Assembly: GCA_041940025.1 (NCBI GenBank) | Contig: JBGTSY010000009.1 | Span: 9,110-73,109 of the forward strand | DNA length: 64,000 bases | Direction: 5' to 3' | From: Thiotrichaceae bacterium | GTDB taxonomy: Bacteria > Pseudomonadota > Gammaproteobacteria > UBA5859 | Shown here: positions 1 to 64,000 of the stretch, piece by piece | Numbering within the stretch: position 1 is the stretch's first letter | How the letters are laid out: each line of letters opens with the position of its first letter | The notes under the pieces: generated by a model | Told to the model about the DNA's origin: nothing | Databases searched by the model: none | What the model saw: only the letters and a program-made list of their open reading frames with translations | Translations under genes and position numbers: made by a program

Positions 1-119
1 CACTCACGCCAAGAGACACCGCTAGACTTGAGCGGCTCTGTTGTTGTGAACACATTGGTGACAACCGTCACTAAGCAAAGGTTATCTTGTTAGATTAAAA
101 ATGGTATAACTTTTCTAAT

Positions 120-180
120 TCACAAAAGACGAGAGCACGGCCTAGCTACGCGTTGGCAGGGCAGCGCCCCTTTTGTTATC
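120..180. repeat. Degenerate attC-like intergenic element, related to 1870-1930
   Basis: ACAAAAG...CTTTTGT inverted ends. Shares CACAAA...TAGCT-CGC...GC(A/T)GCGCCCCT...TTATC with the element at 1870-1930. Confidence 0.35.
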
Positions 181-247
181 CCATCCAAGCTTCGTTTGCT
201 CTCATTAACACCAGAGTCCCTTTGCGATATAAAGGAGGTATCAAAAA

Positions 248-664
248 ATGATAGAACCAAAAAGCTCTTTTCCGGTGTTTATCGTTAAGGATCTTGATGC
301 AGCAAGATCCTTTTACACAGAACACATCGGATTTGAACTCGTCTTTTCAGGTGATTGGTATGTGCACCTAGTTTCGAGTGCGGGTGTTCAGGTTGGATTT
401 ATGCTGCCAAATCAACCCACACAACCACCCATATTTCAAAAACCACACGCAAGCGAAGGTGTTATTTTCAGTCTGGAAGTGGAAGACGCTGATACCGCAT
501 TTACAGTCGCTAAAGCAAAATCGCTCAATATCGTGCTTAATTTGAGATCGGAAGATTGGGGGCAACGTCACTTCTGTATCCAAGATCCGAACGGGATTTA
601 TTTGGACATTGTTCAGTCTTCTGAAGCGACCGAAGAATATCAGAGTGATTATGTCTCAACATAG
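248..664 (+). CDS. VOC/glyoxalase (bleomycin resistance) family protein
   Basis: 138-aa ORF with RBS (aggagg). VOC motifs 'DLDAARSFYTEHIGF' and 'EDWGQRHFCIQDPNG'. Confidence 0.9.
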   Translation: MIEPKSSFPVFIVKDLDAARSFYTEHIGFELVFSGDWYVHLVSSAGVQVGFMLPNQPTQPPIFQKPHASEGVIFSLEVEDADTAFTVAKAKSLNIVLNLRSEDWGQRHFCIQDPNGIYLDIVQSSEATEEYQSDYVST

Positions 665-914
665 GAGCCTTACCGATCTCAAGAACATTGGAAAGAAAAT
701 TGCCGGTCGACTGAACGCTGTAGCTATCTTTTGCGAAGACGATTTGACACGAGTCGGTCCCGTTGGCGCACATCGCATGATTCAGGACAGGTATCCAGAC
801 GAGACACTGTCGGTTTGCTACTATCTGTATTCATTCGAAGGGGCGTTGACTGATAAGCATTGGCAGGATGTCGACGAGAACAGAAAACAGCAGCTCCAAG
901 CGCTGCTCGACTAA
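651..914 (+). CDS. TfoX/Sxy C-terminal domain protein
   Basis: 'LTDLKNIGKKIAGRLNAVAI...LYSFEGAL...WQDVDENRKQQL' is a typical TfoX_C pattern. ATG at 651 preferred over the ORF-track start at 609. Confidence 0.8.
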   Translation: MSQHRSLTDLKNIGKKIAGRLNAVAIFCEDDLTRVGPVGAHRMIQDRYPDETLSVCYYLYSFEGALTDKHWQDVDENRKQQLQALLD

Positions 915-1029
915 CATTCACTGCATGGCTGACTGGATAAAGCTGTTCTCTTTTGTGTTTGCAGACAATATCTGCCCACTTCACCAAGCTTGTAAATATG
1001 GCACTGGGCTGCAATAAAGGAGAAATACG

Positions 1030-1833
1030 ATGAACGAACCCACTCTACAGGTGCTTGAAGAAGTAGCTGACGCTTATGAAAAACGCCTTGTTCCAGCACT
1101 GTTTGCGACATGGGCATATCGGTTAGCCGATGCTGCTGAGATTCAGCAGGGGCAGCACCTCCTGGATGTTGCTTGTGGTACCGGCATACTCACGCGAGTC
1201 ATCGCTGAGCGGGTTGGCGCAGAGGGATCGGTGTCGGGGGTAGATATCAATCCTGGTATGATAGCTGTTGCGAATCGCATTGCTCCTGAGATTGAATGGC
1301 GTGAAGGAGATGTTGAGGCATTGCCCTATGAAGATGATAGCTTTGATGTGGTTTTCTGCCAATTTGGCTTGATGCTCTTTTCTTCTCCAAAGAACGCGCT
1401 ACAAGAAATGCAACGCGTCTTAAAACCCGGCGGTCGTTTGCTGGTATCGGTGTTTGGCGCTCTGGAGGATTTGCCTGCCTATGCAGCCATTGCAGACGTA
1501 TACGAGCAGGTAGTAAATCAGTCAGTTGCGGATGCGCTTCGCATGCCTTTTTCGATGGGTGACACCGATGCGCTTACATCGGTGTTCACCAGTGCAGGTA
1601 TTCACTCTGCAGAAATGAATCTGGAAGAAAGAATGGCCTGCTTTGCAAGTGTGAAGGATATGGTTCTGTCGGATGCGAAGGGATGGTTCCCGTTTGCCGG
1701 AATCCACCTGGACGAGGACACAATCGAACTCGTCACTAAAAATGCTGAAACAGCTTTAAAAGCATTTCACACCTCCGGCGGTGCAGTGGAGTTTCCAGTG
1801 CGGGTACAGATCGTGACCGCAACCAAATCATGA
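1030..1833 (+). CDS. Class I SAM-dependent methyltransferase (UbiE-like)
   Basis: Motif I 'LLDVACGTG', 'GDVEALPYEDDSFDVV', 'RVLKPGGRL'. RBS aaggag upstream. Confidence 0.9.
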   Translation: MNEPTLQVLEEVADAYEKRLVPALFATWAYRLADAAEIQQGQHLLDVACGTGILTRVIAERVGAEGSVSGVDINPGMIAVANRIAPEIEWREGDVEALPYEDDSFDVVFCQFGLMLFSSPKNALQEMQRVLKPGGRLLVSVFGALEDLPAYAAIADVYEQVVNQSVADALRMPFSMGDTDALTSVFTSAGIHSAEMNLEERMACFASVKDMVLSDAKGWFPFAGIHLDEDTIELVTKNAETALKAFHTSGGAVEFPVRVQIVTATKS

Positions 1834-1869
1834 TATCTTCGGCAAGTAGGCGTATAGAGCAGATGGCCG

Positions 1870-1930
1870 ACCCACAAAGCCATGCAACCGACGCACGTAG
1901 CTCGCACGGCTGCGCCCCTCTCATTATCTT
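1870..1930. repeat. Degenerate attC-like element
   Basis: CCCACAAAGCCATGCAACCGACGCACGTAGCTCGCACGGCTG resembles the left arm and hairpin of integron attC sites. No intact GTTRRRY core found. Confidence 0.35.
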
Positions 1931-2031
1931 GTACAAATTTCGTTTGCTTTCGACAACTCAGTAGAAATCAACGATCACATACTAAAGACCCTTCATCTTA
2001 GCCCTGCTTGCGACATATCTAAATGGTGAGG

Positions 2032-3501
2032 TTACCCGTTGGGTTTAGATAATCCTTGCAATGGCCGATCTGCCAAGATTAACGCCATAGCTAAAAGCAA
2101 TAGTGCACCGTTTATAGATAGCAGGTGTGACTGGTTTACCATTTTCGGATGGATAAACCCGTAGCCGATTACCAGTAAAATAATTAATGCAGTAGTCAGA
2201 AGCCGAAGCAGACGATTAGATTGATGTTGCTGGGAATTTTTTAAACTAAATAATAACGCAACACTTAAACTCACACTGAAAACAATTGTGGGTTCTAAAT
2301 CTGCGATTAAATTTGCTATTGCAGCCATACTCAGTGCTGGCGGCGTTCCCCACACAATGCCGTTCCAGATGCGAATGGTGCCAGTGGGGCAGGCGGATTT
2401 AGCTAACCATATATTGATCCCGCTGACGCACACAGCCGTTAGCGCGAGGCCGAGGAAGAAATATAAAAACTTCACTTCGAGGCCGCCAAATTGACCGAAA
2501 TGAAGACGATAAACTGAATAAGCGATTTGCCTGCCGATAGGCCCATCGGAAAGCTGTTGATGACCAAGAAAATTACCCTCGGCGCTATAGCGATACATTT
2601 CTGAGTAAATTAAACGACCGGGTAGGGTCGCGGCGATTTCCATATACTGCTGCTCGGTACCGAGCTTATGGACAACAAAATAGATGGGCGTCGCCTCGGA
2701 CTGATGTTGGGCTAGGTGCTGAAACGCAGTCTCGATATCGAGATGTGTTGAAGCGTTTTCAATCAGGGGATCACCGCCATAAACCTCTTCCCAAACGGCT
2801 TGTGGTTTCCCATCGTAGTTAAAATGGGCAATAGTCATGGCTAATGGCCCAACTAAGCCGAAAAATGCGCCAGTTAGGGCGATCATCAGATGAAAGGGTA
2901 ATCCCCACACCGATAGTCGATTATGGATGTCGGTTTGCTCCAAACGTCGACTACCGCCTAGACGAAGTTGAAAGGCATCTTTAAATATACTGGGGTGGGA
3001 CACGATTCCCGATAGGATTAAACTGATCAACATCACGCCCAAAATGCTGACCAAAACCATTCCCACATCATGGGGCAGATGCAAATAGTAATGGAATTCC
3101 CGTAAAAAATGCGCCCAGCCTTCATTGACCTGCTGGGCAAAACTACCATCTTGGTTGAGCCACCATTCCTGTTCGTCCGCAGAAATATGACTGCGGGGCA
3201 ACTCTCTGCTGGGCAGCACAATATAGACTTGCTCGGCGGGTTTTGTTACCCCTTGCTGGTATTGATGCAGTGCTTGCGCCATGGCAGCGGTAGTGAACTG
3301 TTTGTACTCTTGCACCTCGGGCTGTTGCCAACGCTCAAACTCAGTGGCGAAAACCACCAATGTGCCCGTCAAACAAATAAAGTACAAAAAAACCCCGGCA
3401 CTCAACCCCACCGCAGAGTGGGAGGCCAATGCGCGTTTAACTAGGTTTGGGGAATATTTAATCATGAACTTATCCTTGAAGGATGAAAGCGGAGAGTCCA
3501 A
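2032..3501 (-). CDS. PepSY-associated TM helix domain protein (iron-regulated membrane protein)
   Basis: 'HSAVGLSAGVFLYFICLTGTL', 'LHYYLH', 'HNRLSVWGLPFHLMIALTG' and 'LHFG' His motifs. Divergent from a TBDR. The true start may be slightly downstream of the ORF-track start. Confidence 0.88.
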   Translation of the reverse strand: MDSPLSSFKDKFMIKYSPNLVKRALASHSAVGLSAGVFLYFICLTGTLVVFATEFERWQQPEVQEYKQFTTAAMAQALHQYQQGVTKPAEQVYIVLPSRELPRSHISADEQEWWLNQDGSFAQQVNEGWAHFLREFHYYLHLPHDVGMVLVSILGVMLISLILSGIVSHPSIFKDAFQLRLGGSRRLEQTDIHNRLSVWGLPFHLMIALTGAFFGLVGPLAMTIAHFNYDGKPQAVWEEVYGGDPLIENASTHLDIETAFQHLAQHQSEATPIYFVVHKLGTEQQYMEIAATLPGRLIYSEMYRYSAEGNFLGHQQLSDGPIGRQIAYSVYRLHFGQFGGLEVKFLYFFLGLALTAVCVSGINIWLAKSACPTGTIRIWNGIVWGTPPALSMAAIANLIADLEPTIVFSVSLSVALLFSLKNSQQHQSNRLLRLLTTALIILLVIGYGFIHPKMVNQSHLLSINGALLLLAMALILADRPLQGLSKPNG

Positions 3502-4030
3502 TGGTTGCTAGTAAAAAACTGATTTTTCGCACTAGTGATCCACCACTACATAACCAGGTGGTGAGGATGGCCCAGAACAGAAGCAACATAAATGCAGCGC
3601 TTACCCATTGGTTGGCCGCTGAAAACGGAAGCAATTGTGCGCTGACAATGGCCAGTCCTAAGGCCGATATTCCGGCAATTGGTCCAGAGGCCAAAAACAG
3701 GATGAATTGATAAGTCTTGGGTTGGGTTGCCGAAGCCGCCTTTGTCCGGGGGGAGGCATTAGTTTGGTTTGTACGCCATTGTAAATTGGAAGCCACCATT
3801 ACCCACGCACACAGGCTGGTGCTCAGCGCGCAGTAAACCACCGCGTATTCATAGCCTAGATGTTGCGACCAGAGCGGAATTGCGCTGAGCACTAATATCC
3901 AACTCAATAGCAAAATGTAGGGTTTTTTTGTAGTTGTTTTGCGCCAACTCCACCGTAGCAGTAGCGCTCCTGCCATCGAGCAAGCAACCGCGATTGCATT
4001 CCAACCATAGAGCACACTCATACACACCAA
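3470..4030 (-). CDS. Membrane protein upstream of the PepSY gene
   Basis: 186-aa ORF with multiple hydrophobic segments, overlapping the start of the PepSY gene in operon fashion. Confidence 0.7.
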   Translation of the reverse strand: MVCMSVLYGWNAIAVACSMAGALLLRWSWRKTTTKKPYILLLSWILVLSAIPLWSQHLGYEYAVVYCALSTSLCAWVMVASNLQWRTNQTNASPRTKAASATQPKTYQFILFLASGPIAGISALGLAIVSAQLLPFSAANQWVSAAFMLLLFWAILTTWLCSGGSLVRKISFLLATIGLSAFILQG

Positions 4031-4080
4031 ATCTATGCCAGTTAAATTTGAGTGCCATTATAATCATTTATCTTGTAAAT

Positions 4081-4099
4081 AGGAATCATAATCATTATC
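4081..4099. promoter_or_regulatory. Fur box
   Basis: AGGAATCATAATCATTATC matches 15/19 of GATAATGATAATCATTATC. It lies in the divergent promoter between the iron-uptake genes. Confidence 0.8.
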
Positions 4100-4136
4100 A
4101 TTCGTGTTTGTGGCTTAAATCCGGAGTGAAGTTGGA

Positions 4137-6242
4137 ATGTGGAATGGCAAACAAATAATGCTATTGGTTGGACTGGGACTTGTGGGCAATACTCTCGCCG
4201 CCGAGGAGAGTAGTCCCATTGACAATTCGCAAGCGGAAAATCCACCGGGCCTGTCCCCGATCTATGTCAGTGGTGAACAAGAGCCTCAGCAAGATCTGAT
4301 TAATCAAGATCAAAAAGCCAGCACGGGTAAAACTTCCGTGTCTATCCAGGATACCCCAGCCTCCATCGCTGTGGTGGAGCAGCAATTTATTCAACAAACC
4401 GGCGCTAAGAATGTGGAGGATGCGCTACATTATTCTTCCGGCGTGTATGCCGGAAATTTTGGTTTTGATACCCGCGGTGATTGGTCTTATGTGCGAGGTT
4501 TGGACGTGTCCAAATACCTCGATGGTCTGCGTTCTAGTTATGGTTTTTACAATAACACTCGACCCAATGTGTATGCATTGGAAACAGTGGAAGTCTTGAA
4601 AGGACCCGCTTCGGTTTTATACGGTCAGGCGGAGTTAGGGGGCATTGTAAACGCGGTGTCTAAATTACCCGAAGCCAATTCGCGGGGAGAAATCTGGGCT
4701 CAAGTGGGTTCTTATCAGCGCAAACAATTGGCCACGGATCTCACCGGCCCACTGACCGACGATGGTAAGTGGCTATACCGTTTGGTGGCGCTCAAGCGCG
4801 ATAGTGACACCCAAGTTGATTATGTTGCCGACAATGGCTATGTGATTGCCCCGTCTCTTACCTGGCAGCCTACGGATCAAACTTCCTTAACGCTATTGCT
4901 GAATATGCAGGAAAACAACGGCGGGATTTCTGCGCAATTTTTACCCTCCAAGGGCACCATAGATGCGGCGCCTCTAGGTAAAATTTCCACTGATCGTTTT
5001 GTCGGCGAGCCTGATTGGGATCGTTACGATCGCGAGAGAAATGAATTAACCGCCTTCTTCCAGCACCAGATTAATGAGCAGTGGAAATTAGACGCCACCA
5101 TGCGCACAAGTCACTCTAACACACAGACTCGAGAGCATTGGGTTGACGTCGGCGCTCCAGTAGACGATCTAGGAAATACCACGCGTACCCTCTATATGGT
5201 GGATAGAGAGACGCAAATATTGAATATGGATATACGTACCGAAGGCAAGTTTAGCACTGGATTTGCAGCCCATACGTTGGTGTTGGGTATTGATACTCAA
5301 GACGCCGAATGGAAAGAGGGCAACTATTTCTACGGATACGGAGCAGGAGGCCCGATCAATTTATACAATCCACAGTATGGCTTTGTTAATTACGCGGCAA
5401 TCAGCCCCAGTGATAGAGCTGACAATGAAATACAGCAAATGGGTCTGTATCTAATGGATCATATTGAAGTTGGAAACGCTATCTTGTCGGCTGCATTACG
5501 TCGTGACGATTCCAGCAATACCCTCTTTAACACTGATGGCAGTAAAACAAAAAGCGAAGATAAAGTGACTTCTGGGCGCCTGGGTTTAATGTATCGTTTA
5601 CCGTCGGGTGTCTCTCCCTATGTGAGTTATGCCGAGGCGTTTATACCTAATTTGGGCAGTGATGGCACGCCAGGGGGGACACTGGATCCCACCACCGGCG
5701 AACAAAAGGAAATAGGCGCGAAATATTTATCAGCGGACAAAAATCTTTCGCTTGCCTTTGCCTGGTTTGAAATCGAAGAAGAAAAGCGTATCACCCGAGG
5801 TAGCGTCCCAGGTAGCGTGAAACAACTCGGAGCGATCGTGGATGGCTGGGAGTTAGAGCTGAAAAAAAATTGGCAGGACTTACAAGTATTATTCAACTAT
5901 ACCGACTTAGATGCAGTGGATGATGCCAGTGAAATACGCCTCCCTTACGTGGCGGAAAAACTAGCCTCGCTGTGGGCTAAATACGAATCGGCCAGCGGCT
6001 ATCGCGTGGGGCTCGGGGCGCGTTATACGGGTGATTCTGTGGGATCCGGTGGGGAGCCGGAGGTTTCGGGACAGACCTTGTACGATCTCATGTTGGGTTA
6101 TGTTATCGATCAGTGGGAATTTAGTTTGAATGGGAAAAATATTACAGACAAAGAATACATCTCTTGGTGTCGTGGTGTGGACTTAGACTGTGGTTACGGC
6201 GAGCGCCAAAATTATAGTCTAAATGTATGGTATCGATTTTAG
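4137..6242 (+). CDS. TonB-dependent siderophore receptor
   Basis: Signal peptide. Plug motifs 'DTPASIAVV', 'YLDGLR', 'LETVEVLKGPASVLYGQ'. C-terminal aromatic residue (YRF). Confidence 0.95.
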   Translation: MWNGKQIMLLVGLGLVGNTLAAEESSPIDNSQAENPPGLSPIYVSGEQEPQQDLINQDQKASTGKTSVSIQDTPASIAVVEQQFIQQTGAKNVEDALHYSSGVYAGNFGFDTRGDWSYVRGLDVSKYLDGLRSSYGFYNNTRPNVYALETVEVLKGPASVLYGQAELGGIVNAVSKLPEANSRGEIWAQVGSYQRKQLATDLTGPLTDDGKWLYRLVALKRDSDTQVDYVADNGYVIAPSLTWQPTDQTSLTLLLNMQENNGGISAQFLPSKGTIDAAPLGKISTDRFVGEPDWDRYDRERNELTAFFQHQINEQWKLDATMRTSHSNTQTREHWVDVGAPVDDLGNTTRTLYMVDRETQILNMDIRTEGKFSTGFAAHTLVLGIDTQDAEWKEGNYFYGYGAGGPINLYNPQYGFVNYAAISPSDRADNEIQQMGLYLMDHIEVGNAILSAALRRDDSSNTLFNTDGSKTKSEDKVTSGRLGLMYRLPSGVSPYVSYAEAFIPNLGSDGTPGGTLDPTTGEQKEIGAKYLSADKNLSLAFAWFEIEEEKRITRGSVPGSVKQLGAIVDGWELELKKNWQDLQVLFNYTDLDAVDDASEIRLPYVAEKLASLWAKYESASGYRVGLGARYTGDSVGSGGEPEVSGQTLYDLMLGYVIDQWEFSLNGKNITDKEYISWCRGVDLDCGYGERQNYSLNVWYRF

Positions 6243-6254
6243 TGTGGCGATCTC

Positions 6255-6941
6255 GTGCAGTTAAATGTTCGGGTTTATATCGCTTTTTTTGGCGTGTTGG
6301 CAGTGCATGGTTTCGCATTGTATCTCACTCAGTGGATGACAGTGGAGCCGCCTAACGTATTTACGCCACCTGTTATTCGTGGGCAGCTAATTGCCCAACA
6401 GCCTGCTGACGTCGTGCAAATACCTCGGCCGAGTCAGCCGAAACCGGTGACACAGCCAAAACAAATCAAACCGCAACCCAAACCAAAGCCAAAACCATTA
6501 ACAAAACCGAAAGCAGTATCTCAACGGACAAAAACGCTGCCTGAGCCTGCTGCTACGCCGGCATTACAACCCACGCAACAAGAAACGGTGGAGGAGACGG
6601 CGGAGCCAGTGGAAGCAGAAACGCCGCAAGAATATGTTCCCCGCGCCGCGCCAGTGACGCCTCCCAGAACTGATGCGCGGCAGCAAAATAATCCAGCGCC
6701 GGCTTATCCGCGAGTTTCCAGACGCCGCGGCGAGCAAGGCACGGTTATCTTGGCGATCCTCATTCTTGCTGACGGTTCAGTGGATGAGGTGCGGGTTAAA
6801 TCGTCCAGTGGTTACTCACGGCTGGATCAAAGCGCGATACAAGCGGTAAAACAATGGCGATATGAACCCGCCAGGAGAGGGGATCAGCCGATTGATTTTT
6901 GGTATGAGCAACCGATTGTTTTTTCATTGCGGCGAAAGTGA
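6255..6941 (+). CDS. tonB: Energy transducer TonB
   Basis: N-terminal TM with His, Pro/Lys-rich linker (KPQPKPKPKP), C-terminal 'YPRVSRRRGEQGTV...SSGYSRLDQSA'. Confidence 0.92.
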   Translation: MQLNVRVYIAFFGVLAVHGFALYLTQWMTVEPPNVFTPPVIRGQLIAQQPADVVQIPRPSQPKPVTQPKQIKPQPKPKPKPLTKPKAVSQRTKTLPEPAATPALQPTQQETVEETAEPVEAETPQEYVPRAAPVTPPRTDARQQNNPAPAYPRVSRRRGEQGTVILAILILADGSVDEVRVKSSSGYSRLDQSAIQAVKQWRYEPARRGDQPIDFWYEQPIVFSLRRK

Positions 6942-6951
6942 TTGACAGATA

Positions 6952-7731
6952 TTGAGGATAAATATGCAAAGTAATCCCTATGGCATAGACACCTTGTGGC
7001 AACAGGGCGATCTAATAATAAAGAGTGTAGCAGTGATGCTGTTGTTAATGTCCATTGCATCCTGGACGGTAATTGTCATTCGAGCGTTCGGACTGTGGCA
7101 GCGTCGGCGTGAGTTGAGAAAAATAGCCGCATTTTGGCATGCGCAAAATTTCAATCAAGGTTTGGAGTGTTTAGGCAGCGATACCGGCAACAATCCATTT
7201 CGCAATTTAGCACAAGAAGGCCACACCGCGTTTGAGCATCATCAAAGCCATCAACAGGATTTACACGGTTTGCTGCCAATCGCCGATTGGCTCACCGAGA
7301 GTCTGCGAGCGACCATTGATCAGAGCACTGAAAGATTGCAACGGGGACTGTCGATACTGGCTTCGGTGGGCTCCACCTCACCGTTCATTGGCTTGTTTGG
7401 TACGGTGTGGGGTATTTATCACGCACTGATTGGTATCGGCGTTTCCGGACAAGCCAGTATCGATAAGGTGGCAGGTCCGGTGGGAGAAGCATTGATTATG
7501 ACCGCCTTTGGTTTGGCGGTGGCGATTCCTGCTGTCTTGGCTTACAACGCCATTAGTCGTGCGAATCGCTTAATCGTGGCTAGGTTAAATCGATTTGCTT
7601 TACAGCTCCATGCCTACCTGTTAACCGGAGTGACCCCTGCGCCAGCGCAAAAAAAAGTATCGGCCAACAATCGCCCAACTAACATAAGCGTCAACAAAAA
7701 CAGTGCCATGACTGAACGGGAGGCAGGCTGA
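6952..7731 (+). CDS. exbB: MotA/TolQ/ExbB proton channel
   Basis: 'LASVGSTSPFIGLFGTVWGI' and 'VGEALIMTAFGLAVAIPAV'. Confidence 0.93.
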   Translation: MRINMQSNPYGIDTLWQQGDLIIKSVAVMLLLMSIASWTVIVIRAFGLWQRRRELRKIAAFWHAQNFNQGLECLGSDTGNNPFRNLAQEGHTAFEHHQSHQQDLHGLLPIADWLTESLRATIDQSTERLQRGLSILASVGSTSPFIGLFGTVWGIYHALIGIGVSGQASIDKVAGPVGEALIMTAFGLAVAIPAVLAYNAISRANRLIVARLNRFALQLHAYLLTGVTPAPAQKKVSANNRPTNISVNKNSAMTEREAG

Positions 7732-8144
7732 TGGCTTTTGGTGCAGGATTAGAACAAGAGGATGAAGCGATTAGCGAAATTAATATGACGCCACTGGTGG
7801 ATGTTATGTTGGTGTTGTTAATCGTGTTTATGATTACCATCCCCGTATTGACCCATAGTGTCGCTGTGGATTTACCGACGGCAGACAATAAGCCTAATCA
7901 ACTTGAGCCTGAAACCATAGCGCTGTCGATCACAGAGCACGGCGAAATATTCTGGCATGAGCAAAAACTGACGTTAGGGCAATTACAAATGCGATTGGAG
8001 CAGGTGGCGTTAGATGATCCTCAGCCAGAAGTGCAAATCCGCGGCGATCAAAATGTGCGCTACGGCAATGTGGTAGAAGTGATGGCAGCGGTGCAGCGCG
8101 CGGGTATGACGCATTTAGGTTTTGTTACCCAACCGAACCAGTAG
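7731..8144 (+). CDS. exbD: Biopolymer transport protein ExbD
   Basis: 'EINMTPLVDVMLVLLIVFMIT' and 'IRGDQNVRYGNVVEVM'. Confidence 0.95.
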   Translation: MAFGAGLEQEDEAISEINMTPLVDVMLVLLIVFMITIPVLTHSVAVDLPTADNKPNQLEPETIALSITEHGEIFWHEQKLTLGQLQMRLEQVALDDPQPEVQIRGDQNVRYGNVVEVMAAVQRAGMTHLGFVTQPNQ

Positions 8145-8559
8145 GCCACTTGATTTTATAAATAAATGCGCAGCAAGGGATCGAGAGCATGCCCGGGAAT
8201 AGTTCACCAATATGCCACGGAGGAATACACAACGCGCGGACCGTCTCGATTCTGTATGACGAGCAAAGTATTAGCAGTTTCAACCATAAAATTATAAGAG
8301 CGTAAAGAGGAGTCAAGGATGCGTATTTATACCTCCAGTCTACTCACATTAGCGCACAGAAAACTACAGCATTGTTAGATCAGGCTCTAACCCTGTGATA
8401 CCAATTTCGTGTAATAAAAAATATCGCATGGCTATAACTGTGCATTAAACAGCTATCGCCAGCAGTAAAACCAGAGGCGAAAGCCCATCAGGGCATAGGA
8501 GATCTGAGAATGAATATCGATTTTCAAAAGGTTCAGGCATCGAGTTTAGTGCTAATAAT

Positions 8560-10773
8560 ATGAACAGATTTGTTTATTTTTTGGTTGCGGGGTCAATCTT
8601 AGTTTTGCCTATTTCAAATACGTTTTCCCAATCCGCCAGTCTTGAGTCCGTGGTTGTGGTTGGCGAGCTGCAGGAGAAGTCGGTGCAACACACCCAATCC
8701 AGCGTCTCGGTTATCAGCGGCGAATCTTTGCAGCAAAGGGGATCGGAAACGCTTTACGACCACGTGGAGAAATTGGCCAATGTGAATTCCGTGTTTGGTG
8801 ATAAGGGTTTTGCCATTCGTGGGGTTACCCAGTATGGCGTGGGTGGTGGTTCCGATGATGGCACTAATGGTCTAATTAATATCGCGATAGATGGCGTTGC
8901 ATTGCCAACGATTATTTCTTCCATTTATGGCGCCGACAGTAATTGGGATTTACAACAAGTTGAGGTTTTTCGAGGTGCTCAATCCACTCAACAAGGTCGC
9001 AATTCGCTGAGTGGGGCCGTCTTAATCAAAACCAAAGATCCGCACTTTAACGATGAGAGTAAATACCGGTTATCTATGGGACAGGATGGTCAGACTGATC
9101 TGGCATTTGCTAGAAATGTTCCGCTCAATGATTTAATTGCATTAAGGTTTAGTGCACAACATTCTCAAACGGATGGTTATGTCAAAAATACTACGTTAGA
9201 GGATAATGAATACGACGCGCGTGAATTTGATAACTTCAGATTAAAACTGAAACTCGAGCCGAACGATGATTTGTTTGTGGTGGCGGGAATTAATTACTCT
9301 GAGCACCGTGGCGGGGCGGATTTGGTGTTGGCAAATGAATTTCCACAACGACGAGTTATTCCATCGGACGCTGTTCCTGATCAGGGAAGTAAGCATGTTA
9401 TTTCACACGTTCGGTTAAACTATTTCTTTAACGATTCTTATCGTCTCGATAGCACCACCACTTACTATCATCATCAATTTGATCGTCAAGAGGATACGGA
9501 TTATAGCGAAGTCCCCGGTAATTTGTTTTTGTTGCAAACCGAGGACGACAGTTTTTCTCAGGAACTTAAGCTACATTTTGATTGGAATAATGATACTGGT
9601 GGAGTGATCGGTGCATACTATACAAAAATTAATAACGAATATGATCAGGATGTGACGTTACCTTTTAATCGCGCAGTCTCTCCCGAAGTGCTTATTGATC
9701 AGTTTCCCGAGCAAGTGGCCTCGGTAGCGGATTTTTTAAATCTTGATCTTTTGTCGTTGGTAGACTCTTTATCCAATGATGCCTTGACCTTGCAACCTCT
9801 GCAATATGCGACACAGGAAACCAGCAATAGTGCGGTCTATGGCGAGTTGAATTTCCGCTTTAGCGAGCGTTGGTCTACTACCTTCGGCTTGCGCTATGAT
9901 TCAGAAAAAATAGTTCGGGATTCTACCGCCGGCACGAAAGCCTTTGTCAAACAGGTGCCGCAGTTTGAATTCGAGTTTTTGCCGCAAAGCGCTAGCTCGA
10001 ATAACACTCGATTCGAGGCGTTTTTGCCGAAGTGGCAATTCAATTATCGTTTTCATAAAGAAAACAGCTTGGCTTTAGTAGTGCAGCGAGCCTATCGCGC
10101 GGGCGGGGTGCAGCGAAACCCCATCAGTTTAACTATCAACGAGTACGATCCCGAGTATACCGATAATTATGAATTGGCTCTGCGCAGCCATTGGTTTGAT
10201 AATAAGTTGACGCTGAATGCCAACATTTTTTACACGGATTGGAAAGACATGCAGGTGCCGGTATTCGGGCAATCGGGCAATCAGTTTGACTTTGATACTG
10301 TAAACGCCGGGCGGGCCAATTTACAGGGAATGGAAGTAGAAATGCGTGCAATAGTTTTGCCCAGCCTGAACGTGCTCGCCAATCTGGGTTACGTGGAGAC
10401 TGAATTCACCGAGTTTAATCGTTCTGGTACTGATCTGAAGGGTAATCAGTTTGCCTTTGCACCCAAAGAATCCGCGACTTTGGCATTACAATATCAGGTT
10501 TTTAGTGCGTTATCTTGGCAAATCAGCGCGTCTTACCAGGGCAAGCATTTTAATTCCGTTACCAACAACAAGGCGGAACAGCTCCCCGGTCGTACTTTGT
10601 TTAACTCGGAATTACTCTATGCCGGCAATAGTTGGTCTGTGGCGTTAGTGGGCAAAAATCTAACGAACAAAGATTATGAAACGCAATTCTTTAATGATGG
10701 CACGCAACTATTAGCACGCGTAGGCGATCCCCGATTTTTTGGGATCGTATTTAATAAGCATTACGATGGTTGA
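8560..10773 (+). CDS. TonB-dependent receptor (substrate unknown)
   Basis: TonB box 'LESVVVVG', plug 'DLQQVEVFRGAQSTQQGRNSLSGAV', 'PEYTDNYELALRS' and a C-terminal 'DPRFFGI'. Confidence 0.9.
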   Translation: MNRFVYFLVAGSILVLPISNTFSQSASLESVVVVGELQEKSVQHTQSSVSVISGESLQQRGSETLYDHVEKLANVNSVFGDKGFAIRGVTQYGVGGGSDDGTNGLINIAIDGVALPTIISSIYGADSNWDLQQVEVFRGAQSTQQGRNSLSGAVLIKTKDPHFNDESKYRLSMGQDGQTDLAFARNVPLNDLIALRFSAQHSQTDGYVKNTTLEDNEYDAREFDNFRLKLKLEPNDDLFVVAGINYSEHRGGADLVLANEFPQRRVIPSDAVPDQGSKHVISHVRLNYFFNDSYRLDSTTTYYHHQFDRQEDTDYSEVPGNLFLLQTEDDSFSQELKLHFDWNNDTGGVIGAYYTKINNEYDQDVTLPFNRAVSPEVLIDQFPEQVASVADFLNLDLLSLVDSLSNDALTLQPLQYATQETSNSAVYGELNFRFSERWSTTFGLRYDSEKIVRDSTAGTKAFVKQVPQFEFEFLPQSASSNNTRFEAFLPKWQFNYRFHKENSLALVVQRAYRAGGVQRNPISLTINEYDPEYTDNYELALRSHWFDNKLTLNANIFYTDWKDMQVPVFGQSGNQFDFDTVNAGRANLQGMEVEMRAIVLPSLNVLANLGYVETEFTEFNRSGTDLKGNQFAFAPKESATLALQYQVFSALSWQISASYQGKHFNSVTNNKAEQLPGRTLFNSELLYAGNSWSVALVGKNLTNKDYETQFFNDGTQLLARVGDPRFFGIVFNKHYDG

Positions 10774-11372
10774 TAAGATTATGACACCCTAGTGAATGCA
10801 ATATCCTCCGAAAGTAGACTGGTGCGTGCGCTCGACATATCACTAGTGCCACTTGTTTACGTCAATCTGTTTCATACTTATAACGAAATCGAATAGCCTG
10901 CTCTCACTCGGAGGGTGCGGCATGTTGAGTAGTGAAAATTTAACTTTCAAATAGTCTGTTCTTGTTACGGCCGCAACCGACTGCATAATCAATGCGCCAG
11001 TGCTTTTTGCTCAAGGTGGCGTCTGTATGGGTGACGATATGTGTGTCATGCGGGTAAGTGCTTAAAGTGCCCATTTCACCGGTCTCAAACTGAACGACGA
11101 GCCAGGCAAAGGTTGTGTGAAGATAGTGCTGAAATCGGTAAATCGATATCTGTCATCGACTTTATGAGTGATGAACTATATGGGACGAAGGTTGATCGAA
11201 ATGAAACTGATTGATGCAGATTAAAATTAGTTTATTTTTATTTCTTAGACAAAAATTATAGGAGGCTTTGGTATTATAGTGGAGCGAAGGCCAGAGTCAT
11301 TATGTCACAAAAGTCGAACATTATGCGTGTGTATGATCACTTAACAAACTTTACGAAAGCTAGTTAATAACA

Positions 11373-12314
11373 ATGGCTCGAATTGGAACCTATTCTATTA
11401 TGCTCCATGGTGGTGCAGGCGACCTAAATAATGTCAATGATAACCAAACTGCTGTTCGTTACCTTGAGAGTTTGCGCACAGTGTTAGAGCATGGACGTGA
11501 TATTTTGACCCTTGGTGGTTCCGCGTTACAGACGGTGGAAGCATGTACCACCTTGTTGGAAGACGACCCACTGTTTAATGCTGGATGTGGTTCAGTGTTG
11601 AATGAAGCGGGAGAAGTGGAAATGGATGCCGCGATTATGAATGGTTATGATCTGTCAGCAGGTGCGGTGGCAGGGATCAGCGATATCACCAATCCGATCC
11701 AACTTGCTCGGCGAATACTGAGTCAGAGTGAACATGTCATGTTGGTGGGCTCGGGTGCGCTGCGTTTTGCGGATCGCTATGATATCCCTCGTGCACCCAA
11801 GAACTATTTTCTCACTGCGGATAGGCTGTCACAACTGAAACAGGCTCAGACCGCAGATAAAATGATGTTGGATCATGATGAAGCGGGTGATAAGAACGAA
11901 GATGATAAACATGGCACCATCGGCGCAGTGGCTTTCGATCTTCAGGGTAATCTTGCAGCGGCGACTTCAACCGGCGGTATAGTTAACAAGCGTCTGGGCA
12001 GAGTGGGAGATTCACCCATCATTGGAGCCGGGGTGTATGCGGATAATGAAACCTGCGCGGTGTCAGCGACGGGGTATGGCGAAGATTTTATGCGTACGGT
12101 ATTTGCTAAGACCATTTCAGACTATATCGCCATGCAGGAAATGAATGCAGGTACCGCCACTCAAATCGGAATTGAATATTTGCAGAGACGGGTAAGCGGC
12201 CGGGGTGGTGTCATTGTGATTGACAGACAGGGTAATTGTGCCAGTGGGTTTACTACCAAGAAAATGATTCATGGTTGGATCGAGCACGGCGGTAGCACGG
12301 TGGTTCGATTTTAG
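11373..12314 (+). CDS. iaaA: Isoaspartyl peptidase/L-asparaginase (Ntn hydrolase)
   Basis: 'LHGGAG', 'LEDDPLFNAGCGSV', autoproteolytic 'GTIGAVA', 'ATSTGG' and 'GRVGDSPIIGAG'. Confidence 0.92.
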   Translation: MARIGTYSIMLHGGAGDLNNVNDNQTAVRYLESLRTVLEHGRDILTLGGSALQTVEACTTLLEDDPLFNAGCGSVLNEAGEVEMDAAIMNGYDLSAGAVAGISDITNPIQLARRILSQSEHVMLVGSGALRFADRYDIPRAPKNYFLTADRLSQLKQAQTADKMMLDHDEAGDKNEDDKHGTIGAVAFDLQGNLAAATSTGGIVNKRLGRVGDSPIIGAGVYADNETCAVSATGYGEDFMRTVFAKTISDYIAMQEMNAGTATQIGIEYLQRRVSGRGGVIVIDRQGNCASGFTTKKMIHGWIEHGGSTVVRF

Positions 12315-12422
12315 CTTTCTACTTGACTGTGCGAACGCCTATTGGAAAGATCGTCAAGAATTCAGTGCTACACAGGACAATAAGCATCCATTTGGCATGA
12401 CTTTAATAGAGAGAGAGTAGCG

Positions 12423-13406
12423 ATGCGCGCCATGATTTTGCAGCAGCAGAAGCAGCCACTCATCTTGAAAGAGGTCAGCACGCCTAACGCAGCAGCACAC
12501 GAGCTGTTGATAAAAGTACACGCCTGTGGGATCCGTCGTACTGACTGACATATAGTGGACGCAGATCTCACGGAGCCCAAATTACCCCTCATCCCTGGAC
12601 ACCAGGTGGTTGGCACCGTCGTGGCGAAAGGCGCTGGGGTGAATAGATTCCATATCGGTGAACGAGTGGGTGTAGCCTGGTTTGGTGGAAGTTGTGGCCA
12701 GTGTGACTATTGTACAGAGGGTAGGGAAAACCTATGCGACCATGCAGTGTACACTGGTTATCAACGGAACGGTGGATTTGCGTAGTATTGTGTCGCCAAG
12801 GCAGATTACTGTTTTTCAATACCACAGGAGTATGCGTATGCACAGGCTGCGCCTCTATTGTGCGCAGGCTTAATTGGGTATCGTGCCTATCGCATGGCAG
12901 AAAAGGGTGAGCGAATAGGTGTGTATGGCTTTGGCGCGGCGGCACATATTCTGAGCCAAGTAGCCCGCTATCACGGTAAAGAGATCTACGCGTTTACTCG
13001 ACTAGGAGACACAGAGGCACAACAGTTCGCGTTGAACCTGGGCGCAAAATGGGCTGGAGATCCCTCACAAGCACCACCCGTGGGTCTCGATGCGTCAATT
13101 TTATTCGCACCAGTAGGAGAGTTAGTGCCTGTTGCATGTAGTCATGTTCGAAAAGGTGGCACAGTGATCTGTGCGGGTATTCATATGAGCGATATTCCCA
13201 GCTTTCCCTATCACTTGCTCTGGGGCGAACGCACGGTTCGCTCTGTCGCTAATTTAACCCGAGAGGATGGGGCGTTGTTTTTGCCTTTGGCGGCAAAAAA
13301 ACCAGTACGGACTGAGGTGCATACTTATGCTTTGGAGGAAACAAACCAGGCGTTAGAAGAGTTACGTTTGGGGCGGTTCGATGGGGCGGCAGTCGTTCTG
13401 CCTTAA
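12423..13406 (+). pseudogene. Zinc-dependent alcohol dehydrogenase, inactivated
   Basis: One reading frame from ATG 12423, interrupted by TGA 12546-12548 (CGIRRTD*H) and TAG 12783-12785 (GGFA*Y). It retains GHQ, the CGQCDYC...C zinc loop and GFGAAAH. Confidence 0.9.
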
Positions 13407-13474
13407 GTAGCCTGTCTCAGAGCGGTACTCCTAGATTAAATTCGGATCTGTCAGCCGTTGTCTTTCCCACCGAG

Positions 13475-13503
13475 CCCGTTAAGGCTATCTAAGCCTTAAC
13501 GGG
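13475..13503. terminator. Stem-loop between convergent genes (probable bidirectional terminator)
   Basis: Perfect 12-bp stem CCCGTTAAGGCT/AGCCTTAACGGG with a 5-nt loop. Confidence 0.7.
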
Positions 13504-13523
13504 ACGAATAGTGGGTCAATAAT

Positions 13524-14735
13524 TTACTGCACTGTCTCCAGATCGATTAATGGAATATTAGTGTCATAGTGTCCATTAATGGTTCTAATAAATTCATTGG
13601 CAGTGATGGCATGGCCAATGTTAGTGGGATGAAAACCATCAAGAGAAAAAATACCACCAAGATAGCTGGTGCTGAGCTGTTGTCCATTTATCACTATTCC
13701 ATTGGTGGCCAGATCGCTAAGTAGACCACGCATATCCACCACCGGAATTTTATTTCTGGCTGCTACCCGATGCACCACTCTGTTAAATCTCTTTGTGGCT
13801 TTTTGGATCTGAGCTATCTCGCTTGCCGTGACGACCAAGTCACCAGTTAAGGGCCCTTGGATGTCGCCAGATAGGATTTGGGTGATGGCTTCGAACGCAA
13901 ATAGGGTAACGAAATCACCCGCCTCGATGCCTAAAATGGGGCCGACGACAGAGAGATCCAATCCAGTTAACGCAGCCACGGTCTCAGCCGGAATTAAAAA
14001 TCCAATATCGGTGACATCAGGCAGATTGGCTATCAATAGTTGGGCGCCAGTTTGACGCATCCGTTTGACTAATTTTCGATAGTGTCGCCTAAAAACTTTT
14101 TGCGAGGTCAGTTCCGACGTCTCTCCCAACACTGCTGCCCACAGTGAATCATTATTACCCACCCAAATAACGGCGAAACTGGGATCCAAAGCTTCGGCCA
14201 TCTCAATCTCAGAATACAAAGGTGTGCCAAAGATGCAGGCGGGCAATCCCAATACCAACTCTGTGTAGACATCCACCAAGCGAATACCACCCACAGTCTG
14301 ATCCACTGAGCAATCAGGTCGATAGTGCATGACTTCGTCAATCTTTAAGTTTGGCACGGAGATGTTCATGGGTTGTAAAAATGGATCAAGCCGCCCTGCG
14401 GATTGTCCTGGCTCTTGGCCGAGCACCGGGGGAGGACCTGGATCTTCTAAGGTGAGTGCGGCAGGAATTCCAGGAGCACCAATGAGTGGCAGGGGTAAGG
14501 AGACATTGATTTGTTGGGCCAACAATGCGGCATAGCTGTGAGGCTGAAAGTTCTCGTTTAGTGACAAATTTTGCACACCAGCAGAAAGGCTGTCTCCGAC
14601 AATCACCAGACGTGAAAAATCTGGGGGTTCGTGCCACTTTTCAGGCGCGCTATGGGCAGTGGCGTGGAAAGCGATTAGAGAGATGCTCATAACTAGAGTC
14701 GTGAATCGCGATACTGATCTTGGTTTCAAATGCAT
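13524..14735 (-). CDS. Secreted SGNH/GDSL hydrolase family protein
   Basis: Signal peptide. Block I 'VGDSLSAG', block III 'WVGNND', block V 'DGFHPT'. Confidence 0.88.
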   Translation of the reverse strand: MHLKPRSVSRFTTLVMSISLIAFHATAHSAPEKWHEPPDFSRLVIVGDSLSAGVQNLSLNENFQPHSYAALLAQQINVSLPLPLIGAPGIPAALTLEDPGPPPVLGQEPGQSAGRLDPFLQPMNISVPNLKIDEVMHYRPDCSVDQTVGGIRLVDVYTELVLGLPACIFGTPLYSEIEMAEALDPSFAVIWVGNNDSLWAAVLGETSELTSQKVFRRHYRKLVKRMRQTGAQLLIANLPDVTDIGFLIPAETVAALTGLDLSVVGPILGIEAGDFVTLFAFEAITQILSGDIQGPLTGDLVVTASEIAQIQKATKRFNRVVHRVAARNKIPVVDMRGLLSDLATNGIVINGQQLSTSYLGGIFSLDGFHPTNIGHAITANEFIRTINGHYDTNIPLIDLETVQ

Positions 14736-15177
14736 GTCTGATGTCTCCTCAAAAGGTAGATGAAATAGTCTACTAGCCTGACCATTGGTAACTTTATGTC
14801 GGAACTAGCAAAGTAGTCTTTAATTAATAAGCTATGGTCCCCTTATGGTATGTAGCCTATTTCACTTCTATTATTGATTCGTTTAACTAAAGTTAACCCT
14901 CGTATTAAAGCTTTGAGGATCTCCTCAAGTATAGGTAGCGCATTCTGCTAAAGAAACTACCTCTAGTCATTTAAAGGTGAGCAAACCAATTTTCTTTCAT
15001 ATTGATTGTCTGGTCATCTGCTTAAAAAGTGACCAGGTTAGTTGGGTATTGAACAAAACTAATATCAAACAATAGGTAACATACTGGGAATTATCACGCT
15101 AAAAGGTTACAAAATTAAGGTCGTGAAATTGATGATGGCGAATGACCGATCCAGACTGATCTTAAAATGCCTTAATC

Positions 15178-15222
15178 AGGGAGGCCGGAATACGTCACCC
15201 CGTGGATGACGGGGATGAGGTC
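15178..15222. mobile_element. IS200/IS605-like subterminal hairpin relic
   Basis: Bulged hairpin TCACCCCGT-GGATG-ACGGGG(A)TGA flanked by TATTCCGG on the minus strand. No transposase recognised nearby. Confidence 0.35.
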
Positions 15223-15628
15223 GACACGTTCTAACGGCTAATCAATTCTTCTGCTTTTTCGCTACTCATTCGCGATGGGCTTGCATGAGTCCGCGCATGT
15301 TTGTTCATCACAAGTTCCTAATATAGGCTTCTTCCAGGTATGCGGCTTGTCATACAGCTTGTGCGTAGACCAATCAGTGGCTGGATCAGGCAATTTGACT
15401 CTTGCGACCTGTTGACAATTTTTTGTGACGATATCTAAATTTACCGAGTGGAGTGGTGAGACAGAGATCCAGCCAAATTCGAGTAAGAATCATCAGGTGC
15501 ATGTGACTAGGGAAATCCACACGGGATTACACTATAATTCATTCAGCAATATTTTAAGGTCCTGACTTGGTGAGTCTTCTTTTAGATGCTCAGAAGACTG
15601 GGACAAGTCGTAATGAGAGTGTCATATC

Positions 15629-16228
15629 TTGATTCGTATGGAGATGCTTATGAAAAAAACCATTGGTCTAGTAGCAGGAATCAGCTTGTTCAGCTCATCC
15701 CTATTTGCGGTGGATGTATCGGAAGTAAAAGATGCATTTGACAGCTCGGTTTCTCTTGCTAAGCAAGGCAAGATTACAGAGGCCATTAAAGAAGCAGAGT
15801 GGGGCATGGGCGGCTTGAAAGAATTAGATAGGGCTGCGAAGAAAGCGCTCTTTCCTGCCAAGCTTGCGGGGTTCACTGGTCAAGCGTTTACCGATCAAAG
15901 CGCAATGGGGATGACGGTAATAGAACGCATATACTCAAATGGAAATAAAGACGTCAAAGTGACTCTAACCGAAATTGGCGGTAGCAATAATCCCTTAGCT
16001 GGAATGGCTGCTCTTGGCCAGATGTTTGGACAGACCAGCAATCAAATTCGCCTTCCGGGACGAGTGACAGGTTCGAAGAATGTTCAAGGTAACCGTGTAG
16101 AAATAACTGCGAGCATCCAGAATCAAATGCTGTCTATCTCAAGTACATCCGCTAGTGAAGCAGAAGTAGAAGGAGTGGCAAAGGAATTTCCTGTAGAGGC
16201 ATTTCAAGCGTACTATACTGGAAAGTAA
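15629..16228 (+). CDS. Hypothetical exported protein
   Basis: 199-aa ORF with a signal-peptide-like N-terminus (MKKTIGLVAGISLFSSSLFA). No family recognised. Confidence 0.75.
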   Translation: MIRMEMLMKKTIGLVAGISLFSSSLFAVDVSEVKDAFDSSVSLAKQGKITEAIKEAEWGMGGLKELDRAAKKALFPAKLAGFTGQAFTDQSAMGMTVIERIYSNGNKDVKVTLTEIGGSNNPLAGMAALGQMFGQTSNQIRLPGRVTGSKNVQGNRVEITASIQNQMLSISSTSASEAEVEGVAKEFPVEAFQAYYTGK

Positions 16229-16748
16229 CTCAACCTAGCTAGAGTCGTAACCTATGCGGGTTAGTGGGGCTATATTCAAAAATTTAATTTATATTTGTCA
16301 TCGCTGTGTGTGGGCAGATCCCTTTAAAGTCACAAATAAGAACTCCTCACCCGCTTTGAAAGATTGTCGGTATGCACAGACCGATTGCCATTATTTGCAC
16401 ATTCATTTCTAAACTGCTATGCGCAAAAGTATGGAGAGGTACTAGCAGAATTCGATCTGATAGGAATGCAGTCAGAACTTACAGGCATCGGCACGATTAT
16501 ATCGTTGACTAATTCGCATTTTAATCAAACTATTTTCCCGCAAGTTTTGTTGCTGCCATCATTGCGCAGGTTGTGAGCTTATCTCGCTCGCTTAAATTGA
16601 CATATTGATCGTTTATTCATATTACTTTTGCTAATAGTTAACAAAAAAATATCTAGAGAGAGTTAAGTTTGAGCTAAGAAAAAATTTGATACGCTGACAA
16701 GCGCATCATTCATATGTTGGTTAGCTTGCTTAATGGAACTTAATTGTT

Positions 16749-17696
16749 ATGGCTAGAGACTCTCTCAAACGTAGTGCAATTGGAGTGGCCTTTATGCGCG
16801 CTCTTGCTACTTATTCTCTAGATACACACTTGTTCGACGATCCTTATGCTGAATATTTTATGCCGAGGCGATACGGTCGGTTGGCTAAACGAAAGTGGCT
16901 GCATAAAAGGTTCGCCCGCAGATCCAAGATGATTGAGTCGCATCCACGATTTAGGATCCGACGGCAAGGTTGGCGATTCATGACTCAGGTGGTGCTACGT
17001 GGGAGATATACCGAAGATGTTTTGCAACGGCGAATTAGCGAAGGGGTAAAGCAATATATTATTCTGGGAGCTGGTATGGATACATTTGTGTTTAGGCATA
17101 AAGATCTGCTGTCCCAAATAAAAGTATTTGAATTGGATCTGCCTAGTACGCAGCAGTTTAAGCTGAAAAGAATCCAACAGGCTCAGTTGGAAGTGCCGCC
17201 CAATGTGGTGTATCTACCAATTGATTTTGAGAAAAGTTCCGTGGTAGATGTGTTGAAACAGTCAGACTTTAATGCAAAATTACCTACGGTAATATGTTGG
17301 AATGGCGTGACCTATTACTTGCCAAAATCCGTTATCGCTACCATGCTAAGGGATCTCAGCGACTTTATGGGAAGCAATGTGGACATCATATTCGACTATG
17401 CCGACGGACGCTTTTTTAATCGCAAGATAACTAAGTGGTGGCAAAAGCTTTTAAGGAAACTGTATCACAGCACACCAGAGCCGTTGATAACAGGTTTTTT
17501 TCTCGATGAGCTGGAAACCTTTCTAGATGAAAACGGATTCACCATGGTTGAGCACTGGGCGGGAAAGGAGATGGGTGACCTTTATTCACAAGAGGTGTAT
17601 GGCATTTTGCAGCCTAGTAAATATGTACATTTTGCTCACATTAGAGGGAAGAGCTGCGCAACAGAGCGAGAGGGAGACATTCACAATGTCGCCTAG
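16749..17696 (+). CDS. SAM-dependent methyltransferase (LCM/TIGR00027-like)
   Basis: 'FDDPYAEYF', 'QYIILGAGMDTF', 'VFELDLPST', 'NGVTYYL'. Confidence 0.88.
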   Translation: MARDSLKRSAIGVAFMRALATYSLDTHLFDDPYAEYFMPRRYGRLAKRKWLHKRFARRSKMIESHPRFRIRRQGWRFMTQVVLRGRYTEDVLQRRISEGVKQYIILGAGMDTFVFRHKDLLSQIKVFELDLPSTQQFKLKRIQQAQLEVPPNVVYLPIDFEKSSVVDVLKQSDFNAKLPTVICWNGVTYYLPKSVIATMLRDLSDFMGSNVDIIFDYADGRFFNRKITKWWQKLLRKLYHSTPEPLITGFFLDELETFLDENGFTMVEHWAGKEMGDLYSQEVYGILQPSKYVHFAHIRGKSCATEREGDIHNVA

Positions 17697-17741
17697 TTGT
17701 TCTGATAATCTCCCCAATAGCCAGCTCGAATAACCGAACCA

Positions 17742-18407
17742 TTAAAGAGTATTCGCTTTTTGCGTAGAACGTAAACGTTTTATTAGTCCCGGTAAAAAGG
17801 CGACGGTAGCCAGCAGAGCCAAGGCTAAAAGACCCTTTTGAATCAGATCTTCGCCTCCCGCAGCGGCTTCGCGTCCCGCATATCCTAAGTAAGTATAGGC
17901 GAGGGCGCCAGGGAACATAAACAGATAAGAAGCGATGATATAGTGAGACAACCGAACACCACTCAGCCCTAGGGCGTAGTTCAGCAGGTTAAAAGGAATG
18001 AGTGGCACTAGACGCACAAAAGCAACAAATCGCCAGCCTTCCGATTCTACACCCTGTTTGAGCTCTTTGAGTCGTCCTGAGATTTTCTCTTCTACCCAGT
18101 CAGATGCCAAATAGCGTGCGATTAGAAAAGCCAGAGTGGCACCTATAGTGGCTCCAGCTAGATTGTAGAAGGTTCCGAAGATAGGTCCAAATAGTGCACC
18201 GCCGGTTAATGTGAGCAGTGATCCGGGGAAAAACAGCAATGTGCCTAACGCATAGATTAAAATAAAGAGTAGCGGACCCGCTACACCAAACTCGGTGATG
18301 CGATGGGTCAATGTCAACTCGTTAAGCAGCTCTCGGTTGACTATCGTCAAACCAATGGCAACCAACAATAAAAAGGCCAATATCAGGCGTAATATTTTAA
18401 TGTTCAT
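17742..18407 (-). CDS. TVP38/TMEM64 (DedA/VTT) family membrane protein
   Basis: 'LTLTGGALFGP...G', 'RLVPLIPFNLLNYALG'. Start chosen at ATG 18407. Confidence 0.9.
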   Translation of the reverse strand: MNIKILRLILAFLLLVAIGLTIVNRELLNELTLTHRITEFGVAGPLLFILIYALGTLLFFPGSLLTLTGGALFGPIFGTFYNLAGATIGATLAFLIARYLASDWVEEKISGRLKELKQGVESEGWRFVAFVRLVPLIPFNLLNYALGLSGVRLSHYIIASYLFMFPGALAYTYLGYAGREAAAGGEDLIQKGLLALALLATVAFLPGLIKRLRSTQKANTL

Positions 18408-19260
18408 CAGGGGGGTTCCAGTGTCGATGATTAATCGCATAAGCTTGTATCTTGCCAATAAAGGGTAATGCAAGAATACCCGGCAACCAAATCACCTGTT
18501 TGTGTTCTCGGATGTGCTGGATACCGATACGCATCTTTTCATGGCCCACATGAGGTTGAGCAATGTAGGTGCCAAAGAGCCTATCCCAGCAGGATAGATT
18601 AAATCCGAAATTGCTATTGGTTTCGTTGTCCGCCACAGAGTGGTGAACTCGATGCATGTCTGGCGTGACAATAAAACAGCGCAACACCGCATCCATAGAC
18701 TTGGGTAAACGCACATTTCCATGGTTGAACAGGGACATGGCGTTGAGCAGGACTTCAAATATTACTACCGATACTATGGGCGGGCCAATGAGGATAATGG
18801 CAGCGAATTTAATCGACATGGAGAATAATATTTCTACTGGGTGGAAGCGGCTGCCCGTGGTGACATCATAGTCGAGATCGGCATGATGCACACGATGGAA
18901 ACGCCAAAAAACAGGAATGGCGTGAACCATGACATGTTGTAGATAGATAACCAAATCCAGCGCCAATATTGATACCAGAATTTCGATGGGTAAGGTGAGT
19001 GCTATTTGTTGCAGCATGCCCAATTGATTCTCGCTTGCATAGACAGCGATGCCCACTGCTGCGGCAGGAAAGATGAAACGTAATATAAATGTATTGAGCA
19101 ATACTAGACCAATATTATTTGTCCAACGCGCTAATTTGGAAACAGTTAAGGCTCGCCTCGGTGCGAGGATTTCCCAAATTGCCATGAGGGTAAAAACAGC
19201 AAAGAAAAAGCTGAGCCTGATGGATACTTCCTGTGTGGTAATGAAGGTTTCCCAGTTCAA
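18397..19260 (-). CDS. Sterol desaturase/fatty acid hydroxylase family protein
   Basis: His boxes 'HRVHH', 'RFHP', 'FNHGN', 'HRVHHS', followed by 'SNFGFNLSCWDRLFGT'. Confidence 0.9.
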   Translation of the reverse strand: MNWETFITTQEVSIRLSFFFAVFTLMAIWEILAPRRALTVSKLARWTNNIGLVLLNTFILRFIFPAAAVGIAVYASENQLGMLQQIALTLPIEILVSILALDLVIYLQHVMVHAIPVFWRFHRVHHADLDYDVTTGSRFHPVEILFSMSIKFAAIILIGPPIVSVVIFEVLLNAMSLFNHGNVRLPKSMDAVLRCFIVTPDMHRVHHSVADNETNSNFGFNLSCWDRLFGTYIAQPHVGHEKMRIGIQHIREHKQVIWLPGILALPFIGKIQAYAINHRHWNPPDEH

Positions 19261-19449
19261 AGGATCCTGTCCTCATCTGTATTTCAAATAGAGTACGGGA
19301 ACAATCTAGCTTGTGTATTGGATGTATTCAAGGGTATGAATCGAAATACGTTCATCGGTATTTGTGAGTCAACAAAATGAAACGGTATCACATGCACCTA
19401 TTTTATCCTGCTCGACACTGGCAAAGAGACAAATCAGAGTGATATGACT

Positions 19450-20358
19450 CTAGGTTTGGCAAGAGGGCTCGTGAGGCTCGGCTCTGGCCACACATGCGTC
19501 TCGGCAAGCTTCGTCGGGAAATTCCAACTCGATTGTGGTGTGTCTGAGATTGAAACCTTGTAGCGCTTGGGCCACCTCTTTTTTCAATTGACACTGTTCG
19601 GCCACGCCTAGGGACTCGACTAATACGAGATGGGCAGTGAGAACATGACTTTCGCCATCTAAAGACCATAAATGCAGATGGTGGGTGTTTTGAATGCGTT
19701 CAAGGCCGTTTAGTTTTTCCAGGATCTCAGATCTCAATTTCGTATTAGGGGTAGATTGAGCAAAAATTTTCAGAGTTGTCCATAGGTTTTTAAAAACGTT
19801 GAAGAGGATAAAAAGTGTGAAGCCAACTGATAACAGGGGATCTAAGACTGGCCAATGGAAAAAATAGAGGATAACAGAAACGATCAACACCGCGACCCAA
19901 CCCAAGACATCTTCCAATAGGTGCCAATTCAGCACCTTCTCATTTAAAGATTGACCTTCGCTTAATCGATAGGCGGCGAATCCGTTGACGGCCACCCCCA
20001 ATATCGCCAGACCGATCATGCCTTCTACAATCGGCATGACAGGATTAAATAGTCTGGGGATCGCTTCCGACAAAATCCAAATGGAGCCCACAATCAGAAC
20101 AATACTATTAAACAGGGCGCCAAATAGAGACAACCGGCGATAGCCGTAGGTAAATGTGGGATCCGGACTCTTTTTACCTAGACTGTCCAGGATCCAGGCG
20201 CTGCCGATTGCCAGAGTATCTCCCAGATCATGGACCGCATCAGCCATGATCGCGGTACTATTCGTCAACCAGCCGCCAATAAATTCTATTATTGTGAAGC
20301 CCGCGTTGAGGAAAAATGCCCAGCCGATTCGATTTGTACTGTGGTGATGATGGCTCAT
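19450..20358 (-). CDS. czcD: Cation diffusion facilitator (CzcD-like)
   Basis: His-rich N-terminus, 'ADAVHDLGD', 'TYGYRRLS', 'WHLLED', 'HHLHLWSLDG', 'HTTIELE'. Confidence 0.92.
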   Translation of the reverse strand: MSHHHHSTNRIGWAFFLNAGFTIIEFIGGWLTNSTAIMADAVHDLGDTLAIGSAWILDSLGKKSPDPTFTYGYRRLSLFGALFNSIVLIVGSIWILSEAIPRLFNPVMPIVEGMIGLAILGVAVNGFAAYRLSEGQSLNEKVLNWHLLEDVLGWVAVLIVSVILYFFHWPVLDPLLSVGFTLFILFNVFKNLWTTLKIFAQSTPNTKLRSEILEKLNGLERIQNTHHLHLWSLDGESHVLTAHLVLVESLGVAEQCQLKKEVAQALQGFNLRHTTIELEFPDEACRDACVARAEPHEPSCQT

Positions 20359-20753
20359 GATCTATCAATCTACCCTAATAGAGCGCATATAGACTCGACA
20401 GCAACGAATCGGGGCGCTTATTAGAACAATGTCTCTAACATAAACTTGTTACATAGGTATTTTAACTGGATTAACATGATCTGTAAGTTCTGTAACGGCT
20501 GCATTGGCTGGATTCTCTCGCGAAAAAGTGGTTTTTCTTACTCATTTGATTGAATCTATGATTCCTGGGAAACATAGTTCTTAAAAAATCGCTTGGTTGT
20601 CGGGTACATATTGTCACTCGGTTGCAAGTAATAGCTGCAACGGAATGGCGCGGCGAGTCAGTCAACTTTGCGCTAAATCTTGTTCTTAGTGAATAGTGCA
20701 AAGAGTGATGTCAGTAACAGTTTGGCAATGAAAACAGTTCGCTGAAGGTCGAA

Positions 20754-23700
20754 TCATCGCTTTTTATCACCATGCGCCAAAGAGTATAGTACCGGCAACA
20801 CAAACAGCGTTAGCACGGTAGAGGAAAGAATACCGCCGATTACCACTGTCGCTAGGGGTTTTTGTACTTCGGCTCCAGTACCCGTATTGAGCGCCATAGG
20901 TACAAAACCGAGACTGGCCACCAATGCGGTCATTAATACCGGTCTTAAACGAATCGTGGCGCCTTCTATAATGGATGTCATGAGATCAGCGCCTTGATGA
21001 CGGAGATCACGAATAAAAGTCAACATGACCAAGCCATTGAGCACTGCAATCCCGGATAACGCGATAAATCCAATTCCTGCTGAGATAGACAAGGGCATTT
21101 CTCGTATCCAAAGAGAGAGGATACCGCCGGTTAAGGCTAAGGGTACCGCTGTAGAGATGATCAATGCGTCTTTTACTGAGCCAAAGGCCATCAGCAGCAA
21201 TCCAAATATAATGGCGAATGTGACAGGCACAACCATAGTGAGACGGCGGTTGGCTGATTCCAATTGTTTGAACGCGCCACCATAGTCGAGCCAGTAACCT
21301 GGAGGTAGAGATACTTGCTGTTGGATTTGCTGTTTAACCTCTTTCACGAAAGAGCCCAAATCCCGCTCACGTACGTTGGCGGTCACTACCACACGTCTTT
21401 TTCCGTTTTCGCGACTGATTTGATTCGGCGCACTGGTCAACTCTATATGAGCAACTTCACTGAGGGGCACATAATGTCCACCGGGAAGAGGAACGGGTAA
21501 ATGCTGCAACTCTTTTAGATTTGTGCGGATCTCCTCTGGCAGGCGGACAACAACTTCGAAACTTCGGTCTCCTTCATAGATGAATCCTGCGGGTGCGCCC
21601 CCAACAGCACTGCTAATGAGCATCTGTAAATCGTCGATGGTGAGTCCATACCGGGACAGAGAGGTGCGTTTCGGCGTGATGGTGAGCATCGGTAATCCTG
21701 TGATCTGTTCGATACCAGTGTCCGCTACGTCCGGCATCTCTTCAAGGATATGGAGGATCACTTCCGCTGATTTTAAAAGTTGATCTAGGTCGTCACCAAA
21801 TATTTTGATCCCGAGATCGGCTCGCACGCCTGAGATCAACTCATTGAAGCGCATCTGAATCGGTTGAGTAAATTCGTATTTGTTTCCCGGTAGCTGTGTC
21901 AGCACACTTTCCAAATCTCTTATTAAATCTGCTTTAGTTTGATTCGGATCGGGCCACTCAGCACGCGGTTTTAGCATCACGAAGTTATCCGACACACTGG
22001 GTGGCATGGGATCGGTAGCAATTTCAGGTGTGCCAATCTTGGCAAACACCTTGTCCACTTGAGGGAAAGTTTTAATACGCGTTTCTAAACTAGTTTGCAT
22101 TTGTACTGCCTGTTCCAAGCCCGTACCGGGAATACGTAATGCGTGCAGGGCAACATCGCCTTCGTCCAGTTGTGGCACAAATTCTGACCCCAGAGTAGAG
22201 GCGACCCAAGTGGACGCGATTGTCAGAGCCACGGCGGATGACACAATTAACCAACGAAAGTTCAGTGCTGTTAACAACAATGGCCGATAGAGTGACTTGG
22301 CACCGACAACTAAGACGCTCTCTTTTTCGCTGACTCTGCCTGTCATGAATACAGCTACGGCGGCAGGCACGACGGTTAACGATAAGAGCATGGCAGAGAG
22401 GAGCGCCAAGACAACCGTGGCGGCCATGGGGTGAAACATTTTGCCTTCTACACCTGTCAGCGAAAATATGGGAATATAGACTACGGTGATGATTGTCATT
22501 CCAAACAAGCTGGGTCGAATCACTTCATTGGTGGACTGAAACGCAACATTTAACCGCTCCTTTAGGGATAATTGACCTTCAGACTTTTGCGCTTCGGCTA
22601 AGCGACGAGTTGCGTTCTCCACTATGATGACGGCGCCATCTACAATTAATCCGAAGTCAAGTGCGCCCAAGCTCATGAGATTGGCGGAGATGCCTGCTTG
22701 CACCATGCCTGTGATGGTGGCCAACATCGCTAAAGGAATCACTGCTGCAGTGATTAAAGCCGCACGTATGTTTCCTAATAGTAGAAACAAGATAGCAATG
22801 ACTAGAATGGCACCTTCAACTAGGTTTTTCTGAACAGTGGCGATGGTCTTATCTACCAGTGTGGTTCGATCATAAACCGCTTCAACCACAATACCCGCCG
22901 GTAAAGTGGATTGGATCTCTTCTAATTTTGATGCCACTTGACTGGATACGGCGCGAGAGTTTTCACCGATGAGCATCATAGCGGTACCGACAACAGTCTC
23001 CACACCATCTCGCGTGGCAGCACCGGTGCGTAATTCTTTACCAATGGCCACTTCAGCGACATCTGAAATCTTCACCGGCGTTTTATCTAAATTTTTAATG
23101 ACAACCTGTGCGATATCCTCAGTACCCTGTAGTTGTCCTGGCGTACGAACTAGCCACTGCTGACCATTCGTTTCGATGTATCCGGCACCTCGATTTTGAT
23201 TGTTGCGTCGCAGTGCCTGGGCAATATCTTCTATGGTGACGCCAAAGGTAAGCATTTTTTGTGGAGATGGTGTGATATGATACTGCTTGTTATACCCACC
23301 TACAGAATTAACTTCTGTGACCCCTGGCACCTGTGCCAGTTGCGGTCGAATGATCCAATCCTGAATTTCCCGTAGATGTGTGACATTGTAGAGGCGACCT
23401 TGTGTATCCACTGCCCCTGGTTCTGCTTCAACGGTGTACATAAAGATTTCGCCCAAGCCGGTGGCAATCGGCCCCATTTCTGGCTCTAAGCCCATTGGCA
23501 ATGCGCTCTTTAAGGGTGTCAATCGTTGATTGATGAGGTTACGCGCAAAGTAAATATCTGTGTCATCTTCAAACACTGCGGTCACTTGTGACAGACCATA
23601 GCGGGACAATGAGCGGGTATAGCTGAGATTGGGCAATCCCGCCAGTGCAGCTTCCACATGAAAGGTGATTCTCTGTTCCGCCTCCAAAGGGGAGTAGCCT

Positions 23701-23861
23701 GGTGCTTCAGTGTTAATTTGCACTTGTACGTTGGTGATATCTGGTACTGCGTCAATGGGTAGGTGTTGAAAACTCCATGTCCCTGCAACCAGCAGAACGA
23801 TTATCAGCGACAGGATGACGCCACGCCGATCGATTGAGAGGCGAAGAATGGCTTCAATCAT
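20754..23861 (-). CDS. czcA: CusA/CzcA heavy-metal efflux RND permease
   Basis: 'IDAVPDITNVQVQINT', 'LGALDFGLIVDGAVIIVEN', 'RLRPVLMTALVASLGFVPMA'. Confidence 0.96.
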   Translation of the reverse strand: MIEAILRLSIDRRGVILSLIIVLLVAGTWSFQHLPIDAVPDITNVQVQINTEAPGYSPLEAEQRITFHVEAALAGLPNLSYTRSLSRYGLSQVTAVFEDDTDIYFARNLINQRLTPLKSALPMGLEPEMGPIATGLGEIFMYTVEAEPGAVDTQGRLYNVTHLREIQDWIIRPQLAQVPGVTEVNSVGGYNKQYHITPSPQKMLTFGVTIEDIAQALRRNNQNRGAGYIETNGQQWLVRTPGQLQGTEDIAQVVIKNLDKTPVKISDVAEVAIGKELRTGAATRDGVETVVGTAMMLIGENSRAVSSQVASKLEEIQSTLPAGIVVEAVYDRTTLVDKTIATVQKNLVEGAILVIAILFLLLGNIRAALITAAVIPLAMLATITGMVQAGISANLMSLGALDFGLIVDGAVIIVENATRRLAEAQKSEGQLSLKERLNVAFQSTNEVIRPSLFGMTIITVVYIPIFSLTGVEGKMFHPMAATVVLALLSAMLLSLTVVPAAVAVFMTGRVSEKESVLVVGAKSLYRPLLLTALNFRWLIVSSAVALTIASTWVASTLGSEFVPQLDEGDVALHALRIPGTGLEQAVQMQTSLETRIKTFPQVDKVFAKIGTPEIATDPMPPSVSDNFVMLKPRAEWPDPNQTKADLIRDLESVLTQLPGNKYEFTQPIQMRFNELISGVRADLGIKIFGDDLDQLLKSAEVILHILEEMPDVADTGIEQITGLPMLTITPKRTSLSRYGLTIDDLQMLISSAVGGAPAGFIYEGDRSFEVVVRLPEEIRTNLKELQHLPVPLPGGHYVPLSEVAHIELTSAPNQISRENGKRRVVVTANVRERDLGSFVKEVKQQIQQQVSLPPGYWLDYGGAFKQLESANRRLTMVVPVTFAIIFGLLLMAFGSVKDALIISTAVPLALTGGILSLWIREMPLSISAGIGFIALSGIAVLNGLVMLTFIRDLRHQGADLMTSIIEGATIRLRPVLMTALVASLGFVPMALNTGTGAEVQKPLATVVIGGILSSTVLTLFVLPVLYSLAHGDKKR

Positions 23862-23873
23862 GCTTCTATCTCC

Positions 23874-25121
23874 TTAGTGATCATGAGACGCGCCAGACTT
23901 TTCGATGTCTGCCTTTATCAGATAGCTATTTTCCACAACGTAGGTGTCTCCCTGGTTCAGTCCTGCCAATACCTCGGTGAACTGACTATCCTGACGACCA
24001 AGTGTCAATGGACGGATCTCATATTGATCCCCTACCTGAACAAAGACTACAGTCCATTCACGAAAGCTCTGTAATGCGCGATTGTCCACCACCAGAGGTG
24101 CTGTTTTTTCACTAATCACCACCTCCGCTTCCACCCAAATTCCGGGCGTCCAATCGACTTTGCCATTGTTTATGGGTACGCGGGCAAGCATAAACGGATG
24201 GTTTGCCTGATTCGGCAAAAAGTGTTTAATTTCTGAGGAAACGGCGCGATTCATAGCACTTAAGGTGACGACCTGTCCGATTGCAATTTGCCTCATTTGT
24301 TCGGGAAAAGCGCGTAACTCAGCCCATAGTTGGTCATAATTAGCGACAATGAATAGCTCTTGTTCGTGTGCTAGTTCTCCAGGATTAGCATGGCGCGCGG
24401 TGATAACGCCGCTTAGAGGGGATCGAATTTTATAACGCTTTAAACTTTCATTGGATTCAATCACCGCTAAAACTTGTCCCTTTTGAACGTTGTCACCTAT
24501 ATTGACCAAGACGTCGGTGACGGTGCCAGGGAAACGCGCACGAATATGACTGATCTGATTGGGATCCATAACGGTATTGCCATATAGCCTTTGAGTTTGT
24601 CTAATGGTGCCTGAAGCTGCAATGCTGGTTTTGATACCAGATTCGGCAGCAATATCAGGGCGAATGCTAATCCGACCTTCATGGGATCCGTAATTCCACT
24701 GATGGATGTTTCCTTGAATCTCAAGCGTCACTGCAACATCAAAAGAGTGCGGTTCCTCCACCACAGCGGATCCCAGCCAGTAATCGCCAGTGGCAGTAAA
24801 GTAAAATTTTTCCTGTTTGCCACCCAGACGGGTAAGCGTGACGATCAAACTAGCCGGATGCTCGGTGATAAGTTGGCCTTGATGGGTGATCCATGCACGA
24901 TATTCGGCTGGCGTGGCCTGTTCAAAGATCGCCAGCTCTACTTGGGCGTCACCATCTATGAGTAATCTACCGCCATGTGGACCTATCGCTTCATGCTCTC
25001 TGTGAGAACCGGCGTCATCGGCGTCATGATGTTTATCTTGTCCGGCGAATACTGGAGCAGAAGCGATTAGCATGCTAGCTAAAAAAGCCACCAGGTTTAG
25101 CTTTAACTTTGCACAATTCAT
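23874..25121 (-). CDS. czcB: Efflux RND periplasmic adaptor (CzcB-like)
   Basis: His-rich N-terminus with 'GPHGGRLL'. Lipoyl-like 'GDNVQKGQVLAVIES'. Ends 'DIEKSGASHDH'. Confidence 0.92.
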   Translation of the reverse strand: MNCAKLKLNLVAFLASMLIASAPVFAGQDKHHDADDAGSHREHEAIGPHGGRLLIDGDAQVELAIFEQATPAEYRAWITHQGQLITEHPASLIVTLTRLGGKQEKFYFTATGDYWLGSAVVEEPHSFDVAVTLEIQGNIHQWNYGSHEGRISIRPDIAAESGIKTSIAASGTIRQTQRLYGNTVMDPNQISHIRARFPGTVTDVLVNIGDNVQKGQVLAVIESNESLKRYKIRSPLSGVITARHANPGELAHEQELFIVANYDQLWAELRAFPEQMRQIAIGQVVTLSAMNRAVSSEIKHFLPNQANHPFMLARVPINNGKVDWTPGIWVEAEVVISEKTAPLVVDNRALQSFREWTVVFVQVGDQYEIRPLTLGRQDSQFTEVLAGLNQGDTYVVENSYLIKADIEKSGASHDH

Positions 25122-26452
25122 GGCGTTTTTCCTGTTCTGTTCTGGTTTGATTGATAGCGGGCGGCATCAAAATTGTGTGCCGTGAGTTGTTTGATCAGTG
25201 CCTCCTGATATAAGGCTTTAGCCGCTACCTGGATCAGATTCTGGCGCGCTTCCAGCAGCTCGCGTTGTATCGTTACTAATTCTTGATAGGCATATCGTCC
25301 CCGTTGATAACCTTGCTGTGTCTCGGTTAAGGCGGCAGTTAAGGCGGGGAGGATCTCCTCCTTTAAAGAGGCGACTGTTACAATTGCCAGCTGTCGTTCA
25401 TTTATCGCCTGAAACAGTTGGGTTCGGTAATTAAGAATTGCCATACGTTTTTGAGTCAGATTGTGTTCCTGTTCAGCTCTCGCGGTTTTTATTTGTCCGC
25501 GCGCACGAGAAGACATGTAAAGAGGAACAGACAGTCCTGCAATCAGTGCCATATCATTAGATGCTTCAATCTGTTTGATGCCCAATTCCCAATCAAGATC
25601 CGCTGCGCCATCGGATTGGGCTAAATGTAACTCTGCGTTTTTTTTTGATGCGTGAGCAGAGAAGATCTGTATGAATGGGCTTTCATTCAATCTGGCAAAT
25701 AATTCCGCACTGGGTACCTTCTCACCAAACGCCAACAGCTTGTCTTCTACAGAGGCAAAATTTGCATTGGCTTCGCCCCACAATGCCGCCAAGGCAGTTT
25801 TCTGAGATTCAAATTGACTATTTGCAGTGAGTACCTTTAAACGAGCCTGACTGGCTGCCGCCTGCGCGCGTTTGACTTCCGCTTCAGCGGCGCCACCTGC
25901 GTCTGCGCGTCGTTTGGCGAGGCGATAGATGTTTTCTGCTAGGTGTGAATCTTCTCTAGCCAATTTCAATTTAGCTTGCGTGGCCATGAGATCGATGTAG
26001 CGATGGGTGATGTCTCGGAGTAGTTCCAATGCGACTATCTGTTGTTCAAATTCAAGTAGATCGCGCTCGCTAGCAACCAGCTCTAAACGTACATCTTGTT
26101 TGTTTCCAAGCTCTATTACCGATGACAACGCAATGGAGCTTTCTGCTTGCTTTAAATCACCAAACTCACCGCTTCCAGCCACCTTTTCCAATGCTAGTTC
26201 CAAATCGTAGCCAGGCCTTAAATCGGCTTGTCGCCGCGCCCCTTCTAATGCTAGATGGCGCAGTTGAAACGAGTTTATCTGCGGATGATGCTGAAATGTG
26301 CGCGCAATGGCTTCTGTCAAAGTTAAGATATTTTCATTGGCCGACGTCACTGATGCCATAGGCAGCAGTATTAGCATGAGCCAATGTCTATTTCTCCATA
26401 TCCTCCAGCACCGCCATGCGGGCAGTGACTGTCTTGTCAATTGCAGTAACAT
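25118..26452 (-). CDS. czcC: TolC-family outer membrane channel (CzcC-like)
   Basis: OEP helical repeats, first gene of the C-B-A order. Start codon uncertain (may be near 26379). Confidence 0.88.
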   Translation of the reverse strand: MLLQLTRQSLPAWRCWRIWRNRHWLMLILLPMASVTSANENILTLTEAIARTFQHHPQINSFQLRHLALEGARRQADLRPGYDLELALEKVAGSGEFGDLKQAESSIALSSVIELGNKQDVRLELVASERDLLEFEQQIVALELLRDITHRYIDLMATQAKLKLAREDSHLAENIYRLAKRRADAGGAAEAEVKRAQAAASQARLKVLTANSQFESQKTALAALWGEANANFASVEDKLLAFGEKVPSAELFARLNESPFIQIFSAHASKKNAELHLAQSDGAADLDWELGIKQIEASNDMALIAGLSVPLYMSSRARGQIKTARAEQEHNLTQKRMAILNYRTQLFQAINERQLAIVTVASLKEEILPALTAALTETQQGYQRGRYAYQELVTIQRELLEARQNLIQVAAKALYQEALIKQLTAHNFDAARYQSNQNRTGKTP

Positions 26453-26539
26453 AATAAGTTAACCCACCATAGAGTTTAGAATGCGGTATGGGATGCAAAA
26501 AAAATGCATACCGAACCGAGATATAATCGCAATGGTGAG

Positions 26540-26902
26540 TTAGACTATTGGCGGACGTAAAAGATGCGTCGAGAGTGCGCTAAAGAAATGGATTAATAGA
26601 TTAGATTGTTGTAAATGGTGGGCGACGAATAATGGTATAGAATATTCCACACCTATATAGTTTATTGGGGCACTATGACAATGACAGCAATGACAATCAT
26701 CTTGATCAGGATGGTTCCGATGATCACTGACGGTTGCTGTATTGTCTGTTAAATCAATCTGATTTTGAGAGAAATCTAGTGAATGTTCAAATGAAATATG
26801 TATTGTCCCGTCCTGATGAAAGCGATGAGAATCTGCCATCGCCCATACAGACTGCGACGTTAACAGTGCAATCAATAGCAAAGTAAGATGACGTCTAAAC
26901 AT
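26540..26902 (-). CDS. CzcI-like His/Cys-rich exported protein
   Basis: Signal peptide and 'HPDQDDCHCCHCH' motif, directly upstream of czcC. Confidence 0.7.
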   Translation of the reverse strand: MFRRHLTLLLIALLTSQSVWAMADSHRFHQDGTIHISFEHSLDFSQNQIDLTDNTATVSDHRNHPDQDDCHCCHCHSAPINYIGVEYSIPLFVAHHLQQSNLLIHFFSALSTHLLRPPIV

Positions 26903-27197
26903 TTTAAAATAGTATCATTTAAATACATTCGTATTGTAAACACCGAGTTTACTATGCGCCACTCTAACAGGCTAGCAAATTAATGCAAGACACTGCCGAG
27001 GCGTTATTAGACTCGATTCAAGTACCGGTACCGAATCACAAGAAATGTGGGAGGCACGACACGTCTGGTTGCCGCCCATTTGGTTACCGAAAGCAACCTT
27101 TGGATTTATAATCACTTATGCCAAATGAGTCGGAAAGTTAGAATTTGTTATGTGTTTTGCATTTGAGTCAACAATCGTATCTAGGGGGGCACTCTAA

Positions 27198-29612
27198 TTG
27201 CAGCCTAGTCTTTCCAACGGGTCTCAGACGAAAGCAGAGCACTCGGATGTCCAGGCATTTTATAAAAACGGCCTGATATTTTTCTCTCTTTTTTACACGC
27301 TGTTTGTCATTTACGGCAGTCTGGTTCCCTTAGAGTTTGTGTACAAGGAGATGCACGAGGTTGTGGCAACCTTTTTGTCGATCCGGTATTACTCCCTGGG
27401 TTTGGCCTCCAGGGCTGACTGGGTAGCCAATATTTTGCTCTTTGTCCCATTGTCTTATGCCTATCTGGAACTGCTTTCGGCGCGGGTGCGCGACAACTTG
27501 ATGGGTACCCTCGCTCTATCAGTATTAATTTTGGCAAGCTGTGCAATCCTTTCGCTGTCGATCGAATTTGTGCAAATCTATTTTCCCCAACGCACGGTTT
27601 CTTTGAATGACGTCATTGGAGAAACGGTGGGCGCCGCCATTGGACTGGCTCTTTGGTGGCTGTTTTCCAGCAAGTGGCGGGTATGGTTTTTGAGTTTAAG
27701 CGCCAATGTGAGTGTGGCCTCTCGTATTAGGCAATTGCTCTATGGCTACATATTGGTGCTGTTATTTTATAATCTGGTCCCCTTCGATTTGACCTTAAGT
27801 CCATACGTTTTGCACGATAAATGGCAAGCGGGGCATATTCGATTCGTTCCACTATCTATATTTCAAGGGAATACCGCAGAGGCTCTATATGGGCTGTTCA
27901 CCGATGTAATCATTTGGCTGCCAGTTGGCGCGTTGTTGGTGTTAGATTGGCCAATCAGGCGATTGACTGTGGGACAAACGCTCTTGCTGATGGCGGGTGT
28001 GATTGAACTCATGCAACTGTTTGTCTACTCAAGAGTCACTGATCTGACAGATGTGCTCACGGCCTATTTGGGAGGTTGGTTAGGCGTCTTGTTGATGCGT
28101 CGATACCTTCCTAAAATCAACGGTAAGGGTATCAGTAACAAAGCGATAAGTCGGGATCCCAGCTCTAGGCTGCGCTACAGTCTCTTGTTGTATCTTATCG
28201 CGCCCGTGATTTTATCTGTTTTGTATTGGTATCCTTTCAATTTTCAATTGAGTCATGAGATGTTTCATGAACGCATAGGAAAATTATTTTCAATCCCATT
28301 TGTCACCTATTATTTTAGTTCTGAATATCGCGCGATGACTGAACTCACCAGGCGGGTGTTGTTTTTCTTTCCATTAGGCATCATCGCCGCAGTGAGGATG
28401 CCTAATGGACTTGAACTGACTCGTGCTCGGTTGTTCCTTTTTGGGCTCTATTTTTTTATTTTGGCATCGGTGATTGAATTGGGACAGGTGATGTTGCCAG
28501 AGAAGTTTCCCAACTCAACTGATATTGCTTTAGCCGTACTAGGCGGTCTATTCGGATTAATCGGCACTAGATGGTTTTTGAGGTTAGCCAACAGCCACCA
28601 AGACGTGGATGCACCGGTTGATGAGCAAATAGTTCATCCGCAACCGGTTCGTACCCACTCTAAAGCAAAGAGGGCTATCAATCTACCGATTTACTTATTG
28701 ACGCTGCTAGCGGCAGCACTGGTAATTTGGTTGGTCGGTACATGGCATGCAATGCCATACAATTTGCGGGAGCTTTTTGATACCAGATTTCCCTTGATCA
28801 CTGCGCTATTACTGTCCCTCTTTGTGGCCTGGATGTTTTCATTTCCCCTGATGCTGATGGACTGGATCCAACGTCATCCTGCACAGGGTTGGATAATGCT
28901 ATGCTACCCGGTTATTCATGGCGGCGTCGCTTGGGTGTTACTGTTTATGGCTGTTCCCATCGAAAGCATTGACGACTTGGTTGGCTATCCAGTATTAGAG
29001 CTGAATGCATCGATTGAACGAATGGTCCGCTTTATTGCGCTTTTTTCATGGTTGTCCATGTCATTGTGGGCAAGCATTGCCTGTTTCATAAGATTGAGTG
29101 CACGGCCATTAATATGGAGTGGGACGCTCATCACAGTACCGATCTGGTTGTTCCTCTCTTACAAAGTGGTGGTGGATTGGGCGGCAACCGACAACATCAC
29201 TGAATTGATGGCCAATAACGCGTCTGTTATCGCCATGCTCTGGTTGTGTCTCGCTTTGTGGTTGATATGGATGCCGGCATCTTACCTGGTTCACCGATTG
29301 GATGTGCGTGTTTTAAGTCGTGCAATTTTATTTGTGATTTTACTGCCTGTCTGCCTGGTGGCGTCTTTTTACTGCCTGAGATTTGGCACAGAAGAGTGGA
29401 TTGTGAAATATGATCAGGTCTTTTCTGCACTTCAGTTCTTACTGAGTAAAGATCGTGATAGCTATGTTGCCGGTGTTGACCTCTTTTTTCGCTTCCTCAT
29501 ACTGGCCTTGTCCTTAGGTTTGCTGATGATTATTTATCAATTGCCACTGGCAAAATTGGCGGAAGTTCAATCCAGAGATAAGAATCATAACAAAGTCGCC
29601 ATTAACACCTGA
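27198..29612 (+). CDS. Large multi-VanZ-domain membrane protein
   Basis: Three VanZ-like repeats: 'ANILLFVPL..IEFVQIYFPQRTVSLND', 'IELMQLFVYSRVTDLTD', 'IELGQVMLPEKFPNSTD'. Additional C-terminal TM region. Confidence 0.8.
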   Translation: MQPSLSNGSQTKAEHSDVQAFYKNGLIFFSLFYTLFVIYGSLVPLEFVYKEMHEVVATFLSIRYYSLGLASRADWVANILLFVPLSYAYLELLSARVRDNLMGTLALSVLILASCAILSLSIEFVQIYFPQRTVSLNDVIGETVGAAIGLALWWLFSSKWRVWFLSLSANVSVASRIRQLLYGYILVLLFYNLVPFDLTLSPYVLHDKWQAGHIRFVPLSIFQGNTAEALYGLFTDVIIWLPVGALLVLDWPIRRLTVGQTLLLMAGVIELMQLFVYSRVTDLTDVLTAYLGGWLGVLLMRRYLPKINGKGISNKAISRDPSSRLRYSLLLYLIAPVILSVLYWYPFNFQLSHEMFHERIGKLFSIPFVTYYFSSEYRAMTELTRRVLFFFPLGIIAAVRMPNGLELTRARLFLFGLYFFILASVIELGQVMLPEKFPNSTDIALAVLGGLFGLIGTRWFLRLANSHQDVDAPVDEQIVHPQPVRTHSKAKRAINLPIYLLTLLAAALVIWLVGTWHAMPYNLRELFDTRFPLITALLLSLFVAWMFSFPLMLMDWIQRHPAQGWIMLCYPVIHGGVAWVLLFMAVPIESIDDLVGYPVLELNASIERMVRFIALFSWLSMSLWASIACFIRLSARPLIWSGTLITVPIWLFLSYKVVVDWAATDNITELMANNASVIAMLWLCLALWLIWMPASYLVHRLDVRVLSRAILFVILLPVCLVASFYCLRFGTEEWIVKYDQVFSALQFLLSKDRDSYVAGVDLFFRFLILALSLGLLMIIYQLPLAKLAEVQSRDKNHNKVAINT

Positions 29613-29769
29613 AATGAGAGCTACACATTCAGTGAAGGTTAGAATATCCAGAACGCTAATCGCACCCTGGGTTTGGTCAACAAAGTCTGGAACTTCCGGT
29701 ATGCGCTACTTAACCATTATTCGTAGTAGACAAAGCAAAAGACAAAAATAGTGGGGGGAGGCATGATCA

Positions 29770-38988: not shown

Positions 38989-41900
38989 TGCGCATTGTGA
39001 TTGATATGCAGGGTGCGCAGACAGCCAGCCGTTTTCGTGGCATTGGCCGTTACACCATGGCTTTTGCTCAGGCTGTGGTACGGAACCGAGGCGAACACGA
39101 AATCATCCTCGCCCTCTCGGGTCTATTTCCTGAAACCATCGAGCCCATTCGCGCCGCCTTCGACGGCCTGCTGCCGCAGGAGAATATCCGCACCTGGCAC
39201 GCGCCCGGTCCGGTGCAGGAGGCGCAACCCGGCAACGATGCCCGGCGCGAGGCGGCGGAACTCATCCGTGAAGCCTTTTTGGCCAACCTCCAGTCCGATG
39301 TCATCCATATCACAAGCCTGTTCGAGGGCTATGTGGACGATGCCGTCACCAGCATTGGCCGATTTGACAGTGCAATGCCGGTGAGCGTCATTCTGTATGA
39401 CCTCATTCCACTGCTGAATCCGGATCACTATTTAAGACCCAATCCACGTTACGAACAGTACTACCTACGCAAGGTCGAGTGCCTCAAGAAGGCGGCGCTG
39501 CATTTGGCGATTTCAGAGTTTTCCGGTCGGGAGGGTATAGACGTCCTCGGTACACCCGACGGTAAAACCATCACCATCTCCACGGCGCTGGATAGTCACT
39601 TCCAAGCCAAAACCATCAGAGACGAAACCGCCAGTGAACTCCGTGCCAGGTTCGGCATCACCAGGCCCTTCGTGCTCTACACCGGTGGTGCGGATGAGCG
39701 CAAGAACCTGCCGCGCCTGATCGAGGCTTACGCCGCGCTGCCAGCAAGCATTCGCGAGACTCATCAGCTGGTTTTTGCAGGTCAGATGCATGAGGTTAAA
39801 ATCGCGCAGTTCAAACACCGTGCCCGTTCAGTGGGGCTCAAGGATGACGAACTCGTTTCCACCGGGTATGTCACTGATGAAGATCTCGTCCAGCTTTATC
39901 ACCTCTGCCAACTCTACGTCTTCCCCTCATGGCACGAGGGCTTCGGTCTACCGGCGCTGGAGGCCATGGCCTGCGGTGCGCCTGTCATCGGGGCCAATAC
40001 CAGCAGCCTACCGGAGGTGATCGGATTCGAAGAGGCGCTCTTCGATCCGTTCGATGTCGAGGCCATCAGCGCCAAGCTCACCCAGGCGTTGGAAGATGAA
40101 GCATTTCGCAATCGCCTGCATGAACATGGCAAGAATCAAGCGGAGAAGTTTTCCTGGGACGATACCGCCAAACGCGCGATTGCAGCGTGGGAGAGCATGC
40201 CAGGCCGGAGTCAGGCAGAGTATCTGGACCGATCACTGGCCCACAACCGGCTTCTCGCAGCGCTCGCAAAACCGCTCGCGCACGCAGGCGAGCCCGAGTT
40301 GGTGGCGGTGTCGCATTGCGTCGCGCAAAACGAACGGGCAGGCATCGAACGCCAGTTACTGCTCGATGTCTCCGAACTGTGCCAGCATGATGCCGCCCAA
40401 CGGTCCGAGGCCATGCTGAATTCCGTTATCAGTAGCCGCTCTTGGCGGATCACTAGGCCGCTGCAAAAACTGATGCAACTGTTCAAATGCTTGTTTAGGC
40501 TTCCCGTTCGAATGGTTGTCGGTATGGTGCGATTGCCCAAAAGGGTCGCCCGGTGGTTTTTGACAAAGCTCATTGCCTTTGTAATGCGGCTTGACGGGCT
40601 CAAGCATCGCGCCCGGCGATGGCTTTATCGCTATCCGAGGCTGGAGGCACATCTGCTTGCCTTCGCCAGGGCGTGCGAGTTGATTCATGATCCAACGCCT
40701 GCCCCGTCACATCCGGCGGAGGCCGAAACCCTCACACCCCGGGCGCGGCAGATCTATGAGGACCTGAAAGCAGCCATTGAGAAAAACAAACAGGAGGCCG
40801 CTTGATGCGCATTGTGATTGATATGCAGGGTGCGCAGACCGAAAGTCGTTTTCGTGGCATTGGCCGTTACACCATGGCTTTTGCTCAGGCTGTGGTGCGG
40901 AATCGCGGCGAACACGAAATCATTCTCGCCCTCTCGGGTTTGTTTCCCGAAACCATCGAGCCCATCCGTGTCGCCGTCGACGGCCTGCTGCCGCAGGAGA
41001 ATATCCGCATCTGGCACGCGCCCGGCCCAGTGCAGGAGGGACAACCCGACAACGATGCCCGGCGCGAGGCGGCGGAACTCATCCGTGAAGCATTTTTGGC
41101 CAGCCTCCAGCCCGATGTTATCCATATCACAAGCCTGTTCGAAGGCTATGTGGACGATGCCGTTACCAGCATTGGCCGATTCGACACTGCAACGCCGGTG
41201 AGCATCATTCTGTATGATCTCATTCCACTGCTGAATCCGGATCACTATCTCAAGCCCAATCCACGTTACGAGCAGTACTACCTGCGCAAGGTCGAATACC
41301 TCAAAAAGGCGGCTCTGCATTTGGCCATCTCCGAGTTTAGCCGTCAGGAGGGCATAGACGCCCTCGGTTCCGCCGACGGTAAAACCATCGCTATCTCCAC
41401 GGCGCTGGATAGCCACTTCCAACCCCAAACCATCAGTGACAAAGCCGCCAGTCAACTCCGCGAAAAATTTGGCATCACCCGACCCTTCGTCCTCTACACC
41501 GGTGGTGCGGATGAGCGCAAGAATCTGCCGCGCCTGATCGAGGCTTACGCCGCGCTGCCCGCCAGCATGCGTAAGGTCCATCAGTTGCTCTTCGCCGGCA
41601 GGATGCCTGAAGGCGATATTGCACGCCTCAAGGATATTGCCCGCACCGCAGGCTTAAAGAGCGACGAACTCCTGTTCACCGGTTACGTCTCTGACGAAGA
41701 TCTGGTCCAGCTCTACAATCTCTGCCAGCTCTACGTCTTCCCCTCGTGGCACGAAGGCTTCGGTCTGCCGGCGCTTGAAGCCATGGCCTGCGGTGCGCCT
41801 GTCGTCGGCGCCAATACCAGCAGCCTGCCGGAGGTGATCGGATGCGAAGAGGCGCTGTTCGACCCGTTCGATGTCGGGGCTATTACCGCCAAGCTCACTC

Positions 41901-42214
41901 GGGCCTTGGAAGATCAAGTATTTCGCAATCGCCTGCGCGACCATGGCCTGAATCAAGCGAAGAAGTTTTGCTGGGACGAAACCGCCAAACGCGCGATTGC
42001 GGCGTGGGAGAGCATGCCAGGCCGGAGTCAAGCAGAGTATCTGGACCGATCACTGGCCCACAACCGGCTTCTCGCAGCGCTCGCAATACCGCTCGCGCAC
42101 GCTGGTGAACCCGAATTGGTGGCGTCGTCGCATTGTGTCGCGCAAAACGAAAGCACTGGCATCGAGCGCCAGTTATTTCTTGATGTTTCCGAACTGTGCC
42201 AGCATGACGCCGCC
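38575..42214 (+). repeat. Tandem duplication of about 1.82 kb (38575-40397 and 40398-42214)
   Basis: 38914-40397 aligns with 40731-42214 at a constant 1817-bp offset with high identity. The leading ~335 bp of each unit is more diverged but shares the SEAML-SVISS-SWRIT motif. Confidence 0.9.
38985..40805 (+). CDS. GT4 glycosyltransferase fused to a methyltransferase-type C-terminal tail (chimeric)
   Basis: 'RIVIDMQGAQT..RFRGIGRY' and 'FVFPSWHEGFGLPALEAMACG'-type motifs. The C-terminus 'QRSEAMLNSVISSRSWRIT...LTPRARQIYEDLKAAIEKNKQEAA' parallels the upstream methyltransferase tail. Confidence 0.9.
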   Translation: MMRIVIDMQGAQTASRFRGIGRYTMAFAQAVVRNRGEHEIILALSGLFPETIEPIRAAFDGLLPQENIRTWHAPGPVQEAQPGNDARREAAELIREAFLANLQSDVIHITSLFEGYVDDAVTSIGRFDSAMPVSVILYDLIPLLNPDHYLRPNPRYEQYYLRKVECLKKAALHLAISEFSGREGIDVLGTPDGKTITISTALDSHFQAKTIRDETASELRARFGITRPFVLYTGGADERKNLPRLIEAYAALPASIRETHQLVFAGQMHEVKIAQFKHRARSVGLKDDELVSTGYVTDEDLVQLYHLCQLYVFPSWHEGFGLPALEAMACGAPVIGANTSSLPEVIGFEEALFDPFDVEAISAKLTQALEDEAFRNRLHEHGKNQAEKFSWDDTAKRAIAAWESMPGRSQAEYLDRSLAHNRLLAALAKPLAHAGEPELVAVSHCVAQNERAGIERQLLLDVSELCQHDAAQRSEAMLNSVISSRSWRITRPLQKLMQLFKCLFRLPVRMVVGMVRLPKRVARWFLTKLIAFVMRLDGLKHRARRWLYRYPRLEAHLLAFARACELIHDPTPAPSHPAEAETLTPRARQIYEDLKAAIEKNKQEAA

Positions 42215-44479
42215 ACCGGTGTCCAGCGGGTGGTGCGGAGCTATCTGAGATATTTGTTGCAGTCTCCTCCCGCCGGGTTTCGAGTAGAGCCGGTTTTTGC
42301 GACACGTGAGGAGGGCTATCGTTATGCCCGCCATTTTACCCTGCGTTTCCTGGGCCTGGACGCGAGCGCCGCTGAGGATGCGCCCGTTGTCTGGCACAGA
42401 GGCGATGTTTTTTTCGGCCTCGACATGCAGCACCATGTGCAGTTGGCGCATGTACCTTTCTATCGGCAGCTTATTAACGAAGGTGTTGTGGTCAAATTTC
42501 TTATTCACGACCTGCTCCCAATTCAGCTTGTCGACCTGTTCAAGGACTCGGACGGCAAAGAACTGCACGAGCAGTGGCTGGCCATGATCGCCGCCACCGA
42601 TGGTGCGATTTGTGTTTCCAAGGCCACCGCCGATACTTTCGAAGCCTGGCTCGCTGAGCATGCCGTCCCGCGATCGCCAGACTTTCATACCCGTTGGGTA
42701 CACAACGGGGGTGATATCGATGGCTCCAACCCCTCTCGCGGCCTGCCGGACGATGCACAGGCGGTGCTGCGCACCTTGCGCGAACGCCCCACCTTTTTGT
42801 GCGTCTCCACTATCGAACCGCGCAAGCGGCAACAACAGATCCTCGAAGCAGTTGAACAACTCTGGCAGCACGGTGACGATGTCAATCTGGTGCTCGTCGG
42901 CAGGCAGGGTTGGAAGACCGAATCTCTCGTTGAGCGACTGCGGACCCATCCCGAGAAGGGGCGCCGCCTGTTTTGGCTCGAAGGCATCAGTGACGAATAT
43001 CTGGACAAGGTCTATGCTGCCAGCACCTGCCTGATTGCCGCCAGCCTCAACGAAGGCTTCGGTCTCTCGCTCATAGAGGCAGCACGACACGGAATTCCCA
43101 TCATCGCACGCGATATTCCGGTGTTCCGCGAAGTCGCCGGCGACCATGCCGATTACTTCCAGTGTGAATCCGCACAAGACCTGTCTGACTTCCTTCGCAT
43201 TTGGTTGGAAAAATATCGCGCCGGACAGCACCGGCCCTCCACCGGTATGCCCTGGTCCACATGGCAACAAAGTACCGAGAAGCTCAAGGTGGCTCTGATT
43301 GGGCAAAATTACCCGCGCCGCCAACTGCTGGTGGATATCTCCGAACTGGTGCAACGTGATGCCAGAACGGGCATCCAGCGCGTCGTACGTAATATCCTGA
43401 AGGAGTGGTTGCTCAACCCACCCAATGGTTATCGCGTCGAGCCGGTCTATGCCACGGTGGACCAGCCGTACCGCTACGCGCGCAGCTTTACCGCGAGATT
43501 CCTTGGCATTCCAGCAAATGTTCTACGGGATGAGCCCATAGACTACGCTGCCGGTGATGTCTTTCTAGGACTCGATTTGCAGCCTCAGGTTGTCGCTGCG
43601 AAACGAGCGTTTTATCAGGCATTACGCCGGCAGGGAGTTAGGGTCGAATTCGTTGTCTACGATCTGTTGTGTGTGTTGATGCCGCAGTATTTTGTCCCGG
43701 GGGCAGCAGACGGATTCACACCCTGGTTGGAGGTCGTTGCCGAGAGCGACGGTGCCGTGTGTATCTCGCAATCTGTCGCCGGGGAACTTGACGATTGGGT
43801 CGGCAAGAACAGCCCTGAGAGACAGCGCCCCTTCAATATCGACTGGTTTCATTTGGGGGCAGAGTTCGATCACTCACACCCCACCAAAGGCCTGCCATTA
43901 GATGCGGAGTTTACTCTGGCCCGGCTTCAATCGCGGCCAACCTTCCTTATGGTGGGTACTCTCGAACCACGTAAAGGCCACGCGCAAGTACTCGATGCCT
44001 TCGAACAGCTCTGGCAGTCAGGTGCAGATGTTAATCTGGTCGTCGTGGGTAAGCAGGGTTGGATGGTCGAGCAACTTGTCGGAAGACTCCACGCTCATCC
44101 CGAGCGGGACAAACGTCTCTTCTGGCTCGAAGGCATTAGCGATGAATACTTGGAAAAGGTCTACGCCGCCAGCACCTGCCTCATCGCTGCCTCCTACGGT
44201 GAAGGCTTCGGCCTGCCGCTCATCGAAGCGGCGCAGCACAAATTGCCCATCATCGCCCGGGATATTGCTGTATTCCGCGAGGTGGCGGGAGAGCATGCCT
44301 GGTATTTCGATGCGGCTTTACCTGAGGAACTGGTCCATTCGGTGAAATCCTGGTTGGAACTATATGAACGTGATGCACATCCGAGGTCGGAATCCATGCG
44401 GTGGCTGACGTGGAAGGAAAGCGCCAGTCAGGTATTGAGAAACATCCTTCCGAGTGTTCGTGGGTCGCACACTAGTTGA
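40802..44479 (+). CDS. Three-domain GT4 glycosyltransferase (WbdA-like polymerase candidate)
   Basis: 1225 aa with three EGFG(L/P)-x-EA motifs. Domains 2 and 3 are related ('RQL..D.SEL...DA.TG.QRVVR', 'EPRK', 'LEGISDEYL.KVYAASTCLIAAS'). Confidence 0.9.
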   Translation: MMRIVIDMQGAQTESRFRGIGRYTMAFAQAVVRNRGEHEIILALSGLFPETIEPIRVAVDGLLPQENIRIWHAPGPVQEGQPDNDARREAAELIREAFLASLQPDVIHITSLFEGYVDDAVTSIGRFDTATPVSIILYDLIPLLNPDHYLKPNPRYEQYYLRKVEYLKKAALHLAISEFSRQEGIDALGSADGKTIAISTALDSHFQPQTISDKAASQLREKFGITRPFVLYTGGADERKNLPRLIEAYAALPASMRKVHQLLFAGRMPEGDIARLKDIARTAGLKSDELLFTGYVSDEDLVQLYNLCQLYVFPSWHEGFGLPALEAMACGAPVVGANTSSLPEVIGCEEALFDPFDVGAITAKLTRALEDQVFRNRLRDHGLNQAKKFCWDETAKRAIAAWESMPGRSQAEYLDRSLAHNRLLAALAIPLAHAGEPELVASSHCVAQNESTGIERQLFLDVSELCQHDAATGVQRVVRSYLRYLLQSPPAGFRVEPVFATREEGYRYARHFTLRFLGLDASAAEDAPVVWHRGDVFFGLDMQHHVQLAHVPFYRQLINEGVVVKFLIHDLLPIQLVDLFKDSDGKELHEQWLAMIAATDGAICVSKATADTFEAWLAEHAVPRSPDFHTRWVHNGGDIDGSNPSRGLPDDAQAVLRTLRERPTFLCVSTIEPRKRQQQILEAVEQLWQHGDDVNLVLVGRQGWKTESLVERLRTHPEKGRRLFWLEGISDEYLDKVYAASTCLIAASLNEGFGLSLIEAARHGIPIIARDIPVFREVAGDHADYFQCESAQDLSDFLRIWLEKYRAGQHRPSTGMPWSTWQQSTEKLKVALIGQNYPRRQLLVDISELVQRDARTGIQRVVRNILKEWLLNPPNGYRVEPVYATVDQPYRYARSFTARFLGIPANVLRDEPIDYAAGDVFLGLDLQPQVVAAKRAFYQALRRQGVRVEFVVYDLLCVLMPQYFVPGAADGFTPWLEVVAESDGAVCISQSVAGELDDWVGKNSPERQRPFNIDWFHLGAEFDHSHPTKGLPLDAEFTLARLQSRPTFLMVGTLEPRKGHAQVLDAFEQLWQSGADVNLVVVGKQGWMVEQLVGRLHAHPERDKRLFWLEGISDEYLEKVYAASTCLIAASYGEGFGLPLIEAAQHKLPIIARDIAVFREVAGEHAWYFDAALPEELVHSVKSWLELYERDAHPRSESMRWLTWKESASQVLRNILPSVRGSHTS

Positions 44480-44521
44480 GTCGCAGAAGATTGAACAAGA
44501 TATTAAAGGAGTGAAGTTCAA

Positions 44522-44563
44522 TTGAAACTAATAATTCAGATACCTTGTTTCAACCAAGCGGGT
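44522..44563 (+). pseudogene. 5' stub of a GT2 glycosyltransferase
   Basis: RBS (aaggag), then TTG-start 'MKLIIQIPCFNQAG', a typical GT2 N-terminus (MKLIIQIPC.NE). The sequence then runs into the antisense MMPL gene. Confidence 0.65.
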
Positions 44564-46888
44564 AACAATAAAAAGTCAGCCAATAGTGCTAACACGATCG
44601 TGGTAGCGGTGAGTAAACCAAACAGGTGTAAATTTCTCATCTCGGAAAACATAAAAGTGGCGAATCCTAATGACAAAGCAAGCGTGGTGATCAATATGGC
44701 GCGTCCAGTGGTGTACATTGCCTGCTCTACGGCCCTAGCTGCATCAGCTGTTTCTAAAAAATAGCGGTGGAAATGATGAAGAAAATGCAGTGTATCGTCC
44801 ACTACTAAACCAATAGCTATACTGCCAATAAGTATGGTGAACATATCCAATGGGATCCCAGCAAAACCCATGAAGCTGAAAGCGCACATTATGAGTAGTA
44901 AATTGGGTGCCATGCTAATGAGCCCAGTTTCCACTCGTCCGATCATTAACACCATGAGTCAACTTATGCCTGAAAAGGCAATAAGGTAACTGATAACTGT
45001 AGTTTGCATCACTCCGTGCAAAGTTTTTCCTAACAGAGCCATCATGCCGGTGATGATCACCTGATTGGATTTGGGCAATAGATGTTCTGCATGTTGATGT
45101 ACGTCATCAACGAATCTTGCATATGCATTGGCGTTGCTCCAGGGCAGTTTTAAAGTAACACGGGCACGGGAAAGATTATCATCTGTGAGCGCATGAAGAT
45201 CGCTGCCGCCTGCATTGGCAAATATTAAAAGCTCTTGAGCAATGGTTTTTTGTTTCGAAGGAATCCGGTAAAAGGATTCTCGGTTTTCGTTTAATGCACG
45301 ATGGGTCTCTTTCAGTAGAGTCGCCACACTGAGTGCTTTACTCACTGATAATTCATGCCATTGCTGTTGTTCCATATCTTGTGTGAGTTGGTCGATTGCC
45401 TGCATTTGCGTGGGGTTAGTTAGGCCCCGTTTTTGCCCACATTAATATCGATTTCGAGATTGATCACCCCACCTAACTGTTCATTCACCAAAGAGGTGGC
45501 TTGCCGTACCACATTATGTTCCGGCAACCAAGCTAAGGGATCATGTGAAAAATAGAGTCGTGGTAACCCAGTGGCTGTCACTATGAACACACAAAGCCCA
45601 GCAAGACAGATAGCTCTGGGATAGCTCGTTGCGATCGGCGCGCATCCCTGAAGAATGTTATTCAGTATGTGGCCACTTGCATTAGGGATATGTGTGATGG
45701 CATGCACGGGCAATACAGTGAGCAGCGCAGGTAACAGAGTTAAAGAATAGAAAAGGGCAAACAGAACGCCACAGGCCCCTACTAAGCCCAAATCTGCAAT
45801 TGGTGCTACATCGGTTGCGGTAAAGGAGAGCAGCCCGCAGCAGTGGTTAGGCTAGTGAGTAACACGGGCAGACCCGCATGGCTCAATGCTGCTTCGAGCG
45901 CGGCTGGCCGATCGCCACTATTGTCTATACAACGAAAATACAGAGTTAATATATGAATGCTGTCTGCGACACCGGTCACAAAAATGAAAGTAGGCAAAAT
46001 TTGAGTTGACACCTTAATGGCTATATTCAGAGCCGCCATTAAACCCAAGGTAGTGAGAAGGCTTAGTCCCACAATCACAAGGGGCAACACAGCGCCTGCG
46101 GGTCGGCGAAACATCACAAGTAAAGACAGAGCAATGGTCACTATCGTATTTATCATAGCGCGCGACATATTTGCCTACACCGATTGCCTGAGACTTTCTA
46201 TCATGATGGGAAACCCATCAGCATGACTCTGACACTCTGGCCTGCTAAAATCTTGTGCGATCTGATTAACCTGCCGGCCAGCTTGCTGGATCTGATTCTC
46301 TGAAAGCACTCCCCACTTCTGTTGTGATGCATCGTGGTTTGTATCCAAAGGCGCATAAGTTTGTAATCGCACGTAAAGAGCAGCCACAGAGCCATCTTCA
46401 GAAAGTAGATAGTTGTTAAATAGAGTGTTGTTTTCCGCTTTTTGTCTAATCAAATTGGCCTGTTGTGGTGTATTCGGTAGTCTGGTGAGCAAATCCTCTA
46501 TGATGAGCTCATTTTCTGCACCATAGGTGATGCGTCCATTGACTAGACTGTTCACCTCAGCCACAAATGGCACGTCTTGTTCAAGGCGGTGATGTAATTG
46601 CGATAGTCGTTTTAGGTTAATTGGCGTGAATAATTCATTGCAAACGACTGCCAACACCATTTGTTCGTCGCGACCAAATTGTTCGCGAAAGGATTCATAA
46701 GCCAACAGAGCGGGATCTTCGTTTTTTAGGAAGCCTTCAGTTGAAGTGTCCAATCGCAACTTTGGTAGTTGTGAGGCTAAGAAGGCAGCGCATAGTAGTG
46801 GTAATAGGAGATACAGCTTTGGTCTCGCAACTATGTGGGTACTATAGGTAGAGAACTGCTGTGCAACCCAATGACGCCAATCCATCAT
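44536..46888 (-). pseudogene. MMPL/RND-family transporter, fragmented
   Basis: Five fragments. In-frame TAG at 46175-46177, frameshifts near 45835 and 45420, in-frame TGA at 44959-44961. MMPL motifs 'GVADSIHIL' and 'GLVVDDTLHFLHHF'. Confidence 0.9.
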
Positions 46889-47108
46889 ATTTTCTCCGAG
46901 GGAGATGTAGTAGAAGTTTTACACCAACCACAATTGGGAACGGCACTATATTATCAGTATATTCAATTCAGAAACATGTGGTGCAGATAAAAACTCATTT
47001 GTCAGTTAGTAACTCTATTAAGAAAGATAGACAAACTTCGGCTAAGATCGCACCTTTACTAGAAAAAACAGGTAGAATATTTAGCTTGGCATATCAAGGG
47101 GCGGTTTA

Positions 47109-47960
47109 GTGGCAGTATATCTTTGGTCTGACATCCATGTGGACTTTGCTGAGAATTTAGAGACGATAGAGTCCTTAGAAGGGGCGGGCTATGAGCAGGA
47201 CAGTGTTATCATTGCTGGAGACGTCACCCACGATACACAATTGCTGAAACGTTGCTTGTTATCATTAAATACTTCTTTTAAGCATGTGTTTTTTACCCCA
47301 GGCAATCACGATCTCTGGTTGTACAAAAAAGATTTTCCCTGTTCTGTGTCTAAGCTGAAGTATCTTTTTCGCATGTGTGAAGATATTGAGGTATTCACAA
47401 TAGCGAAATTGCTAACCAATGAAGTAGAGCCGGTGTGGGTTGTGCCACTACACAGTTGGTACTGTAAACCGGAGTGGGGGGAGGAGAGTTTATATATTCC
47501 TAAACAAGATGAAGATCCTGAGCTAAAAATGTGGGCAGATAACGTCCGTGTCAATTGGGATACCCTCACAAATGGCATGACCCCGGACAAATATATGTTG
47601 CGCTTAAATGAACGAAGCCTCACACGGGCCTATTCGCATCAGATCATTAGTTTTAGTCATTTTCTACCGAATCGCGATATTATATTTCCTGATAATAAAG
47701 CGAAAAATTTTATTCCTAGATATGCGCAAGACCCTTTCCCGCAATTTAATTTTACAAGAGTTGCCGGCACCAGTGAGCTGCAAAAACAATTGTCGATAAT
47801 CAAACCGACCCTCCATGCATTTGGTCATCAACATAGGAATAAATCCGTTGCACTACAAGACATACACTACGTGTCTCATTGTATGGGATACCCCACTGAG
47901 GAGTCCGTGGGACCAACCGGCAACAAAAGATTGCCATTGAAAATATGGCCGATGGAATAG
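47109..47960 (+). CDS. Calcineurin-like metallophosphoesterase
   Basis: 'SDIH', 'AGDV', 'PGNHD', 'SHFLP', 'FGHQH' metal-binding motifs. Confidence 0.88.
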   Translation: MAVYLWSDIHVDFAENLETIESLEGAGYEQDSVIIAGDVTHDTQLLKRCLLSLNTSFKHVFFTPGNHDLWLYKKDFPCSVSKLKYLFRMCEDIEVFTIAKLLTNEVEPVWVVPLHSWYCKPEWGEESLYIPKQDEDPELKMWADNVRVNWDTLTNGMTPDKYMLRLNERSLTRAYSHQIISFSHFLPNRDIIFPDNKAKNFIPRYAQDPFPQFNFTRVAGTSELQKQLSIIKPTLHAFGHQHRNKSVALQDIHYVSHCMGYPTEESVGPTGNKRLPLKIWPME

Positions 47961-48086
47961 TGGTTTTTATGAATGCTCGGATGACAGGTACATCGTTTTT
48001 TTACAACACGATTAAATGAACTATTAACTTCGTACTTAGGAATAGAGGCCGTTCGTCATTTGCCACGATTAGAATTAGCCTTAATT

Positions 48087-48533
48087 TTAACCTGGCCAAT
48101 AAAACATCGCTTTTGCCAGTACTACAATGAAGAACATGTGAACAAACACACTAAGGTGGGTGAACTTAAATCGAGTGGAGGACATGCAGCCACTTTCGGC
48201 AGAGAGCATGGCCGTCACAAAATGCACTAAAACGCTCAGTGCTAATAGTATTTTAATCCCAAGTAAAATATGGAAAGTGGATGAGAAGACTTGCGAAAGA
48301 TCCATGCCTCGCACCTGCCAATGGGTGAGAGCCAGACCGGATAAAAAGAGTGTTGCCACCACCCATGGCATCACCCGCTTTGCTCGGGAGATAATACCTT
48401 CCTCGACTAGTGGCATTAATTCCGGCCCAATCTTATTGCGTACACCTTCTAAAATAATAACTTCAAAGAACACCACACCGATAAAAAGCACCGCACATAA
48501 TAGATGAATAATATGAACGGTTCCGTAGTTCAT
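48087..48533 (-). CDS. Small membrane protein (CopD-like)
   Basis: Four TM helices with His residues, 'HLLCAVLFIGVVFFEV' and 'KILLALSVLVHF'. Confidence 0.65.
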   Translation of the reverse strand: MNYGTVHIIHLLCAVLFIGVVFFEVIILEGVRNKIGPELMPLVEEGIISRAKRVMPWVVATLFLSGLALTHWQVRGMDLSQVFSSTFHILLGIKILLALSVLVHFVTAMLSAESGCMSSTRFKFTHLSVFVHMFFIVVLAKAMFYWPG

Positions 48534-48682
48534 TTAAGGTTTTGGCATTTCAAGTTTTTCACGGTCTTTACTGACTAGTCCGCTCAACTCACATAAGAAT
48601 CAAGACAGCAATGCTACGCCCATGTTCCGGGAGTATCGCACTAGACAGTACTCTGGTGATATACCTCATGCCCAATATGATT

Positions 48683-50047
48683 CTAGTTTGAAAACTCTCG
48701 AATCAATTTGCCAATGCTTTCTTTAGCATCGCCGAACAGCATGCGAGTGTTTTCACCAAAGAATAGTGGATTATCCACACCAGAAAACCCAGATGCCATA
48801 GAGCGCTTTAACACAAACACCGTTTGTGCTTTATCTACATTGATCACCGGCATGCCATAAATTGGACTGTTTTCGTTTTCTCTCGCAGAAGGATTCACCA
48901 CATCGTTGGCGCCGATGACAATGGCCACATCCACCGTGTCCATGCGCGGATTAATGTCATCCATTTCTACTAATTGATCGTAGGGGACATCCGCTTCAGC
49001 GAGCAACACATTCATATGACCCGGCATTCTGCCCGCTACTGGGTGAATAGCGAAATTGACTTCTGCACCGTTTTCCTCAAGTAGTTCACAGAGTTCTTTC
49101 ACTACGTGTTGCGCTTGCGCCACTGCCATCCCGTAACCGGGCACAAATACGACGCTGCTGGCAGCTTCGAGGATATAAAAAGCGTCTTCCGCAGTGATGG
49201 GTTTGACGTCGCCTTCGATGGCTTCTTGCTTTTTCACTGCGCCAAAGCCGCTGAAGAGTACATTAGCTAACGAGCGATTCATGGCTTTACACATGATTTG
49301 TGTGAGGATGATGCCGCTGGCACCCACAAGAGAGCCGGCCACAATGAGAAGATTATTATTCACAGCAAATCCTGCGGCGGCCGCCGCGATACCTGAGTAG
49401 CTATTCAATAACGAAATGACCACTGGCATGTCCGCGCCACCGATAGGAATCACCGCCATCACACCTAGCGTTAATGCCAGTGCAATGATTAGAAATAACC
49501 AGAAAGAAGCACCACCGGGGTTGCCGATAAAGATCACACTAGTTAGAAGAATAGCAGCCAACAGTAGGCTATTAGCTAATCGCTGCCCTTCGAAGACGAT
49601 TGGTTTGCCGTCTATTTTTTCACTTAACTTTCCCCATGCGATCAAACTGCCGGAGAACGTCAGACCACCAATCAGGATAGACAGGAGGATAGTCAATGCC
49701 ATAAATGCGTTGATATCTGAATTAAAAAGCGCAGCCCAACCCACAAATAGACTGGCGATACCCCCAAACCCATTGAACAATGCGACCATTTCCGGCATGC
49801 CAGTCATTTGCACCGTGCGTGCTGCATAAGCACCAATACCCGCGCCAACGAGAATACCGATGATGATCCAGTGATAGGCAATGATCTCCTGACTGGTGAG
49901 CGTCAACACCACGGCGATGAACATGCCTAATGCAGAAAGAAAATTACCGCGACGCGCTGTTTCAGGTGATCCCAATAACTTGAGGCCAAAAATAAAGAGC
50001 CCAGCGGAGAGGATGTAAGAAAAATTGATAACTAGTGTATTACTCAT
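48683..50047 (-). CDS. pntB: NAD(P) transhydrogenase beta subunit
   Basis: 'MPEMVALFNGFGG', 'GGADMPVVISLLNSYSG', 'IHPVAGRMPGHMNVLLAEA', 'GANDVVNP'. Confidence 0.97.
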   Translation of the reverse strand: MSNTLVINFSYILSAGLFIFGLKLLGSPETARRGNFLSALGMFIAVVLTLTSQEIIAYHWIIIGILVGAGIGAYAARTVQMTGMPEMVALFNGFGGIASLFVGWAALFNSDINAFMALTILLSILIGGLTFSGSLIAWGKLSEKIDGKPIVFEGQRLANSLLLAAILLTSVIFIGNPGGASFWLFLIIALALTLGVMAVIPIGGADMPVVISLLNSYSGIAAAAAGFAVNNNLLIVAGSLVGASGIILTQIMCKAMNRSLANVLFSGFGAVKKQEAIEGDVKPITAEDAFYILEAASSVVFVPGYGMAVAQAQHVVKELCELLEENGAEVNFAIHPVAGRMPGHMNVLLAEADVPYDQLVEMDDINPRMDTVDVAIVIGANDVVNPSARENENSPIYGMPVINVDKAQTVFVLKRSMASGFSGVDNPLFFGENTRMLFGDAKESIGKLIREFSN

Positions 50048-50337
50048 TTTTTATGCTCAATCTCTTTTTTCTTAAACATTCCCAGCATTCGGTCTGTTAC
50101 CAAATACCCCCCAACCACATTAATGGTGGCAAAGGCCACGGCTATCGTCCCCAGTAAGGTAGCGAATGCGGATTCGCCTGCACCTGCGGACACTAATGCG
50201 CCAACCAGTGTGATTCCCGATATGGCATTGGCCCCGGACATAAGAGGCGTGTGCAAAATAGAGGGAACCTTCGAGATCAGCTCAAAACCTAAAAAGATTG
50301 ATAGCATTAAAATAAATGTGAGAAAGACTACATCCAT
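50044..50337 (-). CDS. pntAB: NAD(P) transhydrogenase alpha subunit, membrane part (PntAB)
   Basis: 'KVPSILHTPLMSGANAISG' and 'INVVGGYLVTDRML'. Confidence 0.95.
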   Translation of the reverse strand: MDVVFLTFILMLSIFLGFELISKVPSILHTPLMSGANAISGITLVGALVSAGAGESAFATLLGTIAVAFATINVVGGYLVTDRMLGMFKKKEIEHKK

Positions 50338-50346
50338 AAGTTGAAC

Positions 50347-51480
50347 CTACTTTCTTAGATTTTTAATGGTTTCATTGACAATCTGTCCACCGTCCGTGAT
50401 CAAACACCCTTTGACAATGTCATCTTCCAAATCGAGTGTGAATGATTTAGCTTCATCATCCCAATATTCACGAACCAGGTTGAACAGGTTAGAGGCATAC
50501 ATGGTACTGGCGTCACGACACACGATAGAGGGTAAATTACCTTGGCCAATCACTGTCACGCCGTTGATGTCGACTTTTTCATTGAGTTTAGAGCCTTCCA
50601 CATTGCCGCCAGACTCTACCGCCATGTCGATGACCACACTGCCGGGCTTCATGGCTTCCACCATATCTTTGGAAACGATCACCGGTGCTCGACGGCCAAA
50701 GACCTGAGCGGTGGTAATGACCACATCAGACTGAGCGATAACCTTCTTCATGCCTTGTCGTTGTAATTCCAATTGCTCTTCTGTGAGTTGCTTGGCGTAT
50801 CCGTCTTTGGTCTGGCCAGTTTCTCCTAAATCGATTTCAACAAATTTTGCGCCTAAGGACTGCACTTGCTCGGCGACTACCGGACGAGTATCAAAGGCTT
50901 CTACTTTTGCACCCAACCGTTTGGCGGTGGCAATCGCCTGAAGTCCGGCGACACCGACGCCAATAATGAATACCTTAGCTGGGGAGAGCGTGCCTGCTGG
51001 CGTCATCATCATGGGGAAGATGCGATCCAGCTCGCTGGCTGCAAGCATTACCATCACATAGCCCGCTAGATTTGCCTGGGAGCTGAGGGCGTCCATTTTC
51101 TGCGCGCGAGTGATCCGAGGGATCATTTCCATGCTGATGGCGCGCACACCCACTTTGGCCATTTCGTCCACTAGATCTAGGTTATTAAAGGGATCGAGAT
51201 AACTGATATGTACGCAATCTTTTTTAAATAAAGCGACTTCAGCGAGTTCCGGTGCGCGCACACGCAGGATTAAGTCACCGCTACCTAGCAGCGCAGTACG
51301 ATCGGTGACTATCTTGGCACCGGCCTCCTCATACTCTTGATCTGAATAATCACACCGCTGCCCTAGTTTAGACTCTACATGAACTTCAATGCCCATTTTG
51401 GTGATTTTCTTCACCACATCCGGCACAAGGGCCACTCGCCGTTCACCTTCAAAGGTTTCCGACGGAACAGATATTTGCAT
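50347..51480 (-). CDS. pntAA: NAD(P) transhydrogenase alpha subunit, soluble dI part (PntAA)
   Basis: 'ERRVALVPD', 'ITRAQKMDALSSQANLAGY', 'GVGVAGLQAIATAKRLGA', 'GGNVE'. Confidence 0.96.
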   Translation of the reverse strand: MQISVPSETFEGERRVALVPDVVKKITKMGIEVHVESKLGQRCDYSDQEYEEAGAKIVTDRTALLGSGDLILRVRAPELAEVALFKKDCVHISYLDPFNNLDLVDEMAKVGVRAISMEMIPRITRAQKMDALSSQANLAGYVMVMLAASELDRIFPMMMTPAGTLSPAKVFIIGVGVAGLQAIATAKRLGAKVEAFDTRPVVAEQVQSLGAKFVEIDLGETGQTKDGYAKQLTEEQLELQRQGMKKVIAQSDVVITTAQVFGRRAPVIVSKDMVEAMKPGSVVIDMAVESGGNVEGSKLNEKVDINGVTVIGQGNLPSIVCRDASTMYASNLFNLVREYWDDEAKSFTLDLEDDIVKGCLITDGGQIVNETIKNLRK

Positions 51481-52618
51481 GGATGATCCCCTCCTGTGCC
51501 ACTTTTTAAGTGGAACTTCTATTCACAGCTCCGTATTGGAACTGCGCTTGTCCGATTTCAGTTTGTGACTCTACATTCGTTAAGCTATTGGATTAATAGC
51601 ACATCTACTTAGTTAAAAAGTAAACAAGCGATCACGTGAACGCGCAATCATACCGAAAGTAGATAGAGGCTTTCAAAGGAAAATTACCTAGCTTGCAAGT
51701 TAAACCTGAAAAAACTAAAAAATAGTCTTTTAATCATGTGGCCCATACCAACACACTGGACTCTAATGGCATTTTATGCTGGCTATGTTCGGCAAAGTCA
51801 ACCACTGAAAGATTAGCGCGATTCTGGATTGGGCTGAGTCCAATGCGGCTTTTCTAATAAAGATCATTACTCAGATTTTGCCACTAGGTTGTTTTCGAGA
51901 TAGATGGTCGATTAGTTTTAGTGATTAAAGAATGGTACTGAATATGAACCTAATTGAAAGCCCATTGCATCCAATCGATATCACTGTGGGTGGTTAAGCC
52001 TGATATCAATATCATCTTGACGGCAACGAAGACATTGAGTGGAGTGTTCTATTCAGATTGGAAACCTTCTAGAGAGTCACATTGCAAAGGTTAATGGATG
52101 GCATGCTAATACTATTTGGCAGCGTGCGTTATGGTGCCAATTCATTTCTTTGTTCAATTTCTTTTTTGGCAGAGAGCATAGGTATACAAGAAAAGCTAGA
52201 ATGCACCGGCCCAATCGTGCAGAGATCGGATCGCTATACTGGCTATTGGTACTGAATGAGTCCGTGGGTTTTATCCGTAGGTGGTGTATTGATGATCATC
52301 GAACGCCGATGGTGGTCAGTAGTGGTAACAGTTCCGCTGCTATCTATCTAGATGCCGCAGGATGAGAAGTCGTTAGCAGTTTAAACTGTTGTCATCAAGA
52401 TCTAAAAACCGGCACAACGAAGCAGCCGTTATGGTTTTTTCTCTCCTACCTGTATATGGCCGATATCGCGATGAGTACGATGGGTGAGGCACAATACATT
52501 TCTCTATCGTTATGTGAAATACTGGGTAGTCGCTGGCAATTGGCTGTACATCGTTTGCTCGGTTTTATTGTGTTACGCTGTTAGGAATAGGTGATGCTGA
52601 CGGTGGCGTTAAGCAAGC

Positions 52619-53275
52619 ATGCATGCAAAGGGGTTAATCATGTCTCATGATCTGGAGCTACTCTATTTTTCTGATCCTATGTGCTCCTGGTGTTGGGGTT
52701 TTTCGCCAATCATGAACAGACTGAAGACGCGATTCGAACAACAGATCCCATGCAGTACCGTGATGGGCGGACTGCATACTGGAGAGAGCCCTGCGCTCGT
52801 TGAGGAGTATCGAAATATATTGCAACAACATTGGCGCGAAGTAGAAGCGAAAACAGGACAACCATTCGATTATCAACGTGCAGCACCATTGGGCTCTGTG
52901 TATAACACTGAACCGCCTAGTCGAGCGTTGGTGTTGGTTCGTCGTTTAGCACCGCACTATGAATTCGAATATCTTTGGTCATTGCAAAAGGCTTTTTATC
53001 AAGATGCATGTGATCTTTCCGAAGTGACTATATTGATTGATCTGGCTAAGGAGTACGGAGTGGAAGAGTCTGCTTTTGTAGAGCGGTTTGATTCGCCCAC
53101 GTTGAAAATGGCTACCAATATGGATTTTCAGCTCGCCCGAGAGATCCAAGCACGTGCATTTCCATGCATTGTATTGCGAGCAGATCATGATTACACTTTT
53201 GTGAGTGTCGGCTATCAGGAATATGAAATGTTGGAGCCCTTGATTGCCGGTTGGTTAGATAAACACACAGTGTAG
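52619..53275 (+). CDS. DsbA-family (thioredoxin fold) protein
   Basis: 'DPMCSWCWGFSP' CxxC and 'YNTEPPSRA'. 'FPCI' cis-Pro loop. Confidence 0.88.
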   Translation: MHAKGLIMSHDLELLYFSDPMCSWCWGFSPIMNRLKTRFEQQIPCSTVMGGLHTGESPALVEEYRNILQQHWREVEAKTGQPFDYQRAAPLGSVYNTEPPSRALVLVRRLAPHYEFEYLWSLQKAFYQDACDLSEVTILIDLAKEYGVEESAFVERFDSPTLKMATNMDFQLAREIQARAFPCIVLRADHDYTFVSVGYQEYEMLEPLIAGWLDKHTV

Positions 53276-53424
53276 CGACATGTTCAAATCGCACTTTTTA
53301 ATTTGCTCCTCTCGTTGGATTGGTTTTAGCTATGTGCTCGGGGTATCATCATTAGCGATCTTTGAGTGACGGATTGATTCACTCAATAGTGAATTCACTT
53401 CTTTTCGCTGTGCTTTATAAAAAT

Positions 53425-53700
53425 AAAGTGACGCATTGCGTGCACATCATAGAGCGCGTCTTCTGCACTCGGGTGACGCCATTCTAACTGCTGTTACAAG
53501 AAGTGAATGCGCCGCAGGCTTTGTATTCCCAATGCTGGGTGTCCCTTTTCAGAGGGGGCTTTTGCGTGAAAAAGTTTAATCACCCCACAACGATCTGCAC
53601 AAGCGGGACTGTCATTCATGTGCTCCATAAATAGTTCTTTACGGAAGTTGTTGCGCTATTTTTCAACCTCACCGGCATCAATCTGTTGAATGCTTATGAG
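53425..53700 (-). mobile_element. IS5-family transposase relic
   Basis: The minus strand reads K*RNNFRKELFMEHM...RRIHFL*QQ...HPSAEDALYDVHAMRHF, matching the IS5 N-terminal signature (LRIHFLQQW..SDP.MEDALY..SMR.F). Confidence 0.75.
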
Positions 53701-53746
53701 CCGGTTTCAGATCGAATCATCTTGCTGTTGGGTGGATCGAAGATGC

Positions 53747-54985
53747 CTATATCAGTTTGGCATTTCGATAACTATAAAGAGAGGGGATCGCGGCGACAGT
53801 AACAGAGACGGCGATGATGGTCAGCAATAGATAGAGACTGTTTCGCGAAAACATATCCACTTCGACATGCACGCCAAATTGAGAGATAAAATAGTCTTGG
53901 AATAGCGTCAGGCAACCAGTGAGCACGGTTGCTGCGAGCACACAACTGACAATAGTAATGAGCAGTGCTTCTAATTCTATTAAAAAGAACAAAAATGATG
54001 CCGGCGCACCGATGACTCGAAGCAGCAAAGTTTCCTGTTGACGCTCACGAATTGAGGATAGCAACATAGCGCTGACGCCTAAACAGGCGGCCATAAAGAC
54101 CAAAGCAGAAACCAGTAGCAGAGTGTTTTCCAGAATGCGCATCATTTGCCAGAGTTCAGTGATCACCACTCCGGGGAGAATGGCAGTCAAAGGTTCGTCA
54201 GCGAATTCGTTTATCTGTCGTTGCACCCCAAAAGTCGCCATTTTGGATTCAAGTCCTAACATGATTGCGGTGATACTCTGGGGTACCAGTGTGTGGTGGT
54301 CAACCTTAGGCCGGTCGTGTCGACTATTCGTAGCCGTGACGCCTGGTGTCCAGTCTAGGTGTATGGCCTCAATGCCTTCTAGGCTGACATGTAACGTTTG
54401 ATCAACGGGCGTGCCGGTAAACGCTAATATACCGACTACAGTAAATGGGAAATCATCGTGTCTACTGAAGCTGGTATCAGCCATGCCATGAGAAAGCGTG
54501 AGTTTGTCACCTAATTGGTAGCCAAGTTGTTTCGCGGCTTCGTGGCCCAACACCACCTCAAAGGGATCCTTAAATGTTTGGCCTTTATCGAACTCCAATT
54601 TGCGCTGTTTGCCATAACTGAACTGTTCAAAATAATCAGTTGTGGTGCCTAAAACACGATAGCCTCGATGTGAATCCCCAAGAGAAATTGGGATGGCCCA
54701 CTTGACTTGATTACTGTTGGCAATAGTTTGGTATGTTTCCCAGCTTATATTGTTGGTAGGCGCGCCAATTCGAAACACGGAATACAACAGCAAATTAAGG
54801 CTTCCCGTTCTGGCCCCAACCACCAGATCAACGCCTGAGACAGTATTGGAAAAATTATCTTTTGCTTGATGGCGAATATGTTCGACTCCCAACAATACAA
54901 AGATACTGACCGTCATTGCGATGAGAGACAACGACACAGACCCCTTACGATCGAGCAGGCTTTTCACCGCGAGCCTGGTAAACAT
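53747..54985 (-). CDS. ABC transporter permease, FtsX/MacB-like (ZrgC-like)
   Basis: 'GVDLVVGARTGSLNLLLYSVFRIG', 'IPISLGDSHRGYRVLGT', 'GTPVDQTLHVSL'. Confidence 0.9.
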   Translation of the reverse strand: MFTRLAVKSLLDRKGSVSLSLIAMTVSIFVLLGVEHIRHQAKDNFSNTVSGVDLVVGARTGSLNLLLYSVFRIGAPTNNISWETYQTIANSNQVKWAIPISLGDSHRGYRVLGTTTDYFEQFSYGKQRKLEFDKGQTFKDPFEVVLGHEAAKQLGYQLGDKLTLSHGMADTSFSRHDDFPFTVVGILAFTGTPVDQTLHVSLEGIEAIHLDWTPGVTATNSRHDRPKVDHHTLVPQSITAIMLGLESKMATFGVQRQINEFADEPLTAILPGVVITELWQMMRILENTLLLVSALVFMAACLGVSAMLLSSIRERQQETLLLRVIGAPASFLFFLIELEALLITIVSCVLAATVLTGCLTLFQDYFISQFGVHVEVDMFSRNSLYLLLTIIAVSVTVAAIPSLYSYRNAKLI

Positions 54986-55668
54986 CAGGCAGCCCCTTCC
55001 AATTGGTTAATCTCGTTTAATGATTTAACCTGTTTAAAATAGGGTGAAAGGGACATATCGTGACTGACAAATACTAAAGTCATACCGGTGTCCGCAACAA
55101 CAGACATTAATAGTTTTAAGAATTCCTCTTTATTAGACGCATCCAAAGATGAAGTCGGCTCATCTGCAATGAGCAGTTGTGGTTTATTGATAAGTGCACG
55201 TGCTATCGCTATCCGTTGCTGTTGTCCGATACTTAAGTGACGAGTCTGACGATGCCAATCTTTTTTTGGAATGTTTAATCTACTTAGCAGAGATTGAATG
55301 TCCTGGTTGCTTGGCGTTACTTTTGTGTGTTTGGAAAACCGACTTGCAAGCTGGGTATTTTCAATTGCGGTGAGATAGGGTATCAAATTAAATTTCTGGA
55401 ACACATATCCTATGTGTTCCGCTCGAAACCGATCTCGCTGTCTCGGGGTCATGATATTCAAATGCTTGCCAAAGACTGTCACCTGTCCCTCGACCGGCAC
55501 AACGAGTCCGCTTATCAATCCTAGCAAAGTAGATTTACCGCCTCCAGAGGGTCCATAGATAAAAATGCGTTCCCCTTCTTCAATGGACCAAGAGGGAATA
55601 TTCAACACTATGTGGTTCGGGTGATTCGGGTAATAAAATTGCAGATGACTAAGTTCTATAGCCTTCAT
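54985..55668 (-). CDS. ABC transporter ATP-binding protein (ZrgB-like)
   Basis: 'GPSGGGKSTLL', 'LSIGQQQRIAIARAL', 'ADEPTSSLD'. Start chosen at ATG 55668. Confidence 0.92.
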   Translation of the reverse strand: MKAIELSHLQFYYPNHPNHIVLNIPSWSIEEGERIFIYGPSGGGKSTLLGLISGLVVPVEGQVTVFGKHLNIMTPRQRDRFRAEHIGYVFQKFNLIPYLTAIENTQLASRFSKHTKVTPSNQDIQSLLSRLNIPKKDWHRQTRHLSIGQQQRIAIARALINKPQLLIADEPTSSLDASNKEEFLKLLMSVVADTGMTLVFVSHDMSLSPYFKQVKSLNEINQLEGAA

Positions 55669-55780
55669 AGTGTCATTTAACTCTACAGTAAATGTCTCGA
55701 ATATCCGGTGGAGCCCGGAAATAATACATTGTATCATTGGTTGTCTGAACCACATACTCATATGTCATTAATCCAAGGCC

Positions 55781-56395
55781 ATGAAACACACATTGACACG
55801 AATATTCATTTTCTTGTTCACCTTGAACCTGGTTGCCTGCGACAAGCTACAGTCTGATCGTGCAAATGAAGACAAACAGGTTGAAGCGCAGCAAACAGAT
55901 CAGGAGTACAAAACCATTGAGTGGTTTGATCTGATGCCACAAGAAGACATTGACGCAATACTCAATCCGCCAGACTACATAACAGAATTGGAGGATGGCT
56001 TTCTTGAAGACCAAATAAGCAATCAGATTAGTAATGCGATTGCATTGGCTAAAGATGATCCCTACCAGCGGGCATTGGTGTCAACAAAAATCATTCCGGA
56101 AATGAATGGCCAGGCGATTCGATTACCCGGATTCATCGTTCCGCTTGAATTTGATGAAGAGCAATTGATTACTCAATTTTTCCTTGTCCCTTATTTTGGT
56201 GCCTGTATTCATGAGCCACCGCCACCACCCAATCAAATTATCTTCGTCAACTATTCTGCTGGGCTACAACTGGATGCGCTATATGAGCCTTTTTGGATTT
56301 CAGGAGTTCTGGCAACCACTTTAGTGGAAAATGAAACTGCTACCGCAGCCTATAGCATGCAGATGGATTCCTACGAAGTTTACTATGAGTATTAA
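55781..56395 (+). CDS. DUF3299 lipoprotein (ZrgD-like)
   Basis: Lipobox 'LVAC', 'WFDLMP', 'LPGFIVPL', 'VPYFGACIHEPPPPPNQII'. Confidence 0.88.
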   Translation: MKHTLTRIFIFLFTLNLVACDKLQSDRANEDKQVEAQQTDQEYKTIEWFDLMPQEDIDAILNPPDYITELEDGFLEDQISNQISNAIALAKDDPYQRALVSTKIIPEMNGQAIRLPGFIVPLEFDEEQLITQFFLVPYFGACIHEPPPPPNQIIFVNYSAGLQLDALYEPFWISGVLATTLVENETATAAYSMQMDSYEVYYEY

Positions 56396-56468
56396 TCAAT
56401 TTATCTTATTCGCCGACAGCAAAATAATTATTGAGCAGGAGGGTCACCCCGACACTTGACGCGGATTA

Positions 56469-56894
56469 TTACGACACAAGATTCTTTTCATCATCGCAAT
56501 CACAGGATGCTTGTTTGTGCTGATGACACAGTCGATAGTTGAATCCGTGCCCAATAGCGATTAAAGCTGCGCCTAATACAGTTAGCGGTTTTTCACTCAC
56601 TTCGCCGATACCGGTTCCTTCCAATAGCAGTGCAGTGATTAACATAGCCAATCCAGTGATACCTAAAATGAGTAATCGATATCTTTTATGTTGTCTACAT
56701 CCTAAGGTGAGGGCATACACGCTGGTAGGAATCACGGCAATTATCATCCAAAGATGAAAGGCTTCATTATCCAGGGGTAACGCCACAGCACTCGGCAACA
56801 CTACCAATAACATCGGGAGGGCCAGGCAATGCAGCGTACACACCATGGATAATCCAATGGCGACTTTATCTGTTAAGGCTACTGTAGTCTTCAT
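56469..56894 (-). CDS. MerC-domain membrane protein
   Basis: 'DKVAIGLSMVCTLHCLALP', 'GCRQH', 'GH..N...C'. Confidence 0.85.
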   Translation of the reverse strand: MKTTVALTDKVAIGLSMVCTLHCLALPMLLVVLPSAVALPLDNEAFHLWMIIAVIPTSVYALTLGCRQHKRYRLLILGITGLAMLITALLLEGTGIGEVSEKPLTVLGAALIAIGHGFNYRLCHQHKQASCDCDDEKNLVS

Positions 56895-57374
56895 TGTTTA
56901 GTATTTTTTTGCTCTAATTGTGCTTCAGCAAAACATAGGTCGCACACATTTCATTTCTATTTGCCCACTGATTTGCCTAAAGCCCGCTTTTCGAACCGTT
57001 TTTTGAAGGTCGGAGTGAGTGGAGGCTTTGATGGTGATTTCTTTGACTTTGTGACAACTGCTGCAAATTAAGAATTGCGGTACCCCATGTACATGATCAC
57101 AACTAATGTGTGAACAGGCAACATACTTATTAGCAAGTTCGAGTTTATGTACTAAAGATTCTGTTTCTAAAAATTCTAGTATTCGGTACACCGACATCGC
57201 AGGAATATTGGCATCGTAGCGTTCTTTGCAACTATCGATCAACTCATAAGCAGAAAGCGCTTTGTCAGAATGAATGAGGCTAGATAATACCTGTTTGCGC
57301 CTTTCTGTTAGGCGCACACCATGGGTGTGACACTGCTTTTCTGCCTGTTCCAGGATTGTGTCTATTTGTTTCAC
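56891..57374 (-). pseudogene. zur: Fur/Zur-family repressor with a C-terminal frameshift
   Basis: 'RLTERRKQVL', 'AYELI', 'SVYRILEFL', 'HKLELANKYVACSH', 'FLICSSC'. The current frame stops at 56925 (MKCVRPMFC*). Adding TG restores MKCVCDLC...KQ*, ending at 56891. Confidence 0.75.
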
Positions 57375-57961
57375 GATATGGATCCAAATTTAATCACCCG
57401 GTTTTTAGGAGTCAGGGTTGTTGAGCCTTGTTGTGAAGCAGAAACCCACATGGCTTTTATGCGGTGAATCTTTGGAAATCTATCAAACAACTTAACCGTA
57501 ATCGCAGATAGTTCAGAAAGTTGATTACAATGGTAGCGGTAAGTGACGGTGATTTCACTGTGACTATTATCGGCGTTCTGCTGAGGGTGGTCGTGTGATT
57601 TAGAATGATTGTGTTTCTCTTTATTATCACTCCCGTCCCTAAGCGATAAAAGATCTGTCTGGGTGTGAGTGTGCTGACAGTCTCCTCCTAAAATTGACAC
57701 TATACCCCTGTGATCTTGAAGCTGTTCTAAGGCAGATTCGACTGCTTGAATATCAGTGCTAGATTGAGCAGGGTGCTCAAAACCCACAATATCAATCGCT
57801 GGGGACTTTAATTGAGCCTCAATCGTTTTTCCCTCCATGGCTATGGTAAGTACGGATAGACCATGAACGTGGGCATCGGCACTGGCTAGAGCCTGGCTGG
57901 CATGAACACTTAGGGTAAAGAGGAGCGCTAGGGTTCTAAGTTTAGATATTCGAATGTTCAT
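57371..57961 (-). CDS. DUF2796 periplasmic zinc-binding protein (ZrgA-like)
   Basis: 'AHVHG', 'SPAIDIVGFEH', His-rich loop, 'HSEITVTYRYHC'. Confidence 0.88.
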   Translation of the reverse strand: MNIRISKLRTLALLFTLSVHASQALASADAHVHGLSVLTIAMEGKTIEAQLKSPAIDIVGFEHPAQSSTDIQAVESALEQLQDHRGIVSILGGDCQHTHTQTDLLSLRDGSDNKEKHNHSKSHDHPQQNADNSHSEITVTYRYHCNQLSELSAITVKLFDRFPKIHRIKAMWVSASQQGSTTLTPKNRVIKFGSIS

Positions 57962-58026
57962 TTGTAAATTTGTTGTCTTCTTGTCAGTACCAGTCGTATT
58001 GATATGCGTTCAGATAGTGAAACGGA

Positions 58027-58044
58027 GATATGTTACAACATATC
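58027..58044. promoter_or_regulatory. Palindromic operator upstream of zrgA (candidate Zur box)
   Basis: GATATGTT-AC-AACATATC, with perfect 8-bp arms, about 65 bp upstream of the DUF2796 start. Confidence 0.6.
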
Positions 58045-58299
58045 AATTAATAGTTGAAGAGAATTTTCTAGAGTCACTGACCATCATAAATAACTACTAA
58101 GCTCAAGACCGTCTATATAGTGTCATACCTTAAGAATATAGAATAAGTAGCTACTTGTTCTCAGCTAGGGCGGTACCCAATGATACCCGATAGGCAGATT
58201 TAACAGCGCTCTGGGCTAGCTTTGACGTTTAAAATTAGATAGTTATATAAATCCAAGAGTGGGACACTGTTCAGCAATTGGCCGGTCTGGTTCTGGGTT

Positions 58300-58680
58300 G
58301 GACTCGTGCATTGAGAATCGTCGTTGCCACAGTTGCCGCGCTACCTGCTTACGGCACTCCTTCATCAGGCGAAATCGCTCACTGCCTAAATTAGGGCGCG
58401 CCATCAAATGAAGGCCATACAAAAGTAGGCTTTCACCCGTTACAGGTTCCTGACTGAGTTGATACGAACGAATCGATGTCGTGCGCGTCAATCGTGAAGT
58501 GCTTCATCTGCACTGGGTGCGGTGGACTTGTACCAATGTGGCAAAATGTGAATGCGCATCTTGGGGTCGATCGCTATCGCTGGGCGCTCGCCTGTAGAGG
58601 CGGCTTTACTGTAAATTTGTTCAATCGTCTGACTCAGATCGGATCAAGAAAGCATTTCGTTATTTTGTTCTAATCTATTA
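58300..58680 (-). mobile_element. Second IS5-family transposase relic
   Basis: The minus strand reads ...IEQIYSKAASTGERPAIAIDPKMRIHILPHWYKSTAPSADEALHD*..RF..., then QEPVTGESLL..HLM in another frame. Confidence 0.65.
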
Positions 58681-59094
58681 AGCGTCCTTTTACAGTATTT
58701 TTTATATGCATGACTTTCAAGAGTGTGCTGTTTCATTTTGTTGATTTACTATGGAGTCGTTTCATTGATTCTCATGTTTTTGCATAGATCGTATATCCTT
58801 AGAATAAGAATTCAGAATTCAATTTATTTGAATCGTTTGCATGATTAAGTATGGGTGGCACAGCTGGTAGAGTGTTTGGCGATGACGGCGCATCACCTTA
58901 TGAAGAACTGCTGACTTTTAGTTAGTCGTCTAGTTTAGAGCGGTAGTGAAACATTCCTAAACAGTAGAAGTGATATCTGTGTGACCTGTTGTATAAAAAC
59001 TATCCAGTTTCGTTGCGTATCGTTTTTTAGTTCATTCACTTTTTAAAAAGCACTATAATTTAGTGGTTAATTATGATTTTGTATCAAATCGTGG

Positions 59095-60450
59095 ATGTGT
59101 GTGATGGAAGCTGTTCCCAGTAGGCCAATACTACTAGCGGTGTCGAATTCGATAAGTGATGACGTTCGATGCAAATTATCAACCGTATTTAAAAATAGTG
59201 AATTGATTATCGATGATCCTTTAGATGAGAATAACTGCGGTCGTCGGATCAGTTATTCTTGGGGGTTTATTTATGTTCCCACTCATTTAGATAGTGCTTG
59301 GATCAGCTGGTCACGAAACCTGTTTCGGAGCAAGGTAGCTCGAAACTGGATTGCAATGTTAGAAGATGTGTTTACCGTCAACGAGCAAAAGTATCAATTC
59401 CTGTCAGTTGACACGATGGGCTACATTCAAATATTCGACGCCCTATCCGATAATTTATTTTCTGCAATCATCACACCCTGGGAACTAAATACCACAAAAA
59501 AGGAGGTTTCCCTTGGTGCCTTGGTAGGAAGAAGTGCCTCCATCGCAAGAGTCAACGAACTCATTGTGAGATTCTCCAAAGTGGATAGTCCTGTCATTTT
59601 GTCCGGAGAAACAGGAACGGGCAAAGAGCTTATCGCAAGAGAGCTTCATCGACGATCACACTACTGTCAGGGGCCTTTCATCGCTTTAAATTGTGGTGCG
59701 ATTCCAGATGAATTATTTGAAGCGGAAATGTTTGGCTACGTTGCCGGAGCATTTACAGATGCAAAAACTGATCGGGAGGGCTGGTTACAGAAAGCGCATA
59801 AAGGTACCCTATTTTTAGATGAGATCGCGGAGTTGTCACTGCGTAGCCAAGCGAAGTTGCTGCGGGTGTTAGAACGAAAAGCCGTTACGCCGATAGGTAC
59901 AAATCAATCATTTGATTTAGATGTGCGTATAGTGGCCGCCTCACATGTTGATTTACGGCAGGCGATAGTGGAAAAGAGATTCCGGGAAGATCTATTCTAT
60001 CGGCTAGATGTGCTACACATCCAAGCACCCCCGCTGAGAGAACGTAGTGAGGATATTTTATTACTTGCATCAAATATATTGAGGCAGTTATGCAACGAAT
60101 TAAATCTTCCTGTACGTCAAATCTGCTTCGAGTCACTGTTTATTCTCACATCCTATACGTGGCCGGGAAATGTGCGAGAGTTAATCAATAAATTGAAGCA
60201 AATTTGTATCTTAAGTGACGCATTGGTACTAGAAGCAAAGCATCTAGAAATTTTTGGATTACCGACATTTGCTCTCAACCAGTTCAACTCAGTACCTCTT
60301 CTTGATACGGCAATATCACGCGCAGAACTCAACGCGGTGGCTGAAGCACTAAGTGCGACAGGAGATAACATCTCAGCATCTGCGCGTTTATTGGGTGTTT
60401 CCCGAATGACTCTTTATAGATTAATTAGAAAACACAAAATCATTTTGTAA
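59095..60450 (+). CDS. Sigma54-dependent enhancer-binding activator (atypical N-terminus, AAA+, Fis-type HTH)
   Basis: Walker A 'GETGTGKE', 'GAFTDA', Walker B 'LFLDEI', 'FREDLFYRL', 'WPGNVREL', HTH 'NISASARLLGVSRMTLYRLI'. Confidence 0.93.
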   Translation: MCVMEAVPSRPILLAVSNSISDDVRCKLSTVFKNSELIIDDPLDENNCGRRISYSWGFIYVPTHLDSAWISWSRNLFRSKVARNWIAMLEDVFTVNEQKYQFLSVDTMGYIQIFDALSDNLFSAIITPWELNTTKKEVSLGALVGRSASIARVNELIVRFSKVDSPVILSGETGTGKELIARELHRRSHYCQGPFIALNCGAIPDELFEAEMFGYVAGAFTDAKTDREGWLQKAHKGTLFLDEIAELSLRSQAKLLRVLERKAVTPIGTNQSFDLDVRIVAASHVDLRQAIVEKRFREDLFYRLDVLHIQAPPLRERSEDILLLASNILRQLCNELNLPVRQICFESLFILTSYTWPGNVRELINKLKQICILSDALVLEAKHLEIFGLPTFALNQFNSVPLLDTAISRAELNAVAEALSATGDNISASARLLGVSRMTLYRLIRKHKIIL

Positions 60451-60662
60451 AGAGCGCTTGTCGACTCTCTGTTTGATTCTAGGAATGGAGATCCAAAATG
60501 AATTCGTGCGTCACTCGCTTGTCACCTTCTCTTTATTAACAAGAGATTACAAATTTACACCTTGGTAGTATTTTAGAAATTAACTATAACTATTTAATTA
60601 GGTCACAACTATGCGGTCGATCAGTAAAAATAATCGCCGGAATAAGAGTGGTGTGAATTGGG

Positions 60663-60680
60663 TGTCTCAATATTGATACA
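60663..60680. promoter_or_regulatory. Candidate upstream activator sequence (enhancer)
   Basis: TGTCTCAAT-ATTGATACA, an 18-bp palindrome with 1 mismatch (TGT-N12-ACA), about 155 bp upstream of the -24 element. Confidence 0.5.
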
Positions 60681-60833
60681 GATTAAAATAAGTATCTAAC
60701 TGATTGTTTATAAATGCTATGTTGATTTAATTGAATAAATAGATGTTTGGGTTTTTAACGGTATATTAGATATTTTGAAAAAAATCCAGTTATCTTGGCA
60801 ATATTATTATAAAAAACAATAAGATATCATTCA

Positions 60834-60848
60834 TGGCATGAATTTCGC
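60834..60848 (+). promoter_or_regulatory. Sigma54 (-24/-12) promoter
   Basis: TGGCATGAATTTCGC has exact GG-N10-GC spacing and lies 40 bp upstream of ATG 60889. Confidence 0.7.
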
Positions 60849-60888
60849 CCTCTGCGGTAACTGAGTAAAAAGTTATGGGGGCAAATGC

Positions 60889-61656
60889 ATGAAACCGGTA
60901 TTATCCATCACGGTATTCCGTAGTGCGATTACAGATCTTAACAATCTGAGTCACTCGAAATACCTAGTTGTGTTGTTCTGCTACACGATTCTAGCTAGGA
61001 CTGTTCTAGCCGGATCTGACGTCCCAACATCTCAATTATCTCCCGCTAGCCATGACACTCTCACCACTTTAGTCACTCTCGTTGGTGCAAATACCACAGC
61101 CAGTAGCCACACCAGTCGTATCGAAGGCGATTCGTTTTCCGGGGTGAGCGGTATCGTAGAAGTCAATGTCACCGGCGGTGATCTTTCCATTCAACAAAAT
61201 TCAGCTGCCATTGTGGAATCCAGTGCCTACGGATTGGCATTCGTAGAGGCCTATCAGAAACGACAAGTAGACGAGCTTAGTCGATCAACAACCAATGGGA
61301 TGCGGTCGGATGCAGCGATAAAAGATAATGCATTTGACCATGCACTCGGATTGATCATGGTAAACCAGTCCAGTGGTGGTGAGAACACTCAAGTAAATGG
61401 TGCCGCTATCGCCTTAGGAGGGCTGGTAGCTATTGGCGGCGTGCAGCTAAATGACAACACCTTGGACCAATCCTACGGTATTGCAACACCGATCTCCGCA
61501 GGGGTAGGTGACGGAGGCAGCGTGAATAACGTTGATACGACCACGATTGACCCGAGCAGTTTTACCGGCGCCAGAGGTATTTTTCTAATTAATCAAGTAT
61601 CGGGTAGAAACAATTACTCGGGCAATAGTTTTACTCTGACTACGTCTCCTAAGTAA
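60889..61656 (+). CDS. FapB-like amyloid nucleator/minor subunit
   Basis: Hydrophobic N-terminus and three imperfect repeats: 'SRIEGDSFSGVSGIVEVNVTGGDLSIQQNS', 'AAIKDNAFDHALGLIMVNQSSGGENTQVNG', 'TTIDPSSFTGARGIFLINQVSGRNNYSGNS'. Confidence 0.75.
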   Translation: MKPVLSITVFRSAITDLNNLSHSKYLVVLFCYTILARTVLAGSDVPTSQLSPASHDTLTTLVTLVGANTTASSHTSRIEGDSFSGVSGIVEVNVTGGDLSIQQNSAAIVESSAYGLAFVEAYQKRQVDELSRSTTNGMRSDAAIKDNAFDHALGLIMVNQSSGGENTQVNGAAIALGGLVAIGGVQLNDNTLDQSYGIATPISAGVGDGGSVNNVDTTTIDPSSFTGARGIFLINQVSGRNNYSGNSFTLTTSPK

Positions 61657-61742
61657 GGTGTAGTCGGAGTAAAAATTGTTTGCTCATACGGGGCAAGCTT
61701 TTTTTCTGTTCATAAATTACCAACAATGAGGAGTACAAGTAA

Positions 61743-63563
61743 ATGAAATGCAAACGTTTACCTTTAGCTATTGCAGTTGCAAGCGCGATGGGCGCAGGTG
61801 TGGCAAGTGCAGACGAAGGCAATAGAGGTGACTACGAAAAGAGCAATATTCACATCGATAAAGATGTGGATGTAACCCATGAACTGCACCACAAAGGAAA
61901 GATCTATACGGCAGGAGTCGTCTTGGTGGATTCCACGGCAACGGCATTGTCTGAAGTGGAACAAAAGGTGAAGGAAAATACGTTATCTGAACAGCAAATG
62001 TTCATTGAGCCCAATTCTGAGAATCCTGTTGTGATGTTTGGAGGCAGTGTTGACGATCAAAACAGCGCTACTTTGTCTGGTAATGTGTTAAAAGGCAGTA
62101 CAGGTAACGCGGGCGTTAATATCGTTGGTGGTTCCACCAATGCTCAGCAAAACTCTGTTTCTATCGCAGAAGGCGATTCGCGCGGGCATGTAGTGGACAT
62201 ACCAATTGAGTTCAGTACTAGTGAAACCTTCAAAGACAATTACAGCGATTCAGAAACCTGGAGCACGGAGTCTTGGGATAACCACCAAGTGACCCATACC
62301 TCAGATACTGCCACCAGTAGCAGCAGTAGTTCGTTAAGCGTAGAGTTGGATATCGACGAGCATGGCGGCATGATCAATGCTGACGTGGGCGGCGCTACAA
62401 CTGTCGATGCAAGCGCGGAAGCGGGAGACGGTGTTGGGCCGGAAGGGCAGATCTCAAAATCAGTTGAAGGTAATGTCAATGGTACGGTAGAAAACAGCTA
62501 TGTGTCTGTGCAAACTTCTGGCGAATTTGACAGTAACATTGGAGGCGATGCGCACAGTGGAGAAGGTAGCAAAGATCTAAACTCTGTTTCTGCTGCGGGC
62601 GAGTTTGAGACAGATTCGAAGCTATACGTCGAGGATGGATCCATCTCCTACATGGTCGAGGGAGAAGATGAGCAATCTTGGGAAAGTGACTCCACACACA
62701 CAGATGGTACTGTCTCTGTAACGGATGGTGAGTCGTCTACCGAATATGTGGATGAGTCTGACTACTCCTTTAATACTGAGTTTGATATCAATCTGATGTT
62801 CGGTGGGGCAGCAGAGGCCGAAACCTTTGCCAAACAGAAAGTCGCATATAACCAGAATCCTTCTTCTGGATACAATATTGCTTCAATCTCCGATGACGTG
62901 GCAATGAATTTTAGCGGAAACATTGGAGTCAATGTGGTTGCTGGGCACAACAACGCTCAAGCTAATCAGTTAGCACTTGCTGAAAATGATGGGGTAATGG
63001 CTTTAGCGACTGCAACCTCTTATCAATCTGTTTATGGGAATGTCTCACAAGGTCAAGGCTATATCGCAGTTGTGGATGAAGAATATTCACTATCTGGTGA
63101 TGTCGATGGCTATACTGTTGGTTACTCAGATCAACTGGGCGATGTCTATCCAGACACATGGGAAGGCAAACCTGGGCCTAACCCACATCCGACCATCGGA
63201 AAAATGATTGGCCACAATGACATCGATAGCGATACTCAAGGTGCGCAACAAGTGGTGGTTATGGCCAATGGTACACAGAAAGTAGTACAACGTGGGTATG
63301 TATTACAACCGGGCGAATACTATCTCGCTGAAGGTGGGGCCTACGTTTACAAAGAAGTTGGCGCTGTAGACTTAGGTGAAGTCACCTTGTCTGGTACCCT
63401 CAAGCATCTTGATATTGTTGAATATCAGGTTGTAAATGATGCGTCCATCTCTGGCAATGCTTTCATGGGAGCGAAAGGCAATATCGCTGTTAACGTTGCT
63501 TCTGGTAGCGGTAATGCGCAAGGCAATGCTTTGGCTATTTCAAGCATGAATGCGCCAGAATAA
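61743..63563 (+). CDS. FapC-like major functional-amyloid subunit with very long linkers
   Basis: Signal peptide and three ~37-aa repeats (N.A.(L/I)S.....(S/K)GN(A/I)(G/A)VN(I/V)..G..NAQ.N) at about 62055, 62871 and 63432. Strong RBS (gaggag). Confidence 0.8.
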   Translation: MKCKRLPLAIAVASAMGAGVASADEGNRGDYEKSNIHIDKDVDVTHELHHKGKIYTAGVVLVDSTATALSEVEQKVKENTLSEQQMFIEPNSENPVVMFGGSVDDQNSATLSGNVLKGSTGNAGVNIVGGSTNAQQNSVSIAEGDSRGHVVDIPIEFSTSETFKDNYSDSETWSTESWDNHQVTHTSDTATSSSSSSLSVELDIDEHGGMINADVGGATTVDASAEAGDGVGPEGQISKSVEGNVNGTVENSYVSVQTSGEFDSNIGGDAHSGEGSKDLNSVSAAGEFETDSKLYVEDGSISYMVEGEDEQSWESDSTHTDGTVSVTDGESSTEYVDESDYSFNTEFDINLMFGGAAEAETFAKQKVAYNQNPSSGYNIASISDDVAMNFSGNIGVNVVAGHNNAQANQLALAENDGVMALATATSYQSVYGNVSQGQGYIAVVDEEYSLSGDVDGYTVGYSDQLGDVYPDTWEGKPGPNPHPTIGKMIGHNDIDSDTQGAQQVVVMANGTQKVVQRGYVLQPGEYYLAEGGAYVYKEVGAVDLGEVTLSGTLKHLDIVEYQVVNDASISGNAFMGAKGNIAVNVASGSGNAQGNALAISSMNAPE

Positions 63564-63578
63564 ATAGTTAGGGAGGTT

Positions 63579-63606
63579 GAGGAGCATCGTTTACATGATG
63601 CTCCTC
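63579..63606 (+). terminator. Stem-loop after the FapC-like gene
   Basis: Perfect 10-bp stem GAGGAGCATC/GATGCTCCTC with an 8-nt loop, followed by a T-rich tract. Confidence 0.7.
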
Positions 63607-63660
63607 CATTTTATTTAGAACGAATTACGCTCGTTCATTATAATTATTAGTTTTTATACA

Positions 63661-64000
63661 ATGTGCATATCGAATCGAAACATACATCCGGCGACAGTTT
63701 TATTGTTGCATGCGGCTCTGTTGGTCTGTCTGTCGTTTAGCTTAAGTGCAGAAGAGTCAAAAGACTCTCAGGTTGTCCTATATCACCCTTCTGGTTTTGG
63801 TGTGGAGACCAAATCAGTGGTGAGTATGCGTGATAATAAATTCGACAATCTAGTAGAACAACAGTTTGATTTTAGCTGTGGCGCCGCTGCAGCCAGCACT
63901 ATCCTACAGTACGCCTATAATATGAATGTGACCGAGTTGGATGTCATTATGGGATTATCTAAGGTGGCTAATACCGACATTGCGAAACAGAAAGGGTATT
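63661..64000 (+). CDS. C39-family peptidase (FapD-like), truncated by the window end
   Basis: Open frame from ATG 63661 with a signal-like N-terminus, then 'VEQQFDFSCGAAAASTILQY', the C39 catalytic Cys motif. Not in the ORF track because there is no stop in the window. Confidence 0.85.
   Translation, partial: MCISNRNIHPATVLLLHAALLVCLSFSLSAEESKDSQVVLYHPSGFGVETKSVVSMRDNKFDNLVEQQFDFSCGAAAASTILQYAYNMNVTELDVIMGLSKVANTDIAKQKGY

Follow-up and report, generated by a model that had tools for sequence, protein, structure and literature searches.

A Zur-type zinc repressor encoded in the DNA of an uncultured marine gammaproteobacterium ends short of the second of its two CxxC motifs, which raises the question of whether the shortened gene is a real allele and, if so, what it would do to the zinc genes around it. 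The gene lies in a stretch of DNA of 64,000 nucleotides (hereafter the window), and the original prediction, made from the letters of that stretch, held that a 2-bp loss at a TG run had deleted the motif. This was borne out by the sequence as read and by the alleles of sister strains, and we consider it probable that this organism has recently lost the function of an autoregulated Zur-type zinc repressor through a frameshift.

A frameshifted zur-like gene

The zur-like gene (56925–57374, minus strand; 149 aa) runs from a GTG start at 57374 to a TGA stop at 56927–56925. Its last codons (56951–56925, minus strand) read AAA TGT GTG CGA CCT ATG TTT TGC TGA, and the open reading frame accordingly ends KCVRPMFC. 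The 2-bp loss falls in a (TG)3 run, TGTGTG, at 56943–56948 (minus strand), which is (TG)4 in intact sister strains; relative to the window, 'CA' was inserted behind 56942 (plus strand) in contigs of X5, X6, X7, X14 and X16. The adjacent position 56941 was also substituted, with G (minus strand) in the window and A in every intact allele of the variable-site table. An out-of-frame remnant of the ancestral C-terminus (VCDLCFAEAQLEQKNTKQ, followed by a stop) occupies 56891–56947 of the minus strand, its frame being entered at 56947, and its TGA (56893–56891) overlaps the ATG (56894–56892) of an open reading frame of the MerC family.

Adding one TG to the window gene gave an ending KCVCDLCF...KQ, the TGA of which shares bases with the merC-like ATG, so the restored frame was as originally described. 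The intact ending proposed with it differed from the real one, however, as the sister allele reads TGT GTG TGC AAC and encodes CVCNLC, rather than ending in GAC and encoding CVCDLC. A 2-bp gap accompanied by a changed base at 56941 thus represents a small complex deletion-substitution and not the clean loss of one TG unit.

The window protein belongs to the Fur family (Pfam PF01475, 49.7 bits vs. a cutoff of 23.1, E 4.9e-13, profile positions 2–120 of 121). Its best NCBIfam match was the Zur equivalog NF008646, yet the score was below threshold (85.6 bits vs. 167), which points to a distinct Zur-like subfamily. The winged helix-turn-helix DNA-binding domain, the sensing-site residues H76, C87, H96 and E112, and the first CxxC (C104, C107) were all kept. 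The frame is shifted after codon 144, replacing the last 17 residues (CNLCFAEAQLEQKNTKQ) with RPMFC; C145, C148 and the C-terminal helix are missing, and R145 and F148 occupy the positions of the two cysteines. A Cys4 structural zinc site composed of two CxxC motifs was thus present in the intact sister allele (P0121) and lacking in the window protein. Rescue of the C-terminus by a +1 or programmed ribosomal frameshift was considered and rejected, as the C-terminus lies in one frame in all relatives and sister strains and no slippery heptamer was seen by eye at GTG CGA C.

Reality, distribution and origin of the lesion

The lesion is a genuine allele and not an assembly error. The deletion was present in contigs of X1, X2 and X8, which derive from three samples of study P1 and were separately assembled (Logan; depth 8.4, 5.8 and 4.1), as well as in a second NCBI MAG (GCA_041941165.1; L087). 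Three further records, X4, X3 and X9, appeared to be duplicates by run size, X3 and X9 also by their identical contigs. We rejected L087 as a second deletion haplotype, which its 7 mismatches might have indicated, because the differences consisted of a run of N, and it therefore has the window haplotype. An error in an organism that truly carries (TG)4 and an intact zur, which had been allowed for at the outset, would be in keeping with the proneness of dinucleotide runs to miscalls, with the low depth of the deletion runs (4–8x) and with the origin of all carriers in one study. Nevertheless, the independently assembled contigs of the three runs and the second MAG settled the matter against sequencing error. 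In addition, the same adjacent substitution was always present, which a slippage miscall would not yield, and the remaining 17 kb agreed throughout with the independently assembled sequence of another study, which argues against an error-prone assembly. An artefact is thus highly improbable.

The intact allele was found in X5 (study P2), X6 and X7 (P3), X14 (P4) and X16 (P6), corresponding to at least four other studies. Its product P0121, a 161-aa member of the 90% cluster of the window protein that ends KCVCNLCFAEAQLEQKNTKQ, was encoded by six Logan contigs, each from a different run. The stop codon of zur overlapped the start of merC in each of these contigs, and the ATGA overlap postulated for the ancestral frame was therefore seen directly. 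Each run gave a single allele and none gave contigs of both, as read from assembled contigs, which drop minor variants and might conceal a minority of intact alleles in the P1 samples. Hence the deletion is one haplotype from one study, recovered in several independent assemblies. A scan of JGI metagenomes for either allele gave zero matches. Single-protein searches of GTDB genomes gave no close relatives, the species being without a representative there, and its PntB was at most 74% identical to those of Halieaceae, Spongiibacteraceae and similar genomes.

One intact strain, L001, was sampled in a different study's plastisphere metagenome. When compared by blastn with window positions 46891–64000, it differed over 17,112 bp by one mismatch and one 2-bp gap, which were adjacent to each other at 56941–56943 (intact allele, TGTGTGTGCAAC; window, TGTGTGCGAC). 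The more divergent intact strains (99.5–99.7% identity) all had A at 56941 as well. Since all intact strains carry A, the window state is derived, and comparison of the alleles indicates that both changes almost certainly arose together (TGTGCA to TGCG). The remnant frame had undergone no further decay and the haplotype was identical to L001 outside the lesion, which suggests that the event was recent. At 27–36 kb, X5 differed from the window by about 0.5%, and the strains are thus better regarded as mosaics than as clones. The GTGTGCG of the lesion (56941–56947) recurs about 380 nt upstream in the same gene (57318–57324; CAT GGT GTG CGC CTA). We gave no weight to this copy as a template for the complex change, given that chance alone would place a matching 7-mer within 1 kb in about 12% of cases.

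The original prediction had also offered a reversible slippage switch, in which the TG run would toggle zur ON and OFF as a contingency locus. As in such loci, a frameshift within a dinucleotide repeat turns the gene off; slipped-strand mispairing is a plausible origin of the lesion, and two tract lengths exist within the species. However, the window tract is only 3 units long and that of the sister strains 4, whereas known dinucleotide contingency tracts are far longer. The OFF allele also carries the adjacent base change, and a regained TG would give CVCDLC and not the parental CVCNLC. Moreover, the OFF state was confined to a single haplotype from one study, every other strain being ON, and no mixed population was apparent among the contigs. 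Finally, 80 relatives encoded the motif by varied codons with no conserved repeat. A switch of this kind was therefore unsupported, and we give it very little credence.

Other differences between the strains were seen elsewhere in the window. In X5 and X6, 'CA' was inserted behind 34148, between open reading frames, just past a TAG and inside a GGGGGAG stretch. In X5, one base was absent at 29753, in a G-run just upstream of the open reading frame that starts at 29770. Neither indel appears to break a gene. The block at 36000–44500 had a high GC content (0.57–0.58 vs. about 0.45) and encodes a Wzm/Wzt-type ABC transporter, an FkbM methyltransferase and large GT4 glycosyltransferases, a gene content indicative of a polysaccharide (O-antigen-like) cluster. 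Contigs of X6 showed skips and rearrangements in this block, indicating that the cluster varies between strains.

Conservation and role of the lost motif

A homologue search covering 5.8 billion proteins returned 2006 matches, among which 119 homologues were listed, the window's own protein being excluded. All 119 end in E[ML]NC[LIV]CxxC followed by 1–15 residues, and the final CxxC was likewise kept in each of 80 loci from GTDB species representatives. The original prediction would have been undermined had homologues naturally ended in the short frame, and this was not the case in either set; those homologues that are 149 aa long instead have the ending ...CLCxxCA. On these alignments, the absence of the motif from the window protein is far beyond chance.

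The lost residues are those expected of structural-zinc ligands. Among solved structures, the best sequence matches were to the Zur proteins of Xanthomonas campestris (XcZur; PDB 7DH7/7DH8) and E. coli (EcZur; 4MTD), with E values of 5.9e-20 and 8.6e-18, respectively. In the resulting alignment, C104 and C107 of the intact protein corresponded to EcZur C103 and C106, and C145 and C148 to EcZur C143 and C146; C145 and C148 of P0121 also fell on the second CxxC of XcZur (Xanthomonas Zur C165/C168). The sensing ligands H76, C87, H96 and E112 aligned with EcZur H77, C88, H96 and E111 and were invariant in family alignment A1. Both CxxC motifs and the H/C/H/E sensing ligands of the intact protein thus line up with those of the two characterised repressors, although identity is only about 30–34%. 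The likeness would extend to function, as an autoregulated repressor of zinc-uptake genes acting through a palindromic operator is predicted here. In contrast to XcZur and EcZur, the window subfamily carries one more cysteine (CxCxxC), its candidate operator is shorter (8-2-8, with the core ATGTT-NN-AACAT), and the window allele lacks the second CxxC altogether.

Structure prediction agreed with this assignment. The top 50 PDB matches of an AF2 model of the intact allele were all Fur-family chains, with EcZur 4mtd and XcZur 7dh8 ranked first, and the model had the two-domain Fur fold (N-terminal winged helix plus C-terminal dimerisation domain), albeit with high confidence only in the N-terminal domain. 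A helix at 146–160, beginning at the CxxC, was modelled in the intact protein and was absent from the model of the truncated protein. As the dimerisation domain had a pLDDT of about 50–69 in the models of both alleles, they are useful only for the loss of the C-terminal helix.

According to the literature, the four cysteines of Fur-family proteins are ligands of a structural zinc that resists EDTA and gives the dimerisation domain its organisation. The role attributed to the two CxxC motifs in the original prediction, as ligands of a structural zinc needed for dimerisation and DNA binding, was upheld by the alignment to EcZur and XcZur and by published ligand substitutions (PMC8216289, PMC6103462). 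Substitution of any one of the four structural-zinc (site-1) ligands of XcZur abolishes DNA binding (PMC8216289), and EcZur C103S and ScZur C90S neither dimerise nor bind DNA (PMC6103462). Loss of a Cys4 ligand therefore cost DNA binding in all three proteins and dimerisation in EcZur and ScZur, and the window allele, judged by its coding sequence, would be a natural equivalent of such mutants that is short of two ligands and the helix. The laboratory mutants are single substitutions tested biochemically, whereas the window allele arose in nature by a frameshift, has 5 new residues as its tail and is known from its sequence.

The new tail itself suggests a way in which the truncated protein might still work, fully or partly, such that the change would be nearly neutral. 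The cysteine two residues before the final CxxC, C143, was retained, and this position is nearly invariant among the 80 GTDB relatives (C in 76, S in 2 and G in 2); the shifted frame also ends in a new cysteine, C149. A zinc site might be made up of C143 and C149 together with C104 and C107, or a weak dimer might repress, and the DNA-binding domain and sensing-site residues are untouched. However, the spacing of the CxxC was invariant in 80/80 relatives, and the presence of G or S in place of the first cysteine in 4 of them indicates that C143 is not an essential ligand. As described above, single site-1 ligand substitutions already abolish function in XcZur, EcZur and ScZur, and in the window protein the C-terminal helix is wholly lost in addition. 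We consider residual function quite unlikely.

The probable zrgA-zur-merC operon and the predicted effect of the lesion

The zur-like gene is the second of three tightly linked genes on the minus strand. The first, zrgA (57371–57961), encodes a ZrgA-family zinc uptake protein (Pfam PF10986, E 5.9e-46), with an NCBIfam ZrgA match below the equivalog cutoff (118 bits vs. 185), and its stop codon overlaps the zur GTG start (GTGA). The third (56469–56894) encodes a MerC-family membrane protein of 141 aa (Pfam PF03203, E 2.4e-30); its start is coupled to zur by the ATGA in intact strains and in the window lies 30 nt past the premature zur stop. A merC homologue followed zur in 42 of the 80 relatives, and zrgA preceded zur in 35.

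A candidate Zur operator, GATATGTTGTAACATATC, was located 66–83 bp upstream of the zrgA ATG. It is a perfect 8-2-8 palindrome (GATATGTT-GT-AACATATC; 58027–58044, inverted repeat I2), and the motif (consensus ATGATATGTTRTAACATATCAT) recurred beside zur or beside zrgA at most of the loci from the 80 relatives. With a position weight matrix derived from the relatives' sites, the window palindrome scored 28.3 bits, compared to a maximum of 23.5 and a mean of 12.5 in shuffled sequence. Scanning the window with this matrix gave no further site above chance, the best scores in the ABC/DUF3299 intergenic region (9.7 and 8.6 bits) being within the shuffle range. When the E. coli/Vibrio-type Zur box (TGTTATANTATAACA) was searched for with as many as 3 mismatches allowed, 2 matches were obtained vs. 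2.4 expected, a chance-level result, and a sigma-70 promoter scan gave no consensus promoter overlapping the palindrome. From the arrangement of genes and operator, zrgA-zur-merC is probably a self-repressed, translationally coupled operon. The expectation that the zinc genes would be constitutive is consequently plausible for these three genes, which alone lie downstream of a strong conserved candidate operator, and did not extend to the ABC and DUF3299 genes, for which no significant box was detected. RNA runs of study P1 contained zero words of the locus.

The latter genes lie beyond merC. Based on Pfam and NCBIfam matches, they comprise a MacB/FtsX-type permease (53747–54985, minus strand) and an ABC ATPase (54985–55761, minus strand), both with a putative role in zinc transport, and a DUF3299 gene as a putative zinc-transport neighbour (55781–56395, plus strand). 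The mechanically called ATPase frame opens at 55761, which leaves only 20 bp before the divergent DUF3299 gene; the conserved protein has MKAIELSHL as its first residues, so that the true start is probably near 55668 and the intergenic region probably about 110 bp. With the zrgABCDE zinc uptake locus of Vibrio, this region has in common a ZrgA-family gene, a paired ABC ATPase and permease, a DUF3299 gene and an adjoining candidate Zur box; ZrgA and its control by Zur have been described (PMC9817125, PMC6103462). Unlike in Vibrio, zrgA is separated from the transporter genes by zur and a MerC-family gene, both of them part of the operon, and the transporter genes have no significant box.

The MerC-like protein contains the motif CTLHC and ends in a tail rich in Cys, His and Asp (CHQHKQASCDCDDE), and on sequence grounds it may be a Zur-controlled metal importer. 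In the literature, we found nothing specific on a link between MerC and Zur or on natural zur frameshifts, nor an assigned role in zinc uptake for the MerC-family member of this module. On the other side of the locus, a sigma-54 activator gene (59095–60450) is followed by FapB/FapC-family functional-amyloid genes (60889–61656 and 61743–63563), and a peptidase C39 gene was found further on past the Fap-type genes in sister contigs. The region 59095–63563 thus resembles a Fap amyloid operon adjoining the zinc locus.

A small complex mutation at the short (TG)4 run, consisting of a 2-bp loss and an adjacent A-to-G change in one haplotype, deprived Zur of both cysteines of the second CxxC and of the C-terminal helix that bears them. 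These cysteines would normally join C104 and C107 in a Cys4 structural zinc site that stabilises the dimerisation domain. By analogy with the characterised Zur proteins, a repressor with no structural site would be expected to fail to dimerise and to bind the palindrome at 58027–58044, and zrgA-zur-merC would then be transcribed regardless of zinc. At the same time, ribosomes would stop 30 nt before the merC-like ATG and not on it, which would weaken translation of merC. No Shine-Dalgarno sequence was seen by eye in the 20 nt before this ATG, and the output of MerC-like protein per transcript may thus drop. Most likely, the repressor is inactive, the operon is derepressed and the translational coupling of zur to merC is lost.

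Such a loss might still be silent. A second Zur copy elsewhere in the genome could act on the same operator, or zinc-scarce seawater could leave Zur unmetallated in any case, and the gene would then be a neutral, drifting pseudogene. Several relatives do have two copies of the Zur subfamily, and the lesion is very young, with an undecayed remnant frame and a single haplotype, as expected of a drifting variant. Two loci each were present, for example, in MAGs PL25a_bin.99, PL25a_bin.29, PL25b_bin.18 and IP29b_bin.56; the paired loci were L027/L046, L045/L053, L052/L074 and L054/L073, and Hahella chejuensis also has two copies (P0079, P0085). The two-copy genomes suggest that the paralogues have specialised, one perhaps acting globally and the other being tied to the operon. 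On the other hand, the gene was intact in all other strains and relatives, arguing for purifying selection, and the 64-kb window contained no paralogue. We regard a loss with no consequence as a minor possibility, albeit one to be reckoned with.

A knockout selected in the P1 population is a tentative and still less likely extension of the loss of function that we favour. Constitutive expression of the ZrgA/MerC-type uptake genes could pay under chronic zinc scarcity, and selection would explain why the lesion is the sole difference in 17 kb from a strain of another study. If this were true, it would represent an in-situ regulatory loss of function sweeping a wild marine bacterium, and it would suggest that the MerC-family protein, so far uncharacterised, imports zinc under the control of Zur.

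Taken by itself, the lesion is a loss-of-function mutation of an ordinary sort, and the regulator family that it affects is well understood. The locus in which it occurred belongs to a conserved module that is widespread in marine Gammaproteobacteria (window 56469–58044; loci L007–L086) and comprises zrgA, zur with a CxCxxC tail, merC and an 18-bp palindromic operator. The haplotype and its intact counterpart thereby constitute a natural experiment, in that the two wild strains are the same over 17 kb but for the structural zinc site of their Zur-type repressor. Metagenomes or metatranscriptomes that contain both strains could thus show which genes the repressor controls at sea.

Follow-up and report, generated by a model that had tools for sequence, protein, structure and literature searches.

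A putative sigma-54 switch for a Fap-type functional amyloid operon in a marine gammaproteobacterium

Regulators of Functional Amyloid and Matrix Genes

Regulation of the fap operon was for a long time described as unknown, and according to a 2018 review the operon encodes no regulators. To our knowledge, Fap regulation has since been worked out in Pseudomonas fluorescens only. Guo et al. (2024, Microbiol Res 287:127864) are said to cover the biochemistry of BrfA, its binding site, and its c-di-GMP residues. In P. fluorescens PF07, the RpoN promoter of fapA-E has been mapped, with a -24/-12 element ahead of the fapA start, and deletion of either rpoN or brfA abolishes fap expression (PMC9207406). 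BrfA is a c-di-GMP-sensing bacterial enhancer-binding protein (bEBP) (PMC13101488). Activation of fap transcription by RpoN and an adjacent bEBP is, for P. fluorescens, already published.

Other matrix regulators share parts of this design. FleQ from Pseudomonas aeruginosa regulates matrix genes and has a receiver-like N-terminal domain that functions without phosphorylation. Its control of pel/psl does not involve sigma-54 and requires FleN. VpsR, the master activator of vps in Vibrio cholerae, combines a non-phosphorylated receiver-like N-terminal domain with an AAA+ domain and a Fis-type helix-turn-helix. It has neither a GAFTGA motif nor a working Walker B motif and activates sigma-70 RNA polymerase from -31 to -53 (PMC6158489). 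Among the amyloid systems, the curli operon of Enterobacteria (csgBAC) has its dedicated regulator, CsgD, encoded alongside, as does the locus described here. CsgD is a LuxR/FixJ-type protein that acts with sigma-S or sigma-70 and involves neither an AAA+ domain nor sigma-54 (PMC9207406).

The Activator Gene and Its Product

The window is the whole stretch of DNA that was analyzed, 64,000 nucleotides (64 kb) in length. An earlier note on this DNA had placed a bEBP gene directly upstream of an amyloid operon. The gene is confirmed there by its Pfam domains, and its product has the following parts:

59095..60450, plus strand: sigma-54 bEBP gene, 451 aa, with Pfam Sigma54_activat, AAA_lid_14, and HTH_8
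59095..59499, plus strand: N-terminal regulatory domain, about residues 1-135, with a predicted receiver-like (beta-alpha)5 fold (AF2, Foldseek)
59746..59763, plus strand: L1-loop GAFTDA (residues 218-223, from sequence), the sigma-54 contact loop in a variant of GAFTGA
60325..60432, plus strand: C-terminal Fis-type helix-turn-helix (Pfam HTH_8) with the signature LGVSRMTLYRLxxKHxI

The database copy of the protein (P0002) starts at the ATG at 59104 and is 448 aa long. Sigma54_activat (PF00158) matches residues 143-310 over the full profile with an E-value of 4.4e-63, and HTH_8 covers residues 411-446. The Walker A motif (GETGTGKE), the Walker B residues D242-E243, and the arginine fingers R297, R303, and R361 are all intact, and every column that is invariant across 77 aligned bEBPs is kept. 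The loop sequence GAFTDA is carried by 24 of the 120 closest bEBPs. It is listed as a natural variant compatible with activation, for example in DVU2106 (PMC4641369), and its effect in VfmH is left open by one paper. The top-scoring solved AAA+ domain is that of FleQ (E-value of 3e-61, about 41-43% identity), and the nearest structure-backed relatives are sigma-54 activators. The protein has the AAA+ domain, ATPase motifs, loop, and helix-turn-helix by which a sigma-54 activator is recognized in sequence, and it is predicted to be one.

The helix-turn-helix carries what we take to be the signature of the VpsR-domain, or fap-linked, bEBP clade, and its identities average 17.7/27 to VpsR-domain bEBPs vs 11.9/27 to other bEBPs. 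By these identities, the DNA-binding helix is of the BrfA/VpsR type. The AAA+ core is 40-49% identical to every bEBP class; in a neighbor-joining bootstrap (n = 200), the BrfA/VpsR-domain clade was recovered 144 times without the window pair and 0 times with it. Orthology with BrfA is not established because the AAA+ core never joins the clade in the 200 bootstraps, and the claim has been dropped.

The Fap-like Operon

The genes downstream of the activator encode a Fap-like system:

60889..61656, plus strand: FapB-like amyloid subunit, first gene of the operon, 255 aa (NCBIfam FapB)
61743..63563, plus strand: FapC-like major amyloid subunit, 606 aa, with three repeats (NCBIfam FapC)
63579..63606, plus strand: terminator-like hairpin just 3' of fapC, with a 12-bp stem followed by CATTTTATTT
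63662..64000, plus strand: 5' part of a FapD-like C39 peptidase gene that runs off the window end and reads ...EQQFDFSCGAAAAS...

The NCBIfam FapB and FapC models match the 255-aa and 606-aa products with E-values of 1.3e-11 and 5.5e-28, respectively, both under the curated cutoffs. The FapB-like product is 28% identical over 178 aa (E-value of 3e-10) to the Pfam FapBC-marked product in the FapB position of Pseudomonas sp. OF001. The FapC-like protein has three GN(I/A)GVN..G..NAQ.N repeats separated by long linkers. These repeats match the FapBC-marked product in the FapC position of the OF001 cluster. Aligned end to end, the FapC-like protein shares 46% identity with a PF27129 (FapBC)-positive protein from another locus of the set (L056). 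The start of fapD is collinear with the FapD of the orthologous locus L001 (NCBIfam C39_FapD, E-value of 2e-68), which also encodes a FapE (E-value of 1e-18). The hairpin after fapC folds at -21.8 kcal/mol (z = -5.1) and may attenuate transcription ahead of fapD.

The window operon opens with the fapB-like gene and contains no fapA. Loss of fapA is the commonest known variant of the fap operon (PMC6173800). Compared with Pseudomonas fapA-E, the operon differs in lacking fapA and in its much longer FapC. The position of the regulator differs as well: the bEBP gene of the window lies upstream and is co-oriented with the operon, whereas brfA in Pseudomonas follows fapF and is encoded on the opposite strand.

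The Regulatory Region

The intergenic region between the activator gene and the fapB-like gene contains the following elements:

60663..60680, either strand: predicted upstream activator sequence, an 18-bp palindrome (TGTCTC-AATATT-GATACA), identified by its uniqueness, conservation, and family motif
60681..60833, either strand: AT-rich spacer from activator site to promoter, 79% AT, with blocks conserved in L001
60697..60709, minus strand: candidate IHF-like core AAACAATCAGTTA, one mismatch to WATCAANNNNTTR, within a conserved block
60814..60826, plus strand: candidate IHF-like core AAACAATAAGATA, with two mismatches, separated by 7 nt from the TGGCA that follows
60834..60849, plus strand: predicted sigma-54 promoter TGGCATGAATTTCGCC, with the -24 GG at 60835-6 and the -12 GC at 60847-8

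A near-perfect TGT-N12-ACA palindrome, an AT-rich spacer after it, and a correctly spaced -24/-12 site before the first amyloid gene had been described in the earlier note, and all three are present at the positions it gave. The palindrome (TGTCTCAATATTGATACA, with the halves TGTCTCAAT and ATTGATACA) has 8 of 9 complementary pairs and is where the adjacent bEBP is predicted to bind. Palindromes of 18 bp with at least 8/9 pairs number 9 in the window vs 6.5 +/- 2.8 in shuffled sequence, and the refined motif TGTCNC-N6-GWTACR has a single match vs 0.06 expected. At a tolerance of at most one mismatch, the window contains neither a second activator site nor one upstream of the bEBP gene. Two sites are present in several of the other loci, and the single full site in the window counts against a sigma-54 switch.

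The spacer is the most AT-rich 153-bp stretch of the window (79% vs a mean of 53% AT) and is probably a region of DNA bending. The perfect IHF core WATCAANNNNTTR occurs four times in the window but not within 60681-60833, where the two imperfect candidates both sit in conserved blocks. A role for IHF at this promoter is plausible.

The -24/-12 element at 60834-60848 (TGGCATGAATTTCGC) has the right GG-N10-GC spacing, matches 9 of the 12 specified positions of TGGCACG-N4-TTGCW, and ends 40 bp ahead of the ATG at 60889. Transcription is predicted to start near 60859. The promoter has a C instead of a T preceding the -12 GC and is among the weakest of the set, with the same 9/12 as L001/L048 and L057, which counts against the sigma-54 reading. 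For the loose pattern TGGCA-N6-TNGC, the window has 5 matches vs 3.2 expected. Since the palindrome and the promoter are singly at chance frequency, the weight falls on their position and cross-locus conservation. No structured RNA, riboswitch, or tRNA was found in 57800-61000. Elsewhere in the window, a gene for a fatty-acid hydroxylase contains a near-perfect sigma-54 match (18560-18574, minus strand) that is probably incidental.

Conservation Across Related Loci

A bEBP gene adjoins the fap-like operon in all of the fap(-like) loci examined. In 11 of 12 loci, a -24/-12 element precedes the first fap gene by 55-181 bp, and the fap-upstream regions together contain 12 such elements in 4.8 kb vs 1.5 expected. 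The promoter of L001/L048 reads TGGTATGGGTTTCGCA, and those of nine further loci match the consensus at 9/12 to 11/12.

The earlier note had proposed conservation of the palindrome upstream of homologous operons as a check, and 10 of 11 fap-upstream regions indeed contain the motif TGTNNC-N6-GNNACA, which precedes the -24 element by 92-267 bp. It occurs 13 times in 4.5 kb of fap-upstream DNA vs 6 times in 185 kb elsewhere, an enrichment of about 90-fold over the flanks; this count takes in four loci that were not used for deriving the motif (L053, L055, L056, and L058). In the intergenic alignment with L001, the first ~220 columns have diverged; the palindrome, two blocks of the spacer, and the promoter are conserved. 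The palindrome is also conserved in L048.

Four Porticoccaceae-type loci share one four-block footprint made up of a pair of inverted sites spaced 45 bp apart, an IHF core without mismatches, and TGGCATGG..TTTGCT. Their perfect IHF cores (AATCAATGGCTTA or TATCAATAGCTTA; L046, L047, L049, and L050) lie at an offset equivalent to that of the window's candidate. The fap locus of Pseudomonas sp. OF001 (L058) has the published BrfA arrangement, and the region upstream of its fapA contains TGGCACGACACCTGCG as well as TGTTGC-N6-GATACA and TGTATC-N6-GCAACA.

The window and the BrfA-RpoN-fap system of P. fluorescens PF07 and SBW25 are alike in having a bEBP gene adjoining the fap cluster, a -24/-12 element before the first fap gene, and a helix-turn-helix of the same type; the motif TGTNNC-N6-GNNACA is common to the window and the fapA upstream region of OF001. 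Taken by sequence, these likenesses support the window circuit as a divergent, distant marine relative of the published one.

Proposed Mechanism and Alternatives

The best explanation, and a highly probable one, is that expression of a Fap-type functional amyloid is governed by a sigma-54 switch serving this one operon. A dimer of the bEBP would bind the palindrome at 60663-60680 through its VpsR/BrfA-type helix-turn-helix, and sigma-54 RNA polymerase would form a closed complex on TGGCAT-N5-TTCGC at 60834-60848. The AT-rich spacer, possibly together with IHF, would bend the DNA such that the AAA+ ring contacts sigma-54 via the GAFTDA loop, and ATP hydrolysis would then open the promoter for transcription from near 60859. 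The transcript would cover the fapB-like and fapC-like genes and, past the hairpin, fapD and beyond. The receiver-like N-terminal domain presumably gates this activity in response to a signal. The claim that the adjacent bEBP switches on the amyloid operon via sigma-54 is supported by the comparative loci and by the P. fluorescens precedent. The description of the circuit as "complete" is overstated: rpoN is not among the open reading frames of the 64-kb window, and completeness is therefore not shown. The term "dedicated" applies within these 64 kb.

Two alternatives have to be weighed, and both are improbable to the same degree. According to the first, the -24/-12 match is incidental and the activator behaves as VpsR does, binding the palindrome and recruiting sigma-70 RNA polymerase. 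In its helix-turn-helix and operator, the window does resemble VpsR, the most closely studied relative of this DNA-binding domain. VpsR, atypically for a bEBP, activates sigma-70 RNA polymerase (PMC6158489). The footprinted VpsR proximal operator at PvpsL of V. cholerae is AGTCTTAGAATTGATGCAGATA (PMC6158489), and the window site matches it at 16 of 22 positions; moreover, the -24/-12 element of the window scores just 9/12, and matches like it are frequent in the window. The resemblance ends at the catalytic core, where VpsR has no GAFTGA and a defective Walker B (PMC6158489), whereas the window protein has GAFTDA and an intact Walker B DE. The geometry also differs from that of VpsR. The center of the palindrome is about 187 bp upstream of the transcription start predicted for the sigma-54 promoter, too far for class I/II activation of sigma-70 polymerase. 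A sequence scan of the plus (coding) strand of 60451-60888 found no sigma-70-like promoter, and the -24/-12 element is conserved at a fixed distance in 11/12 loci. The chance that sigma-70 polymerase is recruited here is accordingly small.

The second alternative, for which the prospects are just as slim, is that the palindrome is the operator of another regulator, either of the FNR/CRP family or a repressor, and that the bEBP binds elsewhere or acts from solution. In its favor, the conserved block extends beyond the palindrome to ...GATACAG(A/G)TTAAA, and of the 10 positions in an FNR-type box (TTGAT-N4-ATCAA), 9 are matched by TTGATACAGATTAA at 60673-60686. This FNR-like overlap is, however, not found in the other loci. 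A CRP site has the form TGTGA-N6-TCACA; the TGT-N12-ACA spacing does not suit it, and the CRP reading was rejected. Against another regulator, wherever fap operons adjoin a BrfA/VpsR-type bEBP gene, Pseudomonas included, TGTNNC-N6-GNNACA recurs in front of them.

That the elements are chance matches in AT-rich intergenic DNA and the bEBP controls something else is very unlikely given the comparative data: the palindrome and the promoter pattern are singly at chance frequency in the window, but they are conserved in the L001 orthologue amid diverged DNA, the architecture recurs in independent lineages, and a bEBP gene is linked to fap in each fap(-like) locus examined.

The N-Terminal Domain and Its Signal

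In the sigma-54 switch proposed above, the input would enter through the N-terminal domain, which the earlier note had called a "non-canonical sensory N-terminus". As a description, this is right: the domain combines a predicted receiver-like fold with the absence of a phospho-acceptor and an orphan sequence. The AF2 model of the protein has a pLDDT of 87, and its Foldseek matches are activators of the REC+AAA+ type, although the receiver-like fold might have been imposed by the supplied alignment. The Asp/Lys phospho-acceptor set of receivers is missing from this domain.

By sequence, the domain is an orphan. Residues 1-140 match no Pfam family at E<=0.01, including the VpsR domain PF20161, and neither a word-index search for homologues nor a PDB profile search (E<=10) returned a match. 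An exhaustive search of 1.84e9 representative proteins yielded a single homologue, the orthologue. The domain is represented by two proteins in public data. In hhalign, comparison with the VpsR-type N-terminal domains of related bEBPs gave a weak match (pairwise E-value of 0.006, probability of 6%), which is only a hint of likeness.

Relative to BrfA, the window bEBP has an N-terminus without a detectable Pfam VpsR domain, an AAA+ core outside the BrfA/VpsR-domain clade, and GAFTDA rather than GAFTGA. VpsR and the window protein are alike in domain order, in an N-terminal domain that is non-phosphorylated in VpsR and without the phospho-acceptor set in the predicted fold of the window protein, and, if the predicted role is right, in controlling biofilm matrix. 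Among the Porticoccaceae-type relatives of the circuit, L047, L049, L050, and L052 encode PspF-type bEBPs of 320-330 aa that consist of AAA+ and helix-turn-helix domains only and precede a fap-like operon of this kind; in contrast, the window protein has an N-terminal domain of 135 aa in addition.

If BrfA is a guide, c-di-GMP would be the signal to consider first. According to Matsuyama et al. (2016), FleQ reportedly contacts c-di-GMP through R144, R185, N186, E330, and R334. The residues of the window protein aligned to them are G, R, E, N, and Q, such that one of the five contacts is kept, and a FleQ-like binding mode was rejected; c-di-GMP could be sensed in another manner.

A more specific reading, possible but rather unlikely, is that the window bEBP is a mosaic or fast-evolving protein in which a BrfA/VpsR-type DNA-binding domain and operator are joined to another AAA+ core of the GAFTDA type and to an orphan sensor. 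If so, something other than c-di-GMP would gate the production of amyloid in this marine lineage, and the fap switch would be one cis-architecture whose input domain is freely swapped (VpsR-type, none, or orphan).

Implications

For this single window, the result confirms rather than surprises. Its wider meaning is that control of fap-type operons by a bEBP and sigma-54 would reach well past Pseudomonas, into uncultured marine Gammaproteobacteria, Porticoccaceae, Marinobacterium, and Duganella-type variants. The common cis-architecture of these loci comprises one or more TGTNNC-N6-GNNACA sites and a sigma-54 promoter whose -24 element is preceded, at 7 nt, by a candidate IHF-like site; across the lineages, only the sensory domain appears to vary. 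The motif TGTNNC-N6-GNNACA may therefore be usable for predicting Fap regulons, and the loci would provide a natural set of input-domain variants.

The fap-like operon

The features considered first are the following.

59095-60450 (+): gene for the sigma-54 enhancer-binding protein (bEBP), 451 aa
438 bp: gap between the bEBP gene and the fapB-like gene
60889-61656 (+): fapB-like gene, NCBIfam FapB match
61743-63563 (+): fapC-like gene, NCBIfam FapC match
63579-63606: terminator-like hairpin between fapC and fapD (12-bp stem, -21.8 kcal/mol, z = -5.1, T-rich tail)
63662 onward: FapD-like C39 peptidase gene, continuing past the window end

The matches of the NCBIfam FapB (E 1e-11) and FapC (E 5.5e-28) models to the two predicted subunits both fall under the curated cutoffs. 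The FapC-like protein is 46% identical over its full length to a protein of a related locus that carries the Pfam FapBC mark (PF27129), and its GN(I/V)GVN..G..N.Q.N repeats recur in the product at the FapC position of the Pseudomonas sp. OF001 fap cluster, whose FapB-position product aligns with the smaller, FapB-like protein of the window. These model matches, the PF27129 relative, the repeats, and the FapD-like gene justify the name "amyloid operon". Judged by its sequence, the operon is a divergent functional amyloid (Fap) system without fapA. The hairpin, a strong one, may lower read-through into fapD and may keep subunit transcripts in high excess over those for the machinery.

Palindrome, spacer, and promoter

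The earlier note had proposed a sigma-54 circuit serving this operon, composed of an activator, a palindrome, an AT-rich spacer, and a -24/-12 site. The palindrome TGTCTCAAT|ATTGATACA (60663-60680, 8 of 9 pairs complementary) and the -24/-12 element TGGCATGAATTTCGC (60834-60848, spacing GG-N10-GC) were both found exactly where it had placed them, and the spacer between them, at 79% AT, is the most AT-rich 153-bp stretch of the window. No sigma-70-like promoter on the coding strand and no known RNA element were found in the bEBP-fapB gap. Neither the palindrome nor the promoter is rare alone, as the window has 5 matches to the loose promoter pattern versus 3.2 expected and 9 near-perfect 18-bp palindromes versus 6.5 +/- 2.8 in shuffles; the case is therefore built on context and conservation. 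The refined palindrome motif has a sole match in the window (1 versus 0.06 expected).

Two candidate sites for IHF are present, one at 60697-60709 (-) with one mismatch and one at 60814-60826 with two mismatches. The latter precedes TGGCA by 7 nt, which is also the offset of the perfect cores in three related loci (L047, L049, and L050). Overlapping the right arm of the palindrome, TTGATACAGATTAA at 60673-60686 matches 9 of 10 positions of the FNR-type box TTGAT-N4-ATCAA; this match is partly kept in L001, the locus closest to the window, and absent in the other loci. The top sigma-54 consensus match of the window, TGGCACCTACATTGC at 18560-18574 (-), falls within the coding sequence of a fatty-acid hydroxylase, with a VTT/DedA-family gene about 90 bp downstream of it, and represents an intragenic sigma-54 site or else a chance occurrence.

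Conservation across related loci

The source of L001 is a gammaproteobacterial MAG carrying the label Thiotrichaceae UBA5859. The gene order of this locus (bEBP, fapB, fapC, fapD, fapE) is that of the window, with 66% identity between the bEBPs and 82% between the FapC proteins. The first ~220 columns of the intergenic alignment are essentially unrelated, and four blocks are conserved: GTGTCTCAAnnTTGATACAG; CTAACTGnTTGT; TATAAAAAACAAnAAGATA; and TGG(C/T)ATGnnTTTCGC. Outside the bEBP-fap module the two neighbourhoods differ; upstream of the L001 bEBP, 437-1276 encodes an AmoC/PmoC-like copper membrane monooxygenase subunit (NCBIfam E 3e-64, under cutoff).

Searches with the FapB-like protein of the window recovered L046-L052 (Porticoccaceae MAGs and marine metagenome contigs), in each of which a bEBP gene immediately precedes fapB/fapC/fapD/fapE. 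The Porticoccaceae-type intergenic regions share a four-block footprint in which TGTC(T/G)C-N6-GTTAC(G/A) occurs in two inverted copies exactly 45 bp apart, accompanied by a perfect IHF core (AATCAATGGCTTA in L049 and L050; TATCAATAGCTTA in L047 and L052) and the promoter block TGGCATGG..TTTGCT. The bEBPs of this type (L047 2642-3610, L049 2491-3462, L050, and L052) are PspF-like proteins of 320-330 aa, consisting of AAA+ and HTH domains; as they have no regulatory domain, control must come from their own expression or from a trans-acting partner. In L046 the bEBP frame shifts near the 3' end (~3200-3330), with the HTH (…SRMTMYRLLDKHKL) in another frame, which points to a pseudogene or else to an error in the assembly.

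Among full-length database proteins, those most closely related to the window bEBP mostly carry the Pfam VpsR N-domain (PF20161), named after the Vibrio cholerae biofilm activator. Genomic contexts were looked up for six relatives. Those in L053, L055 (Marinobacterium, with canonical fapA-F), L057 (Duganella), and L061 adjoin fap or fap-like operons with a C39 peptidase, and the fifth relative linked to fap, P0003 of L056, is without the PF20161 mark. The VpsR-domain relative in L060 has no fap linkage, and the relative in L059 has a classical receiver domain and is part of an ordinary two-component system. In L058 (Pseudomonas sp. OF001), a VpsR-domain bEBP gene lies downstream of fapA-F in convergent orientation, as in the published arrangement of BrfA, the bEBP controlling fap in P. 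fluorescens.

In 11 of 12 loci, the region ahead of the first fap gene contains a coding-strand sigma-54 element (score >= 9 of 12), with 12 such elements in 4.8 kb of upstream regions versus 1.5 expected from the flanks. The palindrome is likewise conserved upstream of homologous operons, a check that the earlier note had called for: TGTNNC-N6-GNNACA is present in 10 of 11 fap-upstream regions, with 13 occurrences in 4.5 kb versus 6 in 185 kb elsewhere. Four regions left out of the motif definition (L053, L055, L056, and L058) still hold 6 matches. The motif also occurs immediately ahead of two bEBP genes, at L055 7717 (the Marinobacterium locus) and L056 4560, a placement that suggests autoregulation; none is found upstream of the window's own bEBP gene.

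The activator

The 451-aa protein comprises a sigma-54 interaction AAA+ domain (E 4e-63), a lid, and a Fis-type HTH, and its catalytic motifs are intact. The sigma-54 contact loop reads GAFTDA (59746-59763), a common natural variant that 24 of the nearest 120 bEBPs also carry and that is listed among those expected to be still functional (PMC4641369); one study left its effect open for VfmH. The unusual -12 element TTTCGC, with C for T before GC, is common to the two GAFTDA lineages, namely, the window (60845-60848) and L001/L048 (L001 3715-3730); GAFTGA loci mostly have TTGC at the -12 GC (TTTGCT in several). As the lineages involved are two and related, this pairing may reflect shared ancestry rather than co-adaptation.

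The HTH signature LGVSRMTLYRLxxKHxI is that of the VpsR-domain/fap-linked clade (17.7/27 identities versus 11.9/27 to other bEBPs). In agreement with this HTH, the window palindrome agrees at 16 of 22 positions with the proximal site that VpsR protects from DNase at the vpsL promoter of V. cholerae (sequence quoted in PMC6158489); shuffled sequence yields ~0.6 such matches per window, and the resemblance therefore counts only because it falls on a pre-specified site. The AAA+ core is placed outside this clade: of 200 neighbour-joining bootstraps, 144 recovered the clade without the window protein and none recovered it with that protein. Identity of the core to each of the bEBP classes lies at 40-49%.

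Residues 1-140 contain no recognisable domain. A search of 1.84 billion representative proteins gave one homologue of this stretch, the L001-type protein, and PDB sequences gave none. An AlphaFold2 model fed an alignment of 77 bEBPs (mean pLDDT 87; 62-91 per ten-residue block in the N-domain core, ~residues 11-130) renders residues 12-128 as a (beta-alpha)5 receiver-like fold, and Foldseek aligns 390-414 columns with the REC+AAA+ activators NtrC4, FleQ, NtrC1, LuxO, and VpsR. The fold is probable rather than proven, since the predictor's alignment included receiver and VpsR-type domains. As read from the sequence and the model strand ends, the acidic pocket, Thr/Ser, and Lys of receivers are absent, making phosphorylation unlikely. 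By analogy with BrfA, c-di-GMP is the obvious candidate for the input signal. The residues of FleQ that contact c-di-GMP are mostly not kept in the window bEBP.

Host and other genes in the window

PntB (transhydrogenase) of the window shares no more than 74% identity with its counterparts in Cellvibrionales-type marine Gammaproteobacteria (Azotimanducaceae, Halieaceae, Pseudomaricurvus, and Zhongshania), and no close representative of the host was found among the species genomes searched. rpoN was not found in the window. A near-perfect palindrome, GATATGTTACAACATATC at 58027-58044, lies just upstream of a minus-strand cluster (with 56925-57961) encoding ZrgA (zinc uptake), a Fur-family regulator, a MerC-like protein, DUF3299, and a MacB-type ABC transporter, and looks like a Zur box serving a zinc-uptake operon. 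The glycan export/modification cluster at 34333-44479 combines genes for a phosphomannomutase and an FkbM methyltransferase with those for a Wzt-type ABC ATPase that has a carbohydrate-binding domain at its C-terminus, a 606-aa GT4, and a protein of 1225 aa bearing three GT1-type domains; the product of the cluster is probably O-antigen or capsule, made by an ABC-transporter-dependent route.

Proposed mechanism and precedent

The adjacent bEBP probably activates the sigma-54 promoter of the fap-like operon through the palindrome, and the earlier note's reading of an activator driving the amyloid operon gains support from strong comparative evidence and from experimental precedent in a related system. 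A bEBP dimer would bind the palindrome, centred ~187 bp upstream of the predicted start, and the AT-rich spacer, perhaps with IHF, would bend the DNA such that a bEBP hexamer touches sigma-54 RNA polymerase at the -24/-12 element. ATP hydrolysis would then open the promoter, with transcription predicted to start near 60859.

Earlier reviews described no regulator in the fap operon and fap regulation as unknown (PMC6173800). In P. fluorescens PF07, 5'-RACE maps the fapA start downstream of a -24/-12 element, and deletion of rpoN or of brfA, the bEBP gene adjoining the fap cluster, lowers fapA-E expression (PMC9207406). BrfA has since been described as a c-di-GMP-sensing bEBP widespread in Pseudomonas (PMC13101488; SBW25 preprint). 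The concept of RpoN and an adjacent bEBP controlling fap is already published; the window therefore adds a divergent example of this known circuit, which differs from the Pseudomonas BrfA-fap system in gene placement, in its orphan N-domain, in AAA+ lineage, in its GAFTDA loop, and in having no fapA.

Follow-up and report, generated by a model that had tools for sequence, protein, structure and literature searches.

A lineage-specific acidic insertion in linker 1 of a divergent FapC-family amyloid subunit as a possible disordered fibre coat

The window analysed here, a 64 kb stretch of a Thiotrichaceae bacterium contig, encodes on its forward strand a fapC-like major amyloid subunit (61743..63563; 606 aa, net charge -66, pI 4.13). 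The first linker of this protein carries a lineage-specific polyanionic insertion of ~200 residues, which we propose acts as a disordered coat on the assembled fibre and as a solubiliser of the subunit before its export. Taken as a whole, we give this reading about an even chance of being correct.

Family, profile and synteny matches all bear out the proposal of a first-pass annotation that the 606-aa protein is a FapC-type fibre subunit encoded in a fap operon. The ORF matched the NCBIfam FapC model (NF058558) in two stretches (E 5.5e-28; 98.6 bits, where the cutoff is 195), and the protein carries a precomputed annotation as Pfam PF27129 FapBC. A profile of the clade matched the PDB entries of FapC from strain UK4 (9nqd, 9u4u) at ~1e-17, aligning all three repeats, and a repeat HMM found exactly three FapBC repeats in the protein. 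When the full structural model was compared with the PDB using Foldseek, nothing was retrieved at E <= 0.001; FapC UK4 (9u4u) ranked second as a weak hit (E 0.3, TMt 0.37). Judged by its sequence, the subunit is a divergent member of the FapC family and, by the NCBIfam criterion, not an equivalog of Pseudomonas FapC.

The operon runs in the order sigma-54 activator-fapB-fapC-fapD-fapE-fapF, with all of its parts that lie in the window on the forward strand. A sigma-54-dependent transcriptional activator (EBP; 59095..60450; Pfam Sigma54_activat 4.4e-63, AAA_lid_14, HTH_8) lies 5′ of the fap genes, and a gene for this class of protein occupies the same place in nearly all related fap loci. A candidate sigma-54 -24/-12 promoter, TGGCAT-N5-TCGC, was read by eye 40 bp upstream of the fapB start codon (60834..60848); it is a weak match, with three mismatches to the 16-nt consensus, and elements resembling TGG[CT]A-N6-[TC][TC]GC were found 5′ of fapB in 11 of 18 long-linker loci, this contig included. 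The fapB-like gene (60889..61656) encodes a minor or nucleator subunit of 255 aa with two repeats (PF27129 FapBC; NCBIfam FapB 1.3e-11, below the curated cutoff). Downstream, the 5′ part of fapD, encoding a C39 cysteine peptidase, is cut by the window end (63661..64000). The same contig continues with the full fapD (NCBIfam C39_FapD 1.7e-68), fapE (5.8e-16) and then fapF (2.2e-96), the FapB, FapD, FapE and FapF matches all falling below their NCBIfam equivalog cutoffs. This synteny, a FapBC pair followed by fapD, fapE and fapF, is kept in more than 30 loci.

A zrgA/zur zinc-uptake cluster adjoins the fap genes in this window. A functional tie to zrgA/zur, or to the downstream YHS and TerC genes, was considered and rejected: the zinc cluster was found beside fap in no other locus compared, and YHS and TerC recur there solely in the closest relative. 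An Rfam scan of the whole window returned no matches.

The protein begins with a probable Sec signal peptide, read directly from the sequence (MKCKRLPLAIAVASAMGAGVASA, ending before DEG; 61743..61811). The repeat HMM then places amyloid repeat R1 at aa 105-145 (62055..62177; pLDDT 74-88; 64% mean identity to homologues), R2 at aa 376-416 (62868..62990; pLDDT 80-91) and R3 at aa 563-603 (63429..63551; pLDDT 83-88), and these boundaries set linker 1 at 230 aa and linker 2 at 146 aa. Linker 2 (aa 417-562; 62991..63428; net -13) is mostly modelled as beta structure. It was correctly singled out beforehand as a second linker of ~150 aa carrying GDVYPDTWEG..HP...GH.D.D..QGA. The conserved motif there, DQ.GDVY.D.W..HP..GH.D.D..QG, spans aa 463-501 (63129-63245) with near-invariant columns from D463 to A501; among 91 homologues, D.[YFW].D.W is present in 79 and GH.D.D in 88.

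The insert had initially been taken to be the whole ~230 aa between R1 and R2. While that length is right for linker 1, its last 30 residues are not part of the insertion. Alignment showed that classical FapCs with a 27-aa linker 1 (P0079-P0090) have a ‘..SF.FG.AdAE.F..Q’ motif in common with aa 346-375 of the present protein (EFDINLMFGGAAEAETFAKQKVAYNQNPSS; 62778..62867), so the true insertion comprises aa 146-345, straight after repeat 1 (62178..62777; 200 aa, net -38). Residues D348, F353, G354, A359, E360, T361, F362, Q365 and N370 are invariant within the canonical linker-1 segment, which was modelled as core strands (pLDDT 64-85).

The description of the linker as strongly acidic, rich in D/E/S/T/G and poor in K/R proved accurate. 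Residues 143-376 (62169-62870) contain 23 Asp and 26 Glu against 6 Lys and 1 Arg (K/R 3%, S+T+G 36%; net -42, pI 4.05). The most acidic 200-aa window of the fapC ORF reaches -41. No other of the 36 ORFs in the 64 kb that are 200 aa or longer goes as low: 187 such windows drawn from all of them average -5.4 (sd 8.2), and the next most acidic ORF reaches -24. On a charge-hydropathy plot the insert falls on the disordered side, its mean hydropathy of 0.420 lying under the 0.482 that marks the boundary for a net charge of 0.19 per residue, whereas every other segment of the protein falls on the folded side.

Structure prediction gave a matching picture. AlphaFold with a 59-sequence alignment modelled an all-beta core at pLDDT 70-90, with linker 2 reaching 70-86, and assigned pLDDT <50 to residues 151-352. 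A crop spanning R1, the insert and R2 (18 sequences), modelled in search of a domain-level fold, gave none, with pLDDT ~30. Across the two runs the insert scored ~26-30, values that describe monomers modelled from 18-59 sequences and are blind to structure arising only between stacked subunits. The contrast between low insert pLDDT and a confident core agrees with the earlier suggestion of a polyanionic domain outside the amyloid core, and at present this placement is a prediction.

The insertion is a shared property of a clade. An acidic linker 1 of 159-262 aa was present in all 78 clade protein clusters (net -15 to -46), and 16 further species-representative genomes (Porticoccaceae, Maricurvus and UBA5859) likewise have an acidic first linker, of 203-232 aa. 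A seventeenth such genome (L024) has a linker 1 of 491 aa with net charge -81, the insert being replaced by 461 aa of S/A/D/E low-complexity sequence, while in cluster P0075 linker 1 has been shortened by deletion to 159 aa. The insert is therefore common among homologues but its acidic bias is always kept, an outcome that leaves the idea of a charged domain standing. Within the main subclade lengths stay between 203 and 232 aa, the insert being nearly constant at 203-218 aa. Its sequence is well conserved there, with the motifs TIDIDFS, HLDVDLDVDD, GEFDADIGGD and FVAGGLLGIEDGTIDYGVAG, and for several motifs conservation reaches 80% or more. Shuffle-controlled Smith-Waterman alignment of the insert with relatives that are ~50% identical over the whole protein gave z 12-20; in distant subclades position, length class and acidity are kept though sequence similarity is undetectable (z < 2.5).

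Mean identity to homologues is 35% in the insert and 61-67% in the repeats. Relative to the closest orthologue (UBA5859), insert dN is 0.139, compared with 0.02-0.09 in the core, and insert dN/dS is ~0.06, a rough ratio because dS has reached saturation (1.5-4.4, with no defined value for the N-terminus). These rates indicate that the insert is under purifying selection, yet evolving faster than the core. A phmmer search of 1.84 billion representative proteins with the insert alone matched only the closest FapC relative (78% identical) and gave no sign of an insert-like module in other protein families; since it also missed clade members that are homologous by Smith-Waterman (z 12-20), the search is insensitive for such biased sequence. 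An origin by duplication was rejected, as comparisons with the repeats, linker 2, the N-terminus and FapB, and a search for internal repeats, all gave z <= 1. A weak similarity to FapE was observed (z 4.2). A profile match of the insert region to RspB in the PDB (3v10; E 0.2) was taken as compositional.

We propose that the three repeats, the canonical linker-1 segment and much of linker 2 would form the stacked cross-beta core, with the insert most likely lying outside it as a largely disordered, highly hydrated, negative coat. The UK4 structure shows that each FapC subunit adds three 4.8-angstrom layers (PMC12822426), and on this geometry the insert would contribute ~40 extra negative charges per ~1.4 nm of fibre. 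FapC linkers have been viewed as an exposed ‘fuzzy coat’, longer linkers softening the fibre periphery (PMC12392863; PMC3792158). Among the traits of such a coat, the insert shows no confident fold, low hydropathy with high charge, and a fast-changing sequence with its composition kept. Free length and a lack of motifs are not found in the main subclade; linker 1 ranges from 159 to 491 aa in the wider clade. After assembly the insert would set the surface chemistry of the fibre, making it electrostatically repulsive and hydrated, softening its periphery and giving it a large capacity for cations, and the short insert segments of alternating hydrophobic and acidic residues may form transient or conditional beta structure.

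Before assembly, high net charge and low hydropathy would leave the periplasmic subunit soluble, unfolded and ready to be threaded through the FapF barrel. Fap substrates are known to pass FapF unfolded (PMC5557850), and FapC fibrillation is influenced by net charge, which in Pseudomonas FapCs is only -0.1 to -14 (PMC11787515). The insert could thereby act in cis to check premature aggregation where the operon lacks FapA, a disordered anti-aggregation chaperone (PMC12822426). No forward-strand ORF of at least 60 aa lies between 60450 and 60889, and a recognisable fapA was found in none of the long-linker operons examined. Arg-rich ORFs of 83-96 aa occur 5′ of fapB in four loci and were considered as a hidden short FapA, then rejected as probably spurious; they gave no FapA match, and they align across frames, which suggests that the DNA is conserved and not an encoded protein. 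Operons without fapA are known to be common, with 6 of 16 genera affected (PMC3792158), so its loss does not bar membership of the FapC family. Some short-linker operons also have no fapA (for example L034, from Shewanella, and L023); its absence here may simply follow phylogeny.

Two observations count against a purely disordered coat and would fit an ordered wing, in which amphipathic strands stack in register or pack on linker 2 to add a cross-beta extension that widens the core, the insert seeming disordered only in monomer predictions. First, the alternating strand-like pattern remarked on in the original annotation is real: the period-2 hydrophobic moment of the insert is 1.155, compared with 0.80 +/- 0.08 in 2000 shuffles (z 4.4), and the 78 homologue inserts have a mean z of 2.6, with 79% above 2. 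This periodicity points to beta strands. Second, the conserved motifs and near-fixed length of the main subclade suggest more order than would be required of a purely entropic spacer. In addition, both AlphaFold runs place hairpin strands, at low confidence, at residues 243-263 and 285-293; the long PAO1 and Pf-5 linkers are predicted by AlphaFold 3 to contain beta structure (PMC12392863), and linker-only FapC still fibrillates (PMC12822426). An in-register wing would, however, stack Asp/Glu ladders of ~40 charges per subunit unless counter-ions neutralised them. It is also at odds with an insert pLDDT far below that of linker 2, with hydropathy under the folding boundary, with the lack of sequence conservation across subclades and with the low-complexity replacement in L024. 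We therefore regard an ordered wing as rather unlikely.

Another possibility is that binding of Ca2+, Mg2+ or a transition metal is the main selected function, the insert acting as a cation-gated disorder-to-order switch, or at the fibre surface as a sink or a mineral nucleator. Any polyanion this dense binds divalent cations, and metal binding by the insert is plausible given its 20% D/E, the acidic faces on its alternating strands and a charge that is kept even where sequence is not. Generic counter-ion binding nevertheless needs no selection. Of the known Ca2+- or metal-binding families, such as the RTX beta-roll and the EF-hand, none matched the protein. The insert gave no Pfam match of any kind up to E 1 and has no GGxGxD nonapeptide periodicity, and the conserved ‘...EDGTIDYG...’ has no acidic residue at positions 1, 3 and 12 of an EF-hand loop. 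The adjacent zinc-uptake cluster is unconserved beside fap elsewhere, and, by record titles, the clade was sampled in MAG collections of marine, wastewater and other origin, so that there is no single ionic setting. Cation binding as the main function thus appears unlikely.

A variant joins these ideas: the insert would stand in for the missing FapA as an internal regulator that responds to cations. In the unfolded subunit it would block nucleation by its charge until, at the cell surface, divalent cations neutralise the Asp/Glu faces of its amphipathic strands, whereupon it would condense into an ordered outer layer. If true, this would describe an amyloid with an intramolecular, environment-gated switch, whose assembly and mechanics depend on ionic conditions. 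We hold this version to be distinctly improbable.

Release of the domain by the C39 peptidase, as first suggested, found no support. On this account the insert is a pro-segment cut out by FapD during or after export, freeing an aggregation brake. The position of fapD directly downstream of fapC, the preference of C39 peptidases for cutting after GG or GA (PMC5557850), and the GG dipeptides inside the insert (HGG, VGG, IGG) and near its end (FGG) would accord with such processing. Excision of an internal segment would, however, require two cuts and leave the subunit halves unlinked, and UK4 peptides span FapC throughout, indicating that it is not processed; FapD is suspected to act on FapE and/or FapF instead (PMC5557850). 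Where the insert begins, at its N-terminal edge, homologues do not conserve the context of a canonical double-glycine leader. At the other edge, which has the only strongly conserved FGG, a clade-specific double-glycine site (NLMFGG/AAEAE) was rejected because F.FG..dAE.F is the canonical linker-1 motif of insert-less FapCs, in which the second glycine of FGG is not conserved. We consider a pro-segment highly improbable. A neutral low-complexity expansion with no function of its own, permitted by the position of linkers outside the core, could draw on the linkers being the most variable part of the FapC family (PMC3792158), on the runaway growth in L024 and on the deletion in P0075, but is scarcely credible against the low (if rough) dN/dS, the alignment z of 12-20, the conserved motifs and the acidic bias in 78 of 78 clusters.

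The clade also has a wider interest. It shows that a 200-aa (up to 491-aa) polyanionic module is tolerated and conserved at a second site, directly after repeat 1, where it raises the net charge of the subunit about four- to five-fold. FapC is one of two model bacterial functional amyloids and is under development as an engineerable nanomaterial, and experimental work has used Pseudomonas proteins, which have a short linker 1 and vary only in linker 2. The position of the insert offers a site, provided by nature, at which cargo could be inserted for display on Fap fibres, and the clade provides a test case for the control of nucleation by charge and flanking disorder without a FapA chaperone. 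Maricurvus nonylphenolicus KU41E offers a cultured entry point.

Compared with FapC from Pseudomonas (UK4, PAO1, Pf-5 and F1), the subunit has the same three imperfect ~40-aa repeats rich in Asn, Gln, Gly and Ala (GN.G.N..AG..N.Q.N), the canonical linker-1 motif, the fapB-fapC-fapD-fapE-fapF order and an acidic character overall. It differs in its 230-aa linker 1, since the characterised Pseudomonas proteins have 28-34 aa there and vary in linker 2 alone (35-259 aa; PMC12392863), in its net charge of -66 rather than -0.1 to -14 (PMC11787515), in the absence of fapA and in scoring below the NCBIfam FapC equivalog cutoff. At 1821 nt the gene is also longer than the 700-1600 given for three-repeat fapC genes in GTDB (published as ‘residues’, which we read as nucleotides). 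A close parallel is linker 2 of P. putida F1 FapC (259 aa), likewise a long, poorly predicted non-repeat segment between repeats that is called a ‘fuzzy coat’; by description, it is thought to lie outside the core or loop back on it and to soften the fibre periphery. The net charge of F1 FapC runs only from ~+20 (pH 4) to ~-20 (pH 9) (PMC11787515), making it much less anionic, and its long segment lies in linker 2 rather than linker 1.

Two further systems resemble the insert in their proposed roles. Among the acidic, dynamically disordered flanks of other amyloids, the C-terminal tail of alpha-synuclein, which modulates aggregation and binds Ca2+, offers an analogy only: it is non-homologous, terminal, ~45 rather than 200 aa long, eukaryotic and cytosolic. 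Like the proposed coat, it is a disordered polyanion that stays outside an amyloid core as a fuzzy coat and mediates interactions (PMC7736610). Pseudomonas FapA restrains premature FapC fibrillation, the role suggested here for the insert. It does so in trans, as a protein of its own, and has no sequence similarity to the insert, which may substitute for it in function. Taken together, these comparisons identify the system as an unusual variant of the known Fap machinery, common to a group of environmental relatives, and not as a new kind of system.

On the evidence of its repeats and synteny, which carry the defining features of the family, the 606-aa product of the ORF at 61743..63563 (+ strand) is a divergent FapC. 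It matched the NCBIfam FapC model with an E value of 5.5e-28 and 98.6 bits, its precomputed Pfam family is PF27129 ('FapBC'), and the clade profile matched all three repeats of the Pseudomonas sp. UK4 FapC structures (9nqd and 9u4u) with E about 1e-17. The end of the window cuts the gene following fapC; the full locus, read from the same contig in public assemblies, encodes a sigma-54 enhancer-binding protein (EBP), a fapB-like protein (255 aa), fapC, and downstream fapD (C39 peptidase, 1.7e-68), fapE (5.8e-16) and fapF (2.2e-96). The FapC-derived repeat HMM found just two repeats in the fapB-like product (60889-61656), which is long for FapB; FapB of Porticoccaceae-type loci has a mildly acidic linker of 95-96 aa between its detected repeats.

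The repeat HMM placed R1 at residues 105-145, R2 at 376-416 and R3 at 563-603, which leaves 230 aa for linker 1 and 146 aa for linker 2. Consistent with the first-pass annotation, which had described a strongly acidic, K/R-poor segment between the first two repeats, 62169-62870 (aa 143-376) contains 49 D/E and 7 K/R (net charge -42, pI 4.05, S/T/G 36%). It is an outlier within the 64 kb: the most acidic 200-aa window of the fapC ORF reaches -41, the runner-up ORF -24, and the mean over all 200-aa windows of 36 long ORFs is -5.4 +/- 8.2. The alternating, beta-like pattern noted at the same time has statistical support (period-2 hydrophobic moment, z 4.4 against 2000 shuffles) and recurs in homologues (mean z 2.6; z >2 in 79%). 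Classical FapCs among the matches have a short linker 1 of 25-27 aa with the sequence '...DASFAFGMADAEVFVDQ...', and this motif was found in the query at aa 346-375 ('EFDINLMFGGAAEAETFAKQ...'), with nine residues invariant. The true insertion is therefore aa 146-345 (62178-62777), which separates the end of R1 from the canonical linker 1.

The insert is a trait of a clade and is not private to the query genome. In a census biased toward the query's relatives, linker 1 measures 159-262 aa in 78 of the 91 protein clusters found, most of them at 203-218, and has the classical short form in 12. The charge bias was retained throughout, all 78 long linkers being acidic (D/E 12-24%, K/R 0-8%, net about -18 to -46). 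Whole-protein net charge averages -64 in the long-linker clade versus -35 in short-linker matches; values for characterised Pseudomonas FapCs lie between -0.1 and -14 (PMC11787515). The species-representative genomes with the long form are those of 'Thiotrichaceae bacterium UBA5859' (82% identical), of gammaproteobacterial MAGs, Porticoccaceae and Pseudomonadales among them, and of a cultured carrier, Maricurvus nonylphenolicus KU41E. The FapC of MAG 640_Coassembly_bin.24 (L024:8001-10268) is 755 aa long with a linker 1 of 491 aa (net -81). This S/A/D/E-rich, low-complexity segment, accompanied by a linker 2 of a mere 50 aa, is an extreme of the same trend.

When the insert alone was searched by phmmer against 1.84 billion representatives, a 78%-identical relative was the single match; as far as such a search is sensitive, the module is thus absent from other protein families. 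Neither an origin from the repeats, linker 2, the N-terminus or FapB nor an internal duplication was found. A weak local similarity to FapE (L001:12684-13457, on the contig of the window) scored 58 by Smith-Waterman versus 35.7 +/- 5.3 shuffled (z 4.2), borderline after ten comparisons. In shuffle-controlled alignments the insert is homologous to Porticoccaceae-type inserts (z 12-20), within which TIDIDFS, HLDVDLDVDD, GEFDADIGGD and FVAGGLLGIEDGTIDYGVAG are at least 80% conserved. In distant subclades sequence similarity is unrecognisable (z below 2.5), and position, length class and acidity are kept. Sequence conservation is thus limited to a shorter evolutionary range; because acidity and length class outlast it, charge and length are the deepest-conserved properties of the insert. 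Against the closest orthologue, dN was 0.139 for the insert and 0.02-0.09 for the core, with an insert dN/dS of about 0.06 at saturated dS. Such purifying selection, together with the conserved charge, makes a neutral expansion very improbable.

Structure and disorder prediction separated the insert from the core. In an AlphaFold2 monomer model (shallow alignment of 59 sequences), all three repeats, the canonical linker 1 and most of linker 2 were beta with pLDDT 70-90, and residues 151-352 fell below 50 (about 26); a cropped R1-insert-R2 prediction, likewise from a shallow alignment, gave about 30. By charge-hydropathy the insert lies on the disordered side and all remaining segments on the folded side. 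Given its strand-like alternation, conserved motifs and fixed length, the insert might instead be ordered in the fibre as a beta wing, but the charges would stack, its pLDDT is low beside a well-modelled linker 2, and its sequence is lost across subclades; we regard this as unlikely.

Metal binding was proposed in the first-pass annotation; as a specific site or a cation switch it is physically plausible but finds neither a motif nor a family match, and we consider it decidedly doubtful. The Vibrio-type zinc-uptake cluster directly 5' of the fap locus (~54000-57961; ZrgA, a FUR-family regulator, a MerC-like protein, DUF3299, an ABC ATPase and an FtsX/MacB permease) adds nothing, since it adjoined fap in no other locus examined. 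If a specific binding or metal site is sought, the conserved His/Asp-rich loop of linker 2 is a stronger candidate than the acidic insert. Its motif, DQ.GDVY.D.W..HP..GH.D.D..QG, lies at aa 463-501 (63129-63245) and shows almost no variation: 79/91 homologues have D.[YFW].D.W and 88/91 have GH.D.D, short-linker-1 FapCs such as those of Methylophaga and Marinobacterium included. Despite this conservation, pLDDT is below 50 at aa 462-491. Excision of the insert by FapD, the C39 peptidase, is contradicted by the unprocessed FapC of UK4 (PMC5557850) and by the conserved FGG being part of the canonical linker, and hardly merits credence.

The best-supported reading, to which we give about an even chance from the Pseudomonas literature and the present results, is that the insert forms a disordered polyanionic coat on the fibre. 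Pseudomonas FapC stacks three Greek-key layers per subunit, one per repeat (PMC12822426), with exposed linkers that may form a 'fuzzy coat' and, when longer, soften the fibre periphery (PMC12392863, PMC3792158). Substrates pass the FapF barrel unfolded (PMC5557850), FapA is a disordered chaperone against premature fibrillation (PMC12822426), and net charge modulates FapC fibrillation (PMC11787515). A polyanionic coat would add about 40 negative charges per subunit, which corresponds to about 1.4 nm of fibre length. In the unassembled state it should keep the subunit soluble and export-competent, which would be useful where the operon lacks FapA; in the fibre it should determine surface charge and hydration as well as softness and the capacity for cations.

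The query operon lacks fapA, a 440-bp gap 5' of fapB holding no ORF, as judged with FapA detection that is weak even for classical operons (3/10 candidates matched, all under cutoffs). Small ORFs at this position in related loci were rejected as FapA, being Arg-rich, aligned across frames and unmatched by FapA models. Long acidic linkers appear to co-occur with fapA absence, an association confounded by phylogeny; fapA loss is a known, frequent deviation among fap operons (PMC3792158).

A candidate sigma-54-type -24/-12 element (TGGCAT-N5-TCGC) lies at 60834-60848, 40 bp 5' of fapB, and the EBP gene at 59095-60450 precedes the operon. Of the 18 long-linker loci examined, the query contig counted, 11 have a comparable element 5' of fapB, and an EBP gene lies ahead of the operon in almost all loci; the clade's fap operon is probably under sigma-54/EBP control. 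In three loci (L004, L006 and L008), the sequence ~250 bp 5' of fapB is conserved at the nucleotide level, as revealed by spurious small ORFs that matched across frames in tblastn, and probably represents a conserved promoter or 5'-UTR region. Elsewhere in the window, ~36000-44500 has a GC content of 56-58%, versus about 45% for the remainder, and encodes a Wzm/Wzt ABC-2 polysaccharide exporter, an FkbM methyltransferase and GT4 glycosyltransferases of 606 and 1225 aa, probably an O-antigen or glycan cluster gained horizontally.

The literature search returned no paper pairing FapC with Porticoccaceae, Maricurvus, Cellvibrionales or Thiotrichaceae. That FapC linkers vary between about 30 and 260 aa, and the idea of a fuzzy coat, have been published before (PMC12392863, PMC3792158); a conserved clade carrying a long module in linker 1, the extreme charge of that module and its co-occurrence with fapA-less operons are not described in the literature searched. 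Compared with known systems, the query falls below the NCBIfam equivalog cutoff (195) and its operon is without fapA, and while linker 1 of Pseudomonas FapC is reportedly constrained to 28-34 aa (PMC12392863), the 230-aa linker of the query breaks this constraint.
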